Origin: Minisyncoccota bacterium
GTDB lineage: Bacteria > Patescibacteriota > Minisyncoccia > Phycocordibacterales > UBA1550
NCBI GenBank assembly: GCA_023229865.1
Contig: JALNYL010000004.1
Location: 17,773-81,772 of the forward strand
Direction: 5' to 3'
DNA length: 64,000 nt
Of this stretch, positions 1 to 64,000 are shown in pieces. The notes beneath the pieces are model-generated. The model worked only from the letters and a program-made list of their open reading frames with translations. It was not told the origin of the DNA and made no database searches. A program made the position numbers and the translations under genes. Positions within the stretch are counted from its first letter, which is position 1. The number at the start of each line of letters is the position of its first letter.

Positions 1-449
1 TTCTGAGCGAGTTCCTGGTAGTACGGTTGGGCTTCATGGAGCTCGGTGATGTAACACGGAAAGTGGATGTAGGTAGTTCCTTTCAGTGTGAGCATGGCGT
101 TTAGCCCGACCTCTCGAGTTGCATCGGTTCGTATGTCGGTTCGATAAATGATAGCCTTGCCTTTTGCGGCGAGGGCCAACCCGTATTCGACACACGTGCC
201 ACTGTCAGCGTCGGGACCATCCACGCAACCCACGTAGAGGTAAGTGCTCTCCTCTGCTGATTTTCGGCAGTGTTCTTTGATTCTTTCGAGTGCGGTGCGG
301 GGGAATGCTTCGATAAATTTTTTTGCATCGCGCTGAGGCAAAACGACACGATACCCCAAGTCCTTGAGATATCTTTCGAGATACAAGTTGTGAAGTCTTT
401 CACCTGCCCCGAATAATGGTGCCGCTAAATACAAGATTGTGTCTTTCAT
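1..449 (-). CDS. Nucleoside 2-deoxyribosyltransferase-like protein (partial, continues past window start)
   Basis: Minus-strand frame missed by the ORF track because it runs off the window edge. ATG at 449 is preceded by AAGGAGAG 7 nt upstream. Translation MKDTILYLAAPLFGAGERLHNLYLERYLKDLGYRVVLPQRD...GCVDGPDADSGTCVEYGLALAAKGKAIIYRTD resembles the deoxyribosyltransferase / DUF4406 fold. Confidence 0.5.
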   Translation of the reverse strand, partial: MKDTILYLAAPLFGAGERLHNLYLERYLKDLGYRVVLPQRDAKKFIEAFPRTALERIKEHCRKSAEESTYLYVGCVDGPDADSGTCVEYGLALAAKGKAIIYRTDIRTDATREVGLNAMLTLKGTTYIHFPCYITELHEAQPYYQELAQ

Positions 450-582
450 TATGCTCTCCTTTGGTTGTTTAAGCCTGAATTAACAGGGGACATTGCTGGG
501 GTCATATTGCCTCACGGTGGGTGAAAAGTCAAACCTGATTCGGTGTGCTACAATACATTCAACATTCGATATTCTATTCACT

Positions 583-2253
583 ATGACCCAAGACGAAGCA
601 TTTGAAATACTAAAAACAGGACGCAATGTCTTTGTGACAGGGCCTGCAGGGAGTGGGAAGACGCACCTCGTCAATCGCTACATTGCGTATCTCCGCGAGC
701 ACAATATCGATATCGGCATTACTGCGTCGACAGGGATTGCGGCTACGCACATGGGCGGCGTGACTATTCACTCGTGGGCAGGGATTGGTGTGGCGGCGCA
801 TCTCTCGCCGTACGACCTCGAGGCGATGCTTGAGAAGGGGTATCTCCATAAGCGTTTTGAAAAAGTGAAAGTGCTCATCATTGATGAGGTGTCGATGCTT
901 CACCATTTTCGTCTTGATTTGGTAAACAATGTGCTTAAAACGATGAAGCACTCATCGAAACCGTTTGGTGGTGTGCAAGTTATCTTGGTGGGAGATTTTT
1001 TCCAACTTCCGCCTATTGCGCGCATGGGAGAGCCCGAGGCGCGCTTTGTGTATGCGAGTGATGCGTGGAGGGAGGCTGGATTTACTATTTGTTATTTGTC
1101 GGAACAGTATCGTCAACAGGACGATGCGGCTATTTCAATCTTGAACGAGATTCGCGCAGGGCAAGTTTCTCCGCAGGCTCGTGCGCATTTGAAATCGCGC
1201 CACAATGTGCGATCGCCAAAGTTTACTACCTCAACAAAACTTTTTACGCACAACGCTGATGTGGATTCTTTGAATGACGACGAGCTCGATCGCATTCCTG
1301 ATAGTGAGGTCACTCAATACGAAATGACAACGCGTGGTAATGAAAAAATCGCAGCAACGCTCAAAAAGTCTTGTCTTGCCCCAGAATTTCTCCGCTTGAA
1401 ACCAGGTGCGCGTGTGATGTGTGTGAAAAACAATTTTGAAGCAGGGTATGTGAACGGCACGCTCGGCGTCGTCGTTGAGTGTGGAGAGATGGATGACCCT
1501 GTGATTCAGACTGCAAATGGAAAGACGATAACCATTTCGCGTGCATCTTGGAAGATTGAAGAGGACGGCAAGGTGAAAGCGGAGATTCTTCAATACCCAC
1601 TTCGTCTTGCGTGGGCAATCACCGTGCACAAGAGTCAGGGGATGAGCCTTGATGCAGTCGAGGTTGATCTCTCGAAATCATTTGAGCCAGGGATGGGGTA
1701 CGTGGCGCTTTCTCGTGTGCGCACGCTTGAGGGGCTCACGATTTTAGGAATCAATGAAAATGCGCTTCAGGTGCATAGCGAGGTGCGGGAACTTGATGCG
1801 GATTTCCGCGAGCTTTCGCGTGAGGCGCGGGAGAGTATGAAAAAGATTGACCCCAAAGAGCTCAAGCGTGAGCAGGAGGAATTTCTCGCGCGTTCAAAGC
1901 CACCAGAAAAAGAAAAGAAGCTTCCCACTCACAAAGAGACTGAGCTCCTTATCGCCGAGAAAAAAAGTCTCGCAGAAATTGCAGAGGCACGTGGTATGAC
2001 CGTGGAGACTATTATTTCACATATTGAAAAACTTATAGAAGAAGAGTCTCGCACATCGATGGAGTATTTGAAATTTGAAATTTCTCGTCCGCATTTTTTG
2101 AAAATAGAGAAGGCGATTGAAGAACTTCAGAAAGAGGGGAAAGTACTCCTCCTCTCTCCAATAAAAAACAAAGTCGGCCCCAATGTGTCATTTCTTCATA
2201 TCCGTCTTGCGCGAGCGCTTTTAGGGCACACACCAAAAGGCGAAGGGAAATAA
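583..2253 (+). CDS. PIF1/RecD-family ATP-dependent DNA helicase with C-terminal HTH-like domain
   Basis: Walker A GPAGSGKTH and Walker B LIIDEVSM are present, with the QLPPI motif and a C-terminal helicase/HTH region (LAEIAEARGMTVETIISHIEKL). Start chosen at the internal ATG at 583 (MTQDEAFEIL). An extended -10 TGCTACAAT lies at about 548-556. Confidence 0.7.
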   Translation: MTQDEAFEILKTGRNVFVTGPAGSGKTHLVNRYIAYLREHNIDIGITASTGIAATHMGGVTIHSWAGIGVAAHLSPYDLEAMLEKGYLHKRFEKVKVLIIDEVSMLHHFRLDLVNNVLKTMKHSSKPFGGVQVILVGDFFQLPPIARMGEPEARFVYASDAWREAGFTICYLSEQYRQQDDAAISILNEIRAGQVSPQARAHLKSRHNVRSPKFTTSTKLFTHNADVDSLNDDELDRIPDSEVTQYEMTTRGNEKIAATLKKSCLAPEFLRLKPGARVMCVKNNFEAGYVNGTLGVVVECGEMDDPVIQTANGKTITISRASWKIEEDGKVKAEILQYPLRLAWAITVHKSQGMSLDAVEVDLSKSFEPGMGYVALSRVRTLEGLTILGINENALQVHSEVRELDADFRELSREARESMKKIDPKELKREQEEFLARSKPPEKEKKLPTHKETELLIAEKKSLAEIAEARGMTVETIISHIEKLIEEESRTSMEYLKFEISRPHFLKIEKAIEELQKEGKVLLLSPIKNKVGPNVSFLHIRLARALLGHTPKGEGK

Positions 2254-2305
2254 AATTGCTATTTGGGCGCAATTCTGGTAGGTTGTCGGAGGAAAGGAGG
2301 TCCAC

Positions 2306-2707
2306 ATGGCCTTACGTACGAAGTGTATTTTTGATCCAAAGGAAAAAGACGATGGTCTCCGCGTTTCGATAATGCGGAGCCATAACAATCCTGACGGAGT
2401 AACCCCAGACTCGAGAATCCAAAAAGATTTGTTTAATCGGCATCTCTCGAACCTTGCTCCATCCGAAGAGCTCCTCGGCCAGTTTCATCGCCGACGAGTA
2501 GCTTGGGAGGAGTTTGAAAAGCGATTTTCCTGGGAACTAGAACTTGGTGACAATCCCGTGACGTTGCGAGAAATAGCAAAAATATCGTTGCGCACCAATG
2601 TAACCATTTTGTCTGTTGAACGCGATTCCCGCTTTTCGCATCGACGTGTTGTGGCAGACAAGTGCCAGCAACTTGTTCCCGGTATTCTTGTTGAACACTA
2701 CATATAA
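2306..2707 (+). CDS. DUF488 (YeaO-like) family protein
   Basis: IFDPKEKDDGLRVSIMRSHNNPD...APSEELLGQFHRRRVAWEEFEKRF matches the YeaO/DUF488 pattern. A strong SD (AAAGGAGG) lies upstream. Confidence 0.55.
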   Translation: MALRTKCIFDPKEKDDGLRVSIMRSHNNPDGVTPDSRIQKDLFNRHLSNLAPSEELLGQFHRRRVAWEEFEKRFSWELELGDNPVTLREIAKISLRTNVTILSVERDSRFSHRRVVADKCQQLVPGILVEHYI

Positions 2708-2708
2708 C

Positions 2709-2748
2709 CAGCCCGCACCCGGACTTTACAGTCCGGGTGTTTTTGTTG
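2709..2748 (+). terminator. Rho-independent terminator hairpin
   Basis: CACCCGGACT-ttac-AGTCCGGGTG followed by a T-run. Confidence 0.5.
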
Positions 2749-2900
2749 TGTGCTGTATTTTGCCGTAATGTTTCTGGAGACGGTGCGTCATTAGTAATAG
2801 ACAGCCTACACAGACCCACCCTGACAGAATCCGCACAAGCGACTTCGTCAGGGCGAATCTGTTTTCGTTCATTCAAAGCACAAATTGAGAGGAGATTATT

Positions 2901-3590
2901 ATGCTCGCAACCATCACTGGAAGATTTTTAAAATTCCAGAGTGAGGTGTTGCCGCGTTTTGCAACCTCCTCTGTGAAGACACCTTCGCGTACCAACGCAG
3001 AGCAAGAGAAGGGAGTGTGCCTTGTGAAAGAAGAAGAGTTTGCTTCCATTGGCGCTTTCGTTAAGCGTTTGGTCCCGCATGCTTCGCATTTGTCACACAT
3101 TTTTGATTATTTGCCGAAGGTTTATCATGATCTTGCAACGGCAGAAATCGCAAAAGAAAACGGCGCAGTGTCTGATTCCGTCGGTGCGACCGACGGAGAA
3201 TACACACTCTCGGCTGACATAAGCACCAACTCCCTTTACGCACTCAACGAGGCTGATGTCTCGATTGTGGAGCTCGACGGCGAGGGGCGTGCTATGTTTT
3301 GCAAAAAGCTCGTGTATGCCGCGGAGCGCGTGGTGATCAGTTGTCACTCGTGCTACCATTTTGCGGACGTGCGATACTTGATGCACCTCGTGGACCACCT
3401 TGATGAAGTCCCGCGTATTATGAAAAACGGCAAAGGAAATATCTTTGCGGGAACCATAATCACGGTGGGGGATACTCACTATGTCCCCGTGGCTAAATTC
3501 TCAGATGGTACCTTCGAGGTCGAGTTGATCTCGTTCGACTCTAAACTTGAGAACGTAGCGCAATTTGTGATTATTGAAAGAAATCGTTAA
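2901..3590 (+). CDS. Hypothetical protein (tandem paralog A of the 3734 gene)
   Basis: SD GAGAGGAG upstream. C-terminal block DVRYLMHLVDHLDEVPRIMKNGKGNIFAGT is shared with the next gene (DVRHLMYLMDHLEEVPETLKSGKANVFAGT). Followed by hairpin terminator TGCGACA-gggcctaggccg-TGTCGCA plus T-run at 3591-3623. Confidence 0.5.
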   Translation: MLATITGRFLKFQSEVLPRFATSSVKTPSRTNAEQEKGVCLVKEEEFASIGAFVKRLVPHASHLSHIFDYLPKVYHDLATAEIAKENGAVSDSVGATDGEYTLSADISTNSLYALNEADVSIVELDGEGRAMFCKKLVYAAERVVISCHSCYHFADVRYLMHLVDHLDEVPRIMKNGKGNIFAGTIITVGDTHYVPVAKFSDGTFEVELISFDSKLENVAQFVIIERNR

Positions 3591-3733
3591 TGCGACAGGG
3601 CCTAGGCCGTGTCGCATTTTTTCTTTTTATCGAAGCGGGGTGAATCTTGACATATCTCATAATTGTGTGTTAGCATCCTGTTTAGATGAACCATATTGGT
3701 TCTTTCAAAAAACACGAAATGGAGGGTTTTTAA

Positions 3734-4489
3734 ATGAGCACACCTGAAGATACATCTGTTCTCGCTCCGCGTCCTCCGGGCTCGCGGATCAAAAATGCAT
3801 ACCCAATGATCGGGCCCGGTTCTCGGCAACCCAGCGAACCCGAACCCATCCTCGAAAAATCAGCCCCCTCTCCTTCGGGAAGGGAACAGCTGCGTGCAAT
3901 CAATAAGTATGTCGATTGCTTGATTCGTTTCTGTTATCACAACTGTCCGATCAAGATGCTTGCGGTGCCCATGTTGGTGCCGTCCCCGCTTGGCTGGTAC
4001 TCTCGCCTTGTCAGTGATATGGTTGAAGTAGAGCGAATGATGGGGAAGACACTCTCGGATTCAAAGGCTTTTGAATTGAAGCCCGAAGAAGAACACTGGG
4101 GTGGATATACCCTCACGGAAGGGTTGTTCAACACTCCCTTGAGTGATGTCATCTACTACCGTGTTTCAGTCGACGCTGTTTCCTGGAGAACGGGGGCGAA
4201 TTGTGTGGGGAAACTCATCAAGGTTGCCCGTGATTCGATAATGAAGAACAGTGTGAATCACTTCATCTCGGATGTCCGTCACTTGATGTATCTGATGGAT
4301 CACCTCGAAGAAGTCCCTGAAACTCTCAAGAGCGGAAAGGCAAACGTCTTCGCGGGTACGACGGTGATGATCGGCTCTACCCCTCATGTGATTGCTGCTA
4401 CGTGGAATGGAACGTCTTTTGACAACAAGTTCCTTCCGCTCTGGCAAAATCTCAAAGAAGACATCCAGATCGTGATGATTCGTAAGTAA
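3734..4489 (+). CDS. Hypothetical protein (tandem paralog B) with low-complexity N-terminus
   Basis: SD GGAGGG upstream. Shares its C-terminal domain with the 2901 gene. N-terminus is Pro/Ser rich. Confidence 0.5.
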   Translation: MSTPEDTSVLAPRPPGSRIKNAYPMIGPGSRQPSEPEPILEKSAPSPSGREQLRAINKYVDCLIRFCYHNCPIKMLAVPMLVPSPLGWYSRLVSDMVEVERMMGKTLSDSKAFELKPEEEHWGGYTLTEGLFNTPLSDVIYYRVSVDAVSWRTGANCVGKLIKVARDSIMKNSVNHFISDVRHLMYLMDHLEEVPETLKSGKANVFAGTTVMIGSTPHVIAATWNGTSFDNKFLPLWQNLKEDIQIVMIRK

Positions 4490-4549
4490 TACAAGCGCGA
4501 GCCCTCCTGGGGCCCGCGCTTTTTGTTTTGCGCGTGGTATTATATATGC

Positions 4550-6907
4550 ATGGCAAAGACACAATATGTTTGTCCGATGCATCCCGAAATCGTGCGTGAT
4601 GTCCCTGGGGTTTGCCCGTTGTGCGGGATGACGCTTGTGCCTATTCAAAATACTCAAACATACAAAATCAAAGGAATGCGTTGCGCGGGGTGCGCGGGGA
4701 CTATTGAAAAAACATTAAAGAAAACAGAAGGGGTGCACACAGCGGAGGCCAACTACGGCAATGAATCACTGCGTGTCTCTTTTGATCCTACTCAAACAAA
4801 CTTTGAAACATTTTCTCACCATCTTGAGCCACTCGGTTACACCCTTGCGGCAGAAGACCACTCTTTGCATACCGGGATCAATCAATCAAAACAAGAAAAA
4901 CTTTCTGAACTCGCACAGATGAAACGCACGCTCCTCGTCGCTCTTCCTCTTGCAACGTTGAGTATCGTCGCAATGGTTTGGGATATTGTTGTGGGGCTCA
5001 ATATCTTCCCTGAGATGCCATACGGAGTTCTCGGTGTTTTTGATAAAGCGCTCCCGCTTATCGCGACATACATACTTTTTGTGGTGGGGAAGCCATACCT
5101 CGTTGGTTTTTATCGTTTTGTTCGTCATGGCCACGCGACGATGGACACGCTTGTAGGGATGGGGACCTCGGTCGCTTATCTCTATAGTATCGTCGTTACA
5201 TTTTGGGGAGAATCATTACAGCGCTACATAGGAGCAAGTCATACTTATTATGATGTCACGATTATTGTGATTACGTTTGTCGCGCTCGGAAAATATCTCG
5301 AAGCCCGCTCGAAACTCCACATGGGAGACGCGATTGAAAAATTATTAAATCTCCAAGCAAAGACGGCACTCATAATTCGTGACGGGGTTGCGGCGGAAGT
5401 TTCTGTTTTTTTGGTTAAGCACGGAGACCTCGTTGCGGTAAAACCCGGCTCGCGCATCCCCGTAGATGGGGTCCTCACCGAGGGCTCCTCGTTTGTTGAT
5501 GAGTCGATGATCACGGGAGAATCGATGCCTGTCGAAAAAAGGGTTGGTGATCGCGTCGTGGCGGGGACCATAAACACAAGTGGCGCGTTTGTGTTTAGCG
5601 TTACCAAGGTTGGTGCCGAAACAGTTCTTGCTCACATTATTAAAATGGTTGAAAACGCGCAGGGGAGCCGAGCGCCGATTCAGTCTCTCGCCGACAAGAT
5701 TTCTGCAATCTTTGTTCCCTCAGTGCTTGTCGTCGCACTCCTTTCGCTCGCTGTCTGGGTTTTGTTTTTTGCGAACACGTTTGGTTTCTCTCGTGCGCTT
5801 TCGTATGGTCTGACTGCGTTTGTGGGAGTCCTTGTGATTTCTTGCCCATGCGCTCTTGGGCTCGCTACCCCTACCGCGATTATTGTGGGAGTGGGGAAGG
5901 GTGCTCGCGAGGGTATCCTTATAAAAGACGCAGCAACGCTTGAGAAACTTTATAATGTTGATACGGTTATCGTCGACAAGACGGGGACGATCACAAGAGG
6001 AAAGCCAGAATTTTTATCTCTCAAAAATTATTCAAATCAACGTGATGAGGATGTCCTCGCCATCCTCGCGACACTCGAGAGCAAATCCGAGCATCCTGTC
6101 GCGCACGCGATTTTGCAGCACGCAGCTTCGCAGGGGATTACTATTCTCCCTGTTGAGAATTTCGAAAGTAGTAGTGGGCAAGGGGTTCATGCGCGAGTTC
6201 TTGGTGAAGAATATTTTGCGGGCAACGTAGCGTTTGTCGCTGCTCTAGGAATTGCTTTTAACGAAAGTTCCCTAAAGGAAGAAACAGCAAAAGGAGCGAC
6301 CCCTGTTATTTTGTTTACCAAAAAAGAAGTCATTGCGGTAGCGTTTGTTGCTGATAGGGTTAAGGACGAAGCAAGTGCTGCGGTGGGGGACCTTCGCAAA
6401 AAAGGTATTCGCGTGATTATGGTTACGGGCGACGACATGGACACCGCGCACACAATTGCCCGCGAGGTTGGTATTGATGAATTCTTCGCCAATATTTCTC
6501 CTGAGGGGAAGCTTTCAAAAATCAAAGAGCTTCAAGATGAAGGTCGTGTCGTGGCGATGGCAGGGGATGGGATAAACGACGCGCCTGCTCTTGCTCAGGC
6601 TGATGTGGGTATTGCGATGAGTACGGGGACCGATGTCGCGATCGAGACCGCAGGCCTTACACTTCTCAATGGAGATATTTCGAAGCTCGTAAAAGCAGTG
6701 CGTCTTTCTCGCGCAACAATGCGTGTTATCAAACAAAATCTATTTTGGGCATTTATTTTTAATCTCATCGGGATTCCTCTCGCCGCGGGGTTGTTCTATC
6801 CGATTTTTGGATGGCTCCTCAGTCCTGTGTTTGCGGGGACGGCGATGGCGTTCTCGAGTGTCCTCGTGGTTACCAACTCCCTTCGCCTCAACGCAAAATC
6901 AATCTGA
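4550..6907 (+). CDS. copA: Copper-translocating P-type ATPase (P1B) with N-terminal CPxH/YHS-like and HMA metal-binding domains
   Basis: YVCPMHPE...CPLCGM, HMA GMRCAGC, the transmembrane CPC motif, DKTGT phosphorylation site and GDGIND hinge. Start taken at the ATG at 4550 ([13 protein letters not shown]). Confidence 0.9.
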
Positions 6908-6985
6908 GTTGCTGGTGATTACGGGATGTAGTACTCTGTGGTGAGTTAAGTCTTATTGTTCCTCACACTCTCTTAGGGAGGTCAT

Positions 6986-7195
6986 ATGGATGACAGACTG
7001 TGGATGGCCCTTTTGGGGATGCTGGTTTTCACGGTTTCTTTGTTTGTGTTTGTTGTTACACACTTTATCTTTGATCCACGACTGATTGTGCTTTCATACT
7101 TCTTGATTCCTATTGTGTGGGTTTCGGCATGCTGGTTCCTCTCATTCTTCCGGATACGCACCTCTTTTCTCAAGAACATTTTCCCATTGTTCTAA
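6986..7195 (+). CDS. Small two-TM membrane protein (hypothetical)
   Basis: Strong SD GGGAGG 6 nt upstream. Two hydrophobic helices. Followed by hairpin CCCCG...CGGGG plus T-run at about 7197-7233. Confidence 0.35.
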   Translation: MDDRLWMALLGMLVFTVSLFVFVVTHFIFDPRLIVLSYFLIPIVWVSACWFLSFFRIRTSFLKNIFPLF

Positions 7196-7310
7196 CCCCG
7201 TCATGAAATAGTGGCGGGGTTTGTTTTTGCCAGTTTTCCATTGCGGTTATTATTCGTTCCGTTGTATAATATACGTATTACTGGAAGTAGTTTTTAATAG
7301 ATAATTTTAT

Positions 7311-8597
7311 ATGAAAAAGCCCCACGTAGTTGTGCTCGGTGGAAACTTTGCAGGTATGGGTAGCGCCCAGAAGATTCGTGAGTATGCAGGAAATGCGGTA
7401 GATATTACCGTTATTGATCGCAAGGATTATTTGCTTTTCGTTCCCAATATTCCGAATGAAGTTCTCGAAAACAGAGACCCTCAGGACTCTTTGAAGATGG
7501 ACATCCCATCAACACTCAAGAGAGATGGAATCAATTTTATTCAAGCAGAAGTTACTGGACTTGATGTAGACAAAAAGACCGTGACGTATGTACCAGCAGA
7601 GCGTCCGGGTGCGGAGGCTCATTCAATGGCATACGACTATGTTGTCGTTGCTGTCGGATGTCGTCTTGCTTTCGACAAGATTCCTGGTTTCGCTGAGTAC
7701 GGTGATACGGTTGCGGATTTTTATCACGGCAATCGTTTGCGCGCAAAGCTCCACAATGGTGGCTACAAGGGTGGACCGATTGTTATCGGTTCAGCACTTT
7801 GGCATCAGGGAGATGGGGCGAAGGATGTAAAGCCTTACGGCACTGGAAGTATCCCTGCAGCCCTTGCTGCATGTGAAGGTCCAACCGTGGAAATGGCACT
7901 TTCAATGGCTACATGGCTCCAGAATCACAACATGGGGGATGCGAAGAAAATCACCATCACAACTCCCGCTGAAGTCATCGCAGAGGATGCGGGCGAGAAG
8001 GTTGTGGGGACGCTTCTTGGGGCCGCAGGAGCTATGGGCTTCAACTATGTAAACAATACCCGCGATATCGTACGTCTCACGGAGACTCACATTGAGTTTG
8101 AAGGAGGCCAGAAGATTGAAGCGGAGATTAAGGTTATTTTCCCAGACTGGGAAGCGTACAAGTTCCTTCAGGGTCTTCCTATTTCTGACAACAAGGGCTT
8201 TGTGATTACTGACCTCCTTATGCGTAACCCAAAGTACCCTGAGGTATTCGCAGCAGGAGACTGTGCAGCGGTGACCGTGCCAAAGCTTGGCTCAATCGGG
8301 CACGAAGAATGTGAAATCGTTGGACGCCAGATCGCAGCAGCGGTGGGTAAGATGACCCCCGAAAAGGCAAATACACCTCTCAATCCGGTAGTACTCTGTC
8401 TTGGTGATATGGGAAATTCAAAAGCATTCTACATTCGTTCAAACTCTTGGTTTGGAGGGCCAACACAGGAACTTCGTTTTGGTCGTAGAAACTTCTTCCT
8501 TAAGATGCGCTACCGCGATCTCTTCTTCTGGGGTAAGGGCAAGACTCCTTCATGGGGAAATAAATTTGCCACATGGCTCGCAGAAGTTCTTAAGTAA
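7311..8597 (+). CDS. FAD-dependent pyridine nucleotide-disulfide oxidoreductase (sulfide:quinone reductase / NDH-2-like)
   Basis: N-terminal Rossmann HVVVLGGNFAGMGSA and a second dinucleotide motif FAAGDCAAV. Extended -10 TGTATAAT at about 7263-7270. Confidence 0.6.
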   Translation: MKKPHVVVLGGNFAGMGSAQKIREYAGNAVDITVIDRKDYLLFVPNIPNEVLENRDPQDSLKMDIPSTLKRDGINFIQAEVTGLDVDKKTVTYVPAERPGAEAHSMAYDYVVVAVGCRLAFDKIPGFAEYGDTVADFYHGNRLRAKLHNGGYKGGPIVIGSALWHQGDGAKDVKPYGTGSIPAALAACEGPTVEMALSMATWLQNHNMGDAKKITITTPAEVIAEDAGEKVVGTLLGAAGAMGFNYVNNTRDIVRLTETHIEFEGGQKIEAEIKVIFPDWEAYKFLQGLPISDNKGFVITDLLMRNPKYPEVFAAGDCAAVTVPKLGSIGHEECEIVGRQIAAAVGKMTPEKANTPLNPVVLCLGDMGNSKAFYIRSNSWFGGPTQELRFGRRNFFLKMRYRDLFFWGKGKTPSWGNKFATWLAEVLK

Positions 8598-8611
8598 AGA
8601 AACTTCGATAT

Positions 8612-8657
8612 AAAACACACCGCCCGCGATTCAGCCGAATCGCGGGCGGTGTGTTTT
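8612..8657 (+). terminator. Bidirectional terminator hairpin with GATTCAGCCGAATC core
   Basis: AAAACACACCGCCCGCGATTCAGCCGAATCGCGGGCGGTGTGTTTT, a perfect palindrome flanked by A and T runs. Confidence 0.6.
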
Positions 8658-8743
8658 TGCTATTCCCTCGGGTGTATACTATAGGTAGTGAAATATAACA
8701 GCGTGCACAGGTGTAGTAGTTTGTGTAATCCTATAAATATACA

Positions 8744-10504
8744 ATGAATAATTTTTTACAAACGAAGGTTGATTGGGCTAGGGCACACAAGAAGACTGCG
8801 GCAGTTGCGAGCATCCTTGTTTTAGGTGGGGGATATTTTCTTTACGGGGCAGTCTTTTCTTCGACAAGCACCGAGACGCGCTATGTCCTTGGGGCAGTAA
8901 CCAAGGGAACTATCATCTCTTCTGTTTCTGCGAGTGGGCAGGTTTCTGCTTCAAATCAGCTCTCGATTCAGCCAAAAGTTTCAGGAGAAATTATCTCTAT
9001 CAATGTTCTCCCTAATCAAAAAGTAACAGCAGGAACCGTCATCGCGGTTCTCGACTCTACTACTGCACAAAAGAATGTACGCGACGCCGAGGTAAATCTC
9101 GAAAGCGCGCAGCTTTCTCTTGAAAAACTCAAGAAGCCGACTGACGCCCTCTCGCTCATTCAGGCAGAGAACGCACTCGCGCAAGCCGAAGTTACGCTTG
9201 AAAAATCATACGACGATGGTTTCAACTCGGTCTCAAATGCGTTCCTTGCGCTCCCTGATGTGATGACAGGACTTCAGGATATTCTTTATGGTCTGACGGT
9301 GAGTTCGTCTCGTTCGCAGGACAATATTTCTGCATACGCTGATATGGTGAGTTCGTACGATAGTAATGTGACGAGATTTAGTAATGATGCAGCAGCCAAG
9401 TACAAGACGGCACGTACCGCGTATGATGCGACCTATCTCAAATATCGCTCACTTACACGCACCGCAAGCAAACAAGACGTTGAAGATTTGATTCTTGAGA
9501 CGTACAACACGACGAAGGTTGTTGCTGATGCGGTAAAGAGCACCAACGATCTCCTTGGTTTCGTGGAAGACAAGCTCACGATTCAGAGTCGTACGATTCC
9601 TGCAATCCTCAGCACACACCAAAATCAAACATCGACCTACACCTCAAACACCAATTCGCATCTCCTCACGCTTCTCGCTATCAAAAACACTATTATCTCA
9701 GCGAAGTATTCAATCGCAGAGAAGACGCAATCCCTCGCCGACCTCAAAGCAGGGACAGACCCTCTCGATATTAAGTCAGCGGAGCTTACCCTCACGCAGC
9801 GCAAGAATACGCTCGCTGATGCAAAAGCAACTCTTGCGGACTATTACGTGCGTGCGCCGTTTGACGGAACAGTCGCTTCTCTCGGTGTGAAAAAATATGA
9901 TACCGCATCTTCGGGTACAGAAATCGCAACACTCCTTACGAGCCAGCGCGTTGCCGAGCTCTCTCTCAATGAAGTCGATGCAGCAAAAGTGAGCGTCGGG
10001 GCGAAGGCTACACTCACCTTTGATGCTATCGAAGACCTCACCCTCACAGGGCAGATTGCAGAAGTGGATACTATTGGAGCAGTGACGAGCGGGGTGGTGT
10101 CGTATTCAATCAAAATTGGTTTCGATAGTCAGGATGAGCGCGTGAAGCCAGGAATGACCGTAAACGCGTCTATCCAAACAGCAGTGAAACAAGACGTCCT
10201 CATGGTGCCATCAGGCGCAGTGAAAACTCAGAACGAAGTAAGCCGTGCGCAAGTATTTTCTCCAGCACTCGCGACAACAGGAGGAACACAAGGGGTTACT
10301 TCAGATACGCTTCCTGTGTCTGTTGAAGTGACCGTCGGTATTTCTGATGACACCAATGTAGAAATTTTGTCAGGACTCAAAGAAGGGGATCAGGTTGTGG
10401 TGCGAACTATTTCAGGGGCAACAGCCGCAAAAACAACCACAACAACCTCGAGGACAAACACACAGGGTGGGCCTAGTGTGGGAGGTGCACTTCGAGGATT
10501 CTAA
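8744..10504 (+). CDS. HlyD-family periplasmic adaptor subunit of tripartite efflux pump (MacA-like)
   Basis: N-terminal TM, long coiled-coil region and C-terminal beta-barrel-like region (VPSGAV). First gene of a three-gene operon ending with ABC ATPase and FtsX-like permease. Confidence 0.7.
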   Translation: MNNFLQTKVDWARAHKKTAAVASILVLGGGYFLYGAVFSSTSTETRYVLGAVTKGTIISSVSASGQVSASNQLSIQPKVSGEIISINVLPNQKVTAGTVIAVLDSTTAQKNVRDAEVNLESAQLSLEKLKKPTDALSLIQAENALAQAEVTLEKSYDDGFNSVSNAFLALPDVMTGLQDILYGLTVSSSRSQDNISAYADMVSSYDSNVTRFSNDAAAKYKTARTAYDATYLKYRSLTRTASKQDVEDLILETYNTTKVVADAVKSTNDLLGFVEDKLTIQSRTIPAILSTHQNQTSTYTSNTNSHLLTLLAIKNTIISAKYSIAEKTQSLADLKAGTDPLDIKSAELTLTQRKNTLADAKATLADYYVRAPFDGTVASLGVKKYDTASSGTEIATLLTSQRVAELSLNEVDAAKVSVGAKATLTFDAIEDLTLTGQIAEVDTIGAVTSGVVSYSIKIGFDSQDERVKPGMTVNASIQTAVKQDVLMVPSGAVKTQNEVSRAQVFSPALATTGGTQGVTSDTLPVSVEVTVGISDDTNVEILSGLKEGDQVVVRTISGATAAKTTTTTSRTNTQGGPSVGGALRGF

Positions 10505-10513
10505 ACATTCTCT

Positions 10514-11218
10514 ATGATTAAAGTTGATAACATAACAAAGACATACGGTTCAGGAGACATGGCGTTTCAAGCGCTCAAGGGTGCTTCGTTTACGATTAAA
10601 GAAGGTGAATTTGTGGCGATTATGGGACCCTCAGGATCAGGGAAGTCGACACTCATGCACATTCTTGGCTGTCTCGATACGCCCACAAGTGGTTCGTATT
10701 TTCTCGACGGCAAAGATGTTTCGACGCTCGATGATGAAAGTCTAGCGGATATTCGCAATGAAAAAATCGGTTTTGTATTTCAGGCATTCAACCTCCTTCC
10801 GCGCACGACCGTGCTTCGCAATGTGATGCTTCCGCTCGTGTATGCGGGTGTCCCCGAGGAAGAGCGTGAGAAGCGAGCGACGCAAGCGCTCTACGCTGCA
10901 GGCCTCACTGAGACGCACTTCACGCACAAGAGTAATGAAATCTCAGGCGGACAGGTGCAGCGCGTCGCCATCGCACGCGCCCTCGTAAATAATCCTTCCC
11001 TTATTCTCGCTGATGAGCCGACGGGAAACCTTGATACCAAGACGGGGGACATCGTCCTTGCTACATTCCAAAAACTCAACAAAGAACACGGCAGCACTAT
11101 TGTGCTCATTACGCACGAGCCCGACGTGGCTGCTTATGCGGAGCGTATCATTACCGTGCGCGACGGAGCTATCGTGTCTGATGTGAAAAACGCATCACAA
11201 AAAATTCACGCACTATAA
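10514..11218 (+). CDS. ABC transporter ATP-binding protein (MacB/LolD-type)
   Basis: Walker [13 protein letters not shown] signature [15 protein letters not shown] and Walker [12 protein letters not shown]. Confidence 0.85.
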
Positions 11219-11220
11219 TT

Positions 11221-12447
11221 ATGAAACTCAACGATATTTTTCACGAAACATACACCGCGCTCTCTGCAAACAAGGCGCGCTCGGGCCTCACGATACTCGG
11301 CATCGTGATTGGTATTTCGTCGGTGATCGCGATGGTGTCTATTGGGACCGGAGCGTCGGCAAGTATTTCTTCGCGTATTGAGTCTCTTGGTTCAAATCTT
11401 ATTCAAATCACGCCGGGGGCTCAGCGCACGCAAGGGTTTGGCGCAAGTGGTGGGCGTGGCAACGCGAAGACGCTGACAACCGCCGACGCGGAGGCGATTG
11501 CAAAAGAAGTTGCAAACGTAGCTGCTGTTGATGCGCAAGTATCAGGGAGATATCAGGTGACGGCAAAAGGCACCAATACCAACACGAGTGTTACGGGGGT
11601 TACCTCAGCGTATCTTTCGGTGCGCAATGTTGAAGTCGCGGAGGGGACGTTTATTACCGATGCTCAAAACAACAGCGCGGCAAAGGTCGCCGTGCTCGGG
11701 CCCACGACGCGCGACGATCTTTTTGGTGCTGACGCGACTGACGTAGTAGGGAAGAGCGTGCGTATCAAGGGGGTGGAGTTTAAAGTCGTTGGTATCACGG
11801 TTGCAAAGGGTGGCACGGGATTCCAAAATCAAGACGACATCATTTTCATCCCCGTAAAAAGCGCACAGCGATATTTCTCGGGAGACCAATACTTGAGCAC
11901 GATTGCGGTCCAGGCATCGACTCAAGAGGAAATGACACAAGTGCAAGAGGATATCACTACGCTTCTTTTGAGCAGGCATAAGATTAGCGATCCTGCACAA
12001 GCCGATTTCAGTGCGATGAATCAAAACGATATTCTTTCGACAGCCTCGAGTGTGACCTCGACACTGACGTATCTTCTCGCAGCAATCGGAAGTATCTCAC
12101 TTCTTGTGGGAGGTATCGGTATTATGAATATGATGCTCACGACGGTGACCGAGCGCACGCGGGAGATTGGACTTCGCAAAGCAATCGGTGCCAAGAAAAA
12201 AGATATCTCAACGCAATTTCTCGCTGAGGCGGTTGCGCTTACGGTGATTGGTGGCGTGATTGGTATTGCGCTCGGGTGGCTCATTGCATATGTGGTCAAT
12301 CTGACAGGACTCGTGACGACAAGTGTCTCACTTTCATCAGTAATCCTCGCGTTTGGTGTGTCGGCGGTCACGGGTATTGTGTTTGGATATTATCCTGCCC
12401 GCCGCGCTGCAAACTTGAATCCCATTGAAGCGATGCGCTATGAATAG
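11221..12447 (+). CDS. ABC transporter permease, FtsX/MacB-type with periplasmic domain
   Basis: N-terminal TM, periplasmic MacB_PCD-like region, C-terminal FtsX 4-TM bundle (GIGIMNMMLTTVTERTREIGLRKAIGA). Start is adjacent to the stop of the ATPase gene. Confidence 0.8.
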   Translation: MKLNDIFHETYTALSANKARSGLTILGIVIGISSVIAMVSIGTGASASISSRIESLGSNLIQITPGAQRTQGFGASGGRGNAKTLTTADAEAIAKEVANVAAVDAQVSGRYQVTAKGTNTNTSVTGVTSAYLSVRNVEVAEGTFITDAQNNSAAKVAVLGPTTRDDLFGADATDVVGKSVRIKGVEFKVVGITVAKGGTGFQNQDDIIFIPVKSAQRYFSGDQYLSTIAVQASTQEEMTQVQEDITTLLLSRHKISDPAQADFSAMNQNDILSTASSVTSTLTYLLAAIGSISLLVGGIGIMNMMLTTVTERTREIGLRKAIGAKKKDISTQFLAEAVALTVIGGVIGIALGWLIAYVVNLTGLVTTSVSLSSVILAFGVSAVTGIVFGYYPARRAANLNPIEAMRYE

Positions 12448-12514
12448 TGAAAGAAAAGAGTAACCCATTTGTAATATAAAGCGAGTAGCTCACAATTAAA
12501 TTATTTAAAATTTT

Positions 12515-12979
12515 ATGGAACAATTAAAAAACAAAAAGAATATTATCAATATCGCAATTCTCATTGCGGTCGCGCTCGGTTCGTTTTACTGTGGCACACT
12601 CTACACAGCAAAGAATAAATCATTCCCTCGTGGTGGTTTCCAGATGATGGACGGTCGCGGAGTACCTGGGGAAGCGGGGACTTATCGAGATGGTGTGTCT
12701 CGTAGCGGCGCTCGCGGCATGATGGGTGGAGTTGTCGCGGGAGAAGTTATTTCAAAAGATGCGACAAGCATCACGGTGAAAATGCAGGACGGCAGTACGA
12801 AAATCGTGCTCGTAAGTGGAAGCACACAAGTATCAAAGTCAGCTGCTGGAGCGATGGAAGATCTTACTCAGGGAGTAAGTGTCGTCGTTATTGGCTCGGC
12901 AAATACGGACGGGAGTGTGACGGCGCAGTCAGTACAGATTCGCCCACAAGGAGCAGGTCTTCCCGTAAAGCAGATTTAG
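12515..12979 (+). CDS. Hypothetical secreted/membrane-anchored Gly-rich protein
   Basis: N-terminal TM/signal, no SD. A TAAAAT box lies 6 nt upstream of the ATG (leaderless pattern). Followed by a terminator hairpin at about 13003-13030. Confidence 0.35.
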   Translation: MEQLKNKKNIINIAILIAVALGSFYCGTLYTAKNKSFPRGGFQMMDGRGVPGEAGTYRDGVSRSGARGMMGGVVAGEVISKDATSITVKMQDGSTKIVLVSGSTQVSKSAAGAMEDLTQGVSVVVIGSANTDGSVTAQSVQIRPQGAGLPVKQI

Positions 12980-13069
12980 TTACATAAATACATTCACAAG
13001 AGAAAAGCGGTCAGACTGGCCGTTTTTTTCTTTGAAATAAAAGATTCCCGCGTGTTGTATAATAGATAG

Positions 13070-13645
13070 ATGAACCGCGTGCAAAGTGAAAAAACCGACG
13101 AAGAGATTGTTCTGCTTGTTCAGCGTGGAGACACTGAGCAATTTGGTGAGCTTGTGGAGCGTTATGAAGAAAAGCTTTTGCGCTATGGTCGCAAGTTTCT
13201 CTCGCGTCGCGAAGACATTCAGGATATTGTGCAGGATATTTTTATCAGTACGTATCAGAATATTCAAAACTTCGACACCCTACAGCGATTCTCTCCGTGG
13301 ATTTATCGCATCGCGCACAATGCTTTTGTAAATCGATTGAAGAAGAATTCGTACAACCCGCTTATTCTCGTCGACTTTGACACGCTCGTCTCTCATCCTG
13401 TGTATGAAGACCCTGCGCCACTTGAGCGCGAACAAAAAGAGATGCGGGTGATGATCGACAGGGGGCTCGAGGAACTCGCGCCAAAGTATCGTGAAATCCT
13501 CATCTTGCATTATCTCGAAGATATGTCATACAAAGAAATATCAGATATTTTACAAATCCCAGGAGGGACCGTCGGTATACGTTTGAAGAGAGCAAAGGAG
13601 GCACTTAAAAAAGTTTACGAAACAATGAACCTACACCATGAATAA
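13070..13645 (+). CDS. ECF-family RNA polymerase sigma factor
   Basis: Sigma-70 region 2 (IFISTYQNIQNFD...WIYRIAHNAFVNRLKK) and region 4 (YREILILHYLEDMSYKEISDILQIPGGTVGIRLKRAKEALKK). Extended -10 TGTATAAT at 13056-13063 lies 6 nt before the ATG. Confidence 0.85.
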   Translation: MNRVQSEKTDEEIVLLVQRGDTEQFGELVERYEEKLLRYGRKFLSRREDIQDIVQDIFISTYQNIQNFDTLQRFSPWIYRIAHNAFVNRLKKNSYNPLILVDFDTLVSHPVYEDPAPLEREQKEMRVMIDRGLEELAPKYREILILHYLEDMSYKEISDILQIPGGTVGIRLKRAKEALKKVYETMNLHHE

Positions 13646-14369
13646 TCACGAACCAAAAAAGAATATTAAAGAAGCAATTCTTCGCAAGATAGAGACGCGT
13701 GAGCTTTCGATGCGTCCAAAGTTGTATTTTACGCTCAGGATTGTGTCGATTGCGGTGCTTGCCCTCGCCGTGCTCCTCATCTCTGTTTTTATTCTCAATT
13801 TTATTTTGTTCAGTATTCGTATCAATAGTCACGAAGCTTTACTTTCCTTTGGTCCTCGTGGGTGGAGTGCTTTCTTTCATTTCTTCCCCTGGGTACCGCT
13901 TCTTCTTGATGTTGTCCTTGTGGTTGCCCTCTCTCGTCTCTTGCGACATTTTCGTTTTGGGTACAAGACACCCGTTCTCTATTTACTCGGTGCGCTTATT
14001 GTCGCCACCTCGCTTGTCGGTATTACGGTAGAGCGTGGCACACATATCAACGAACGCCTCCTTCGTCAGTCAGACGAGCGTGGGTTGCCGCCACCATTTG
14101 GAGGAATGTATGGACATGCTCGTCGCAATCTCCCTCCGGGTGCTGGCGTATGTTTGTGTACCGTTCTTTCTATCGAGGGGAATACACTTAGTGTGCAAGA
14201 TACAAAAAGCACTACGACGCTCAAAGTGCTCATCCCTGAAAACAGTCGTCGTGCGACAACCACTGGTCTCGTCGTGGGAGAAACAATTTTCGTTGCCGGG
14301 GAAGTGAAGGATGGCGTGATGCAAGCTTTTGGGATTAAGAAAGCAGAGGAAGGGTTCCCGAGACCTTAA
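13638..14369 (+). CDS. Putative membrane anti-sigma factor (hypothetical, co-transcribed with ECF sigma)
   Basis: Overlaps the sigma gene stop by 8 nt. Multiple TM helices. Position is typical for a cognate anti-sigma factor. Confidence 0.5.
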   Translation: MNNHEPKKNIKEAILRKIETRELSMRPKLYFTLRIVSIAVLALAVLLISVFILNFILFSIRINSHEALLSFGPRGWSAFFHFFPWVPLLLDVVLVVALSRLLRHFRFGYKTPVLYLLGALIVATSLVGITVERGTHINERLLRQSDERGLPPPFGGMYGHARRNLPPGAGVCLCTVLSIEGNTLSVQDTKSTTTLKVLIPENSRRATTTGLVVGETIFVAGEVKDGVMQAFGIKKAEEGFPRP

Positions 14370-14380
14370 CTGGTGATAAT

Positions 14381-14427
14381 AAAAACACAGGGCCCGCGAT
14401 TCAGCCGAATCGCGGGCCCTGTGTTTT
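14381..14427 (+). terminator. Bidirectional terminator hairpin with GATTCAGCCGAATC core
   Basis: AAAAACACAGGGCCCGCGATTCAGCCGAATCGCGGGCCCTGTGTTTT. It serves the convergent genes at 13638-14369 and 14433-14924. Confidence 0.6.
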
Positions 14428-14432
14428 GCATG

Positions 14433-14924
14433 CTACATCAATTTCCCGAGGAGATAGTAAGTGAGTTCTGCTTGCACATTAGTGCGTAGGTGTTTGCGTA
14501 CCTCCGTAAATGCCGTTGTGCCATCACGCCCACATTCTTGGATAATCACCCCTTGCCCTCCTGGGTGCTGCACGATGTAAGGAGTGAGATCGTACACGTT
14601 CCCATCGATAATCACCCAGCAATTGCTCTTTGTCGCGTGCTTTGCGACTTCAGCCTTGGTGAGAGTAGGAGCTTTTGTTGCGGGGGTTGTTTCCTGTGGC
14701 TGAGGTGCTTCTTTTACGGTCGTTGTGGGGGCTACAGATGTAGTAGTCTCGGGTGAGGCTGTCGCCACTCTGTTTACAGGCGCACTGCGCATCTGCCCCT
14801 GCCCGCCTCCGTTTTTCGACACCGATACGCTTGGTGTGTTGCTGTCAAAAACCCCCATAAAATATGCGACGGCGACGGCGCTCGCGATAGCCAATAAAAA
14901 AGTCGCAATTGATGATTTGCTCAT
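14433..14924 (-). CDS. Membrane-anchored cytochrome b5-like heme-binding domain protein
   Basis: N-terminal TM and a Thr/Pro-rich linker. C-terminal Cyt-b5 fold with NCWVIIDGNVYDLTPYIVQHPGGQGVI...CGRDGT (HPGG heme motif). Confidence 0.65.
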   Translation of the reverse strand: MSKSSIATFLLAIASAVAVAYFMGVFDSNTPSVSVSKNGGGQGQMRSAPVNRVATASPETTTSVAPTTTVKEAPQPQETTPATKAPTLTKAEVAKHATKSNCWVIIDGNVYDLTPYIVQHPGGQGVIIQECGRDGTTAFTEVRKHLRTNVQAELTYYLLGKLM

Positions 14925-14984
14925 ATATCGGCATTATACAACATAGCCACCACTTTTCTTTCGTTTTTGCTATACTATTTGTAT

Positions 14985-15707
14985 ATGACATCTCCAGTAC
15001 CCGAGCACAAGCACAAAGAGCTCCACACCCACAAGACGGGCGTGCAGCTCAATTCCCTCCGTGCTGCTGTGCTTGGGGCAAATGACGGCATCGTTTCCAC
15101 AGCGTCTTTGGTTCTTGGAGTTGCGGGGGCTGCCGCCTCGTCGGATATTATTCTGATTACAGGAGTCGCAGGGCTTACTGCAGGTGCTCTCTCTATGGCA
15201 GTGGGGGAATATGTGTCGGTGAGTACTCAGCGCGACACTGAGAAGGCACTTCTTGAAAAAGAGCGTCACGAGCTTGAGACGACCCCCGATCACGAGCTCG
15301 GCGAACTCGTGTCTATTTATGAAAGAAAGGGGGTGTCACACGAAACCGCACAAAAGGTCGCCGAGGAGCTCACAGCTCACGATGCGTTTGCGGCGCATGT
15401 TGATGTGGAGCTCGGTATCAACCCCAACTCCCTCACAAACCCTTGGCACGCGGCGTATGCCTCTGCCGCGTCATTTACGGTGGGCTCGCTCATTCCGCTT
15501 TTTGCAATCATGCTCCCTTCGGAAGAAATGCGTGTTCCTGTTACGTTTGCATCAGTTCTTCTCGCGCTCATTATGACCGGAAGCCTTAGTGCCTACGCGG
15601 GTGGTTCATCTCAGCGTGTGGCGACGGTGCGTGTGGTGTTTGGCGGCCTTCTCGCGATGGCCATTACGTATGGGATAGGTACCCTTTTTGGCGTATCATC
15701 TGTGTAG
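14985..15707 (+). CDS. VIT1/CCC1-family iron/manganese transporter
   Basis: LGANDGIVSTASLVLGV motif and C-terminal TM helices. TATACT box at 14971-14976 sits just upstream of the ATG at 14985 (leaderless). Confidence 0.7.
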   Translation: MTSPVPEHKHKELHTHKTGVQLNSLRAAVLGANDGIVSTASLVLGVAGAAASSDIILITGVAGLTAGALSMAVGEYVSVSTQRDTEKALLEKERHELETTPDHELGELVSIYERKGVSHETAQKVAEELTAHDAFAAHVDVELGINPNSLTNPWHAAYASAASFTVGSLIPLFAIMLPSEEMRVPVTFASVLLALIMTGSLSAYAGGSSQRVATVRVVFGGLLAMAITYGIGTLFGVSSV

Positions 15708-15782
15708 GGGTTTACTTTTCTTACCCCCAGGAGTAGGCTAAACATCGGGTTTGAACATTAACTAATAGCAGGGAGGTGCGCT

Positions 15783-16112
15783 ATGTGTAATACGTCAAAG
15801 AATGCAGTGAGATTCCGCCTCATGGAAACAAAGCTTGAAATCGAAGCACTCCAAGAACGCTTCGAATCGCTCCGTCTTGAGCTCCAAAAAGAGTGCAAGC
15901 ACAAAGAGGTGATCGAAACCGAAGATCTCGGCGTCAGAAACACCTATTTGCCCCGAGTTTGCACCGGGTGTGGGCTCGAAGAACAGGTGTGGATTGACGA
16001 ACAGGGTCAAAGTTCTGGCTACAAGATTCTTGGCGGGGCAGAAGGCCGCATTATTCGCGTTGCCTTGAGTGTTGAGCTCTTGCACTACAAGGAATTGCGC
16101 CACATCGTTTGA
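15783..16112 (+). CDS. Small zinc-ribbon-like hypothetical protein (tandem paralog 1)
   Basis: SD GGGAGG. CKH...CTGC Cys pairs. Block VCTGCGLEEQVWIDEQGQSSGYKILGGAEGRII is shared with the next gene. Followed by terminator AAAAGCGGACGCTCCCGAGCTCCGCTTTTT. Confidence 0.4.
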   Translation: MCNTSKNAVRFRLMETKLEIEALQERFESLRLELQKECKHKEVIETEDLGVRNTYLPRVCTGCGLEEQVWIDEQGQSSGYKILGGAEGRIIRVALSVELLHYKELRHIV

Positions 16113-16247
16113 TTTTTCCCAAAAAGCGGACGCTCCCGAGCTCCGCTTTTTCTTTTTCTTTCAAAAAGGGGATATCCTTTACATTTTATGTTGTCAGGAG
16201 TAGTGTGAATCAGGGTCAGATCTATCAATCACTGAAGCGGAGGAATT

Positions 16248-16664
16248 ATGCCTAATACTCAGAAAGCCCGTACGAAACTCCTGGTTTTGAACATACGGCG
16301 CTCGATTGCTCAGATGCAAGCAAGAGAAAAGCATCTTTTTAACACTCTCCAGTTAATCTGCGGGCACCCGGTGGTGGCCGAACACGACCGTGGTGCCAAT
16401 AACTACTCCGTGCGGATTTGCACTGAGTGTACCCTGCGGGAGGAAGCGTGGGTTGACGAAGCGGGGATGAGCAGTGGCTTCGAAAAGCTTGTGGGTGCTG
16501 AAAACCGCACTATTAAGCAAGTTTCGATGGCCGAAATAGCGCAATACGAAACACTGCAAGACGACAATCAAAAGCCTGCTGCAGAAGATGGTGTTGCGGT
16601 AGTGATGAAGAAAACACTCCTCCTGGCTCAAGACCAGCTGGGTAACTACAAGAAGGATCGATAG
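16248..16664 (+). CDS. Small zinc-ribbon-like hypothetical protein (tandem paralog 2)
   Basis: SD GGAGGA. ICTECTLREEAWVDEAGMSSGFEKLVGAENRTI. An identical terminator sequence follows, as after paralog 1. Confidence 0.4.
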   Translation: MPNTQKARTKLLVLNIRRSIAQMQAREKHLFNTLQLICGHPVVAEHDRGANNYSVRICTECTLREEAWVDEAGMSSGFEKLVGAENRTIKQVSMAEIAQYETLQDDNQKPAAEDGVAVVMKKTLLLAQDQLGNYKKDR

Positions 16665-17040
16665 AAGTAAAAACATTAAAAGCGGACGCTCCCGAGCTCC
16701 GCTTTTTCTTTTTTTTCAAAAAATATACACTCCTCGACAGCCCCCTGTGGAAAACTTTTTACATAAAATTGTTTTGCGAGAAGAAAAATTTTGTTTGCCA
16801 AAATTTGCGCGCGGAAAACGCAGAATTTCAGCCCTCGTTTGCCAAATTTTTAGACATTCTTTTTTGTGCATGATGTAGTCATAAAATTATTCAAATTTAC
16901 TTCCGTTTAGTTTTTCCTCTGTGTTAAAATAGGGGAGTTAAAGCGCACTTCGGGCATAGTTTTTGTTTTCCATTAGGCAAAAAAGCTTGCATCCACCCGT
17001 AGGTGCCTTTTTTAATCATCATTAACAACTTATCCATCAT

Positions 17041-19878
17041 ATGAATCAGGTCCAAAAACGAAACGGTACTATCGTAGAGTTCTCTCCGGAGAAAATCACG
17101 ACTGCGATTAGTAAAGCTTTCAGCGCGTGCAACACCCCCATTACCGAGGAAAAGCTTTCTGAAATGACCGCAGCTGTTTTGATGGCCGTAAAAGATGGTG
17201 GATATGGACAGATTCCCTCTGTTGAGAAGATCCAGGACGTTGTTGAGCTCGTTATTATGAACGAGGGCTTCCACGAAGTCGCAAAAGCCTACATCATTTA
17301 TCGTTACGAACACGAGAAAATCCGTGAAAAGAAGCAGGAAGAGGTTATTGAGAAGATCGAAGACAAAAAACTCTCTATTACCAAGCGCTCCGGCAAGACC
17401 GAGCACTATTCTGAGAAGAAAATCGAGAAAACCCTCGCGCGTGTGACGAGTGGCTATGAGAAGGCTATTGATGTCGACTCTATTCTTACTCAGCTCAAGC
17501 TCAATGTGTACGAGGGTATCACTACGACCGAGATTACGCGCGCAATCATTCAGGTTATGCGCTCAATGATCGAGCTCGACCCTGCGTATTCCAAGGTTGC
17601 TGCACGTCTTCTCTTGCAAAAGCTCTACCGTGATGTCTTTGGAACCAACTTTGAGCCAAAGGACATCCTCTCCGCACACGCAAAGTCATTCCCCGAGAAC
17701 ATCAAGCGCGCCGTTGCTGATGGTCTCCTCGACGCACGCATGCTCGAGTTTGATCTCGACAACCTTGTAACAAAGTTTGAGCTCGAAAACGACGAACTCT
17801 TTGAATACATGGGACTCGAGATTCTCGCGTCACGCTATTTCCAAGAGGACCCAAAGACCAAGAAGCCCATCGAGACTCCTCAGATGTTTTGGATGCGTAT
17901 CGCTATGGGTACCGCACTCAACGAAAAGCCCGAGGACCGCACTCGCGTAGCACTCGAGTTCTATGAGGTGCTCTCTCGCTTCCTCTACACCCCAGGAGGC
18001 CGCACCCTCTTCCAAGCGGGGGCAAAGAAGGCTCAGCTTGCAAACTGCTTCCTCAACGTCGTTCCAGACTCTCTCGACGCTATCTTTAAGACATTTGGCG
18101 ATAATGCGCAGTATTTGAAGTGGTCAGGTGGTACGGGTACGAGCTGGACTCCACTCCGCGCTACGGGTGGCTTCATCAGTGGTACGGGCGTGGGGAGTCA
18201 GGGGGTTGTTCCTTTCCTCAAGATTGCCAACGATATCAACATTGCTATCAACCGTTCCGGCAAGCGCCGTGGGGCAGGTTGCGTGTATCTTGAGACATGG
18301 CACCTCGATATTGAGGATTTCCTCGAGCTCCGCAAGAACACCGGCGATGAGCGTCGTCGTACCCACGATGTGAATACCGCCAACTGGATTCCTGACCTCT
18401 TTATGAAGCGTGTTCGTGATGGCAAGGAGTGGACACTCTTTTCTCCTGACGAAACCCCAGATCTCCACGAGATTTACGGCGCAGCATTCGAAAAGCGCTA
18501 CGAGGAATACGAAAAGATGGCAGACGAGGGCAAAATCAAGCTCTTCAAGCGTCTCCCTGCGACCGACATCTGGAAGAAGATGATTTCGATGCTCTTTGAG
18601 ACAGGGCACCCTTGGATTACGTTCAAGGATCCTTGTAACGTGCGTTCACCTCAGGATCACGCAGGTGTTGTTCACAGCTCAAATCTCTGCACCGAGATCA
18701 CGCTCAATACCAACGCCAACGAGACCGCTGTATGTACGCTCGGCTCACTCAACTTCGCAAAGTTTGTAAAGGACGGCAAGTTTGACCACGAGCTCGTAGA
18801 GAGCGTGACTCGAAGCGCAGTCCGTATGCTCGACAACGTTATCGATGTGAACTTCTATCCTACGGAAGACGCCCGCCGTGGTAGCACCCTCCATCGCCCT
18901 GTCGGACTCGGTGTTCGTGGGTATCACGATGCACTTTACCTCCTCGGTATCGACTTTGACTCAGAAGAAGCAGTGAAGTTTGCGGACGAGAGTATGGAAG
19001 TCGTCGCATACTACACCATCCTCGCATCATCAGAGCTCGCCAAGGAGCGTGGCGTCTACTCGACCTACAAGGGTTCAAAGTGGGATCGCGGACTCCTTCC
19101 TCAAGACACCGTCGACCTCCTCGAAACAGAGCGTGGCGAGAAGATTGAAGTAGAGCGTGGTGGTGTACTCGACTGGACTCCTGTACGCGAGAGTATCAAG
19201 AAGCACGGCATGAGAAACAGCAACGTGATGGCCATTGCGCCGACCGCAAGTACGGCCAACCTCGCAGGATGTATTCCTTGCGTAGAGCCTATCTACAAAA
19301 ACATTTACGTAAAGTCCAACAAAGAAGGGGACTTCGTGGTGGTAAACAAGTATCTCGTTGAAGACTTGAAGCGCCTCGGGCTCTGGAGCCGTGATATGTT
19401 GAACAAAATCAAGTTCCACGACGGTAGCATCCAAAACATCGCCGAGCTTCCTCGCGATATTCGCAAGAAGTACAAGGAAGTGTTTGAGATTGATTCACGT
19501 TGGCTCATCGATGCCGCAGCACGCCGTGCAAAGTGGATCGACCAGTCACAGTCACTCAACATCTTCTTCCGTGGCACCTCAGGCAAAGAGCTTTCAGAGA
19601 TTTACTTCTACGCATGGAAGAAAGGCCTCAAGACGACCTACTACCTCCGCTCACTCGGTGCGTCACAAGTAGAGAAGTCCACCGTGTCCGTTTCAGAATT
19701 CGGCAACACACACAAGCGCGACTTCACGGTCAAGTCCGCAGATGCCGTAGTGTCTATCAAGGAAGAAATCAAAATTACTTCAGCCCCGTCGGAAGACCAA
19801 AAGAAAGCCGACGCCGAGTTTATGGCACGCGTCGCGAGAGGAGAGGAGGTTGGTATCTGTGAGTCGTGCCAGGGTTAA
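17041..19878 (+). CDS. nrdA: Ribonucleoside-diphosphate reductase alpha subunit (class I) with two N-terminal ATP-cone domains
   Basis: Two ATP-cone repeats (VQKRNGTIVEF; ITKRSGKTEHYSEKKIE). Active-site NLCTEI, catalytic Cys/Glu region and C-terminal CESC. GC-rich codon usage. Confidence 0.9.
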   Translation: MNQVQKRNGTIVEFSPEKITTAISKAFSACNTPITEEKLSEMTAAVLMAVKDGGYGQIPSVEKIQDVVELVIMNEGFHEVAKAYIIYRYEHEKIREKKQEEVIEKIEDKKLSITKRSGKTEHYSEKKIEKTLARVTSGYEKAIDVDSILTQLKLNVYEGITTTEITRAIIQVMRSMIELDPAYSKVAARLLLQKLYRDVFGTNFEPKDILSAHAKSFPENIKRAVADGLLDARMLEFDLDNLVTKFELENDELFEYMGLEILASRYFQEDPKTKKPIETPQMFWMRIAMGTALNEKPEDRTRVALEFYEVLSRFLYTPGGRTLFQAGAKKAQLANCFLNVVPDSLDAIFKTFGDNAQYLKWSGGTGTSWTPLRATGGFISGTGVGSQGVVPFLKIANDINIAINRSGKRRGAGCVYLETWHLDIEDFLELRKNTGDERRRTHDVNTANWIPDLFMKRVRDGKEWTLFSPDETPDLHEIYGAAFEKRYEEYEKMADEGKIKLFKRLPATDIWKKMISMLFETGHPWITFKDPCNVRSPQDHAGVVHSSNLCTEITLNTNANETAVCTLGSLNFAKFVKDGKFDHELVESVTRSAVRMLDNVIDVNFYPTEDARRGSTLHRPVGLGVRGYHDALYLLGIDFDSEEAVKFADESMEVVAYYTILASSELAKERGVYSTYKGSKWDRGLLPQDTVDLLETERGEKIEVERGGVLDWTPVRESIKKHGMRNSNVMAIAPTASTANLAGCIPCVEPIYKNIYVKSNKEGDFVVVNKYLVEDLKRLGLWSRDMLNKIKFHDGSIQNIAELPRDIRKKYKEVFEIDSRWLIDAAARRAKWIDQSQSLNIFFRGTSGKELSEIYFYAWKKGLKTTYYLRSLGASQVEKSTVSVSEFGNTHKRDFTVKSADAVVSIKEEIKITSAPSEDQKKADAEFMARVARGEEVGICESCQG

Positions 19879-19991
19879 ACGAAACGACACAAGGCCCGGC
19901 CTTAAGAAACTTGGGCCCAAGGCCGGGCCTTAGTGGCGCTGAGTTTAGTAAATAAATTTTTATAACCATTATCAATTAATCAATTAACAAC

Positions 19992-21026
19992 ATGCCCATC
20001 GCAAAAGGAGACAACCCCGTAAACATCAACAATCGCCGCGTCATCAACGGTAAAGACGCTGACGTTATTCAGCTCTACCCCATGAAGCACACCTTCGCGT
20101 GGGATGCCTACACGGTGGGCAACGCAAACCACTGGCTCCCTACGGAGATTGGTATGCAAAAGGACATCGAGCAGTGGCGCTCAAAAGACATCCTCACCGA
20201 GGATGAGCGCAAGGCATTTGAGACCGTACTCGGCTTCTTTACGACCGCAGACTCCATCGCAGCCAACAACGTTGCCCTCGGCTTCTACAAGCACATCACG
20301 TCTCCTGAGTGCCGTATGTACATCCTCCGTCAGGCATACGAAGAGGCTATTCACACCCACGCATACCAGTACATCGTGGAGAGTCTCGCGATGGACGAGA
20401 GCAAGATCTTCAACATGTACCGTCAGGTAGACGCCATCTACAACAAGGACAACTTCGTTCTCTCTTTCAACGAAGGCATCTTCGACGACAACTTCAAGAC
20501 CGGCACCTTCGAGAACGACCAGAAGTTCCTCGAGAACATCGTTATTTTCTCGCTCATTATGGAAGGCATCTTCTTCTACTCATCGTTCGCCGTTATGTTT
20601 GGCTTCCAGCGTCAGGGCAAGCTCACGGGCGCCGCAGAGCAGATCCAGTACATTATGCGTGACGAGTCACAGCACTTAAACTTCGGTATTAACCTCATCA
20701 ACACGATTAAAGAGGAACAGCCAGAGCTCTGGACCCCCGAGTTCCAAGAGAAGATGATTGGCCACATCAAGCGTGCCGTAGGACTCGAGTACACCTTTGC
20801 GACGACCGTGTTCCCAAGAGGTATCTTCGGTATGAACGCCGATGGTTTCAAGCAGTACATCGAGCACATCGCAGATAGAAGACTTGAGGCAGTAGGTTTG
20901 CCAGTACAGTATGGTGTCGAGAACCCATTCCCGTGGATGTCAGAGGCGATAGACTTGAGTAAGGAGAAGAATTTCTTTGAGACGAGGGTTACCGAATATA
21001 AGACTGGCGGCGCCCTCGAATGGTAG
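19992..21026 (+). CDS. nrdB: Ribonucleoside-diphosphate reductase beta subunit (class Ia)
   Basis: Di-iron ligand motifs EEAIHTHAY and MRDESQH. FFYSSFA at the tyrosyl radical site. Confidence 0.9.
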   Translation: MPIAKGDNPVNINNRRVINGKDADVIQLYPMKHTFAWDAYTVGNANHWLPTEIGMQKDIEQWRSKDILTEDERKAFETVLGFFTTADSIAANNVALGFYKHITSPECRMYILRQAYEEAIHTHAYQYIVESLAMDESKIFNMYRQVDAIYNKDNFVLSFNEGIFDDNFKTGTFENDQKFLENIVIFSLIMEGIFFYSSFAVMFGFQRQGKLTGAAEQIQYIMRDESQHLNFGINLINTIKEEQPELWTPEFQEKMIGHIKRAVGLEYTFATTVFPRGIFGMNADGFKQYIEHIADRRLEAVGLPVQYGVENPFPWMSEAIDLSKEKNFFETRVTEYKTGGALEW

Positions 21027-21177
21027 TCGCTCTGGTCTTTTTATCGGATTTCGGCGTTGCAACCTCCGCTTGCTCCCGCGCAGTACTAGATGTACAGCTT
21101 GGTCACAATGCTCGGTTGCGCCTTGAACTCCAATAAAAATCCTCAGAGCTTGTGTGTGTCGGCTTTAAATACATAAA

Positions 21178-21222
21178 CAACCCCCTGCTTTTCAAAAAAG
21201 TGGGGGTTGTTTGCACCCTTTT
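21178..21222 (+). terminator. Rho-independent terminator after nrdB
   Basis: AACAACCCCC-tgcttttcaaaaaagt-GGGGGTTGTT followed by a T-run. Confidence 0.55.
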
Positions 21223-21270
21223 TCCAGTGTAATTGAGTGCAATCTTATAGATAGTTGCTATAATGTGTCT

Positions 21271-22155
21271 ATGTCATTTTCCGTCACCAAGTTCCTTAAG
21301 GGAATAAAAGAAATAAATTTTAAATATTCATCATTTAGAAAAAATGCCAATGATCACTTGTTGATTAATGGAAATTCTGCGGATGTCCTAAAATCCTTTC
21401 CAAATGAATGTATAGATTTAATTTTTACAGACCCTCCATATAATGCTGATCTTGAGTACGGCTCTACTTATAAAGATAATTTATCTTGGGATGAATATTA
21501 TAAACAAGCAAAGAGCTGGTTCAAAGAGTATAATAGAATTTTGAGCAAGACTGGTTCTGTCTACATAATGAATTATCCAGAGGTTAATGCCCGCTTGCTC
21601 CCTTATCTCACTGACGAACTTGGCTTTAAATTGCAGCGCTGGATTACTTGGCATTACCCCACTAATATTGGGCACTCAAAGAAGAATTTCACAAGAAGTC
21701 AGAGATCTATTCTATTTTTAACAAAAACAAATAATTATACTTTTAATAGAGACAAAATTATTCAACCATATAAAAATGAGAATGTAGGTAAGATTAAAGA
21801 AAGAATTAAAAATGGCTCACGCGGGAGGGGTGCTTATGACATGCTCTCATTTCTTGATTTGCTTGAGATGAGGATTGCGGAAAAAAACTTCAACCCTCTC
21901 GATGTGCATGATGTTAATTTGCTTAAAAATATTTCAAAAGATAGATTGAATGGGAAGCATCCTTGTCAGCTCCCTTTTGAATTAATTAAGCGCTTTATAG
22001 AAGTCAGCTCTAACCCTGGGGATGTTGTTTTGGATCCATTTGCTGGTACTTTCAGTACTTCTTTTGTCGCGTCTGATTTAAAAAGAGCTTCTGTCGGTAT
22101 AGAAATTAATCCAAAATATGTTAGTCTTGGCGTTAAACGAATTAAAAATGGCTAA
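21271..22155 (+). CDS. Site-specific DNA methyltransferase, beta class (N6-adenine or N4-cytosine), DPPY motif
   Basis: Motif IV FTDPPYN lies N-terminal and motif I VLDPFAGTFSTS C-terminal (beta permutation). Extended -10 TGCTATAAT at 21256-21264 lies 6 nt before the ATG at 21271. Markedly AT-rich relative to flanking genes. Confidence 0.8.
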   Translation: MSFSVTKFLKGIKEINFKYSSFRKNANDHLLINGNSADVLKSFPNECIDLIFTDPPYNADLEYGSTYKDNLSWDEYYKQAKSWFKEYNRILSKTGSVYIMNYPEVNARLLPYLTDELGFKLQRWITWHYPTNIGHSKKNFTRSQRSILFLTKTNNYTFNRDKIIQPYKNENVGKIKERIKNGSRGRGAYDMLSFLDLLEMRIAEKNFNPLDVHDVNLLKNISKDRLNGKHPCQLPFELIKRFIEVSSNPGDVVLDPFAGTFSTSFVASDLKRASVGIEINPKYVSLGVKRIKNG

Positions 22156-23833
22156 GCAAACGGAACAACAAAAAAAAGAAAAACGACTCAGTAAGAATGT
22201 CTCAAGCACATTTAATAATGCGGGCTTTACTTGTGTGGGCAAAACTAAAGATATTGAAGTCATTGTTGACGGGCAAAAGTCGGATTTTGATAATATTTTT
22301 TATTACGAAAACAATATTATTTTTATAGAGGAGACAACAAATAGTACTTCAGAGCATGTTAGAAAAAAGTATGAATTTTATATGACATGCTGTAATAATA
22401 AAAATTTATTTTTAAATGAACTTAAAAGTAAATTTCCTGGAATTCGTAAGATTGTCACTCAGCACACTCCTTCTGAATTAAATTTTATATATGTTTATAC
22501 GTCATTAAATTCTGTTGATTGTAAATACCAAACAAGATACAAGGAAATATTTTTTTGGGACATAAAACAACTACTATATTTTTTGACCCTGTCTTCTATT
22601 ATTCAGAAAACATCAAAATATGAAATATTTACTGCCCTAGGGATACCTTTGGGGCAACAAATCAGTACCTCTACTTCTCGTGCGGGGTATGATGCAATGA
22701 TACTGCCACAAGTAGCCAGTGGTTTCCCAGATGGGTATCAAATATTCTCATTTTTTATTGATCCAGAAAATTTACTTCAGCAAGCATATGTCCTAAGAAA
22801 ATATGCCTGGTTAGACGCCGATCATTTATATCAAAGGATTTTAGTGAAAAATAAGATAAATGAAATGAGGGGGTACTTAGTTAACGAGAATAGAACATTT
22901 TTGAATAATATTATAGCCACTCTTCCAGATGACGTAAAAATAGATGATGACAAGGGTCACACCATAGCGGATGCAAGTAAATTGCGTGCTGGAGACAGAG
23001 TAAAAATACATATACCAGTTAACTCAAACAACATAGGAATTATTGATGGTCAGCATAGAATATTTGCTTATCACGAAGGTGATGATGTTCATGAGGCTAA
23101 GATATCTAAAATTAGATCAAAAAGACATCTTTTAATTACCGCAATATTATATCCGACGGGGATATCTCAAAAAGATAAGGAAGCCTTTGAGGCAAAGCTT
23201 TTTTTGGAAATAAATGACAAACAAACACCAATTAAGTCATCACTTAAACATGTAATATATACTGTAGTTGATCCATTTTCAGATATAGCTATTTCTAAAA
23301 GAATAGTACAGGAGCTATCAAAAAATGCTCCAATGAATGAAGTATTTGAAACAAATTATTTTGATAAAGGCAAACTTAGCACGACTTCAATCGTTAGTTA
23401 TGGAATAAAATATTTAGCAAAACTTGATGGTACAGACAGTCTTTTTTGTCTTTGGACAAACCCCAAAAAGGATGATTTAAAAAAGAGAAAGAGCCACAAG
23501 TTGCTGGATGCATATATTTCATTTAGTGCTACTCAGTTATCAATATTTTTGAGCGGTTTTAAGAGTGGTATTAATAAAGCAATGTGGACTCATGATCAAA
23601 AAATTAGCAAAGTTTTGACAGCGACTTCTATAAATGGGTTGATTCATTGCTTGAGATTACTTATACAAAATGGTAAGACAGGTGATTTTTTGTACTACAA
23701 TAAAAAGTTCAAGAATATAGAAAAAATAATTAATTTTTCGCCAGGGCAAAATGCAAAAGGAGAGGATTATTTCCCTTATAAATCTAGTCACTGGAAGGCC
23801 TTAGGAGAAGAAATCTACAATAAGTGCTTCTAA
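22148..23833 (+). CDS. DGQHR domain-containing protein (DndB/ParB-like nuclease superfamily) with extra N-terminal domain
   Basis: Literal DGQHR motif (NIGIIDGQHRIFAYH) embedded in a DndB-like region. Start ATG at 22148 overlaps the MTase stop (ATGGCTAA), indicating translational coupling. AT-rich, 561 aa. Confidence 0.7.
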   Translation: MAKQTEQQKKEKRLSKNVSSTFNNAGFTCVGKTKDIEVIVDGQKSDFDNIFYYENNIIFIEETTNSTSEHVRKKYEFYMTCCNNKNLFLNELKSKFPGIRKIVTQHTPSELNFIYVYTSLNSVDCKYQTRYKEIFFWDIKQLLYFLTLSSIIQKTSKYEIFTALGIPLGQQISTSTSRAGYDAMILPQVASGFPDGYQIFSFFIDPENLLQQAYVLRKYAWLDADHLYQRILVKNKINEMRGYLVNENRTFLNNIIATLPDDVKIDDDKGHTIADASKLRAGDRVKIHIPVNSNNIGIIDGQHRIFAYHEGDDVHEAKISKIRSKRHLLITAILYPTGISQKDKEAFEAKLFLEINDKQTPIKSSLKHVIYTVVDPFSDIAISKRIVQELSKNAPMNEVFETNYFDKGKLSTTSIVSYGIKYLAKLDGTDSLFCLWTNPKKDDLKKRKSHKLLDAYISFSATQLSIFLSGFKSGINKAMWTHDQKISKVLTATSINGLIHCLRLLIQNGKTGDFLYYNKKFKNIEKIINFSPGQNAKGEDYFPYKSSHWKALGEEIYNKCF

Positions 23834-23917
23834 AAGGAAATGGGGACAGCCACGGTTCAAAGAAAAAGGGACACCATTCTTTCGTAAATTGTGTGATGCA
23901 ATGTAACCCCAAAAATC

Positions 23918-23946
23918 CTGAATCAGCAGATTCACGTCTTGGACGA
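23918..23946 (+). repeat. 29-bp palindrome-containing repeat, copy 1 (CTGAATCAGCAGATTCACGTCTTGGACGA)
   Basis: Exact or near-exact copies at 25529-25557 and 49655-49683. Contains TGAATC-AGCA-GATTCA and CGTC-TTG-GACG inverted repeats. Confidence 0.7.
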
Positions 23947-24125
23947 AATCGTCGTTCTCTACCTCTCAACCATTCAACCCCTCAATCTTTTCATTCCAAC
24001 AATTATTTGCTATCGCAGATAATTGTTGGAATTGGTTTTGCCTACTTTTCGTTTTTGAAACAAGGGGGCGCACTGTCTGCAAAAGGAAAAACAGCTGCCC
24101 ACTTGGGACAGCTGTTCTGAGGCTT

Positions 24126-24365
24126 TTAAAGTTTATTCAAAGCAGAGACATTAGAATCAAGCTTCGAGGCGACCGCCAGTTGTAAAACTGCAACTTTGGC
24201 GGGAATATCCTTTGCCACCAATCGCATCTTTGCCCCCGAGTGTGCTTCGACTAATTGAAGCACGTTGTTGGGGTAAGCGCTTTCGCACTTGTGACACGCA
24301 GTATTTTGGGGGTTATCAATCACGTGCCCCCCACAACTTGGACAAGACAAACCTGCGATAATCAT
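24126..24365 (-). CDS. Small zinc-ribbon protein (CPSCGG...CHKC), hypothetical
   Basis: SD GGAGGA 6 nt upstream of the ATG at 24365. A hairpin terminator lies downstream at about 24085-24115. Confidence 0.4.
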   Translation of the reverse strand: MIIAGLSCPSCGGHVIDNPQNTACHKCESAYPNNVLQLVEAHSGAKMRLVAKDIPAKVAVLQLAVASKLDSNVSALNKL

Positions 24366-24506
24366 ATGGATTCCTCCGTTTGGTGATTGAGAACAAGTAT
24401 CCTAATTAGTAAACTACTCTTTTGGAGGAATGAAGTCAAATTATAGAAATAATCTACAGACAGGGGTATAATACTTGTATATCAGCGAGCAATAATTATT
24501 AATAAT

Positions 24507-25229
24507 ATGTTCAATCTTGAAAACAAGGCGGCGAGGACGATTGGGAGTGCGCTCATTTTGAGCGCGGCGGTGTTTGGTGCGTTTTACTACAATGCACAGT
24601 CAGTATCACAGAGCGACGTGCTCTCGGTGACAGGCTCAACCAAGGAGACGGTTGATGCGGATCAGGCAAAGCTCATTATCTCGCTTTTGCGCACAGTTTC
24701 TCAGGGCTCACTTTCTTCGGGCAACATCTCTATTGCGCGCGATCGTGGCATCGTGCGCGCCCTCCTCGCAAAGCATGAAGTTGCTGAGACTGAAATCAGT
24801 GAAGGCCCCGTATCTATGAATCAAATGTATTCAAACGACCAAGCGACAAATCCCCACTACGAACTCCGTCAAACAATCATTGTGCAATCAGCAGACATTC
24901 AAAAGGTTACCAATATCGCCAAGGTAGTACCCGACCTCACAGCGCAGGGCGCGATTGTTTCTGTGGGCTCTCTCGAATACTACTACTCGAAACTCCCCGA
25001 GAAGCGCGTGGCTCTTTTGTCTGGCGCTATTAAAGATGCTCAAGCTCGCGCTCAGATGATTGCCGAGAGTACGGGTCGCAAGGTGGGCAACATCCGCTCG
25101 GCATCAAGTGGGGTAGTACAGGTGCTTCCGATAAACTCTATCGAAGTCTCTGATTACGGCTCATACGACACCTCAAGTATTAAAAAGGACATCATGGTGA
25201 CGGTAAAAGCATCGTTTAGTTTGAAATAA
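24507..25229 (+). CDS. SIMPL/DUF541-family periplasmic protein (YggE-like)
   Basis: N-terminal TM/signal and a domain pattern resembling SIMPL (VLSVTGSTKETVDADQAKLIISL...). Confidence 0.5.
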   Translation: MFNLENKAARTIGSALILSAAVFGAFYYNAQSVSQSDVLSVTGSTKETVDADQAKLIISLLRTVSQGSLSSGNISIARDRGIVRALLAKHEVAETEISEGPVSMNQMYSNDQATNPHYELRQTIIVQSADIQKVTNIAKVVPDLTAQGAIVSVGSLEYYYSKLPEKRVALLSGAIKDAQARAQMIAESTGRKVGNIRSASSGVVQVLPINSIEVSDYGSYDTSSIKKDIMVTVKASFSLK

Positions 25230-25246
25230 TCACCAAAAACCAAAAT

Positions 25247-25295
25247 AACTAAAACAGCGCAATAGGAAGCGATAGCTTCCTATTGCGCTGTTTTA
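25247..25295 (+). terminator. Long perfect hairpin terminator
   Basis: AAAACAGCGCAATAGGAAGC-gata-GCTTCCTATTGCGCTGTTTT. Confidence 0.6.
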
Positions 25296-25372
25296 GTTTT
25301 CACTACTTTACTTTCTGCAAAGGAGTATAATGTTTACATATCAGCGTGCGGTAATTTATTTATTAACTACAC

Positions 25373-26161
25373 ATGTTTAATCTACAAGGAAGGGTTGCTT
25401 TAGTTACGGGTGGTCGTCGCGGGATGGGCAAGGCTCATGCTCTTGCGCTTGCGAAGCAGGGGGCAAAGGTTGTCATCACCGACATCAACGTCAATGAGTG
25501 TGAGCTTGTTGCGGACGAGATCCGTGCGGCTGAATCAGCAGATTCACGTCCTGGACGAGAACTAGATGTCTCATGTTTCAATATGGACGTGTCGAACAAA
25601 GTCGATGTGGATGCGGTGTTTGATCAGGTTGTTGAGAAGTACGGTCGTCTCGACATTCTCGTGAACAACGCAGGTATCTATGAGTCGCATCCATTCCTGG
25701 AGCTCACCGAAGAGCAGTGGGACCGCACCATCAGTATCAATTTGAAGGGAGAGTTCCTCGTCGCTCAACGTGCCGCAAAAGAGATGGCGAAGAATAAGTA
25801 CGGTCGCATCATCAATATCGCATCTATCGCAAGTGGCGGGGTGGGTGTTGGTATTGCAGGTGGTGCACACTACACCGCATCAAAGGGTGGCATCATCGCC
25901 CTCACGGAGACGATGGCTATCGAGCTCGCGCCTCTCGGTATTAATGTAAATGCTATTGGCCCCGGCGCTATCAATACTCCTATGGCAGATGCAACAAAAA
26001 TGCCAAAAGAATATATGGATGCAATCCTCGCAGGGGTCCCACTCAAGCGCATGGGTGAATCAAACGAAGTTGCGGCGGCAGTTGTCTTCCTCGCATCCGA
26101 AGAAGCAAGCTACGTGACGGGCGCAACGCTCTACGTCGATGGTGGCTGGCTCGCAGCGTAG
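25373..26161 (+). CDS. SDR-family oxidoreductase (FabG-like) carrying an in-frame copy of the 29-bp repeat
   Basis: TGGRRGMGKAHALALAKQGAKVVI (TGxxxGxG), NNAG and YTASKGG (YxxxK). Repeat copy 2 at 25529-25557 encodes AESADSRPGRE within the coenzyme-binding region. Confidence 0.85.
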   Translation: MFNLQGRVALVTGGRRGMGKAHALALAKQGAKVVITDINVNECELVADEIRAAESADSRPGRELDVSCFNMDVSNKVDVDAVFDQVVEKYGRLDILVNNAGIYESHPFLELTEEQWDRTISINLKGEFLVAQRAAKEMAKNKYGRIINIASIASGGVGVGIAGGAHYTASKGGIIALTETMAIELAPLGINVNAIGPGAINTPMADATKMPKEYMDAILAGVPLKRMGESNEVAAAVVFLASEEASYVTGATLYVDGGWLAA

Positions 26162-26305
26162 GCCACAAAAAACAAACAGGGCGCGACCAAAGGTCGCGCC
26201 CTGTTTTGTTTTTGTAGACAATCCCGTCAGGGTGTGATAGTTTTCTCTCTGGCGTCAAAAGTTTAAAGCTTTTGATTTTTAGTACGTTACATGGAGAAAG
26301 TATAT

Positions 26306-26806
26306 ATGGCAAAGGTAATTTCGTATTCTGTGAATGTTCCGACCCCCGCCTCGGCGCTTGAAAAGGCCATAATGATGATCGATCCCAGTATCGCGCATCG
26401 GGTGTGTGGCTTCCGAATCGTCAAAGGCTCACGTAATGACAAAAGTGGGATGACGGTGAGCTTCTTTATTGAGAAGCCTGAAGATCTCGAACTCATCTCA
26501 AAATCATGGGACTTTGATACGGTTTCTTTTGAAGGTCAGTATGTCTTGAACATATTCCTTCGCTTCAAATCAAATCACTTCTTGAATGAAGCTCCCGACA
26601 TCAATGGCTTTATGCTCGAATGGTCGGCGGCATTGACGAAGTGGGTAAGTGTCCAGAGCGTCAATGTTTACCAAGCGCTCCTGTTTCACCCCGTTCGGTC
26701 AGTGGAATGTCTCATCGACGAAGAGGGGGAAGTGAAGATGCGAGTAAAGCTCGCACTCAAGGAAAAGATTCATCCCACGCTGTGGAATCTCCAAATAGTG
26801 TCATAA
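26306..26806 (+). CDS. Hypothetical protein
   Basis: SD GGAGAAAG 7 nt before the ATG at 26306. Followed by hairpin GCAGCCAATTGG-ttttta-CCAATTGGCTGC. Confidence 0.35.
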   Translation: MAKVISYSVNVPTPASALEKAIMMIDPSIAHRVCGFRIVKGSRNDKSGMTVSFFIEKPEDLELISKSWDFDTVSFEGQYVLNIFLRFKSNHFLNEAPDINGFMLEWSAALTKWVSVQSVNVYQALLFHPVRSVECLIDEEGEVKMRVKLALKEKIHPTLWNLQIVS

Positions 26807-26915
26807 AAAGGCGCAGCCAATTGGTTTTTACCAATTGGCTGCTTTGTTTTTTCGTGCAACAATTTGGCGTTTTGGTCAAAATAATGTATGGTAGGGGAAC
26901 TAAATATCATTATAT

Positions 26916-28388
26916 ATGGCAAAAGGCGACGTAATAATCCGTTTCGAAGATGTCTCGTTTGAGTACGGGCACAACAAACCTATTCTTGAGGAGGTTTCTT
27001 TCCCTATTCGTCAGGGCTCAAAGCTCACCCTTATGGGCCAAAACGGCGCAGGGAAGTCATCACTCTTTGGGCTCATTATGGAGACCAACAAACCAACCGA
27101 TGGCGATATTCATATCGTGCGCGGTACTTCTGTGGCTATTTCTCGCCAGGTGATTCCTCGTGACCAGCTCGACCTCACGGTTCGTGAATTTTTTGAAAAG
27201 TGTTTCGCGAAGAAGATGTACGACATCGATCCAAAGATTGATGAAGTGCTTGAGGTGGTAAATTTGAAGGGACACGAAAAGCTCCACGACCGTATTGTGA
27301 AGTCATTTTCTGGTGGACAGCAAGCACGCCTCCTTCTCGCATCAGCACTCATTCAGGATCCCGACGTACTTCTTCTCGACGAACCAACCAACAACCTCGA
27401 CAAGGCAGGCATCGCGCACCTCACCAAGTTCCTTCAGGAATACAAAAAAACGGTCATCGTCATTTCTCACGATGCAGAATTCTTGAACCTGTTTACCGAA
27501 GGCGTGCTCTATCTCAATGTGTACACGCGCAAAGTTGAGCAGTATGTGGGCAACTATTTCGACGTGGTAAAGCAGATCACGGCGCAGATCGAAAAGGAGA
27601 ATATGAAGAACGCTCAGCTCGCAAAAGAGATTCAGGCCAATAAGGACAAGGCAAACTTCTTTGCAATGAAGGGAGGACAGATGCGTATGGTGGCAAAGCG
27701 TATGCGTGAGAAGGCAGAGGAAATGGAAGAGGCGAAAGTTGATATCCGCAAGGAAGACAAAACGATTCGTCCCTTCACTATCCCTGCACAACCAGAAATC
27801 ACGGGAGCCATCCTCGAGCTTTCTTCATACACTGTGCTCAAAAACCACAAGCCCGTAGAGTGTACAACCAAGATTTCTCTCAAGCGCAAGCACCACCTCC
27901 TCCTTCAGGGGCCAAACGGCATCGGCAAATCGACACTCCTTGAGTCTATTGCAGCAGGCAAGGTGAAGGATATGAAGATTGCTGAGGGTATTCGCGTAGG
28001 ATACTACCGTCAGGATTTTTCAACACTTGATTTCAATGACACCGTGTATCAGTCGCTCGCTCGCGCAGCGCAGGCCGTCGACGGCAGACTTGATGAGGAA
28101 CGTATGCGCGCAACCGCAGCAAGCTTCCTTATTACCAGTGATATTATCTATACCAAAATCGGCAGTCTTTCAGAAGGGCAGAAGGGTCTTGTGGCATTTG
28201 CTCAGCTCGTTCTCGAGAAACCAGGCCTCCTCATTCTCGACGAGCCGACCAACCACATCAACTTCCGTCATTTGCCCGTCATAGCAAAGGCGCTCGACCA
28301 ATACGAAGGCGCGATGATTCTCGTTTCTCACGTCCCCGAGTTTGTCCACCAGATTCGCATCGACGAGGTGCTCGATTTGGAGAAGTAG
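26916..28388 (+). CDS. ABC-F family ATPase (two tandem NBDs, no TMD), translation-associated
   Basis: Two Walker A motifs (GQNGAGKSS; GPNGIGKST), two signature motifs (FSGGQQARLLLA; LSEGQKGLVAFA) and two Walker B motifs. Confidence 0.8.
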   Translation: MAKGDVIIRFEDVSFEYGHNKPILEEVSFPIRQGSKLTLMGQNGAGKSSLFGLIMETNKPTDGDIHIVRGTSVAISRQVIPRDQLDLTVREFFEKCFAKKMYDIDPKIDEVLEVVNLKGHEKLHDRIVKSFSGGQQARLLLASALIQDPDVLLLDEPTNNLDKAGIAHLTKFLQEYKKTVIVISHDAEFLNLFTEGVLYLNVYTRKVEQYVGNYFDVVKQITAQIEKENMKNAQLAKEIQANKDKANFFAMKGGQMRMVAKRMREKAEEMEEAKVDIRKEDKTIRPFTIPAQPEITGAILELSSYTVLKNHKPVECTTKISLKRKHHLLLQGPNGIGKSTLLESIAAGKVKDMKIAEGIRVGYYRQDFSTLDFNDTVYQSLARAAQAVDGRLDEERMRATAASFLITSDIIYTKIGSLSEGQKGLVAFAQLVLEKPGLLILDEPTNHINFRHLPVIAKALDQYEGAMILVSHVPEFVHQIRIDEVLDLEK

Positions 28389-28402
28389 GGTATACTGTAG
28401 GG

Positions 28403-28714
28403 ATGGAAAACTTTGGATTTAAAATTATTGAGTCGGAGAAGTCACGCGATATGCGTCCCGAAATCGCAGAGATTGCGACACAACTTGAGGCCTCAGAGGA
28501 CAATTACTCAAACGCTCTCACTGACCTGGAGTCAGAGGACAAGGGTGTCCGTGAAGAAGCGATGATATATCTCGGTCGTCAGGAGGAATATTTAATAAAC
28601 GCTGCCGATACATTTGTACGCATCGGATTTGATACTCCCGAGGAGCGTGATACCGAGAGTGCTGTACGTGCTCGCCTCGGTATTATTTTGGAAAAACTTA
28701 GTACTCTCGAATAG
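28403..28714 (+). CDS. Acidic hypothetical protein
   Basis: TATACT box at 28391-28396 lies 6 nt before the ATG (leaderless pattern). Confidence 0.35.
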   Translation: MENFGFKIIESEKSRDMRPEIAEIATQLEASEDNYSNALTDLESEDKGVREEAMIYLGRQEEYLINAADTFVRIGFDTPEERDTESAVRARLGIILEKLSTLE

Positions 28715-28808
28715 CGATTACAATATTTTCACGAACAAAAACTCGCTGGTAATACCTGCGAGTTTTTGCTAGTCTCAAGGGAGATAATTCTTTATAGAGG
28801 AGAAGGTT

Positions 28809-29660
28809 ATGAATTCATTGTTTCCACTTACGCACGGTGAGTCGTTGCCCGAGGTATATCATCTCAGTTTCAATGGTACCCACTTTGAGGTCTTTGTGAG
28901 TCAGGCATATTGGGAAAAGTTTGTGAAGTTTGCCAGCGAAACGCAATTCCCCAAGAACATGGGACCGACATATGTTCCGCCGTCTATGATCAAGCCAACG
29001 TTTGGCTTCCATGGTTGCGCAGAAATAACGCAGACCTTTGACGGACTTACTTGCCTCAAGGTTCCTGCTCTCTTGGTCCCTAATGATGAGGAGAACCCCG
29101 CAAACAACATGCGCGCATTTGGAGAAACACTTTCGAGTATCTTCATTATTCTGAATCATTTGATTTACAATTCTTTTGAAGAAAAAGAGATCTGTAACTC
29201 AGGGGACCTTCCGCAGTTGTTTGCGCTCGAGACGTTCATAAGTCACGAAGCAAGATTTCATGGAGCGGGATTTTCATTTTCGATTTCACATCGAGCACTA
29301 AAATATCTCGAGGCTCTCGGTATACGTCATCTTCCTCGAGCGATTGAGTCTATGGAACATCATTTCTTTGCTCAGTCGCGTCGCGACGACGATGATGATG
29401 ATAATAATAATAACAGGCGATTATTCCGTGGTTCTATGGAATGTCGCTTGCGGGAGTATGGGACACTTCATATGCACACCGTAGGCAACTGTGCGTGTCT
29501 TGGTGTTATGCCACGGGACTTTGGTCGTGACGGCTGCGGACTTTCGACACACAATGTAGACACGATCTCTCAGCAGTTCAATCTGCTTGTGGGTATCTCT
29601 TACGTCTGGCAGATGGTGCGTGAAGGGATTCACACGGGAGAGCCACCAAGTCTTGATTGA
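28809..29660 (+). CDS. Hypothetical protein (tandem paralog 1) with poly-Asp/Asn tract
   Basis: SD GAGGAGAAGG. Conserved blocks EVYHLSFNGTHFEV, MGPTYVPPS and QQFNLLVGISYVWQMVREGI are shared with the next gene. Internal (GAT)n(AAT)n tract. A hairpin terminator follows. Confidence 0.5.
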   Translation: MNSLFPLTHGESLPEVYHLSFNGTHFEVFVSQAYWEKFVKFASETQFPKNMGPTYVPPSMIKPTFGFHGCAEITQTFDGLTCLKVPALLVPNDEENPANNMRAFGETLSSIFIILNHLIYNSFEEKEICNSGDLPQLFALETFISHEARFHGAGFSFSISHRALKYLEALGIRHLPRAIESMEHHFFAQSRRDDDDDDNNNNRRLFRGSMECRLREYGTLHMHTVGNCACLGVMPRDFGRDGCGLSTHNVDTISQQFNLLVGISYVWQMVREGIHTGEPPSLD

Positions 29661-29716
29661 GGTAATATTCAAACCGCGCGCGAGTAAGTCTCGCTCGCGG
29701 TTTTTGTTTTGGCAGC

Positions 29717-30613
29717 TTGTATTTTATAGAACTTTTAGGTAGTCTCAAAGAAGAACATTCTTTTAAGGAGGCTACTGTGGAACACAATCCAGTTATTGAA
29801 AGCTACAATTTGCCTGAGGTGTATCATCTTGGTTACAACGGCACGCACTTTGAGATTTGTCTGAATCCGACCTATTGGGATAAGTACATCAGACTTGCGG
29901 GAGCAGGGACTCCCTACGCAACAAAAATGGGACCGACATATATTCCACCGTCTATCTTTGGTGGAAAGTTTGGTTTCTATGGTTGTGCTACGGTGATCAA
30001 TACCCCTGAGGGTTTCTCGTGTATCCGGATTCCTGCACTCACTGAGAAGGGTGAACAAGACTTAAAGATGTCGCTCCATACATTTGGTGCGACGCTCTCA
30101 AGCGTTTTGTTTTGCTTGAATCATCTCCTTTATCTTGCACATGATGCGAAGGAGAAGGCGATGCCAGGGGAGAACTTCCAGTTGTTTGCAGTCAGGACTC
30201 ATGTGGGCCATAACCCAGCATTTCACAAGGTGAACCTTTCGCTCGCTACCTCTCTTTTGTCGATCGAGTTTCTCACCCGCTTTGGGAGCGAGTATTCGTT
30301 TTTGGATACGACAGAAGAAATGGAAGACCACTACATCACACAAGTAGCTCGTGACGGAGAAGTGGTGCGCTTGCTCCCCAGAGCAGTGGAGTGCCATTTC
30401 TACAACTATGGCGCACTCTTCTTCCGTACGATTGGTGGCGAGAGAGTCACCCTAGAAGTCCTCCCTGAGGATTTTAGTAACAAGATGCGTTGCCTCTCTG
30501 GTCGTAATGTTGAAACCGTCCTCCAGCAATTCAACCTCTTGGTCGGGGTGGCGTCCGTATGGCAGCTCGTCCGCGACGGTATTCGTTTAGGGGAATTGCC
30601 GACTTTTTCTTGA
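29717..30613 (+). CDS. Hypothetical protein (tandem paralog 2)
   Basis: SD AAGGAGG. EVYHLGYNGTHFEI, MGPTYIPPS and QQFNLLVGVASVWQLVRDGI. A near-identical style hairpin terminator follows. Confidence 0.5.
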   Translation: MYFIELLGSLKEEHSFKEATVEHNPVIESYNLPEVYHLGYNGTHFEICLNPTYWDKYIRLAGAGTPYATKMGPTYIPPSIFGGKFGFYGCATVINTPEGFSCIRIPALTEKGEQDLKMSLHTFGATLSSVLFCLNHLLYLAHDAKEKAMPGENFQLFAVRTHVGHNPAFHKVNLSLATSLLSIEFLTRFGSEYSFLDTTEEMEDHYITQVARDGEVVRLLPRAVECHFYNYGALFFRTIGGERVTLEVLPEDFSNKMRCLSGRNVETVLQQFNLLVGVASVWQLVRDGIRLGELPTFS

Positions 30614-30676
30614 ATCATTCAAACCGCGTGGCGCGTAATTCGCCCGCGGTTTTTTCTTTTGTGCTAAAATATTCCC

Positions 30677-31240
30677 ATGGATACATTTGCTCATGGACTC
30701 TGGGCGGGCGCGCTCGCAAAAGGTCTCAACAAAAGAGGGGAGAAACACCGTCGTCTCAATGTGTGGGCGACGGCGCTCTGGGGAGTCTTCCCTGATATTT
30801 TTGCATTCGGGCTACCGTTTATTTTTGTTGTGTGGAGTGTGGTATTTGGCGGTTCATCGTTTGCAGATTTTGGAGGACACCCTCCCGTCGCTGAGCCGAT
30901 GAGCGGAGACACGCTCGCGGTATTCCAGCTCTCAAATGCTTTTTATAATGTGAGCCACAGCCTCGTTGTTTTTGCGGTAGTGTTTTTTAGTGTCTGGGTG
31001 CACTTTAAAGAGTTTCGTCTCGAGCTTCTTGGGTGGTTTGTACATATTCTTATCGATATTCCTACCCACACATACGCTTTTTTCCCGACCCCTGTCTTTT
31101 GGCCGATTTTCGATTGGAAGTTTGATGGATTTTCTTGGGGTCAGCCGTGGTTTATGATTCTCAACTATACACTTCTTTTATTGGTGTACGGTGCGCTCAT
31201 TGCAAAGCGGGGGAAGGGAGAGTTTGACAAGAAAGCATAA
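30677..31240 (+). CDS. Integral membrane protein, possible metal-dependent hydrolase (DUF457/YdjM-like)
   Basis: Multiple TM helices. His-rich motifs (HGLWAG...HSLVVF...HILIDIPTH). Extended -10 TGCTAAAAT lies 6 nt upstream of the ATG. Confidence 0.4.
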   Translation: MDTFAHGLWAGALAKGLNKRGEKHRRLNVWATALWGVFPDIFAFGLPFIFVVWSVVFGGSSFADFGGHPPVAEPMSGDTLAVFQLSNAFYNVSHSLVVFAVVFFSVWVHFKEFRLELLGWFVHILIDIPTHTYAFFPTPVFWPIFDWKFDGFSWGQPWFMILNYTLLLLVYGALIAKRGKGEFDKKA

Positions 31241-31404
31241 ATAGTCTATAGTAGTAGCAACTTCATCTCATAGAGTTTTTGTCCAGGCACTACGCCTGAA
31301 AAGGGGTTGTCCTAAAAGCACATTCTTCGCATTACACAGAGGCTTCAGAGAATTAACGAAGAATTAATTATCGTCTGTAAAAACAGACTCTTTTAGAACA
31401 ATAT

Positions 31405-32898
31405 ATGGAACACAAAAAAACATTTTCACGTGGCGCAAGCTCTAGTGCGCGTCCACGTACAGGGGGTGCTTCGTCGCCTCGCTCGTATGGTAGTTCGCGT
31501 CCACGTACTGATGGCGCGTCTTCTTCTCGCTCGTATTCGAGCTCACGCCCAGCAAGCTCACGTACTTATGGGTCTCGCCCAGCTTCAAGCTCGTCAGCTC
31601 GTTCATACTCTGCACGACCTGCTTCAACTTCGTCGAGTTCAGCAGTTCGTCCTGCTTCAACTGCATCGACAACAACGCGCGTATACCCAGCAAAGCCACG
31701 TCCATTTTCAGCACGTCCACCACTTGGTCGCTCATTTAGCGCGTCACGTGGAGGCTCAAGCCGTGGAGGGGGAAAGCGTGGAGCTCGTAAGGGCCAGCAC
31801 ATCGATATTAATAAATTTATCAACAAGACCGTCATCACGGAGGAGGCTGTAGTGTACACACCAGAGCACCTCTTTAAGGATTTCGTTATTGACGAGCGCC
31901 TCAAGGCAAATATTCTCGGCAAGGGTTACAACGAGCCAACCCCTATTCAGGATCGTGTGATTGCGCATATTTTGCACGGACATGATGTGGTTGGTATCGC
32001 AAACACAGGTACTGGCAAGACTGCTGCGTTCCTCATTCCGCTTATCGACAAGGTTCTCAAGAATCCAAAAGAGAAGGTGATCGTACTTGCGCCAACACGT
32101 GAGCTCGCTCAGCAGATTGAAATGGAACTCAAGGGCTTCGTAAAAGGTTTCAAGATTTTCTCAGTATGTTGCGTGGGTGGAGCGCCTATCGGACGCCAGA
32201 TTTCTGATCTCCGTTACCAGCACAACTTTATTATTGGAACACCAGGCCGCGTAAAGGATTTGATTGAGCGCAAGCTTATCAACCTTGCAGACTTCAAGTC
32301 AGCAGTCCTCGACGAAGCAGACCGTATGCTCGATATGGGATTTATCCACGACATGCGTTACATGATGGACCTTATGCCAAAGGATCGTCACACACTTTTC
32401 TTCTCAGCAACACTTTCTCCAGAAATTGCTGCGCTCATCAAGGACTTCCTCAAGGAGCCTGTGATGGTATCCGTGAAGACTCAGGACACATCAAAGAATG
32501 TTGAGCAGGATGTTGTGAAGATTAAGGCAGGGGAGGATAAACTCGAAGTTCTTCATGACCTTTTGATCGACCCAGAGTTCAAGAAGGTTATTATCTTCGG
32601 ACGCACCAAGCACGGTGTAGAAAAGCTCGCCGTAGCTCTCAATAAGAAAGGATTCAAAGCTCAGTCAATTCACGGCGACAAAAACCAGGGACAGCGTCAG
32701 CGCGCGCTCGACACCTTCAAGAAGGGTCTCGCGCAGATCCTCGTGGCAACAGATGTTGCAGCACGTGGTCTCGATATCTCAGGCGTGTCACACGTAATCA
32801 ACTACGATATTCCAGAAACCTATGATGACTATGTACACCGTATCGGTCGTACTGGCCGCGCAGGGCAGAAGGGAAAGGCGCTTACCTTCATCGGGTAA
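31405..32898 (+). CDS. DEAD-box ATP-dependent RNA helicase with N-terminal Ser/Arg/Pro-rich low-complexity extension
   Basis: Q motif, Walker A ANTGTGKTAAF, DEAD box (VLDEADRMLDMGF), SAT, and HRIGRTGRAG motif VI. Confidence 0.9.
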   Translation: MEHKKTFSRGASSSARPRTGGASSPRSYGSSRPRTDGASSSRSYSSSRPASSRTYGSRPASSSSARSYSARPASTSSSSAVRPASTASTTTRVYPAKPRPFSARPPLGRSFSASRGGSSRGGGKRGARKGQHIDINKFINKTVITEEAVVYTPEHLFKDFVIDERLKANILGKGYNEPTPIQDRVIAHILHGHDVVGIANTGTGKTAAFLIPLIDKVLKNPKEKVIVLAPTRELAQQIEMELKGFVKGFKIFSVCCVGGAPIGRQISDLRYQHNFIIGTPGRVKDLIERKLINLADFKSAVLDEADRMLDMGFIHDMRYMMDLMPKDRHTLFFSATLSPEIAALIKDFLKEPVMVSVKTQDTSKNVEQDVVKIKAGEDKLEVLHDLLIDPEFKKVIIFGRTKHGVEKLAVALNKKGFKAQSIHGDKNQGQRQRALDTFKKGLAQILVATDVAARGLDISGVSHVINYDIPETYDDYVHRIGRTGRAGQKGKALTFIG

Positions 32899-32904
32899 AC
32901 TGCA

Positions 32905-32945
32905 AAAAACTCCCCACCATTCAGCCGAATGGTGGGGAGTTTTTA
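32905..32945 (+). terminator. Terminator hairpin with TTCAGCCGAA loop
   Basis: AAAAAACTCCCCACCATTCAGCCGAATGGTGGGGAGTTTTT. Confidence 0.6.
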
Positions 32946-33024
32946 TTTTGACATTACGCAGAGAACCATGCTAGGCTCTTAAGAGCAATTTGTTCTCAAA
33001 CAATATTAAAGGGAGGCGTGTATT

Positions 33025-33498
33025 ATGTTTATTACTGTTGGTGGTCTTGCTGGTGGGGTTGTTCATGTTGATCGTGCTGGCGATCTGATGTTCCCCGACT
33101 GGGAACATCGCATTATCCAGCCCAGTTTTGAATCATTTGGGCCGATCGCGTTTGTGCCAAAAAGTCTTGAAACTTGGTTCCATAAAAACCAAGAGTCGGG
33201 GGTCCCCATGATCGCTGAAGACTTGCTTCTGTATCTCGAGCAAAACAAGATGCGTGAGCGTTGCCTCGGCCTCTATGAAGCCCAGGCTATTCAAAAGAAG
33301 GGAATCAGGTTTTATCGGGAACACTTCGGCAGTGAAATCGTCCTGTGCTGGAAATGTGTTATCGCCCGCAGTGATGGTTTGCGGTACGTACCATTTCTTG
33401 CGGAAGCTACTGGTCGGGAAGAAGTGGTCCTTGGTTGGTTCCCCGTTGATTGCCGCCGGCATATTGACGCCCCAGTGTATCTTTTCCCCGCACAGTAA
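33025..33498 (+). CDS. Hypothetical protein
   Basis: Strong SD GGGAGG. A terminator at about 33520-33555 (AAAAGGCCCGC...GCGGGCCTTTTT). Confidence 0.4.
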   Translation: MFITVGGLAGGVVHVDRAGDLMFPDWEHRIIQPSFESFGPIAFVPKSLETWFHKNQESGVPMIAEDLLLYLEQNKMRERCLGLYEAQAIQKKGIRFYREHFGSEIVLCWKCVIARSDGLRYVPFLAEATGREEVVLGWFPVDCRRHIDAPVYLFPAQ

Positions 33499-33620
33499 TC
33501 GTTTTTCCCCTTGTTTAAAAAGGCCCGCCCACCAGCGGGCCTTTTTGTTGTTTGCTGGTAAATATATGCTAGTATTCTCTGTAAGAACGGCCATTTAGCC
33601 CCGTCTTCATTATTGTAGGC

Positions 33621-34148
33621 ATGAATCCAAATGCGGTTGAAAAAGAATTTCTTGGAGCATATGACCAGTTTGCCGATGCAATCTTTCGGCACTGTGTTTT
33701 CCGCGTATCAGACCGCGAGAAAGCAAAAGATCTAGCTCAGGGGACCTTTGTTCGCCTTTGGGATTATATGTCGCAGGGCAAAGAAATCGACAATATGCGC
33801 GCATTTCTTTATCGGATAGCCAACAACTTGATCATTGATGAATACCGAAAGAAGAAGGATGAGTCACTCGACAGAATGCGTGATGAAGAGGGATTTGATA
33901 TAGGATTTGAACCTCGTCACGACATTGAAGCAAAAGATGACTTCGCCCGCGCCCAGCTTCTCCTCGATGCTCTCCCGGATAAATATCGAGAAGCACTCGT
34001 GATGCGGCATATCGACGGACTTTCCGTAAAAGATATCGCACGCCTCACGCACGAGACAGAAAATGTAATCTCCGTACGCATACACCGCGCAATAGAGAAA
34101 CTAAAAACGCTTTCAGAAAAATCACACCAAAATGGAAAACATTATTAA
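33621..34148 (+). CDS. ECF-family RNA polymerase sigma factor (second copy)
   Basis: Region 2 (FLYRIANNLIIDEYRKKK) and region 4 (YREALVMRHIDGLSVKDIARLTHETENVISVRIHRAIEKLK). Confidence 0.8.
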   Translation: MNPNAVEKEFLGAYDQFADAIFRHCVFRVSDREKAKDLAQGTFVRLWDYMSQGKEIDNMRAFLYRIANNLIIDEYRKKKDESLDRMRDEEGFDIGFEPRHDIEAKDDFARAQLLLDALPDKYREALVMRHIDGLSVKDIARLTHETENVISVRIHRAIEKLKTLSEKSHQNGKHY

Positions 34149-35280
34149 ACAACTTAAGAAAGGGTCACAACACGCACGTCTTTCGTCTGCTGAAAAAACA
34201 GAAATGAGAAGTGCGCTTCTTCAGTATGCCAAGGCGCATCCCGTAGAGAGCTCAGTGCTTTCTTCTCGAGCGATTGTTTCTCCGTTTTCTCTCAGTAATT
34301 TTAGAAACAAAAAAACTATTTCCGGTTTGGTTATCGGAGGGCTTTTGATGAGTGGATCAGTTTCATTTGCAGCAGAAGGGGCTTTGCCTGGAGATATTCT
34401 TTATCCCGTGAAGGTAAGCGTAAACGAGGGGATTCGTAAGGCCGTTGCGGTAACCCCTGAGGCGAAGTCTGCGCTTGGTGTGAAGCTCGTAGAGCGTCGT
34501 CTTGTTGAGATTGAAAAGCTCGCTGCCCTCCCTGATACTCCTTCGGAAATTCACGAATTGGCTGCGCTCAATTTGGAGAAATATATGCATGATGCTGAAG
34601 AGCGTTTTGAAACGGTTGAGAACGACAATGATGGTGACGAAGATACGCACGTCATTACAGATTTGTCAGCAGTGCTTAGTACTCATGAGCAGATCCTCTC
34701 TGATCTCCAGGCAGATTTTGAAAAGAAAAATATTGAGGTACGTCGTCACAATGAAGACGCGTCGGAGCGTGATGAGAATATCGTTGCAACTTCGACCGTA
34801 TCTACGGCAGTTACTACAGCGCGCGAGGTAAAGAAAGAATCAGATCGTCATGAAGATTCTCCTAAGAAAACAGAAAAAGAAGAACATTCATTTGTGCCAG
34901 CCACAACAACCGTTGCAGTAGTAGCCACAACAACCGCAGCCGTCGTTCACTCAGAGCATATCAAAAAAGCTCTCGAGACTGTTCGTGAGTCTATAAAAGA
35001 CATTGAAGAAAAAAACGAAGAATACAAAAAGAAGAATAATACCACAGAATCAACTTCCAGAGATTCAAAAGAGGTTAAGGATAATACTTCACGAAGGGAA
35101 GAATCAGCCTCGACGGAATCGTCAACCGTGCGTATAAAAGTTTACAACAAAGACAAAGAGAGGGAGAAGCGTCAGGAGGAGGAAATTCGTTCAAGTCGAG
35201 AGACTCGAACGCCAAGCGTTTCGACCGTAGCTACAACGACAGCAACAACGACGGAGGTGGAGGAGCGTCACGATAACTAA
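34132..35280 (+). CDS. DUF5667-like membrane protein, putative anti-sigma factor partner of ECF sigma
   Basis: Overlaps the sigma gene by 17 nt. Single TM then GALPGDILYPVKV motif typical of DUF5667. Charged low-complexity C-terminus. Confidence 0.5.
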   Translation: MENIIKQLKKGSQHARLSSAEKTEMRSALLQYAKAHPVESSVLSSRAIVSPFSLSNFRNKKTISGLVIGGLLMSGSVSFAAEGALPGDILYPVKVSVNEGIRKAVAVTPEAKSALGVKLVERRLVEIEKLAALPDTPSEIHELAALNLEKYMHDAEERFETVENDNDGDEDTHVITDLSAVLSTHEQILSDLQADFEKKNIEVRRHNEDASERDENIVATSTVSTAVTTAREVKKESDRHEDSPKKTEKEEHSFVPATTTVAVVATTTAAVVHSEHIKKALETVRESIKDIEEKNEEYKKKNNTTESTSRDSKEVKDNTSRREESASTESSTVRIKVYNKDKEREKRQEEEIRSSRETRTPSVSTVATTTATTTEVEERHDN

Positions 35281-35283
35281 GTA

Positions 35284-35337
35284 AAACAGACACAGGGCCC
35301 GCGATTCGGCTGAATCGCGGGCCCTGTGTCTGTTTTT
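35284..35337 (+). terminator. Bidirectional terminator hairpin, inverted version of the GATTCAGCCGAATC family
   Basis: AAACAGACACAGGGCCCGCGATTCGGCTGAATCGCGGGCCCTGTGTCTGTTTTT. Confidence 0.6.
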
Positions 35338-35369
35338 AAAATCTTGAGAAGAATAGTACAATATACAAG

Positions 35370-36383
35370 ATGAAAAGATTTATCTACATTCTACTTCTCG
35401 TTCTCAGCCCGTTTTCTTTTGCTTGCGCGGCTGATGAGCCTATTAAAAACGCTGGCTTTGTTCCTGCGAATATTTGGTATTCAAAAGATCCGTTCTTTGC
35501 GGGGGAGACTATTCGCGTGTACACGATTATTTTCAATGGCAGTTCGTATGATCTCGAGGGGACGGTTGAATTCCTTGATAACGGAGTTCTTTTGGGTAAG
35601 ACAAACTTCTCACTTTCTGGCGGCGGGCGGGTGCGTGATTTGTGGGTAGACTGGAAGGCTACAAACGGGAAGCATGTGATGACGGCGCGTATCGTAAATG
35701 TTACTGCATCTCTTGCAGGTGGAGCAAAGCGCTCAATCGCACTCGATAATGCCGAGACGGGGAAGAGTGAACGCTTGGTAGATTTGGATACCGATGGCGA
35801 CGGTATCGGCAATACTGAAGACACCGACGATGACGGCGATACCGTGCTCGACGTTGATGAGCTCCGCAATAATACTGACCCACTCAAAAAAGATACCAAT
35901 GGTAATGGTGTTTCAGACGGGAAGGAACTTGAAATAGCTGCGCAGAAAAAAGCAGCACAAGAAAAGGTTGCAGCTGGTGCGACCACGAACGAAGAGCCTG
36001 CTGGAAGTATTTTGGGTACGATTAAAAAAGTAGAAGAAACTATCCCTGATCCGGTGAAGTCTGGCGTATCAACGGGCGCAAACGCCATCGAACGTTTCCG
36101 TATTGGAGAAGGATATCAAGCGCGTCTCGCAAAAGAAGAAAAAGCTCGCGAGATTGATGCGATGAAGGTCGCCGTGCGTGCGCCCGTGGTGGTGCAAAAA
36201 GATGGCACCGTTCTCGGCGCTTCTTCAAATGTCGCAGAAAAACCATTTGCGTATGTGATGCTCGGACTCTATGCACTCCTTCAATATTTCTTTGAGTGGC
36301 AGATTATTTTCTACAGCGTTCTCTTTTATATCACGTATCGTTTGTTGAAATATCTCGCTCGTCGTATCTGGAACAGGGATTAG
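35370..36383 (+). CDS. Secreted protein with thrombospondin type-3-like calcium-binding Asp repeats and C-terminal TM anchor
   Basis: Signal peptide MKRFIYILLLVLSPFSFACA. DTDGDGIGNTEDTDDDGDTVLDVDELRNNTDPLKKDTNGNGVSDGKE. C-terminal hydrophobic segment. TACAAT lies 7 nt before the ATG. Confidence 0.45.
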   Translation: MKRFIYILLLVLSPFSFACAADEPIKNAGFVPANIWYSKDPFFAGETIRVYTIIFNGSSYDLEGTVEFLDNGVLLGKTNFSLSGGGRVRDLWVDWKATNGKHVMTARIVNVTASLAGGAKRSIALDNAETGKSERLVDLDTDGDGIGNTEDTDDDGDTVLDVDELRNNTDPLKKDTNGNGVSDGKELEIAAQKKAAQEKVAAGATTNEEPAGSILGTIKKVEETIPDPVKSGVSTGANAIERFRIGEGYQARLAKEEKAREIDAMKVAVRAPVVVQKDGTVLGASSNVAEKPFAYVMLGLYALLQYFFEWQIIFYSVLFYITYRLLKYLARRIWNRD

Positions 36384-36399
36384 TTGTAGAATATAAAAA

Positions 36400-36437
36400 A
36401 GGGCGCATCGCGTAGCGATGCGCCCTTTTTTATTAGT
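36400..36437 (+). terminator. Bidirectional terminator between convergent genes
   Basis: AAAAAGGGCGCATCGC-gtag-CGATGCGCCCTTTTTT. Confidence 0.6.
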
Positions 36438-36447
36438 TGCCCCCAGA

Positions 36448-37542
36448 TTACTTCTTCTCTGTGTATGAAAGGGTCATCTTCTGATCCTTTGCATCAAAGA
36501 GGGTAATCGAGAATGAGTATGTGCGTCCGAGTTCAAGTTTCTTCTTGAGCTCTTCTTCGGTACCAAACTCTGAAACGTGTACGAGACCTGCGATCCCTTC
36601 TTCAAGAGATACGAGTGCACCGTAGTTGTTGAACTTGATAACGATACCGGTTACGGTGTCGCCCTTCTTGTAACGCTTCTCAGCATCCTTCCAAGGGTTC
36701 TCCTTGAGAGCCTTGAGTGAAAGAGAAATCTTTCCATCCTTGATCTCAATAACCTTTACGCGAACCTTTTCACCAAGTTTGAACATCTTACGTGGATCAT
36801 CTACGAGACCCCATCCGATTTCTGAGATGTGTACGAGTCCTTCGATACCATCCTCAAGCTTCACGAATACGCCGAAGTCTACGATACCTGAGATTGTACC
36901 ATCGAGTTCATCGCCGTTTGAGTACTTTCCAGAAATCTCGCGCTTCTCCTTTACTCCCTGCTCCTTCTCAGAGAAGATGAGTTTGCCTTCCTTTGGAGAT
37001 GCTCCAATGATGGTTACCGCGATACGCTTTCCAATGAGCTTCTTGAGTTCGCCAAGAATCTTATCCTTGTCGCCGTCATCGATACGTGGGTAGTGCTCGC
37101 TCTTGAGCTGTGACGCAGGAAGGAATCCCTGAATCCCTTGCCACTCGATGATGAGTCCACCCTTGTTTGCCTCCTTTACAGGAAGATCAAGAGTCTTCTT
37201 TGACTTAATAGCTTCTTCAGCTTCGCTCCAGATGATTGCCTGACGTGCCTCCTTGAGCGAGAGCTCAATGTAGCCGTCTTCGTTGTTGGTGTCGACTACC
37301 TTTGCAGTAATCGTGTCGCCAATATTGAGACGCTTGATGACGTCACGAGCGTTGATAAACTCACGTCCGTAGATAATACCCGTACCGATGGCACCGAGGT
37401 TTACGTACACACATGACTTTGCAACGCTGATAACAGGTCCCTCAACAAGTGAGTCATTCTCAGGCAATGGTTTTACATCAGCCATGAGTTTACCCATAAG
37501 TGACAATGGGGCCTCTACGATTTCTTCAATTTCTTTTTTCAT
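36448..37542 (-). CDS. rpsA: 30S ribosomal protein S1 (four S1 domains, short form)
   Basis: Repeated S1 OB-fold units (GxV...G.fV......GlvH.Se). Length 364 aa. Confidence 0.75.
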   Translation of the reverse strand: MKKEIEEIVEAPLSLMGKLMADVKPLPENDSLVEGPVISVAKSCVYVNLGAIGTGIIYGREFINARDVIKRLNIGDTITAKVVDTNNEDGYIELSLKEARQAIIWSEAEEAIKSKKTLDLPVKEANKGGLIIEWQGIQGFLPASQLKSEHYPRIDDGDKDKILGELKKLIGKRIAVTIIGASPKEGKLIFSEKEQGVKEKREISGKYSNGDELDGTISGIVDFGVFVKLEDGIEGLVHISEIGWGLVDDPRKMFKLGEKVRVKVIEIKDGKISLSLKALKENPWKDAEKRYKKGDTVTGIVIKFNNYGALVSLEEGIAGLVHVSEFGTEEELKKKLELGRTYSFSITLFDAKDQKMTLSYTEKK

Positions 37543-37740
37543 GTAACAAAAAATCCCATCAAACCTACATAATTGTAGTACAAGCGGGATGTGTGAACCT
37601 TGGTTTTCCCCCGAACGGTCGAGTCAGGATGGGGGAGGGTTAGCCTTGGAACTGCTTGTGATTAACCCGTACAATATACGGGAAATCAGGCAAAAAGTAA
37701 AGGGGGCGATTCAGCGAATCGCCCCCTTGGGGGTTGGTCG

Positions 37741-37827
37741 TTACGGGGTCGGCATTTTATCAGCCGATTTCCTTGTGGGGAGTTCGTCGTGGATTGGCCC
37801 GGGGTCATCCTCGTTGAGCGGGTACAT
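37741..37827 (-). CDS. Small ORF, 28 aa (MYPLNEDDPGPIHDELPTRKSADKMPTP), unknown function
   Basis: Excellent SD AAGGAGGT 5 nt upstream of the ATG. Followed on the minus strand by terminator hairpin GGGGGCGATTCGCTGAATCGCCCCC plus T-run (plus coords about 37697-37735). Confidence 0.4.
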   Translation of the reverse strand: MYPLNEDDPGPIHDELPTRKSADKMPTP

Positions 37828-37889
37828 ATTGAACCTCCTTGAAAATTAAAGGGCTCCGCGAGGAGCCCTTGGGTTGCGGCATTGGCCGG

Positions 37890-37940
37890 TTAGACGAAGT
37901 TGAGACCTTCGGGATTCCACGAGGGGTCGCGGGTTCTCAT
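37890..37940 (-). CDS. Small ORF, 16 aa (MRTRDPSWNPEGLNFV), unknown function
   Basis: SD AAAGGAGAA 6 nt upstream. Preceded on the minus strand by a candidate promoter (TTGCAA-16-TATGCT) and a leader of about 120 nt. Confidence 0.35.
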   Translation of the reverse strand: MRTRDPSWNPEGLNFV

Positions 37941-38059
37941 AGGCGTTCTCCTTTAAAGTACAGCTGGGTTAAGGGATTTTCTTAAAGTCACCTCACGGTG
38001 GTTTAAGGGTTCATCGGTAGACTGGATCACCATCCTTTCCCTGGGTTGAAACTAACTAA

Positions 38060-38087
38060 AGCATAGCAAAGGTAGTTAAATTTGCAA
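38060..38087 (-). promoter_or_regulatory. Candidate sigma-70 promoter (TTGCAA-16 nt-TATGCT) driving the small-ORF locus
   Basis: -35 at 38082-38087 and -10 at 38060-38065 on the minus strand. Confidence 0.35.
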
Positions 38088-38462
38088 GAACTTTACCGTA
38101 CTTGTTTCAGAAAGCCGCGCAATCTATATACATTTGCCTAGTCCACATCATGCGCCGCAATCGGACCGTATGCTTTGTAGCATCCTCGTGCTTGCGGTAG
38201 GCTGTGACTTCATCTCCGCTTGGGTCATGAATGACCCAATCCTTGTGACTGCAAGTTTCAGTGTGGCACCTGCAATAGTTCTGGCGAACATGGAACCTGC
38301 GCGGGGAGTCAGGGTCTGCTGGTAGTAATTCAAGGCTCATCTTGCTCTCCTCTTGTCTGTTAATGGTTGAATCCTTTTGCAGTCTAGCAAACTATGTTCT
38401 TACTGCAAGTTATTTTTGATAAAGAAAAACCTCGCAACATGCGCGAGGTTAAGGTAGGGGAA

Positions 38463-38525
38463 TGGAGTCCTGTACAAGAATCGAACTTATGACAGTGCTT
38501 TTCAGGGCACTTACGTTGCCACTCC
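38463..38525 (-). ncRNA. tRNA-like element (acceptor-like stem GGAGT/ACTCC, T-arm TTCGATT, encoded 3' CCA) lacking a canonical D-arm
   Basis: Minus strand GGAGTGGCAACGTAAGTGCCCTGAAAAGCACTGTCATAAGTTCGATTCTTGTACAGGACTCCA. Could not be folded as a standard tRNA by eye. Confidence 0.3.
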
Positions 38526-38629
38526 GTCAACAGGCCTTGATTCCTCCACTAGCTCTATTTTATCAAAGGGAAAGGAAAAGAAAAAGGGCCCCACGTCGTT
38601 GTGGGGCCCTGGGTTGCGGCCGGAGCCGA

Positions 38630-38680
38630 TCAGGTTGTGATCTTGATACTGTTGGTACCATCGCGGATGAAGTTCATCAT
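38630..38680 (-). CDS. Small ORF, 15-16 aa (M-MNFIRDGTNSIKITT), unknown function
   Basis: SD AAAGGAGGTGG immediately upstream. Followed by GC-rich terminator GGGGCCCCACAACGACGTGGGGCCC plus T-run (plus coords about 38586-38612). Confidence 0.35.
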   Translation of the reverse strand: MMNFIRDGTNSIKITT

Positions 38681-38758
38681 CCACCTCCTTTCTCTCTGTT
38701 GACCGGTGTGCGTCATTGTGACGCGGGGTTGATTGGCGTAGGGGCCGGCATGCTGGAG

Positions 38759-38890
38759 TTAACCGGCGCCCAGCACCATGGCCGCCAGGCCGCCGTGGGT
38801 GGTGGAATTGCCGCTGCAGCGCGTGATCAGATAGCTCTTGGTGTTGGCGCCGATCGTCGGGCCAGCAGTCGCGGGCATGGTCTTCTTCAT
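38759..38890 (-). CDS. Small protein, 43 aa (MKKTMPATAGPTIGANTKSYLITRCSGNSTTHGGLAAMVLGAG), unknown function
   Basis: Near-perfect SD TAAGGAGGT 7 nt upstream. GC-rich codons. Lies downstream of the consensus promoter at 39075-39102 and a leader of about 180 nt. The opposite-strand 182-aa ORF at 38462-39010 is probably an artefact. Confidence 0.45.
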   Translation of the reverse strand: MKKTMPATAGPTIGANTKSYLITRCSGNSTTHGGLAAMVLGAG

Positions 38891-39074
38891 GTGATACCTC
38901 CTTATGGAAAGAACAGCGTTGTCCTCCGGCAAAAGCGCGGAGGGATGGATGTCCTGGCGGGCGAATGGCGCGGCGACTTCCTCGTTAGAAACACTGGAAG
39001 CGGCCGATAAGCCCTTGCGGTCGTGGGCGAGTCAATCCCGCCACAGAGCCGTACGTGCCAACCAGAACAAAAGC

Positions 39075-39102
39075 AGTATAGCAGGTTATAAAAATTTGTC
39101 AA
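39075..39102 (-). promoter_or_regulatory. Near-consensus sigma-70 promoter (TTGACA-16 nt-TATACT) on minus strand
   Basis: -35 TTGACA at 39097-39102 and -10 TATACT at 39075-39080. Immediately flanked at 39103-39155 by a 12-bp-arm inverted repeat CCCGTTAGAGGT...ACCTCTAACGGG. Confidence 0.55.
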
Positions 39103-39292
39103 CCCCGTTAGAGGTGAATACTCGCTGCGCTTCACTCGCGACCTCTAACGGGGCTTGCCCCACAGTTTGGATTAGAACTTACGGTCGTTTACAACCTACT
39201 TCTAACGGGCCAGGCCCCGGCGATTCTGGAACCACGTGTCTTTATTGCGCCCAACGTTTCGCTCCTTTAAAAAATCTGCTACAATACCACCT

Positions 39293-39922
39293 ATGATTGT
39301 TACATATTACGGAAAGCAGTTTTTCAAGATTCAGCTCGGGGATCGCACGATTGCGTACAACCCTATTGGCAAGGATTCAAAAGAGAAAGGTTCACGCTTT
39401 GGCGCGGACATCGTCCTTTCCTCGCTTCGTCATGCAGACTTCAACGGCGCCGATCAGTGTGCGTACGGTGAGCGTCAGCCGTTCGTAATCTCTGGTCCCG
39501 GCGAATACGAAGTAGGAGGAATCTTTATTAAAGGTTTCGGTACTGACACCACATACGACAAGGATAAAAAGATCAACACAGTTTTTTCTGTAATGTTTGA
39601 AGGTATCAACCTCTGCTTCCTCGGCTCACTCGCGACCGCTGACTCACTCTCGCGCGAGGTAAAAGAAGGTCTCGGAGAAATCGACGTCCTCTTTGCCCCT
39701 ATTAGCGGGGGAGACGCACTCAATCCTGCCGACGCGCACAAACTCGCACTCGCGCTTGAGACAAAGATTGTTATTCCTATGGACTTTGAACACGCAAAGG
39801 GTTCACTCGAAACCTTTATTAAAGAAGCTGGGGCAAACGCAGAGACAATGGAGAAGTTCACATTTAAGAAGAAGGACCTCGAAGGGAAGGAGGGCGCCGT
39901 CGTTGTTCTTAAGGAGGCTTAA
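39293..39922 (+). CDS. MBL-fold metallo-hydrolase-like protein
   Basis: Beta-lactamase-fold pattern (GDRTIAYNPIG...ADIVLSSLRHADFNG...VLFAPISGGDALNPADA). TACAAT at 39277-39282 lies upstream of the ATG at 39293. Confidence 0.5.
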   Translation: MIVTYYGKQFFKIQLGDRTIAYNPIGKDSKEKGSRFGADIVLSSLRHADFNGADQCAYGERQPFVISGPGEYEVGGIFIKGFGTDTTYDKDKKINTVFSVMFEGINLCFLGSLATADSLSREVKEGLGEIDVLFAPISGGDALNPADAHKLALALETKIVIPMDFEHAKGSLETFIKEAGANAETMEKFTFKKKDLEGKEGAVVVLKEA

Positions 39923-39969
39923 TTTGTTCCCCGTTTCAGGGCTCTTGTGCGAAGATTTTACAACATCAC

Positions 39970-40332
39970 ATGCTTGAAAAAATACAAGAAAAGCCACACC
40001 ATATAAAGCAAGCCATCTCGCTTATTATCACGGTAATTATTTTTTCTGCGATTTTGTTTGTGTGGGTGTCTTCGCGCGATGCGCGTTCTCGTGAGCTCGA
40101 AGTACAGGCCAAGACTGTTTCTCCGACAGAGGGGGTAACCTCGATGTTTAGTGGGCTTGTCTCGGATTTCAAAAAGAAAATGGCAAACTCAGATTCTTTT
40201 GGTCAAAAGAATGACGCCAGCGCGACTTCGACCGATACTTTTGACCTTTCGGGAGTGGTAATCATTGATCCATCTGCGACGACAACTGCGAGTACGACAG
40301 CAACGACCACCACTGCGAGTACCCCCAAATAG
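39970..40332 (+). CDS. Small membrane-anchored protein with Thr-rich C-terminus (hypothetical)
   Basis: One TM helix. C-terminal TTTASTTATTTTAST low-complexity region. Confidence 0.3.
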   Translation: MLEKIQEKPHHIKQAISLIITVIIFSAILFVWVSSRDARSRELEVQAKTVSPTEGVTSMFSGLVSDFKKKMANSDSFGQKNDASATSTDTFDLSGVVIIDPSATTTASTTATTTTASTPK

Positions 40333-40499
40333 CCTTACATTACAAGCTCCAAAAGGGACCGTTCTTTTTGATCATTTATTTGCTTGATATTTTACTGATT
40401 ACATAGGATAATTAATAGGTAAGGGGCTTGCAATTTTTGCAGATATGTGCTATAGTTTAAGTGTTATAAACGAGAGTTTAATCTAAACCAATTATCAAT

Positions 40500-40817
40500 A
40501 TGTTCGAATCATTCCCACAACCAAATATGAATACTAACGAAAACAAAATTAGCCACAGCACACCTGAGCAGATGGCGGCGGCAGAAGCACTTCTCAAGGG
40601 TTCAACCCTTAGCCTCGAAGACGAAGCGTCATCAAAGGATGGAATTGCACATTTTGGAGGAGAGCTCAATACTCACCTTATGGCTGAAAAGAAAGCGTCA
40701 GCTCCTGGCCCAATGAAAACCAATCCATTTGATGAAATGGGGATCCATGTTGCTGATGACGCGCAGGTCAAGAAGGCAGAGGAAATGCTTAAAGACTCTG
40801 GTTTGACACTTCAGTAA
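40500..40817 (+). CDS. Hypothetical acidic protein
   Basis: Extended -10 TGCTATAGT at about 40449-40457. Terminator AACCCAACATTTT-atgc-AAAATGTTGGGTT at 40826-40866. Confidence 0.35.
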   Translation: MFESFPQPNMNTNENKISHSTPEQMAAAEALLKGSTLSLEDEASSKDGIAHFGGELNTHLMAEKKASAPGPMKTNPFDEMGIHVADDAQVKKAEEMLKDSGLTLQ

Positions 40818-40898
40818 AATCTCATTCGAAAAAACCCAACATTTTATGCAAAATGTTGGGTTTTTTCTTTTGTTAAAATATGATAGAATAGTGAAACT

Positions 40899-43367
40899 AT
40901 GGCTCGCAAAAAAGAAGAAGAGAAGGTCCCCGAGGAGGCTTCCGTCCCACGTGTGAACGTTGTTCCTCAAGACATTTCAAGTGAAATGCGTACGTGTTTC
41001 ATCGACTACGCGATGTCGGTTATTACTGACCGTGCGCTCCCTGATGTGCGTGATGGTTTGAAGCCAGTGCATCGTCGCATCCTCTACTCGATGTACGAGA
41101 AAGGTTTGACCTACAATGCAAAATTTCGTAAATCTGCGACAGTAGTCGGAGATGTGCTTGGTAGCTACCACCCACACGGCGACTCGTCAGTGTATGAAGC
41201 GATGGTAAAAATGGCGCAGGATTTCTCTTTCCGTTATCCGCTCGTTGTTGGTCAGGGTAACTTCGGTTCTATCGACGGCGACTCAGCTGCGGCATACCGT
41301 TACACCGAGGCTAAGATGTCTCGCGTGTCAGGAGAGCTCTTGAACGATATCGATCGCGATACTGTTGATTTTAAGCCAAACTACGATGGTACCAAGAAAG
41401 AACCAACCGTACTCCCTTCTTCTCTTCCCAACCTTCTCTTGAACGGTACGCTCGGTATTGCGGTGGGTATGGCAACCAACTTCCCTCCACACAACTTGGG
41501 GGAGCTCGTGGATGCAACCAACCATCTTATTGACGACCCAGATGCAACCTCCGATGACCTTACGAAATTTGTGAAAGGACCTGATTTTCCTCTTGGTGGC
41601 GTTGTCTTTGGGGAAAAAGATATTAAGCATGCTTATTCTTCTGGGCGTGGTGGTGTCGTCGTGCGCGGTGAAGCAGAAATCGTTGAAGAGAAAAACCTCA
41701 ATCAGATTATTATTACATCACTTCCGTTTCGCGTAAACAAGGCAAACCTCATTGTGAAGATTGCTGACCTTGTGCGCGAGAAGAAGCTCGAAGGGATTAA
41801 GGGGCTTCGTGATGAATCAACGAGAGACATCCGTGTGGTTATTGACCTCAAGAATGGCGCATATCCTCAGGTTGTTCTCAACTATCTCTACAAGCACACT
41901 GAGCTTGAATCAACCTTCCACTACAACATGGTGGCGCTTGTTGATGGTGTGCCTCAGACACTTTCGCTCAAGGGTGTGCTCTCAAATTTTATTGGCCACC
42001 GACAGACCGTGGTGCGTCGTCGTACTGAGTACGATCTCCGCAAAGCAGAAGAGCGCGAGCACATTTTGCTCGGGCTCAAGAAAGCGCTTGATCATATCGA
42101 TCGCGTGATTGCGGTTATTCGCGGATCAAAGGATACGGCGACCGCACACGCAAATTTGATGAAGGAGTTTAAGTTCTCTGAGCTCCAGGCGTCGGCAATT
42201 CTCGAAATGAAGCTTCAAAAGCTCGCAGGCCTTGAGCGTAAGAACGTTGAGCTCGAACTTAAAGAAAAGCAGGATTTCATTAAAGAATGCAAAGACCTTC
42301 TTGCAAGCCCAAAGAAAATTTTGGCTGTTGTAAAGAAAGAACTCACCGTGATGAAAGAGAAGTACGGTGATGAGCGTCGCACGCGCGTGGTCAAGCACGC
42401 TGCAGGCTCAATCTCTGTTGAGGATATGATCCCCGATGAGGAATCAATGCTCGTATTTACAAAGGGTGGCTATATCAAGCGTACAAACCCAGGTGAGTAC
42501 CGTCAGCAGAACCGTGGTGGTGTGGGTGTTGTTGATTTGGATACTAAAGAAGAAGACTTCATCACGCTCTTTACTTCTGCGACAACGCACAGCGACCTCC
42601 TCTTTTTCTCAGATAAGGGCAAGGCTTACCAGATCAAGATGTACGATATCCCTGAAGGTAAGCGCGCGACACGTGGGAAGTCGATTATGAACTTCATATC
42701 ACTTTCTTCTGAGGAGAAGGTTACTTCGATTCTTGCAATGCCAAAGTCGGTAAAAGACTCAAAGCTCTCACTCTTTATGGTGACGAAACAAGGCACCGTG
42801 AAAAAAGTTTCTGCGGACAGTTTCAAGGATGTGCGCAAGACGGGAATTATTTCTATCAAGCTCGAAGCAGGGGACGAGCTTATCTCCGCACTCTTTACTG
42901 AAAAGGGAGATGATATTATTTTGACGACCGCAAAGGGTCAGGCAATCCGCTTCAAAGAATCAGATGCTCGCGAGATGGGTCGTGCGGCTGGGGGAGTCCG
43001 TGGTATCAAGCTCGGCAAGGGTGACTTCGTTATTGGCGCGGATACTATTGCCAAGGACGCAGAGAAGCCAGAGCTCTTGGTAATGAGCGAAAATGGCTAC
43101 GGTAAGAAGACTGCCGTAAAGGAATACAAGGTCCAAAAGCGCGGTGGCTCAGGTATTAAGACCGCAAAGGTGACCGCAAAGATTGGTCAGCTTATGGTGG
43201 CAAAAGTGGTGACTCCTGCGTTTGCAGAACTTGTGGCCATCTCAAAGGCAAGTCAAGTGATCCGTATCACGATGACTGATGTCCCAACGCTTGGACGCGA
43301 TACACAGGGTGTGCGCATTATGAAGCTTCGTGAAGGGGACAGTATTGCATCGCTCAGCTGTTTGTAA
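40899..43367 (+). CDS. gyrA: DNA gyrase subunit A
   Basis: N-terminal [28 protein letters not shown] with the active-site Tyr region. C-terminal beta-pinwheel repeats with a GyrA-box-like QKRGGSG. Confidence 0.9.
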
Positions 43368-43463
43368 AACAGCTGAAGATTGAATTTCGAACAAAGGGCG
43401 CGATGGTGAAGCCATCGCGCCCTTTGTGTTGCATCTACGCGTATCACGCGGTACAATATCGAA

Positions 43464-44003
43464 ATGGAAGTATCTAATTTCACTGACCCCGTTCAAGTTA
43501 TTGGTGCACTTGGTGTGTACGAAGGAATGATTGTTGCTGATCTCGGCTGCGGTGTTGGTGCGTACACATTGCCCATCGCAGAAAAAGTGGGGGAGTCAGG
43601 ACGTGTCTACGCAGTTGAAGTGCAGAAGGATTTTCTTATTAATATCAAAACAGAGGCCGCAGCGCGCGGGCTCAAAAACATTGAGCTTCTCTGGGGGAAT
43701 ATCGAAAATCTCGGCGGAACAAAAATCAAAGACGATGGCGTGGATGCGGTAATCATTTCCAACGTCCTCTTTTTGGCTGAGGATAAGAAGGGGCTCCTCC
43801 GTGAAGCGCGCCGTATTTTGAAAACAGGAGGGAAGCTCCTCCTCATTGACTGGAGTGACTCGTTCAACAATCTTGGACCATCACCAGAAATGGTGGTGAC
43901 AAAGGATGAAGCGCGCGCTCTTTGTGAAGCAGAAGGATTTGTTCTTAAGGACGAAGTCCCTGCCGGAGAGCATCATTACGGATTTATTTTTTTAAAAGCA
44001 TAA
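43464..44003 (+). CDS. Class I SAM-dependent methyltransferase
   Basis: Motif I VADLGCGVGAYT. Motif post-I/II (VYAVEV; AVIISNVL). TACAAT lies 6 nt before the ATG. Preceded by the gyrA terminator at about 43385-43425. Confidence 0.7.
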   Translation: MEVSNFTDPVQVIGALGVYEGMIVADLGCGVGAYTLPIAEKVGESGRVYAVEVQKDFLINIKTEAAARGLKNIELLWGNIENLGGTKIKDDGVDAVIISNVLFLAEDKKGLLREARRILKTGGKLLLIDWSDSFNNLGPSPEMVVTKDEARALCEAEGFVLKDEVPAGEHHYGFIFLKA

Positions 44004-44013
44004 TTATCTTACT

Positions 44014-45333
44014 ATGGATAAATCACCAAAACCTTTTCAAATTGCTGTTACTGGATTTTTCGTAGTACTCTTCATCCTCGGTTTCTTGGGATTTTCGGGA
44101 AAGCTCCCTCTCCCTTCAAGTAGTAAGGAGGTGAGTTATGGAGAAGTGACGCTTTGGGGAAGTATCTCAAGAGAGTCAATGCAGTCTCTTCTTGCGAACA
44201 ATTTTCGTGATGAAAAAAGTGTAAGCATTAAATATGAACAGAAAAACGCGACGACATTTACGCGGGATTTTGTGGAAGCACTCGCAAGTGGCAAGGGGCC
44301 CGATCTTGTGATTTTGCCACAGGAGGAACTTTTGAAAAATCTCAACAAGCTCGCCGTCATCCCTTATCAGACTATTCTTGAGCGTGATTTTAAAAATACG
44401 TTTATCGCAGAAGGGGAGATGTTTTTGCGCCCTGAGGGGACTGTTGCGTTGCCGTTTATGGTTGATCCAATCGTAATGTATTGGAATCGTGACATCTTTA
44501 CCAACGCTCTTATCGCAAAGCCACCCGTACTCTGGTCAGAGTTCTATGATTTGGTACCAAAGATCACCGTCCGTGATCGAACGGGGAACATCACCAGAAG
44601 CCTCGTGCCTTTTGGTGAATATAGAAATGTTACCAATGCAAAAGAAATTCTTTCGGTACTCCTGATGCAGGCGGGGAGCCCGGTGGTTACGAGCAAGAAT
44701 GGCAACCTCACCGCAGCGCTCGTTATTCAAGGACCCCTCAACGTGGAAAATCCTGTAGTTACTGCAATGCGTTTCTATACAGAATTTTCAAAATCTGAAA
44801 AAGATTCATACTCTTGGAATCGTTCATTACCACAATCACGCTCAATGTTTGAAGCGGGAGATCTCGCGCTTTACTTTGGGTATGCGAGTGAATACCAGTC
44901 GATTAAGTTGAAAAATCCTCACCTTAATTTTGACGTGGCGATGATTCCTCAAGTAGGGAAGACAGCAAATAAACTTACGTTTGGACGCATGCATGGCATC
45001 GCAATCGTGGGCGCAAGTAAAAACCAAGGCGGTGCCCTCCGCGCCGCGATGCTTCTTTCGGGAAGCAGTGTGATCACAGGTATTAGTGGTATTACGGGGC
45101 TTCCTCCTGTTCGTCGTGACCTCATCGCGATTCCTCCTGTCGACGCGGCACAGTCTGTCTTTTACGATTCTGCGTTGATTTCTCGCGCATGGTATGACCC
45201 ATCTCCTATTGAGACCAATGCTATTTTTATGACGATGATTGATAGTGTAAACTCGGGACGAAGCAGTATGAATGAAGCACTCGCGGTTGCACACAGTAGC
45301 CTCGCGAAGTTGTTCCAGGATTATCAGCAGTAA
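44014..45333 (+). CDS. Extracellular solute-binding protein (ABC transporter SBP-like), N-terminal TM anchor
   Basis: N-terminal hydrophobic anchor. Overall SBP family 1-like pattern. Weak assignment. Confidence 0.45.
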   Translation: MDKSPKPFQIAVTGFFVVLFILGFLGFSGKLPLPSSSKEVSYGEVTLWGSISRESMQSLLANNFRDEKSVSIKYEQKNATTFTRDFVEALASGKGPDLVILPQEELLKNLNKLAVIPYQTILERDFKNTFIAEGEMFLRPEGTVALPFMVDPIVMYWNRDIFTNALIAKPPVLWSEFYDLVPKITVRDRTGNITRSLVPFGEYRNVTNAKEILSVLLMQAGSPVVTSKNGNLTAALVIQGPLNVENPVVTAMRFYTEFSKSEKDSYSWNRSLPQSRSMFEAGDLALYFGYASEYQSIKLKNPHLNFDVAMIPQVGKTANKLTFGRMHGIAIVGASKNQGGALRAAMLLSGSSVITGISGITGLPPVRRDLIAIPPVDAAQSVFYDSALISRAWYDPSPIETNAIFMTMIDSVNSGRSSMNEALAVAHSSLAKLFQDYQQ

Positions 45334-45344
45334 TATTAAAAATC

Positions 45345-45722
45345 ATGACTCAAAAAATCACCACTACCGCAATTGCAGCAGCTATTCTCTCTCTCCCTCT
45401 CTTGTCTGCTGCTCAAGTCGGAATCCCTTGCAATGGTCCTGATTGTACCTTCGACTCGCTTATCCAGCTAGTGAATAACATCATTAAGTTTCTTATGTTT
45501 GGCGTAGCCGTCCCTCTCGCTGCTATTGGCTTTATGTTTGTGGGGGCAAAAATGGTTTTGTCATCTAATAAAGAGTCGGCAAAGACAGAAGCGAAGGAAA
45601 GTTTTGGGAATATTGTGAAAGGTTTCCTTATTATGCTTGGGGCGTACGTTGTGGTAAAAACAATCGTCTACTCATTTATTACTGATGAACAGAAGACTTT
45701 TATGGGATTCCTGTTTCAATAA
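45345..45722 (+). CDS. Pilin-like small membrane protein (TrbC/VirB2-like architecture), paralog 1
   Basis: Signal peptide, then TM1, a short Lys/Glu loop and TM2 (FLMFGVAVPLAAIGFMFVGAKMVL...FLIMLGAYVVV). Confidence 0.4.
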   Translation: MTQKITTTAIAAAILSLPLLSAAQVGIPCNGPDCTFDSLIQLVNNIIKFLMFGVAVPLAAIGFMFVGAKMVLSSNKESAKTEAKESFGNIVKGFLIMLGAYVVVKTIVYSFITDEQKTFMGFLFQ

Positions 45723-45742
45723 TTAGGAAGATAATATACAAT

Positions 45743-46246
45743 ATGAATACTATGAAAAAGATACTTGGTGGACTCGTGGTTCTAGGGGTGTTTTTAGGAG
45801 GGACTTCTGTCGCATTGGCTGTTCTGCCTTGTGCCGCTGTCCCTAGCCAGTATAAAAATGTGTGGACAGACCTTCCTGCTAGTGCGCAGCAATCTTACTA
45901 CGACATCTATTGTTCTCCTGGCACCGGCTCTACGGGGGCATCCGGCTCTACTGGTTCGGGGGCTACCTTGTCCGCAAATACGAAGTTGCAAAATCCCATC
46001 AAGTATTCAACTTTTTCTGAGTTTGCTGCAGCAATAACCAAAACAGCTGTTCAGGTCCTCCTTCCATTCATCGTCCTTGCCTTCATCTACTCAGGCTTCC
46101 TCTTTGTGAAAGCACAGGGTAACGAAAAAGAGCTCGAAGAAGCAAAGCAGGCAATCTGGTACAGTCTCATTGGTGCCTTCATTCTCCTTGGGGCGTGGGG
46201 ATTTGCGCAGATTATTAGTCAGACGGTTTCAACAATTACCCAGTAA
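45743..46246 (+). CDS. Pilin-like small membrane protein, paralog 2 (with Gly/Ser/Thr-rich insert)
   Basis: Signal peptide and the same C-terminal two-TM core (VLLPFIVLAFIYSGFLFV...AIWYSLIGAFILLGAWGF). Confidence 0.4.
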   Translation: MNTMKKILGGLVVLGVFLGGTSVALAVLPCAAVPSQYKNVWTDLPASAQQSYYDIYCSPGTGSTGASGSTGSGATLSANTKLQNPIKYSTFSEFAAAITKTAVQVLLPFIVLAFIYSGFLFVKAQGNEKELEEAKQAIWYSLIGAFILLGAWGFAQIISQTVSTITQ

Positions 46247-46252
46247 TCTACT

Positions 46253-46537
46253 ATGGACTTCAAAGAATTTGTTAATTTTCTTGTTGGCACACTTATCAAG
46301 CCACTTTTCTCGCTCTTTTTGGGTGCTGCAGTAGTCTTCTTTTTGTGGAATATGATGGGGGTCATTCAGAAGAACGATCAACCAGAAGAGCTCGCAAAGA
46401 TGAAAGAAAAGGCTATTTGGGGGATTATCGCTATCGCGGTGATGGTCTCAATGTGGGGATTGGTCAACTTTTTTGCAGGGTCACTCAGGCTGACCAATAC
46501 TCCTCTTGACCTAGAGCGTTTCAACCAAACCTTGTAG
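46253..46537 (+). CDS. Pilin-like small membrane protein, paralog 3
   Basis: AAVVFFLWNMMGV...AIWGIIAIAVMVSMWGLVNFF. Confidence 0.4.
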   Translation: MDFKEFVNFLVGTLIKPLFSLFLGAAVVFFLWNMMGVIQKNDQPEELAKMKEKAIWGIIAIAVMVSMWGLVNFFAGSLRLTNTPLDLERFNQTL

Positions 46538-46620
46538 TTTTCTCGGGGGTTTCGTATAATTAACAGATACGATCAATTAGTATTCGTACATCATAATTAA
46601 CATTTAATAAATTAATAAAC

Positions 46621-46968
46621 ATGAAAAAAGTTATTGTATTGGGTGCCTTTTTTGCCCCATTTATCGCGAGTGCTCAGATTGCCCAGGGGGCAAGTACGGT
46701 TCCTGGTCTTATTGCGTTCTTGAAGGACGCGCTTAGCACCGCTACGGTCCTTATTCTTGCAGCTGCAGTTGTATACTTCCTTTGGAACGTATTCGGCTTC
46801 GTTATGGCAGCAGGGGACTCAGATAAGCGCGCAGAGAAGCAGAGCGGTATTATCTACGGCGTTATCGGTATCGCGGTGATGGTATCTATCTGGGGCCTCG
46901 TAAACTTCCTTACGTCTTCAGCAAAGCTCGACACAACAACACGTACAGCTCCATCACTTTCTCTCTAA
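46621..46968 (+). CDS. Pilin-like small membrane protein, paralog 4
   Basis: Signal peptide. AAAVVYFLWNVFGF...IIYGVIGIAVMVSIWGLVNFL. Confidence 0.4.
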   Translation: MKKVIVLGAFFAPFIASAQIAQGASTVPGLIAFLKDALSTATVLILAAAVVYFLWNVFGFVMAAGDSDKRAEKQSGIIYGVIGIAVMVSIWGLVNFLTSSAKLDTTTRTAPSLSL

Positions 46969-46994
46969 TCCACGTTTCTTAAACCAACACCATT

Positions 46995-47237
46995 ATGAAC
47001 ATTATGCAGAGAATCAATGAGGCTATTCTTCAACCAATAGTTTCACTCCTTATGGCAGCGGCCGTAGCATATTTCTTGTTTGGTGTTATGAAGTTTGTGA
47101 AGGATCAGGGGAGTGAAGAATCTCAAGTAGAAGGGAAGAAGCATATGATGTGGGGGATTATTGGTCTTTTTATTATGGTGAGCGTTTGGGGGATATTGAA
47201 CTTTATCAATTCCTTCGTTATGGGATTTTCTCAGTAA
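46995..47237 (+). CDS. Pilin-like small membrane protein, paralog 5
   Basis: MAAAVAYFLFGVMKF...MMWGIIGLFIMVSVWGILNFI. A hairpin terminator follows at about 47255-47300. Confidence 0.4.
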   Translation: MNIMQRINEAILQPIVSLLMAAAVAYFLFGVMKFVKDQGSEESQVEGKKHMMWGIIGLFIMVSVWGILNFINSFVMGFSQ

Positions 47238-47353
47238 AGCGCCCAAACAAAAGAGAAGCCCTGCGTATGAACTACGCGGGGCTTTTCTTTTTATGCACAA
47301 AAAGAAAAGCCCCACAGCATTGCGCTGCGGGACTTTGAGGGTTGAATTGCAAA

Positions 47354-48139
47354 TTAATACTGGAGCTTCACGGAGACTAACACCTCGGGGGCATACTTTG
47401 CTGCGACCCCCGCATGAAGCATTCCATTAAAATGTCCGATTTTCGTGCCACAGTCTTGGAACCACCCCTTTGATTGGTCGTTTTCCCAAAGAAACATCCT
47501 CCCGCCAGGGCAGTAAATATCAAACACGACTCCCGTTGGGATTGGGGGAAGCTCGACATACTCATCTGGTGGGCCATCAACAATGACGGACTCGTCGTCG
47601 GGGTTGCCGTTGTTATCCTCAGCGAGGGTGTAGACGTCGGGATCGAATTTCACCCAATGACTTTTCACCTCGTGAGTGACCTCCGTGCTTGCCGCCGGCG
47701 ATGAGCTGCCGAAGGCCTCCTTGAAGAAGGTGGGGTGATTTGCTGCTCTCACACTAGCCTTCATGTCTTTCCATGTTTGGTAGACAGGTTCGGGGAGGAT
47801 GAGACCAATGGTGGCTATTGCGAAATAGCCAACCACCATCACTTTTGTTATATCGGAGACCTTGCTTCCCGTGAACAAGAGCCAGAGCCCCATGATGTGC
47901 AGGGGGATAACGACGACGGCGCCAATCACGATAAACATGCTGGAATCGTCGGGGAGCAGGTAGGCGATGCAGATGGTCACAATAAACAGGATAATCATTG
48001 CCATCCAGTTCCTGCGAACCTTTTCTTCATCCTCCTTTTTTATTTCTTCAGGAGTTGATGTGGTGGGCTTTTGTTTCTCGTTAGTCTTGGAGGATGATTG
48101 AGGCACTCTCCCGTTCATTGCATCAACTTTGCGTTGCAT
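47354..48139 (-). CDS. Membrane protein (hypothetical), second gene of a minus-strand operon
   Basis: Three or four TM helices then a soluble C-terminal domain. Overlaps the upstream gene by 17 nt. Confidence 0.4.
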   Translation of the reverse strand: MQRKVDAMNGRVPQSSSKTNEKQKPTTSTPEEIKKEDEEKVRRNWMAMIILFIVTICIAYLLPDDSSMFIVIGAVVVIPLHIMGLWLLFTGSKVSDITKVMVVGYFAIATIGLILPEPVYQTWKDMKASVRAANHPTFFKEAFGSSSPAASTEVTHEVKSHWVKFDPDVYTLAEDNNGNPDDESVIVDGPPDEYVELPPIPTGVVFDIYCPGGRMFLWENDQSKGWFQDCGTKIGHFNGMLHAGVAAKYAPEVLVSVKLQY

Positions 48140-49160
48140 TTTTGTGCTCCTTATTGTGAGTTATGGCGAGAGGCAGTCTTTCTCCAAGGCTCAATACATC
48201 GCCTTTGAAGTTTGATACCGCCCCTGCGTCAATTTCGCGATGAAGAATTTCCATGCCGCCATCGTAGCCAGCAGCAGTTCTCAGCCGCGCATCAAGTGCT
48301 TTGGCTTGTGCTACCCCGAGTGTCTCAATGCCGCGTGCTTTTTGTACAGCCGCATCTGCTTCGAGTCTCGCGATTTCAACTGCCGTAGTGGCCGCTTTTT
48401 CTTCTTCGCTTGCGCCGACAAGTTCAAAACTTACGAAGTCAACCTTGTGAACAGCAACCCCGAAGGTATCGATCACTCCCAGCGTACTGCCAGAAGTTTT
48501 ATTCACCTTTTCGATGTCAGAAGAGAAAGAACTCCCTTCACCTTCTTTATCGAGTGCACGGAAGTCGTCGTATGTTCTGCCACGTGCAAAATCTGCAATG
48601 GCCCCCTTCACGGTTGCGTTGGCGTTATTAAGCCATTTCCCCTTGAAGATAAAGACAAGTTTGATTGGGTTCACGACTCGGTATGTGACATTGACGAGGA
48701 GATTGATTTTGAAGTTTCCCTTGAGATCAACCCCCTCAACAAGAATGGGGTAGGAAGACAAGAAATACAGCGAATTCACATACTCCGACTTGCGGACGAT
48801 ATCAAAACCTTCTTCGTCTTTCGACGAATCGCCTTTAGTCAACTTGTCCCAGTCAAAGTGCCACACATGGATTTCTTTGAGCGGATACAGCAAGCTCACG
48901 AGAAACACGCCGAGAATGCTGAAGGGGCGAGAAAAGTTACTGTTCTCTCCTTCGGCAATGAGGCCAGTTTTGTAATCGTAATGGTAACCCGTCCCCTTAA
49001 GGTTCGGGATTACTTTTTCACACGACTCGCCAGCCACCACAAACTTGATCTCCCCGGTGGGGACATAACAAGTTTGTTTTTCGTAACGTGCCCCGTAGAG
49101 GAGCCAGACACAGAAAGCAATTACTGCAACAACCAAAAGTCCAACAATAAATGTGAACAT
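48123..49160 (-). CDS. SPFH/Band-7-like membrane protein (hypothetical)
   Basis: N-terminal TM, central domain with a prohibitin/stomatin-like pattern and a coiled-coil C-terminus. SD AGGAGAA. Weak family call. Confidence 0.4.
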   Translation of the reverse strand: MFTFIVGLLVVAVIAFCVWLLYGARYEKQTCYVPTGEIKFVVAGESCEKVIPNLKGTGYHYDYKTGLIAEGENSNFSRPFSILGVFLVSLLYPLKEIHVWHFDWDKLTKGDSSKDEEGFDIVRKSEYVNSLYFLSSYPILVEGVDLKGNFKINLLVNVTYRVVNPIKLVFIFKGKWLNNANATVKGAIADFARGRTYDDFRALDKEGEGSSFSSDIEKVNKTSGSTLGVIDTFGVAVHKVDFVSFELVGASEEEKAATTAVEIARLEADAAVQKARGIETLGVAQAKALDARLRTAAGYDGGMEILHREIDAGAVSNFKGDVLSLGERLPLAITHNKEHKNATQS

Positions 49161-49218
49161 GTTCTTCTCCTAAGTGAGTTAATTTGCAATTATCAATGAA
49201 CCGATAATCTCTGACAAC

Positions 49219-49246
49219 ATTATACACTTTTTGTCAAAAAAGTCAA
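49219..49246 (-). promoter_or_regulatory. Strong sigma-70 promoter (TTGACT-16 nt-TGTATAAT) for the minus-strand operon 49160-47354
   Basis: -35 at 49241-49246 and extended -10 at 49219-49226 on the minus strand. Confidence 0.6.
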
Positions 49247-49293
49247 GGTCTGCGGGTGGCAGGAAAGGCTTGGGAAATAAGACAAATTACGAG

Positions 49294-49375
49294 TGAGCAT
49301 GGGGAGACTTGAACTCCCAATCCTTACAGAATGCGCTTCTGAGACGCACGCGTATACCAATTCCGCCACATGCTC
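49294..49375 (-). tRNA. tRNA-Leu (anticodon CAG)
   Basis: Acceptor GAGCATG/CATGCTC, anticodon loop CTCAGAA, long variable arm, T-arm GGGAGTTCAAGTCTCCC. No CCA encoded. Confidence 0.75.
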
Positions 49376-49384
49376 ATTTCAGTT

Positions 49385-49425
49385 TAATTGTGCCGAGGAG
49401 AGGACTTGAACCTCCATGGGTCGCC
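49385..49425 (-). pseudogene. Partial tRNA-Leu 3' half (variable arm + T-arm + acceptor 3' strand) without a matching 5' half
   Basis: Minus-strand CGGGGCGACCCATGGAGGTTCAAGTCCTCTCCTCGGCA is nearly identical to the 3' half of tRNA-Leu(TAG). No D-arm or anticodon arm could be found. Confidence 0.45.
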
Positions 49426-49545
49426 CCGCCTTTTCTTAATGCCTGTTTCGTGTTCGCTCAACAACGGTATTTGCGCATTAGCGCACCAGATTTAAATCAA
49501 AACAGTTTGATTTAAATTCACTCGGCAAGCATATCGTGTACAAAG

Positions 49546-49627
49546 TGCTGGGAAGAGGACTTGAACCTCCATGGGTCACCCCGCTTGCTCCTAAGGCAAG
49601 TGCGTCTACCAATTTCGCCATCCCAGC
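49546..49627 (-). tRNA. tRNA-Leu (anticodon TAG)
   Basis: Acceptor GCTGGGA/TCCCAGC, anticodon loop CTTAGGA, long variable arm, T-arm GGAGGTTCAAGTCCTCT. Confidence 0.75.
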
Positions 49628-49654
49628 ACTCTATGCACGATGCGTCTACAATTT

Positions 49655-49683
49655 CTGAATCAGCAGATTCACGTCTTGGACGA
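49655..49683 (+). repeat. 29-bp repeat, copy 3, just upstream of the tRNA cluster
   Basis: CTGAATCAGCAGATTCACGTCTTGGACGA, identical to copy 1. Confidence 0.7.
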
Positions 49684-49930
49684 CCTCGGCATACAACACA
49701 TAAGGTACACTAAAATTGAAGAAAAGGCGAGGGGGGTTCACAGGATTCGCCTCTCCTTTCAGTCGAGACTAATCTTGTGTGGTCACGAGTTACTAAGTCT
49801 GCTCAGATGATTACATCCTGTGCGGACTAAGTACTCTCGACCCCGGCTCGCCATTTTGTCTGCTGACAAAATATGGCTGCGCCTTGCACAAACGGAAAAC
49901 CTGCCGCAGGGCAGGTTTTCTTATCGTTTG

Positions 49931-50003
49931 TGCACCCAGTAGGATTCGAACCTACGACCGTCTCGTTAAGAGCGAGCTGCTCTACCAACTGAGCTATGGA
50001 TGC
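49931..50003 (-). tRNA. tRNA-Lys (anticodon CTT)
   Basis: Acceptor GCATCCA/TGGGTGC (one G-U pair), D-arm GCTCAGTTGGTAGAGC, anticodon loop CTCTTAA, T-arm GTAGGTTCGAATCCTAC. Confidence 0.8.
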
Positions 50004-50272
50004 ATCTATTCTTCATCAGTAACTTTTGAGATAAACCCTCTGGGCCTACCAAAACAGTTATGGATGCATGTACGAGATATTATACACAAATAATAGAAAA
50101 TGTGAAGTGGGGGAGGCGGGATGGGACTCGCCTCTCCTTGCAGTCGAGACCATCCATTTTAATAGTCGCGTTGCTCCTTTAAAATGGTGGGCCTTCGGTT
50201 CGGGTCCCATCTACTGGATACACAATAGCAAAAAAAAGACAGGGAAGGGACCCTGTCTTTTTTTTGCTATTG

Positions 50273-50353
50273 TGTCCGGGATGGGACTCGAACCCATAAG
50301 CCTTGCGGCGGGAAATTTTAAGTCTCCTGTGTATACCATTCCACCACCCGGAC
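50273..50353 (-). tRNA. tRNA-Leu (anticodon TAA)
   Basis: Acceptor GTCCGGG/CCCGGAC, anticodon loop CTTAAAA, long variable arm, T-arm ATGGGTTCGAGTCCCAT. Confidence 0.8.
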
Positions 50354-50533
50354 ATGTTTATTTGTATTTTATTCCTGACGTTGGGTTTGTTCCGGCTTGC
50401 GATTCTGATTTTTGTACCTCAAAAATCATGTCGTAAGATTTCGAGCAACTAAGTTGCGAGAAATTTACGACCCGACGCAAGTGAAGCAGTTCACTTGCTC
50501 CCACGCCAAGAAAATCCTGGCGGATTTTCTTTG

Positions 50534-50605
50534 AGGCGTGGGCGAGAATCGAACTCGCGTATAGAGGTTTTGCAAACGACTGCCTTACCACTTGGCTACC
50601 ACGCC
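50534..50605 (-). tRNA. tRNA-Cys (anticodon GCA), imperfect anticodon stem
   Basis: Acceptor GGCGTGG/CCACGCC, discriminator U73 (a Cys identity element), anticodon loop TTGCAAA, T-arm GCGAGTTCGATTCTCGC. The anticodon stem has two mismatches. Confidence 0.6.
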
Positions 50606-50795
50606 TTTATTTATTATTTTAACCCCTTTGAAACTTCCTTGTAACACTTTTGACACAAGTGAAACTTCCTAACCATATCCTTTTTGTTTGGTGGACTCAA
50701 TAAGATTCCACCAAAGTCTTTGAGCTCATCTTTGCATTTATCACACTTTGGTTTAATGGCCATATTTTGTGTTTAACTCAATGCACCTGCCTATC

Positions 50796-51122
50796 TTATC
50801 CTTGTTGTCCCAACTCGTCAATTCTTTGGCGATTGCGCTCACCTTCATCAATCTTCACTTCGAGCACGGGAAGGTTCTTTAAGTGTGCGTGAGTCTTGAT
50901 GTATTCACGGAGTTCAGTGCGCTTGCGCTTTGCGAAATCAAGAGCTTTCTCTTGCTCGCTCGTAGGGAAGCAGGTGAAGTAAATGGTCCCGCGCTTGAAG
51001 TCAGGGGAGATCGTTGCGTCGGTGATGGTGATAAGGGAATTTTTCCCAGCTTCACGCGTAAAAAACTCAGCTGCAATAGAGCGGAGGAATGAACGCATTT
51101 TATCTTGTCGGGGGGTGGTCAT
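50796..51122 (-). CDS. rbfA: Ribosome-binding factor A
   Basis: RbfA-like sequence and size. Lies immediately downstream of infB, as in the canonical operon. Confidence 0.75.
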   Translation of the reverse strand: MTTPRQDKMRSFLRSIAAEFFTREAGKNSLITITDATISPDFKRGTIYFTCFPTSEQEKALDFAKRKRTELREYIKTHAHLKNLPVLEVKIDEGERNRQRIDELGQQG

Positions 51123-51139
51123 GGGGTAGTTGTTAGTTG

Positions 51140-52663
51140 TTATTTCTCACTCATTACAAATGCTTCGAGCACGTCTCCGCCAGCGATCTCCATTTTTGAT
51201 TCAACCATCATGCCGAATTCATTCCCTTCATCAACTTTCTTTGCTGCAATCTTTTGTGACTGAAGTCCTTCAATCTTGCCACGGCCAATCTCAACCTCGC
51301 GACGCATGATTTTTACCTGAGCGCCTACTTCGATAGTTCCGGTGAGGACTTTTCCTCCCACAACTTGCTTGTGTTTCGTCGCGCTGAATGTCTTGAGAAT
51401 CTTTGCTGTGCCTACAATGTCCTCGCCCATAGTCTTTGGGGTGCGACGATCGAGTTCCTCATTGAGCCATTCTGAAAGTTTGTAAATGATATCGAAAGTT
51501 TTGATCGTGATACCAAAACGCTCTGCGATGTCTTGTGCGCCACGCTCAACCTTGGTGTGGAAGCCGAGGATAATAGCACTGTCTGAGCCCGAGGCGAGCT
51601 TTGCGTCGTTTTCACCAATAGTTCCAACGCCCTTTGCGATGATTTTGATAGCGATACGCTCGCGCTCGATTTTGCCGAGTTCCTTCTCGAGTGCCTCAAG
51701 GGTTCCTGCTACGTCTGATTTCAAAACGATAGGTACAATGAGTGCATTGTCAGCGAGGGGGATAGTGCGAATGATTTTTGCAGCAGGATTCTTTGCGCGT
51801 GCCTCACGGATCTCGAGCTGTACCTTCTCGGCATCTTTCTTGTTTTCGTATGCACGGAATGTGGTGCCCACTGCGGGAAGTGAATCAAAGCCGGTGATCT
51901 GAATAGGGGACGAGAACGTCGCCTCAGAAACTTGCTTGCCGAGGAAATTCTCAATAGCGCGTACTGGTGACATGCTCTCTTCTGCGAGAATAAACATCCC
52001 TTTCTTGAGGGTGCCGTTGGTAATGATGAGCGTTGCTGAGGTGCCGCGCTTTGTGTCGATGTGTGACTCAACCACGATACCTTCTGCGGGGAGGGAAGTG
52101 TCGCCTTCGAGATTTTCCATCTCTGCGACGAGAAGCATCATATCGAGAAGCTCAGGAATACCAGTTCCAATTTTTGCAGAAATAGGTACAAAGGGCACAT
52201 CGCCACCGAAACCTTCGAGGTAGATCTCGTTCTCGGCGAGATTCTGCTTGGTGCGCTCGATGTTTGCGTTGGGCTTGTCGATTTTGTTGATAGCAACAAT
52301 GTAAGGGACGCCTGCTTCTTTGATGGCGCGGAGTGCCTCTTTAGTTTGTTCCTTTACGCCGTCTTCTGCAGACACGACGAGAATAGCAATGTCAGCCACA
52401 CCTGCTCCACGTGCACGCATCTTTGAAAACGCTTCGTGTCCTGGGGTGTCGAGGAAGGTGATACGCTCTGCGGTGCTCGTCTCCCGTGTCTTGTGATCAA
52501 CTTCGTACGCAGAAAGGTGCTGTGTGATACCACCTGCTTCGCCTGCAACAACGTTTGATTTGCGGATATAGTCAAGAAGGCTCGACTTGCCGTGGTCGAT
52601 GTGCCCCATGATAACGACGATGGGTGGACGGGGGATGATTTTTGGTTGAGCCTTTTTGGTCAT
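51140..52663 (-). CDS. infB: Translation initiation factor IF-2 (short form lacking the N-terminal extension)
   Basis: GTPase G1 [17 protein letters not shown]3 DTPGHEAF and G4 NKIDK. C-terminal domains. Confidence 0.9.
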
Positions 52664-52681
52664 AGTATAAAAATAATTAGA

Positions 52682-53143
52682 TTAACGCGTTGCTTGCTTT
52701 ACGACCTTCTGTTCCTCTTCTGTCATTTCAAATTCCGAAGTGAAATTTTTGATAGGCTTTGCGAATACACTCATACGATCCCGCGCGTAAAGACTTGAGA
52801 CGACCGTGCCATCGCCTTCTTCAGAGAGGAGAGCGATTGCGAAGCTTTGGTTGCCCCCTTCACCAGTGCCTTTAAACGCATTGAAGCGAATAGTCTCAAC
52901 ACCCTGGATACTGCGCTTGATACGCTTTTCTGCATCAGTGAGATAGGTAGTGGTGTCGTTTTGGAACTTTTCGAGTGAGCGGATATCTTCAGTAAGAGCG
53001 ACAATAGTGTCTTCGAGGCTACGAGCATCTTTGCCAGCTACGAGCTTCTTCATGCGGCGTTCCAAGATAAAAACCCATACCGCGAGAAGGAGTGTGGTTA
53101 CAAGGAGAACAATAGTGAGAATTTGGGTGGGGCTCAAGGTCAT
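52682..53143 (-). CDS. Membrane-anchored hypothetical protein (DUF4446-like)
   Basis: N-terminal TM, coiled region and C-terminal FNAFKGTGEGGNQSFAIALL block. Confidence 0.35.
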   Translation of the reverse strand: MTLSPTQILTIVLLVTTLLLAVWVFILERRMKKLVAGKDARSLEDTIVALTEDIRSLEKFQNDTTTYLTDAEKRIKRSIQGVETIRFNAFKGTGEGGNQSFAIALLSEEGDGTVVSSLYARDRMSVFAKPIKNFTSEFEMTEEEQKVVKQATR

Positions 53144-53213
53144 ATTGGTTGAAACAGTACCATATTTTCAGGGATTTTGCAAAAGTGGTAAGGGCGGGCT
53201 ATGATTAATACAC

Positions 53214-54401
53214 ATGAAGAGAATTTACTTAGATAACGCGGCGGCGACGCCTGTGAGTGCTCTGGCGCAAAAGGCGGTTGCGGAAACTTCAAAAAAGTTT
53301 TTTGGGAATCCAAGTGCGATACACAAGGAGGGGAAGGAAGCACGCACCTCCTTGGAGTCGGCGCGCGCCATGGTCGCGGAGGCACTCGCTGCGCGTCCTG
53401 ATGAAATCATTTTTACCAGTGGAGCAACAGAGGCCAACAATATGGCGTTTATGGGTGTCGTGCAATCAGCGGGGATCCGTGGACTCGCACGGCCTCACAT
53501 TGTTATCTCTGCTATTGAGCATCCTTCTGTGCTTGAGACCGTGAGAGCTCTTGAGCGATATGGTATGCGTGTTGACTATTTGCCTGTCGATAGTCGAGGG
53601 CTCATCGATACGAAGGAGCTTCGCAAACTCATTACTCCTGAGACCGTGCTCGTATCGGTCATGTATGCCAACAATGAGATTGGCACAATAGAGCCTATTA
53701 CTGATATTGCACGTGAAGTTCGTCACGCACGCAAGATGAATAGTAGTGCATATCCATATTTTCATACCGATGCATCACAGGCGGCAAATTATCTCGATAT
53801 GAATGTGCTTCGTCTTGGTGTGGACCTCATGACCATCTCTTCGGGTAAGACGTATGGTCCTCGTGGTGTCGGCGCGCTCTTTGTGAAGCGCGGTGTCGAG
53901 ATGAGTCCACTCATGTATGGTGGGGAGCACGAGGCGGGTCGTCGTCCAGGGACTGAGTCGGTTGCGCTCGCGACTGGTTTTGCAACTGCGCTCGCGGAGG
54001 CGCGTAAGATGAGCGTGAAAGAGTCAAAGCGTGTGGCGAAACTCCGTGATGCACTTGCGGCGAAGGTTTTGAAGAAAATTTCAGGCTCATCAGTGAATGG
54101 TGATTTGGCACGTAGTCTTCCTAATATTTTGAATATTTCCTTTGAAGGTGTGGAGAGTGAAGCGCTCGTGCTCTACTTGGATGCCGCGGGGATTGCGGTG
54201 TCGGGGAAGAGCGCTTGTAAGAGTTCCAGTGAAGGACCGTCACATGTTATACTTGCGATAGATAAGGCTGGTAATGGTGAGGCAGGCGCAATTCGTTTTT
54301 CGCTCGGTCGCGAGACAAAAAGTGAAGATGTGACCCGTGTGGCAAATGAAGTGATTCGTTTAGTTCCGCTTCTTCGAACGATGCAAGAAAATAGTAATTA
54401 A
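53214..54401 (+). CDS. Cysteine desulfurase (class V aminotransferase, NifS/IscS-like)
   Basis: PLP-lysine region TISSGKTYGPRGVGALFV. The active-site Cys loop is near the C-terminus (SGKSACKSSSEGPSHV). Confidence 0.8.
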   Translation: MKRIYLDNAAATPVSALAQKAVAETSKKFFGNPSAIHKEGKEARTSLESARAMVAEALAARPDEIIFTSGATEANNMAFMGVVQSAGIRGLARPHIVISAIEHPSVLETVRALERYGMRVDYLPVDSRGLIDTKELRKLITPETVLVSVMYANNEIGTIEPITDIAREVRHARKMNSSAYPYFHTDASQAANYLDMNVLRLGVDLMTISSGKTYGPRGVGALFVKRGVEMSPLMYGGEHEAGRRPGTESVALATGFATALAEARKMSVKESKRVAKLRDALAAKVLKKISGSSVNGDLARSLPNILNISFEGVESEALVLYLDAAGIAVSGKSACKSSSEGPSHVILAIDKAGNGEAGAIRFSLGRETKSEDVTRVANEVIRLVPLLRTMQENSN

Positions 54402-54413
54402 TTTTAAATATTT

Positions 54414-54986
54414 ATGTACGAAGCAAAAAATTTTGAACGACTCTTGGGGACCGAAGGATTTTCTGATGTGCTTTTGCGCAATCATTTTACGCTCTATGAG
54501 GGATATGTTTCGAATACCAATAAAGTAAGTGAGCTTTTAAAAACAGCAGAGACGGGGACACCTCTCTATAACGAAGTGAAGCGCCGCTTTGGTTGGGAAT
54601 GGAACGGTATGCGCCTTCATGAACTTTATTTTGGGAACATGATTAAGGGTGGAACTCCTCTCGAAACAAAAACCGCTCTTGCAAAAAAGATTGTTGAAGA
54701 TTTTGGATCGTTTGAAGCTTGGGAAAAAGATTTTCGTGCGACCGGGGCAATGCGTGGTATCGGCTGGGCCGTGCTTGCGCGCGACGGTGAGTCGGGGCGC
54801 CTCTTTAATGTATGGGTCAACGAGCATGATGGCGGGAATCTCGCAGGTGCAACAATCCTCCTTGTGATGGATGTGTTTGAGCATGCGTTTGCGCTCGACT
54901 ATGGTATTAAGCGCGCAGACTACATTAATGCCTTTTGGGCAGCTATTGATTGGGTAGTTGTTTCTCATAGATTTGCAGGGAAGTAA
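54414..54986 (+). CDS. Fe/Mn superoxide dismutase family protein
   Basis: C-terminal DVFEHAFALDYG (the D-x-[WF]-E-H-A-[YF] metal-ligand motif). N-terminal NHFTLYEGYVSN helix region. Confidence 0.6.
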   Translation: MYEAKNFERLLGTEGFSDVLLRNHFTLYEGYVSNTNKVSELLKTAETGTPLYNEVKRRFGWEWNGMRLHELYFGNMIKGGTPLETKTALAKKIVEDFGSFEAWEKDFRATGAMRGIGWAVLARDGESGRLFNVWVNEHDGGNLAGATILLVMDVFEHAFALDYGIKRADYINAFWAAIDWVVVSHRFAGK

Positions 54987-55010
54987 ACTCTAAGGTACTA
55001 TTGAGAATAT

Positions 55011-55844
55011 ATGGAGCACCTCACCAAAGCACAAATCGTTCTCCTCACACTCTTTGTTAGTTTTGTGTCGTCTATGGCGACGGGTATTGTCGTGGTTACT
55101 CTTATGGAACAGGCTTCAGCGCCGGTAAGTCAGACGATTACCAATGTGGTTGAGCGTACCATCGAAAAGATTACACCGACGATTATTGAAAAGCCGGGCA
55201 AGCAAGTCATTATAAAAGATGAAGATCTCGTTGTGTCTGCTATTGATCGCAATATTAAAAGTGTCGTTGCGTTTAGAATTGCGAGTGAAGGAGGAGACTC
55301 TCTTGTGTCTGGGGTAGGAACTATTGTTTCTCCTGAAGGGCTTGTTGTTACTGATAGAGGTAACTTTGGGGCAGGGGCGCTTACCACAACGATTGATGGC
55401 GTCCAGTATGTTCTCGAGGTTCTCTCAAATGAAAAGGGAAACACGCTTGGCATCGGGAAGCTCACTCCTGTTTCGGCGACATCAACACCAAAATTTGCTA
55501 CGGCAACATTGGGAAGCTCTGTTAATTTGCGCCTCGGGCAGACCGCGGTGGTTATCGGTGGTCGTGATGGGAAAACTATCACTACAGGACTTATTAATAA
55601 TCTTGAGACAAAGACCATCGTAGACGAGGCGACAAAAGCAGAAACGAAAGTCTTGGAGAATATCGGAGTTTCGTCTCGTTTTGCAGGCTCTTCAAATGGT
55701 GCTCCTATTATTACCCTCAGTGGTGATATTGTTGGATTTTTGAGCATCGATGAAATCATTGGTACTCAGAAGGGGGCACTCGTTACTGAAGCAAAAAGAC
55801 TTATCGAAGAAGTAAGCAAGATAGTTCCTGCTAAAAAACTCTAA
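55011..55844 (+). CDS. Trypsin-like serine peptidase domain protein (S1C/HtrA-like, membrane-anchored; catalytic competence uncertain)
   Basis: N-terminal TM. GSSNGAPII resembles the GNSGGPL oxyanion/Ser motif. GVGTIVSPEGLVVTD resembles the HtrA N-terminal strand. Confidence 0.5.
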   Translation: MEHLTKAQIVLLTLFVSFVSSMATGIVVVTLMEQASAPVSQTITNVVERTIEKITPTIIEKPGKQVIIKDEDLVVSAIDRNIKSVVAFRIASEGGDSLVSGVGTIVSPEGLVVTDRGNFGAGALTTTIDGVQYVLEVLSNEKGNTLGIGKLTPVSATSTPKFATATLGSSVNLRLGQTAVVIGGRDGKTITTGLINNLETKTIVDEATKAETKVLENIGVSSRFAGSSNGAPIITLSGDIVGFLSIDEIIGTQKGALVTEAKRLIEEVSKIVPAKKL

Positions 55845-55940
55845 GATTTAAGCCTGCTTTGCGTCCTCGGGTCTATTGTTTGACAACATAGAACCACTAT
55901 TGTACATTGTCCCTGATTTTAGTATTTTAAAACAAACATT

Positions 55941-58628
55941 ATGCCCCCATTCAATAACTTCACAACCAAAGCACGCGATATTATTCGCCGCGCACATGAG
56001 CTTGCGGTGGAGCGTGGGCAGAACCACGTCAGCCCGATGCATCTTCTGACGTCTCTGATGCTTGACGATGAGAGTATTGTCGTTTCTATTCTTGAGCGTC
56101 TTGACGTCGACACAATGCAGCTCGCGGAGGATCTCCTCTCACTTATTGAGCCTACTACTACGCAAAATGTTGCGGCAGCTTCGTACCAACTCTATCTTAC
56201 TCCTGAACTCGGGCAGGTACTCGGCGAGGTTGCGCCACGCCTGGCGGCAGAAATGAAAGATGAGCAGATTTCTTGTGAGCATCTTTTCCTTGCGCTCTTT
56301 GATGTGGAAGGGCAGGCGCGTGAGTTCCTTGTTCGTCATGGCGTTGAGCGTGAAAATGTAATGCGCATTCTTGATGAATTTCGTACACAAAATATTACCG
56401 ATAGTACGCCAACAAAAAAACTTAAGTCAGTTTATAAGTACACGCGCAATCTCACCGCACTCGCGGCTCAGGACAAACTTGACCCTGTGATTGGCCGTGA
56501 CAATGAAGTGGGTCGCATCATTCAGATTCTTTCGCGTCGTACCAAGAACAATCCTATTCTTATAGGAGAAGCGGGAGTGGGGAAGACTGCGGTTGTTGAA
56601 GGCCTTGCTATTCGTATGGCGAAGGGCGACGTCCCTGAGTCTCTCAAAAACAAGGAACTCGTTTCTCTTGATCTCGGTTCTCTTATTGCGGGGACAAAGT
56701 ATCGCGGCGAGTTTGAGGATCGTTTGAAGAAGATTATGAAGGAAATTGAGCGTTCAGAGGGGAAGATCATTCTCTTTATTGATGAGATCCACACGATTGT
56801 GGGGGCGGGGGCAGCGGAAGGTTCAATGGACGCTTCAAATATGTTGAAGCCTGCGCTTGCGCGTGGGGAACTCCGCGCTATCGGAGCTACAACGCTTCGT
56901 GAATATCAGAAGCATATCGAGAAGGACCCTGCGCTTACGCGTCGTTTCCAGCCCGTACATGTCAACGAGCCATCAATCGAAGATGCAATCGCAATTCTTC
57001 GTGGCCTCAAGGAGAAATATGAACTTTTCCACGGTGTGCATATCACTGATGACGCTATTATGGCGGCAGTAAATCTCTCGAGTCGCTATATTACTGACCG
57101 TTTTCTGCCCGACAAAGCAGTAGACCTCATTGATGAGGCTGCATCGTCTCTCCGTATTTCACTCGAAAACAAACCGCCTGTTCTTGAAGATGCGCATCGT
57201 CGTATTATGCGTCTTGAGATTGAAAAAGAAGCGCTCAAGAAAGAAGCAACCCTTGGCGGAGAAGAAGGGAAGAACGCAAAAGCCCGCACAAAAAAGATTG
57301 ATAAAGAAATAGGCGACCTCCGCGAGAAGACACGCGAGATTGAACTCAAGTGGAAAAACGAGAAGGAGCTCGTGGTGGAGATTCGCGCTATTAAAAAAGA
57401 TATGGAAACTGCACGCCTCGAAGCAGAAACCGCAGAGATGAAGGCAGACCTCGCGCTTGCTGCGGAGATTCGCTATGGACGTATCCCCGCGTTTGAAAAG
57501 GATCTCGCGACAAAGATGGCGCGCCTCAAGAAGCTCCAGTCGTCACGTCGTATTTTGAAAGAGGAGGTGGTGGAGCATGATATTGCAGAAGTTGTTGCTC
57601 GTTGGACAGGGATCCCAGTGACAAAGATGCTTGAGGAAGAAGCAGGAAAGCTTGCGCATATAGAAGATGAACTCGAGAAGCGTGTAGTCGGGCAGCGTGA
57701 TGCTATCCAGAAGGTCTCTGATGCTATTAAACGCTCACGAGCGGGCATCGCGGACCCAAATCGCCCTATCGGCTCATTCCTCTTCTTGGGGCCGACAGGC
57801 GTCGGTAAGACTGAGCTTTCAAAGGCACTCGCGGAGTTTATGTTCAATGATGACAAAGCGCTTATCCGCGTAGATATGTCGGAGTATATGGAGAAGCATG
57901 CAGTGTCGAAGCTCATTGGTTCGCCTCCTGGATATGTCGGACACGAAGAAAGTGGCAACCTTACGGAAACGGTGCGTCATCGTCCATACTCAGTGCTCCT
58001 CTTTGATGAAGTTGAAAAAGCTCACCCAGAGGTTTTCAACATCCTTTTGCAGGTTCTTGATAATGGACAACTCACTGACTCAAAGGGGCGTGTGGTGAAC
58101 TTCAAAAATACGGTAATTATTTTGACGTCGAACATTGGCTCAGAACATATCGACAAGATGCAGGCCATTGGCTTTGGGACGCACTCGAGCGACAAGGCAG
58201 ATTATGCTGACGCAAAAGATCGCGTGATGGATTCGCTCAAGAATTTCTTCCGTCCTGAATTTTTGAATCGTCTTGATGAAATAATTCTCTTTGATATTTT
58301 GTCACCGGAAGTTATCCAGAATATCGTCGGTCTCCAGGTGGACATTGTGAAGAAGCGTCTTGCTGAAAAAGAAATTACGCTTAATGTCGCTCCTGACGTC
58401 CTCTCATATCTTGCAGAGAAGGGATATGATACGCACTACGGCGCACGCCCGCTCAAGCGTTTGATTCAGAATAAGATTCTTACGCCGATCGCATCACTTA
58501 TGATTTCTTCGGGGGTACTCAAGGGTGGTCGCGTCCTTGTCTCGACAGAAAAGGGGGAAGTGGCTATCCGTGTGGAGAAAAAAGCGGTTACTTCAAAGTC
58601 TCGCGCTCGTACAAAAGCGGCTGCGTAA
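55941..58628 (+). CDS. clpB: ATP-dependent chaperone ClpB (two AAA+ modules with long middle coiled-coil)
   Basis: Clp_N repeats. NBD1 Walker [10 protein letters not shown]. Long M-domain. NBD2 Walker [10 protein letters not shown]. Sensor and Arg finger (GARPLKR). Confidence 0.9.

Positions 58629-64000: not shown

What the first reader, a model, noticed from the sequence alone, without database searches (positions are those of the whole stretch)
45345..47237. Five tandem paralogous pilin-like genes (signal peptide plus two TM helices)
All five products share one architecture: a cleavable-looking signal peptide, hydrophobic helix 1 (AAAVVYFLWN-like), a short Lys/Glu loop and helix 2 (IWGIIAIAVMVS(M/I)WGLVNF-like). 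This matches TrbC/VirB2-type pilins and some competence or T4SS minor pilins. Five diversified tandem copies suggest a variable surface filament, adhesin set or secretion conduit. No adjacent T4SS ATPase genes (VirB4/VirD4) are present, so the partner machinery may lie elsewhere or the family may be new.
Basis: partly seen in the sequence, partly recalled or inferred. Interest (0 to 1): 0.6.

Follow-up and report, generated by a model that had tools for sequence, protein, structure and literature searches.

The report
Five-gene VirB2-like pilin array
Five neighbouring small membrane-protein genes in an ultra-small "candidate phyla radiation" bacterium are diverged copies of the pilin of type IV secretion systems; such pilin arrays are already described for this group, so this is a well-preserved example and not a new kind of system.

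Summary
The five tandem + strand genes exist exactly as described (45345-47237). All encode a two-helix hydrophobic hairpin. Only three (pil1, pil2, pil4) have a signal peptide; pil3 and pil5 start directly at helix 1. Four pass Pfam's cut-off for PF18895 (T4SS_pilin). The first is a borderline TrbC/VirB2 (PF04956) match. There is no support for holins or type IV (prepilin) pilins.

The source is a Paceibacteria (Ca. Yonathbacteria-like) genome assembled from a metagenome. The array lies among housekeeping genes (gyrA, methyltransferase, solute-binding protein, pilins, tRNAs, infB). None of the 40 window ORFs scanned is a VirB4, VirD4, VirB6 or VirB3.

The same gene order recurs in 15 species-level relatives, and 5-6-gene arrays occupy the same position in six deeper lineages. 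Estimable dN/dS is 0.02-0.18, so this is an old set of non-redundant paralogues, not a fast-varying cassette.

VirB2-like pilin arrays of 2-11 genes in Patescibacteria, many far from virB4, are published (PMC12102498; essential in Southlakia, PMC10633639). That paper scores a Yonathbacteria assembly carrying the orthologous array as VirB4-positive.

Most likely these are subunits of a T4SS pilus or conduit assembled by machinery encoded elsewhere. Verdict: new member of a known kind, modest interest.

The parts
43391..43427 (+). Strong hairpin after gyrA. It probably marks the upstream boundary of the transcription unit that holds the pilin array.
   Evidence: RNAfold of the 96-nt gyrA-methyltransferase spacer gives a 17-bp stem; the whole spacer folds at dG -40.2 kcal/mol. 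Function is inferred.
43464..44003 (+). Class I SAM methyltransferase gene, tightly coupled (10-nt gap) to the next gene. It is a conserved upstream neighbour; a functional link to the pilins is not shown.
   Evidence: Pfam Methyltransf_31/11/25 and Ubie. Gaps. Present upstream of the array in 21 of 23 species-level loci.
44014..45333 (+). Membrane-anchored solute-binding-protein-like gene (439 aa) that ends 11 nt before pil1. It is immediately upstream of the first pilin gene in every related Paceibacteria locus that has the block.
   Evidence: Pfam SBP_bac_1 and SBP_bac_8. Adjacency is conserved while SBP identity falls to 36-42%. No permease or ATPase partner is adjacent. A functional link is inferred only.
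45345..45722 (+). pil1: signal peptide, conserved Cys-x4-Cys loop at the mature N-terminus, and a two-helix hairpin. It is the most divergent member and TrbC/VirB2-like.
   Evidence: PF04956 TrbC 25.5 bits (cut-off 27.9) and PF18895 21.6 bits. Of 15 orthologues, 10 hit TrbC and 6 hit T4SS_pilin at E<=0.01. hhalign against the pil4 group gives probability 71%. Cys loop seen.
45743..46246 (+). pil2: signal peptide, hypervariable Cys- and Gly/Ser/Thr-rich N-terminal extension, and a conserved 84-aa pilin core.
   Evidence: PF18895 33.5 bits, above the 26.6 cut-off. Across 17 genomes the core averages 67% identity and the extension 20%.
46253..46537 (+). pil3: pilin core without a signal peptide, starting 6 nt after the pil2 stop codon.
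   Evidence: PF18895 34.5 bits. ORF limits. Some relatives carry a signal-peptide-bearing N-terminal extension in front of the same MDFK motif.
46538..46620 (+). 83-nt AT-rich spacer between pil3 and pil4. It is the only long spacer in the array and a possible internal promoter for pil4-pil5.
   Evidence: This spacer is the longest in 9 of the 10 arrays measured (76-219 nt; the other spacers are mostly under 40 nt). The sigma-70 consensus scan found no + strand promoter here, so the promoter role is conjecture.
46621..46968 (+). pil4: signal peptide (ASA|Q), pilin hairpin and a conserved Thr-rich C-terminal tail with an invariant Pro. It is highly conserved.
   Evidence: PF18895 35.3 bits. 97% identical to the L002 orthologue, dN/dS 0.022. 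The AF2 model shows helices 27-62 and 67-100 with pLDDT 86-91 over residues 41-90. Invariant columns.
46995..47237 (+). pil5: minimal 80-aa (77-aa by the NCBI start) pilin core without a signal peptide. It is the best family match and highly conserved.
   Evidence: PF18895 43.9 bits. NCBIfam NF045849 37.1 bits, below the cut-off of 40. NCBI names it 'pilin'. 98% identical to the L002 orthologue.
47249..47295 (+). Intrinsic terminator-like hairpin plus T-run closing the array. It faces the terminator of the convergent downstream gene (47336-47306, - strand).
   Evidence: RNAfold gives a 19-bp stem at dG -29.9 kcal/mol, followed by T-rich sequence.

Best explanation
The five genes are an ancient chromosomal array of VirB2/TrbC-superfamily pilins (Pfam PF18895 'T4SS_pilin') in a Paceibacteria (Ca. 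Yonathbacteria-like) member of the Patescibacteria/CPR.

Proposed mechanism:
- Each product inserts into the cytoplasmic membrane as a helical hairpin. pil1, pil2 and pil4 use a Sec/signal-peptidase-I signal peptide. pil3 and pil5 insert without one.
- A monoderm-type T4SS (VirB4, TrsD, VirB3, VirB6), encoded elsewhere on the chromosome, extracts the subunits and polymerises them into a pilus-like filament or conduit at the contact with a host cell.
- The well-conserved pil4 and pil5 are the candidate bulk subunits.
- pil1 (disulfide loop) and pil2 (hypervariable extension) are candidate surface-exposed, partner-specific subunits.

Shown: family membership, hairpin architecture, conserved order, purifying selection, and absence of a T4SS ATPase in the window. 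Inferred: polymerisation, division of labour among the five, dependence on a distant VirB4, and topology.
For: Family and fold:
- PF18895 is above its gathering score for pil2 to pil5, and pil1 is a borderline TrbC/VirB2 match.
- All four PF18895 members have sub-threshold hits to NCBIfam 'pilin-like conjugal transfer protein' NF045849.
- The AF2 model is a confident two-helix hairpin.

Conservation:
- The five-gene order pil1 to pil5 is kept in 15 species-level relatives, and 5-6-gene arrays sit at the same locus in six deeper lineages.
- dN/dS, where estimable, is 0.02-0.18, against 0.02-0.04 for gyrA.
- The pil4-pil5 pair occurs alone in L023.
- The pil2 extension is hypervariable on a conserved core.

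Link to T4SS:
- In Peribacterales the same family lies about 6 kb from a VirB4-like ATPase.
- Literature: 441 VirB2 arrays of 2-11 genes in 383 Patescibacteria assemblies, with the pilin gene near virB4 in only 1135 of 1948 assemblies (PMC12102498).
- The Yonathbacteria assembly that carries the orthologous array (L012 = RIFCSPHIGHO2_02_FULL_44_14) is scored 'VirB4 present'.
- The pilin array in the Southlakia T4SS cluster is essential (PMC10633639; PMC12857230).
Against: - No pilus has been seen in any Patescibacterium, and polymerisation is untested.
- No VirB4, VirB6, VirB3 or VirD4 lies within 45 kb upstream or 17 kb downstream, nor within +-10 kb in 22 related Paceibacteria loci.
- I could not show directly that this genome has a VirB4.
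- Two members lack the signal peptide typical of VirB2, TrbC and TraA.
- Sequence and fold searches against solved pilins gave nothing significant; helical hairpins are poorly discriminated by such searches.
- The loop between the helices is charge-balanced, not basic, so the predicted topology is not backed by the positive-inside rule.
Confidence: 0.6

Rival explanations
1. The proteins are membrane-resident subunits of the monoderm T4SS translocon and do not form an extracellular pilus. They would resemble small two-helix proteins such as PrgF of pCF10 or the Mycoplasma ICE Mbov_0395 family. The five paralogues would form or line the channel in the cytoplasmic membrane.
For: - Monoderm T4SSs generally lack pili (PMC12857230).
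- pil5 is the same size and design as PrgF (75 aa, helix-loop-helix).
- The best NCBIfam matches are to a Mycoplasma ICE protein family.
- In the paper's Table S3, two Nomurabacteria genomes list 'VirB2, PrgF, PrgF' at consecutive CDSs far from VirB4.
- pil3 and pil5 lack signal peptides.
Against: - PrgF itself does not hit PF18895, and its profile alignment to the pilins is weak (hhalign probability 10%).
- The NF045849 hits are below the cut-off.
- The long, hypervariable, Cys-containing extracellular extensions of pil1 and pil2 are easier to explain on an exposed structure.
Confidence: 0.25
2. The array works independently of any T4SS, as part of the methyltransferase-SBP-pilin transcription unit. 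For example, the hairpin proteins could act as envelope or uptake components cooperating with the orphan solute-binding protein.
For: - The SBP gene ends 0-12 nt before, or overlaps, the first pilin gene in nearly all related Paceibacteria loci, even at 36-42% SBP identity.
- There is no permease or ATPase partner next to the SBP.
- Hairpins flank the unit.
- No T4SS genes are nearby.
Against: - The whole neighbourhood (S1, gyrA, MTase, SBP, pilins, infB) is syntenic, and genes are tightly packed throughout, so adjacency alone is weak evidence.
- pil4-pil5 pairs (L023) and Peribacterales arrays (L029, L034) have no SBP neighbour.
- The family is defined by T4SS association, and the arrays in Southlakia lie inside the T4SS cluster.
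Confidence: 0.1
3. The genes encode an unrelated class of small membrane proteins: holins, type IV (prepilin-peptidase-dependent) pilins, or secreted peptides.
For: The small two-TM architecture is shared with class II holins. One insignificant Pfam hit: Phage_holin_3_6, E 0.13, for pil1.
Against: - No PHROGs holin family matches any of the five.
- There is no endolysin or phage context.
- There is no class III prepilin leader motif in any sequence.
- Four of five pass the PF18895 cut-off.
Confidence: 0.02

Closest known systems
VirB2-like pilin arrays of Patescibacteria (Quinonero-Coronel et al. 2025, PMC12102498; Southlakia epibionticum T4SS cluster SEML1_0006-0019, Wang et al. 2023, PMC10633639)
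   Same: - Same Pfam families (PF18895, PF04956).
- Tandem array of 2-11 divergent paralogues. Intra-array identity here is 15-48% where alignable, against a published mean of 25% and maximum of 54%.
- Chromosomal, with no relaxase nearby, in a monoderm CPR bacterium.
   Different: - This array is not in a T4SS cluster. It sits in a housekeeping block at least 45 kb upstream or 17 kb downstream from any virB4.
- The paper found arrays most abundant in Microgenomatia and Saccharimonadia; this one is Paceibacteria.
- I additionally find fixed gene order across a family- to order-level clade, purifying selection, and tight coupling to an SBP gene. I did not see these points in the parts of that paper I read.
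TrbC/VirB2/TraA conjugative pilins of diderm T4SS (PF04956; A. tumefaciens VirB2, RP4 TrbC, F TraA)
   Same: Small size, helix-loop-helix hairpin, and a signal-peptidase-I-type leader in pil1, pil2 and pil4. pil1 scores 25.5 bits on PF04956.
   Different: - Below the family cut-off, and the organism is a monoderm.
- Two members have no leader.
- No adjacent VirB5, VirB6 or VirB4.
- No evidence for cyclisation or a TraF-type peptidase.
- No significant sequence or Foldseek match to solved pilins.
Mycoplasma ICE 'Mbov_0395 / MMCAP2_0565 family pilin-like conjugal transfer protein' (NCBIfam NF045849)
   Same: About 80 aa, two helices, from a monoderm MPF-FATA-type element. pil2 to pil5 align over nearly the whole model (E 1.6e-5 to 1.9e-9).
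   Different: All scores (24.5-37.1 bits) are below the equivalog cut-off of 40. That family is a single-copy ICE gene; this is a chromosomal five-gene array.
PrgF of Enterococcus pCF10 (MPF-FATA component of unknown function)
   Same: 75 aa with the same TM1, charged loop, TM2 design as pil5, encoded in a monoderm T4SS operon.
   Different: Homology is not demonstrated here (hhalign probability 10%; PrgF does not hit PF18895).
Tandem virB2 paralogues of Bartonella and Anaplasma T4SS
   Same: Multiple diverged VirB2 copies side by side, interpreted as surface variation.
   Different: Those are recent, fast-diversifying copies inside or beside virB operons of diderm pathogens. Here the paralogues are old, positionally orthologous across genera, and under purifying selection.

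Membership tests
Pfam PF18895 T4SS_pilin | Whole-protein score at or above the gathering cut-off (26.6 bits) | tested here: met
   pil2 33.5, pil3 34.5, pil4 35.3 and pil5 43.9 bits. pil1 scores only 21.6 bits and is not met for that member.
Pfam PF18895 T4SS_pilin | Two hydrophobic helices joined by a short polar loop | tested here: met
   Hydropathy scan of all five. AF2 model of pil4: helices 27-62 and 67-100, pLDDT 86-91 over residues 41-90.
Pfam PF04956 TrbC/VirB2 pilin | Score at or above the gathering cut-off (27.9 bits) | tested here: not met
   pil1 scores 25.5 bits (E 1.6e-5). Of 15 pil1 orthologues, 10 hit at E<=0.01, best 8.8e-6. pil2 to pil5 do not hit.
Pfam PF04956 TrbC/VirB2 pilin | N-terminal leader removed by signal peptidase I, with or without C-terminal trimming or cyclisation | tested here: inconclusive
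   AXA-type sites follow an N-terminal hydrophobic segment in pil1, pil2 and pil4. There is no leader in pil3 or pil5. Processing and cyclisation cannot be tested in silico here.
Patescibacterial VirB2-like pilin array (PMC12102498) | Two or more PF04956/PF18895 genes in tandem or separated by one non-pilin gene, with low mutual identity | tested here: met
   Five consecutive genes with gaps of 6-83 nt. MAFFT identity is 17-27% to pil1; BLASTP gives 27-48% where alignable.
Patescibacterial VirB2-like pilin array (PMC12102498) | The genome also encodes a Patescibacteria-clade VirB4 | not tested
   Not found in the window or in 5 kb of left flank. The paper's Table S1 scores the assembly of locus L012, which carries the orthologous array, as VirB4-positive.
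Complete T4SS gene cluster | VirB4 ATPase plus VirB6/VirB3-type membrane proteins encoded next to the pilin gene(s) | tested here: not met
   Forty window ORFs were scanned with Pfam and none is a T4SS component. No VirB4-sized unassigned ORF lies within +-10 kb in 22 Paceibacteria loci. In Peribacterales a VirB4-like gene is 6 kb from three such pilin genes.
Type IV pilins (T4P / competence pseudopilins) | Class III leader ending in Gly, followed by F/M-T-L-I-E (prepilin peptidase site) | tested here: not met
   Reading the five N-termini shows no such motif. There is no Pfam pilin/N_methyl hit.
Holins | Match to a holin family and a lysis-cassette context | tested here: not met
   No PHROGs holin hit. 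The only Pfam hit is E 0.13 for pil1. Neighbours are housekeeping genes.
NCBIfam NF045849 (Mbov_0395 pilin-like conjugal transfer protein) | Score at or above the equivalog cut-off (40 bits) | tested here: not met
   pil2 24.5, pil3 26.3, pil4 28.9 and pil5 37.1 bits.
PrgF (pCF10, MPF-FATA) | Detectable homology to PrgF | tested here: inconclusive
   hhalign of the pilin profile against PrgF gives probability 10%, E 0.003, over 36 columns. The CONJScan FATA_prgF profile used in the literature was not available.

The most novel reading that the evidence does not exclude
The five paralogues are non-redundant subunits of one heteromeric filament or conduit. That structure would be genetically and functionally coupled to the upstream membrane-anchored solute-binding protein (and perhaps the methyltransferase), forming a host-tapping nutrient-capture device. 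It would be maintained at a fixed chromosomal site across a large Paceibacteria clade and would work with, or even without, the distant VirB4 machine.
Probability: 0.1. Interest if true: 0.65.

Novelty: new member of a known kind. Interest (0 to 1): 0.3.

Why it matters
What the T4SS and its unexpected VirB2-like pilins do in Patescibacteria is an open question. These organisms are monoderm, ultra-small and host-dependent. The system is essential in the one species tested, yet no pilus has been seen and no substrate is known.

This locus does not change that picture, but it adds a clean comparative case.
- In a Paceibacteria clade the array is detached from virB4.
- It is kept in the same order at the same housekeeping locus, across relatives whose GyrA identity falls to 82-86%.
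- Its members evolve under purifying selection.
- It splits into conserved core members (pil4, pil5) and members with variable exposed extensions (pil1, pil2).

This argues for five distinct roles in one structure and against interchangeable antigenic variants. It also nominates pil4 and pil5 as the subunits to look for in filaments.

Tried and rejected

2. Direct search for VirB4 in this lineage.
- Look-ups of window-edge genes either failed or returned short contigs.
- The 86-kb source contig and the 784-kb contig of a close relative could not be read beyond +-10 kb.
- A VirB4-like seed from Peribacterales (L029) retrieved only Peregrinibacteria/Peribacteria proteins.
- The HMMER search of representatives gave 150 unnamed sequences, and the cluster look-up gave no organism names.

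3. Solute-binding-protein homologue search. This was meant to test whether SBP-pilin adjacency survives outside the syntenic block. It returned only relatives at >=54% identity, so it was uninformative.

4. PrgF homology gave weak results.

5. Holin and phage readings were rejected.

6. Recent duplication or gene conversion was rejected. The only DNA-level similarity is 57 nt of the helix-2 coding region, at 61-77% identity.

7. An internal sigma-70 promoter in the pil3-pil4 spacer is not supported by the consensus scan.

8. The first genome-collection query with the five-paralogue alignment failed because it had no conserved stretch. It was redone with pil4 orthologues.
Full report
**Observation**

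The region 45345-47237 holds five consecutive + strand ORFs at exactly the reported coordinates:

| gene | coordinates | length |
|---|---|---|
| pil1 | 45345-45722 | 125 aa |
| pil2 | 45743-46246 | 167 aa |
| pil3 | 46253-46537 | 94 aa |
| pil4 | 46621-46968 | 115 aa |
| pil5 | 46995-47237 | 80 aa |

A hydropathy scan finds two strongly hydrophobic helices in each, separated by a short Lys/Glu/Asp-rich loop.

Paralogy is real but graded (BLASTP).
- pil3, pil4 and pil5 share 37-48% identity.
- pil2 is 27-32% identical to pil4 and pil5.
- pil1 matches only pil2 (27%, E 4e-5).
- A profile of pil1 orthologues aligns to a profile of pil4 orthologues over the whole signal peptide, helix, loop and helix (hhalign probability 71%, E 3.7e-5).

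The claim that all five carry a signal peptide is wrong.
- Only pil1, pil2 and pil4 have a third, N-terminal hydrophobic segment, ending in AXA-type sites (SAA|Q, ALA|V, ASA|Q).
- pil3 and pil5 start 10-15 residues before helix 1, and their ORFs cannot be extended.

**Family**

Pfam places pil2 to pil5 in PF18895 T4SS_pilin, above the gathering score (33.5-43.9 bits against 26.6). pil1 is just below the cut-offs of both PF04956 TrbC/VirB2 (25.5 against 27.9) and PF18895 (21.6). Among 15 pil1 orthologues, 10 hit TrbC and 6 hit T4SS_pilin at E<=0.01. pil1 is therefore a divergent member that bridges the two families.

NCBIfam gives sub-threshold, nearly full-length hits to NF045849, the Mycoplasma ICE 'pilin-like conjugal transfer protein'.

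The other readings fail.
- No holin family matches in Pfam or PHROGs.
- None of the N-termini has a prepilin-peptidase motif, so these are not type IV pilins.

An AlphaFold2 model of pil4, built with 70 homologues, is a helical hairpin (helices 27-62 and 67-100, pLDDT 86-91 over residues 41-90) preceded by the leader helix. Sequence-profile and Foldseek searches of the PDB gave nothing significant. This is expected for a 70-residue hairpin, but it means the fold adds no independent proof.

**Organism and context**

The exact proteins come from a metagenome-assembled genome labelled Candidatus Pacebacteria/Paceibacterota (tags M0P64_02230 and following, 86-kb contig). NCBI already names pil5 'pilin'. 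Relatives are Ca. Yonathbacteria, Nomurabacteria and Taylorbacteria.

The neighbourhood is housekeeping:
- upstream: S1 protein, gyrA (40899-43367), a SAM methyltransferase and a membrane-anchored SBP_bac_1 protein (44014-45333);
- then the pilins;
- downstream: two convergent genes of unknown function, a tRNA cluster and infB.

Forty window ORFs were scanned with Pfam, including every ORF of 480 aa or more. None is a VirB4, VirD4, VirB6, VirB3 or TrsD. Five further kilobases of left flank also have none. So the array has no T4SS partner within 45 kb upstream or 17 kb downstream.

**Evolution**

A scan of one genome per species with pil4 orthologues returned 23 loci. A custom HMM and BLAST assignment show the following.
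- The order pil1-pil2-pil3-pil4-pil5 is kept in 15 species-level genomes (one has an extra pil4-like gene).
- Arrays of 5-6 genes occupy the same position in six deeper lineages.
- Only the pil4-pil5 pair is present in one low-GC genome (L023).
- Three genes are present in a Peribacterales genome (L029).
- The block gyrA-methyltransferase-SBP-pilins persists while GyrA identity falls to 62-68% and SBP identity to 36-42%.

Against the closest relative (L002, GyrA 97%), the identities are pil1 82%, pil2 79%, pil3 83%, pil4 97% and pil5 98%. Nei-Gojobori dN/dS across the four comparisons is 0.02-0.18 for the pilins and 0.02-0.04 for gyrA, where dS was estimable; dS is near saturation.

The only DNA-level similarity between paralogues is the helix-2 coding segment (61-77% over 57 nt). 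The duplications are therefore old and there is no recent gene conversion.

Within pil2 the 84-residue core averages 67% identity across 17 genomes. The N-terminal extension averages 20% and ranges from 40 to 104 residues, often with a Cys pair and a Gly/Ser/Thr/Pro-rich linker. pil1 orthologues keep two invariant cysteines flanking a loop of variable length at the mature N-terminus.

The picture is a stable set of five non-redundant paralogues: conserved cores, plus variable exposed parts on pil1 and pil2. It is not a rapidly diversifying cassette.

**Operon anatomy**

- A strong hairpin follows gyrA (43391-43427), and another closes the array (47249-47295, dG -29.9 kcal/mol).
- Gaps inside the unit are 10 nt (methyltransferase-SBP), 11 nt (SBP-pil1), then 20, 6, 83 and 26 nt.
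- The pattern of a small, a 6-nt, a large and a ~23-nt gap recurs in relatives. The large pil3-pil4 spacer might hold an internal promoter, but the sigma-70 consensus scan does not find one.
- By eye, four of the five pilin genes lack a Shine-Dalgarno sequence, although many other genes in the window have GGAGG.

**Partner machinery**

Direct evidence obtained here comes from Peribacterales. Three PF18895 genes lie about 6 kb from a VirB4-like ATPase (P-loop_TraG, AAA_10, DUF87, TraC_F_IV), with housekeeping genes in between. Dispersed T4SS parts therefore occur in this phylum.

Literature evidence:
- Quinonero-Coronel et al. 2025 found VirB2-like pilins in 1948 VirB4-positive Patescibacteria assemblies. 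The pilin gene was near virB4 in only 1135 of them. They found 441 arrays of 2-11 pilin genes with mean identity 25%.
- Their Table S1 scores Ca. Yonathbacteria RIFCSPHIGHO2_02_FULL_44_14 as VirB4-positive. That assembly carries the orthologous array (L012).
- Their Table S3 lists Nomurabacteria genomes with 'VirB2, PrgF, PrgF' at consecutive CDSs about 240 genes from VirB4.
- In Southlakia epibionticum the pilin series inside the T4SS cluster is essential. A 2025 review speculates that it forms a pilus-like conduit for signal exchange or uptake from the host.

My attempts to find the VirB4 of this lineage directly failed.

**Mechanism and rivals**

Best explanation (confidence 0.6): the five proteins are T4SS pilin subunits.
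- They are inserted as membrane hairpins.
- A VirB4-type machine encoded elsewhere assembles them into a pilus or conduit at the host interface.
- pil4 and pil5 are the bulk subunits.
- pil1 and pil2 carry exposed, partner-specific extensions.

Only family, architecture, conservation and context are shown. Assembly, topology and division of labour are inferred.

Main rival (0.25): they are membrane-resident translocon subunits like PrgF or Mbov_0395, without a pilus. PrgF has the same design, but homology is not demonstrated.

Minor rival (0.1): a T4SS-independent role coupled to the SBP. This rests only on adjacency within a block that is syntenic as a whole. It is weakened by arrays without an SBP.

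Holin and type IV pilin readings are rejected.

**Verdict**

The signal-peptide claim is only partly right. The suggestion that the family may be new is wrong. This is a new member of a known kind: the Patescibacteria VirB2-like pilin array.

Its modest added value has three parts:
- detachment from virB4;
- deep positional conservation with fixed gene order;
- the split into a conserved core and variable extensions, which favours distinct roles for the five subunits.

Interest 0.3.

Noticed in passing
window 47354-48139 (- strand): A 261-aa membrane protein with a Lys/Glu-rich N-terminus, three TM-like segments and a Cys-containing C-terminal domain, convergent with the pilin array. It is hypervariable: about 30% identical to the syntenic gene in L002, while the flanking genes are 94-98% identical (dN/dS about 0.5). 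No Pfam family matched; the only PHROGs match is insignificant.
   Followed up: partly
window 48123-49160 (- strand): A 345-aa protein with an N-terminal TM segment and no Pfam hit. It is conserved downstream of the array in many relatives. The gene at the same position in L026 (11420-12631, - strand) hits SPFH/Band_7, though BLASTP did not pair the two. It may be a membrane-scaffold protein.
   Followed up: partly
window 21211-23833: A low-GC islet (GC 0.33 against about 0.47 elsewhere) holding a DndB-like protein (PF14072), next to an N6/N4 DNA methyltransferase. It is probably a horizontally acquired defence or modification module.
   Followed up: no
window 44014-45333: An orphan membrane-anchored SBP_bac_1 solute-binding protein with no permease or ATPase genes beside it. 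Its stop codon lies 0-12 nt from, or overlaps, the first pilin gene in nearly all related Paceibacteria loci.
   Followed up: partly
window 45320-47000 (start regions of pil1 to pil5): Four of the five pilin genes have no recognisable Shine-Dalgarno sequence; pil2 has AGGAAG 14 nt upstream. Several other genes in the window have strong GGAGG sites.
   Followed up: no
window 49293-50605 (- strand): A cluster of five tRNA genes (Leu-CAG, Leu-TAG, Lys-CTT, Leu-TAA, Cys-GCA) between the array's downstream neighbours and infB. Rfam also reports a weak tRNA-like match at 38466-38536 (- strand, 35 bits) that ARAGORN did not call.
   Followed up: no
L008 3290-3763, L015 9117-9626; proteins P0073, P0078, P0108: In some relatives the pil3 orthologue carries an extra N-terminal signal peptide and a linker with a repeated 'PYFVGP' motif, in front of the same internal MDFK start. 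The leaderless form in the window looks like a derived truncation, or an alternative start.
   Followed up: partly
L033 (pCF10) 19545-19772: PrgF, a pCF10 T4SS operon protein of unknown function, is a 75-aa two-helix hairpin much like pil5. It weakly hits Maff2 and DUF4134 instead of PF18895. This leaves open whether monoderm T4SSs have an unrecognised VirB2-like component.
   Followed up: partly
L034 10001-19734; L029 201-9663: In Peribacterales the VirB4-like ATPase and a three-gene PF18895 array are separated by DHH phosphoesterase, rbfA, fmt, an SLH-domain protein and metG. T4SS parts are interleaved with housekeeping genes there too.
   Followed up: partly

Follow-up and report, generated by a model that had tools for sequence, protein, structure and literature searches.

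When a genomic island or prophage integrates at the T-loop sublocation of a tRNA gene by means of a tyrosine integrase, direct repeats extending from the T-loop to the 3′ end of the gene or slightly past it come to flank the insert, which supplies a 3′ end that keeps the tRNA functional; insertions accrete in tandem. Direct repeats of the 3′ part of the tRNA are a hallmark of such integrations and a common source of tRNA gene fragments (PMC9897764). In CTXphi and other elements that exploit Xer recombination (IMEX), as well as in attC sites, inverted target-like sites pair within one strand and rebuild a double-stranded attachment site; folding is strand-specific, and the recombinase can be provided in trans by the host. 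CTXphi integration leaves one functional dif site together with attP2 and attP1, that is, one functional site alongside inverted and direct non-functional copies (PMC3089051). MITEs and CIMEs, which are non-autonomous and moved in trans, are small, non-coding and multi-copy, and combine inverted repeats with a direct target repeat. Finally, tRNA-like structures (the tmRNA domain, viral TLS, mascRNA and YrlA) share with the elements described below a cloverleaf-like four-way junction and neighboring tRNA genes, as well as a closing helix that can mimic the acceptor stem, T stem and discriminator of a real tRNA.

The genomes of CPR (Patescibacteria) bacteria are tiny, and to our knowledge next to nothing has been learned of the non-coding RNAs and mobile DNA of this group. 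The 64,000-nt stretch of such a genome analyzed here (the window) contains a minus-strand tRNA cluster with two elements, A and B, that resemble each of the above systems in the respects listed. On balance, we lean toward regarding A and B as members of a superfamily of ~95–170-nt, protein-less CPR cassettes inserted at the T-loops of tRNA genes. As in islands that target tRNA genes, the cassettes sit between direct repeats of the tRNA 3′ end, with the crossover in the T-loop, whereas integrase or other genes inside the insert are missing: the cassettes are as a rule non-coding, measure 95–170 nt rather than kilobases, carry an inverted copy of the target and a conserved, covarying body, and occupy ~17 tRNA species. 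The repeats are arranged as in a folded attachment site, with left (L), inverted and right (R) copies in direct–inverted–direct order; however, the target is a tRNA T-loop rather than dif or attI, the cargo is a 70–130-nt structured module, and no similarity to the dif or attC consensus was noticed by eye. Unlike MITEs, which have fixed termini, the cassettes carry repeats that copy the target tRNA, their body is under strong purifying selection, and the 18–19-bp duplication far exceeds usual target-site duplications; protein clustering across 73 loci revealed no autonomous relative. By contrast with tRNA-like structures, the T-loop is split and the body takes its place, the acceptor mimic is mostly lost, neither CCA nor a tag reading frame is encoded, and ARAGORN and Rfam are blind to the elements.

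The preliminary description of the cluster had listed five tRNA genes, and ARAGORN and Rfam agree on each of them: tRNA-Leu(CAG) (49293–49375), tRNA-Leu(TAG) (current gene, 49545–49627, in a unit spanning 49533–49641), tRNA-Lys(CTT) (49930–50003), tRNA-Leu(TAA) (50272–50353), the 3′ end of which forms from C56 onward the L copy of a direct repeat, and tRNA-Cys(GCA) (50533–50605; Rfam, 59 bits), all on the minus strand. Running these tools, as had been proposed, yielded no call in 49293–50605 beyond the five canonical tRNAs and nothing on element A or B. The cluster spacers gave zero matches to Rfam 15 at the gathering score and, at E ≤ 10, only miRNA and sRNA models on the terminator hairpins. 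No recombinase-type gene was found near the cluster, the neighbors of which are housekeeping genes.

Palindromic terminators, to which no strand is assigned, follow three of these tRNAs. That of tRNA-Cys (50500–50542), detected as an inverted repeat, has outer arms composed of the acceptor 3′ strand (GGCGTGGG, plus strand) and its inverted copy, an 8-nt match, and is followed by no body. The terminator palindrome of tRNA-Leu(TAA) (50220–50275; inverted-repeat and terminator scans) has perfect 25-nt arms (50220–50244 and 50251–50275) that start within the acceptor 3′ strand, and consists of an A-tract, a GC stem and a T-tract. In that of tRNA-Lys (49885–49934; inverted repeats and terminator scan), the outer arms TGCACAAACG and CGTTTGTGCA take in the final 4 nt of the tRNA and enclose a perfect A/T-tract hairpin (49895–49905 and 49910–49920). 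The two perfect A-tract/T-tract hairpins had been described as bidirectional terminators that end the elements. Both are indeed present and qualify as intrinsic terminators in a consensus scan (49894–49921 and 50240–50266), but on the minus strand they terminate the upstream tRNA-Lys and tRNA-Leu(TAA), and on the folding (tRNA-sense, minus) strand they are located 5′ of the elements. Symmetric terminators are a general feature of this genome and also follow element-free tRNAs such as tRNA-Cys and tRNA-Tyr.

Element B (50108–50221, minus strand; covariance model R1, 102 bits, E = 7e-27) is a type-1 cloverleaf cassette. Read in the tRNA sense, it comprises a 5′ arm that is a decayed inverted copy of the tRNA 3′ end (50201–50214), AA and the mini-hairpin P2a (50192–50200), hairpin P2 (50150–50191), the core hairpin P3 (50130–50150) and the R copy of tRNA-Leu(TAA) from C56 onward (50117–50130). 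This R copy, CGAGTCCCATCCCG (14 nt), exactly duplicates the tRNA-Leu(TAA) 3′ end at 50277–50290, as noticed earlier; the long-range complementarity pointed out at the same time is also present (50120–50130 with 50201–50211, and 50147–50162 with 50179–50194), and so is a core shared by elements A and B (49743–49769 and 50124–50150, 25 of 27 positions identical). When the window is compared with locus L007, the tRNA is conserved at 98.8% and the body of element B at 98.6%, against 75% for the spacer, 68% for the inverted arm, 79% for the R copy and 44% for the downstream flank. Because its conservation between species equals that of the tRNA while the arms decay, the body is probably functional, and the suggestion that the elements are mere scars of past integrations is not borne out. 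The copy in the window is old and vertically inherited.

The wider family was delineated by the comparison with related genomes that the preliminary description had called for. The strict 27-nt core motif recurs, beyond chance, in 8 CPR species genomes (GTDB) and 65 metagenome contigs, and the covariance model retrieves 83 copies across loci. Within the window it retrieves solely B and A; no additional type-1 copy was found there, a weak match at 14374–14433 being a plain hairpin. A co-oriented tRNA ends 41–302 nt upstream in 65 of 81 motif instances, and most other instances are cut by a contig end, have an intron-containing upstream tRNA or have cargo in between. In the common order, the tRNA is followed by a palindromic terminator, an inverted copy of its 3′ end, AA and a mini-hairpin, a variable structured body and the direct copy. 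This direct copy starts at T-loop C56 in essentially all cases, covers 18–27 nt, usually extends through the discriminator plus 1–5 nt and often has its own terminator after it, as a tRNA gene would. Inserts are ~95–300 nt long and non-coding, nearly all copies sharing the same minimal size; in one cargo case (L018), perfect 19-nt repeats bracket 1 kb that includes a gene for a membrane protein. Near-identical bodies are found at ~17 different tRNAs in different phyla, and CPR genomes contain the elements only sporadically, the strict motif being present in 8 species. Clustering of 926 open reading frames from the 73 loci found nothing common to more than nine loci; no recombinase, transposase or reverse transcriptase was found in or near the elements at these loci, the core motif had zero matches in viral contigs, and a scan of loci L002–L009 with curated Rfam models returned only tRNAs and one group I intron. 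This is apparently a hitherto undescribed family of small structured DNA/RNA modules, without a protein, in ultra-small (CPR) bacteria.

The type-1 fold is a four-way junction formed by P1 (a T-loop-derived inverted repeat), two unpaired A residues, P2a, P2 and P3, the last being an invariant core hairpin with tandem G·A pairs and a GNA triloop. According to RNAalifold and pair counts, 87.8% of cells are paired, compared with 40–48% when the partners are slid, and the covariation score of 0.39 (≤0.16 for slid partners) is reached by 0 of 500 shuffles. Compensatory exchange is seen, for instance, at P3 pair 85/89 (U-A in 12 sequences, C-G in 12) and at P2 pair 33/76 (GC 12, CG 8, UA 4); in the outer P1 columns merely ~40–50% of cells pair. 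Two P3 pairs are U·G in 74 of 74 and 18 of 74 sequences, respectively, against 0–1 A·C, and because of these G·U versus A·C statistics the fold is assigned to the tRNA-sense strand, not to a plus-strand RNA ending in the terminator, as the preliminary description had implied. Its idea of an unannotated structured family is upheld by the 83 copies and the covariation. It had offered a structured RNA family and integration scars as alternatives, and both are partly true of the same elements. Two or more covariation-supported RNA-like folds (type 1 and the X fold described below) lie outside every curated family, and the tRNA-like conservation of the body next to decaying arms suggests that it may be a functional RNA.

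Element A (49726–49893, minus strand) is a type-2 composite, recognized from a partial R1 match (24.9 bits), the X alignment, its fold and the MFE. It is a mosaic in which a conserved structured domain, X (hairpins H1, 49850–49877, and H2, 49781–49842), is joined to a P3 core hairpin (49749–49769); a T-loop-like 3′ arm (CGAATCCTGTG..., 49726–49749) is tied to 49841–49852 by a closing helix, GGCGAG..GGGG / CCCC..CTCGCC. A long-range pairing between CACAGGAT and ATCCTGTG is absent from other type-2 members and was treated as local, not as a conserved helix. Apart from its fusion to P3 in element A, the X domain occurs alone in two tandem cassettes after tRNA-Trp (61056–61186 and 61222–61382, plus strand), outside the range reported earlier. 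Each opens with a terminator that leads into an inverted copy of the 3′ end of tRNA-Trp; the body comes next and a direct copy closes the cassette. In the second cassette, P1 reaches 15 bp. One G·U pair of X is invariant on the tRNA-sense strand and would be A·C on the plus strand. The spacer between tRNA-Cys and tRNA-Leu(TAA) was also considered as a relic of the X-type element at L008, with which it shares 73 identical nucleotides before becoming unrelated; this is not claimed.

Insertion is documented by orthologous sites with and without a cassette. At L025, the tRNA-Lys promoter directly follows tRNA-Leu(TAA), an empty site; at L041 and in the window, this very flank comes after the R copy instead. 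In the window, this promoter is sigma-70-like (TTCACA-16-TATAAT, 50079–50106, minus strand; promoter scan and L025 comparison) and homologous to the flank directly 3′ of tRNA-Leu(TAA) at L025. The site at tRNA-Tyr is empty in the window and occupied in L004, L011, L023 and L031; at the identical tRNA-Leu(TAA), the closely related L008 has a body of another type, and tandem arrays occur in L004, L021 and L030 as well as after the tRNA-Trp of the window. Together with the direct repeats that start at C56, these are the signatures of integration at tRNA genes that had been surmised, and the empty and occupied sites, tandem arrays, ~17 targets and cargo-bearing copy together point to insertion cassettes. 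The inverted copy tracks the 3′ end of the tRNA itself over R (62 versus 27 positions overall; 11:0, 7:0, 7:1 and 6:0 in the clear cases), and the palindrome of tRNA 3′ end, terminator and inverted copy is perfect in L010, L016 and L023; many copies have decayed to just 7–10 nt of inverted arm. Inverted acceptor copies also lie across the terminators of some cassette-free tRNAs, and may be a general property of these genomes.

Remnants of other tRNA genes are interspersed in the cluster. Immediately after the tRNA-Lys promoter, at the point where the tRNA starts in relatives (L025, L041), lies a decayed 5′ remnant of tRNA-Lys (50046–50067, minus strand; direct repeat, 81%) that is absent from the preliminary description. 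The orphan tRNA-Leu 3′ half reported there is real (49390–49442, 53 nt, 83% identical to tRNA-Leu(TAG)), but it goes back to a separate event, in which the end of an older tRNA-Leu(TAG) gene was displaced (49385–49442, minus strand; direct repeat and L041 comparison). Its acceptor strand CCTCGGC fits the GCCGAGG of a 5′ remnant and an L041-type tRNA, not the current tRNA. That remnant (49641–49690, minus strand; comparison with L041) reads GCCGAGGT ... AATTGTAGACGCA and is split by the hairpin repeat TGAATCTGCTGATTCA (49656–49671). The current tRNA-Leu(TAG), in which a 14-nt leader/trailer inverted repeat lengthens the acceptor stem to ~21 bp, is nested inside an older copy of itself, an arrangement overlooked earlier. 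The AT-only palindrome 3′ of it (49490–49517, no strand; inverted repeat) is present as described, with perfect 12-nt arms (49490–49501 and 49506–49517) and a 4-nt loop.

Several other identities were tried and rejected. ARAGORN finds no tRNA, tmRNA or permuted tRNA on either strand, and the plus-strand resemblance to a tmRNA 5′ end (GGGG..GGATTCG) stems from the reverse-complemented T-loop. That the elements are a piece of a group I intron, as L009 had suggested, was dismissed: at that locus it is the upstream tRNA that the intron splits, and the element has its usual downstream position. An apparent Shine–Dalgarno sequence with a small open reading frame (AAGGAG; 50 aa, 50058–50210) reflects AGGAG halves of the tandem G·A motifs in P2 and P3, and P2 length varies by non-multiples of three. 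For an omega-RNA (TnpB/IscB) or IS110 bridge RNA scaffold, no nuclease or recombinase gene lies alongside, and an omega-RNA-like guide would be self-targeting since the intact tRNA keeps the full target beside GGTT. As to a phage origin, the tRNAs alone match phage records, and looser motif patterns gave chance matches inside coding regions.

The elements could instead be non-mobile small RNA genes in which the tRNA-copied stem, an acceptor/T-arm mimic, serves as a scaffold through which RNase P, the CCA-adding enzyme and RNase Z would mature and stabilize the body, the duplicated tRNA ends being selected processing signals and not insertion scars. The tRNA-like conservation of the body, the fold on the tRNA-sense strand, the 15-bp P1 of the second tRNA-Trp cassette and the terminator that frequently follows R suit this reading, and intact arms in L016, L041 and L002 rebuild the host acceptor and T stems as a continuous helix. 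We nevertheless consider it unlikely: in most copies the 5′ arm has decayed in its acceptor portion, and where L and R differ the inverted arm follows the tRNA, so that the X′:R helix is not kept by compensation. Moreover, insertion dynamics are evident from sites with and without a cassette, from body types exchanged at one tRNA between close relatives, from tandem arrays and from the cargo case, and the distribution is sporadic. Another reading takes the elements as inert leftovers of classical integrase-mediated islands or prophages that had integrated at the T-loop sublocation of tRNA genes and of which nearly everything was later deleted, with the conserved core marking the island end by attR. 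The direct repeats of the tRNA 3′ part (PMC9897764), the 1-kb cargo in L018 and the pieces of other tRNA genes in the window, a displaced 3′ half and 5′ remnants, fit such an origin; it is rendered quite improbable by the lack of an integrase or phage gene near the 73 loci, the absence of the motif from viral contigs and the nearly uniform minimal size of the copies. Neither compensatory changes in P2, P2a and P3 nor tRNA-level conservation of the body would be expected of a decaying island end, and a classical attP has no inverted target copy.

Replication template switching at the terminator/T-arm palindromes would generate fold-back duplications and functionless elements. It accords with the single long palindrome that runs from the tRNA 3′ end to the inverted copy (perfect in L010 and L023), with the self-complementary T-loop sequence TTCGAA and with inverted acceptor copies even where there is no body; however, it cannot place the same 70-nt foreign body at ~17 tRNAs across phyla, nor hold that body at 98.6% identity while the spacer diverges. 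As an explanation of the elements it is very improbable, and for the bodies it is largely refuted, although the arms could have originated in this way. Hardly credible, finally, is a reading of the elements as small RNAs that are made from the plus strand, antisense to the cluster, and end at the A/T-tract hairpins. The terminator hairpins are bidirectional, and plus-strand elements would end in a hairpin and T-run, but on that strand the conserved G·U pairs would become A·C (P3 has 92 G·U versus 1 A·C), the same holds for the invariant G·U of X, and symmetric terminators also follow the element-free tRNA-Cys and tRNA-Tyr.

Under the cassette interpretation that we favor, insertion would take place in the T-loop of a tRNA gene between T55 and C56. 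The insert would supply a replacement 3′ end, leaving the tRNA intact, and would also bring an inverted 3′-end copy, a conserved structured body and usually a palindromic terminator; the original tRNA 3′ end would be displaced downstream and persist as a slowly decaying direct repeat, resulting in a direct–inverted–direct triple repeat. In a folded single strand, the carried 3′ end could pair with the inverted copy and so mimic the double-stranded tRNA-gene target, upon which a host recombinase in trans might exchange strands at the T-loop. The topology of the product would be the same as in CTXphi/Xer integration and related to that of integron attC sites, and it is from this analogy that we infer spread as a folded single strand with a host recombinase. 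Against this explanation, no protein family recurs across the 73 loci, neither free nor circular forms were observed, and the same body variant occurs at several tRNAs with arms matched to each, so a simple site-specific model would be insufficient without later gene conversion or palindrome correction; in the many copies with a decayed inverted arm, the target-mimicking hairpin can no longer form. No clear promoter for the body was found, and strong terminators separate it from the tRNA. A bolder proposal, tentative and rather doubtful as it stands, is that the cassettes are a new class of mobile non-coding genes: self-contained structured-RNA cassettes homing protein-free into the universally conserved T-loop, the fold of which (RNA or single-stranded DNA) would recruit a housekeeping recombinase of the host or its tRNA-processing machinery, and the body RNA of which would have a cellular or selfish CPR-specific function.

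Type 1 and X alike are linked to a precise, recurring insertion point within tRNA genes, and the duplicated tRNA ends and nested remnants account for tRNA ‘fragments’ in annotation pipelines here. Should the cassettes need nothing but host enzymes to move, no smaller site-specific integrative elements would be known, and they would represent a natural folded attachment site directed at tRNA genes. Should the body prove to be a functional RNA, a major bacterial radiation would gain a new class of conserved RNA.

Between positions 49293 and 50605 of the window, ARAGORN and Rfam call five tRNAs on the minus strand and nothing on the spacers; a permissive Rfam scan of 48800-51200 added to the tRNAs only spurious miRNA and sRNA matches to two hairpins. 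All repeats listed in the preliminary description of this cluster are present: a duplicated 3′ half of tRNA-Leu(TAG) (49390-49442; 53 nt, 83% identity), a perfect AT palindrome (49490-49517), a 27-nt core common to elements A (49726-49893, minus strand) and B (50108-50221, minus strand) with 25 of 27 positions identical (49743-49769 versus 50124-50150), long-range complementarities within each element, two perfect A-tract/T-tract hairpins that a consensus scan also identifies as terminators, and 14 nt at 50117-50130 that repeat the tRNA-Leu(TAA) 3′ end without a mismatch. The observation holds, and it reaches further than that description proposed: A and B belong to a superfamily, apparently undescribed so far, of structured cassettes that encode no protein, are restricted to the Candidate Phyla Radiation (CPR) and are inserted at the T-loop of tRNA genes. 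We have high confidence in the family membership, fold and strand. The window comes from a CPR bacterium and not from a phage, given the cellular housekeeping neighbours of the cluster (rbfA, a short IF-2, S1, gyrA, clpB and miaA) and the placement of its closest loci in Candidatus Nomurabacteria and Paceibacterota genome bins.

On the tRNA strand, all well-preserved copies in the window and in the CPR genome and metagenome loci fetched for comparison (L-numbered) share one order of parts: the tRNA, a short trailer, in most cases a palindromic terminator, the tRNA 3′ end in inverted orientation (finishing ...GGATTCGAACC), a structured body, and that 3′ end again as a direct (R) copy. The last begins at T-loop C56 in essentially every case and usually extends to the discriminator plus 1-5 nt, sometimes 11-17 nt. 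The whole unit occurs in tandem in L004, L021 and L030, and the sequence from T-loop through terminator to inverted T-loop is a single long palindrome, free of mismatches in L010 and L023. At positions that distinguish the tRNA's own 3′ end (the L copy) from the R copy, the inverted copy matches L 62 times, R 27 times and neither of them 35 times; clear cases give L:R counts of 11:0, 7:0, 7:1 and 6:0. The meaningful inverted repeat is therefore that between the tRNA end and the inverted copy across the terminator, with the R copy decaying. A minority of body-less tRNAs also carry an inverted acceptor copy across the terminator, comprising 8-12 nt of the acceptor 3′ strand, as at the tRNA-Cys terminator of the window (50500-50542); in L008, L023 and L067, too, the terminator stem of cassette-free tRNAs runs into such a copy. 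The R arm is sometimes broken just past CGAWTCC by recurrent small hairpins (L007 3541-3590, L067, L058, L060, L014 and L038), which suggests further nested modules: L007 and L067 share GAATTAGCAAATTC..., L058 and L060 share CTGCCTGCCGGCAGG, and L014 and L038 have an X-like piece.

The body of the type-1 cassette, represented by B, folds as a four-way junction (RNAalifold on 24 diverse copies, backed by pair counting). P1 pairs GGATTCG with CGAATCC plus a few more base pairs and is separated by two unpaired A from P2a, a CC-GAA-GG mini-hairpin that is CT..AG in L002 and elsewhere lengthened to CCT..AGG or CCAG..CTGG; P2 is a long AT-rich hairpin with many compensatory changes; and P3 is the invariant core GUCUC-GA-CY-GNA-RG-GA-GAGGC, in which the Y-R pair is U-A in one half of the sequences and C-G in the other. 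Of all cells, 87.8% are paired, compared with 40-48% when partners are slid; the covariation score is 0.39, which 0 of 500 shuffles reach, versus 0.16 or less with slid partners. P2 and P3 share a tandem G.A motif, GGAG opposite CGAC, which accounts for the Shine-Dalgarno-like strings. When 74 distinct copies are aligned with the model, U.G occurs at two P3 pairs (74/74 and 18/74) and A.C at most once, so it is the tRNA-sense strand that folds.

An exact-pattern scan of one genome per species located the core 22-mer in eight CPR genomes (Saccharibacteria, Parcubacteria/Paceibacterota and Nomurabacteria), and a slightly degenerate pattern recovered 65 metagenome contigs, many of groundwater origin. 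For 65 of 81 core instances, a co-oriented tRNA ends 41-302 nt upstream, mostly 80-125 nt, in tRNA-sense orientation; the hosts are Ile, Lys, Tyr, Leu, Ser, Asn, Arg and Gly tRNAs with about 17 anticodons. Most of the other 16 are accounted for: several are contig-end cuts, in L009 the upstream tRNA carries a group I intron, and in L018 a 1 kb cargo separates tRNA and core. The L009 locus (1161-1564, minus strand) comprises the tRNA with its group I intron (Rfam, 71 bits) and, behind it, an ordinary type-1 cassette with arms matching the 3′ end of this tRNA. With a covariance model, the fetched loci yield 83 copies, three of them in L007 (after Lys-CTT, Leu-TAG and Leu-TAA), and the window only B (102 bits, 50108-50221) and, in part, A (24.9 bits).

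A and B have in common only P3 and the T-loop-like 3′ arm. The 5′ two-thirds of A is a different domain, X, made up of two hairpins, H1 and the long H2, GGGGTCGAGAGTACTTAGT...ACTTAGTAACTCGTGACC. Covariation supports X independently, with compensatory changes in 16 of 37 pairs and an invariant G.U, and the domain occurs without P3 in L025, L066 and L050. A search across the window for the X signature brought up a tandem pair of X-bodied cassettes (61056-61186 and 61222-61382, plus strand) downstream of tRNA-Trp (60942-61013), each with a terminator, an inverted tRNA-Trp 3′ end, AA and a P2a-like hairpin, the X domain and a direct copy. Their MFE folds are closed by a P1 of 9-15 bp; the closing helix of the second is a perfect 15 bp. 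In the close relative L008, this X type follows tRNA-Leu(TAA) and occurs once more between Cys and Leu-TAA. Since bodies come as P2+P3, X alone or X joined to P3, the superfamily can be summarised by the formula [inverted tRNA end] - AA - P2a - [P2+P3, or X, or X+P3] - [direct tRNA end].

In L025, 48 nt lie between tRNA-Leu(TAA) and tRNA-Lys, and the promoter-bearing flank directly follows tRNA-Leu(TAA), whereas in L041 and the window it follows the R copy. This identifies the R copy as the original tRNA end and the block from C56 to the core as the insert. The window's tRNA-Tyr is followed by a terminator alone, and is occupied in L004, L011, L023 and L031; a PD-(D/E)XK endonuclease-family gene (58663-59097, plus strand) ends 4 nt before this empty site. 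Window and L008 have identical tRNA-Leu(TAA) genes and share 73 identical nt from the tRNA-Cys T-stem into the downstream spacer, while the body types after Leu-TAA differ. Near-identical body variants occur at different tRNAs, with arms matched to each. L018 (7303-8441) harbors the only cassette seen with cargo: perfect 19-nt direct repeats enclose a predicted membrane-protein gene (199 aa) and some 260 nt of spacer, placed between tRNA-Arg(GCG) and a type-1 body. Our confidence in these insertion dynamics is good.

The orphan tRNA-Leu 3′ half stems from an event separate from the cassettes, as comparison with L041 shows. The promoter region and first 8 nt of an older tRNA-Leu(TAG) (GCCGAGGT, 49683-49690) are still in place, followed by a D-arm piece (49641-49653) and, downstream, the matching 3′ half (…CCTCTCCTCGGCA, 49391-49430). 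The current tRNA-Leu(TAG), which differs in its acceptor stem, is nested between these remnants (49385-49690, minus strand), and a 14-nt leader/trailer inverted repeat lengthens that stem to about 21 bp. Likewise, the first 22 nt of tRNA-Lys recur in decayed form (50046-50067, minus strand) immediately downstream of the conserved promoter and 41 nt before the real tRNA; L041 shows this layout plus an inserted GAATCAGCTGATTC hairpin. Elements that integrate at tRNA genes are known to leave such fragments (PMC9897764). The window has three copies of a short hairpin repeat, (CGTCCAAGAC)GTGAATCTGCTGATTCAG (49653-49680, 23916-23935 and 25528-25547, minus strand; 0.01 expected by chance), which is also found in L008 (4314-4333); one of the three lies within the old tRNA-Leu 5′ remnant and one apparently within a dehydrogenase ORF. 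Elsewhere in the window, a weak Rfam tRNA without an ARAGORN call (38466-38536, minus strand; 35 bits, just over the gathering score) overlaps an opposite-strand ORF start, and a low-GC stretch at 21211-23833 (0.33 at 22-24 kb), probably a restriction or defence islet of foreign origin, encodes a DNA methylase along with a DndB-like protein.

The elements have no linked protein: clustering of 926 ORFs from 73 loci yielded no protein family shared by more than nine loci; searches found no recombinase-like gene near the window's cluster and no phage copies of the elements. The cassette product has the topology functional target, inverted copy, element content, displaced direct copy. When host XerCD integrates the folded single-stranded CTXphi genome at dif, exactly this topology results (PMC3089051); the likeness is an analogy, not demonstrated membership, and favors a folded-single-strand model. 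The cassette would spread as a folded single strand in which the carried tRNA end and inverted copy pair, rebuilding a duplex that mimics the tRNA gene; strands would then be exchanged at T55/C56 by a recombinase that the host supplies in trans. Our confidence in this specific mechanism is low.

One of the two readings offered in the preliminary description was that the pattern reflects scars of past integrations. At the orthologous Leu-TAA site, identities between the window and L007 or L041, respectively, are 98.8% and 86% for the tRNA, 98.6% and 87% for the body, 75% and 28% for the spacer, 68% and 63% for the inverted arm, 79% and 74% for the R copy, and 44% and 68% for the downstream flank. 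The body thus evolves like a tRNA and the arms like spacer, which argues against inert scars; the spacer-like decay of the arms also argues against old copies needing their outer arms. We conclude, with moderate confidence, that the body is likely to be functional.
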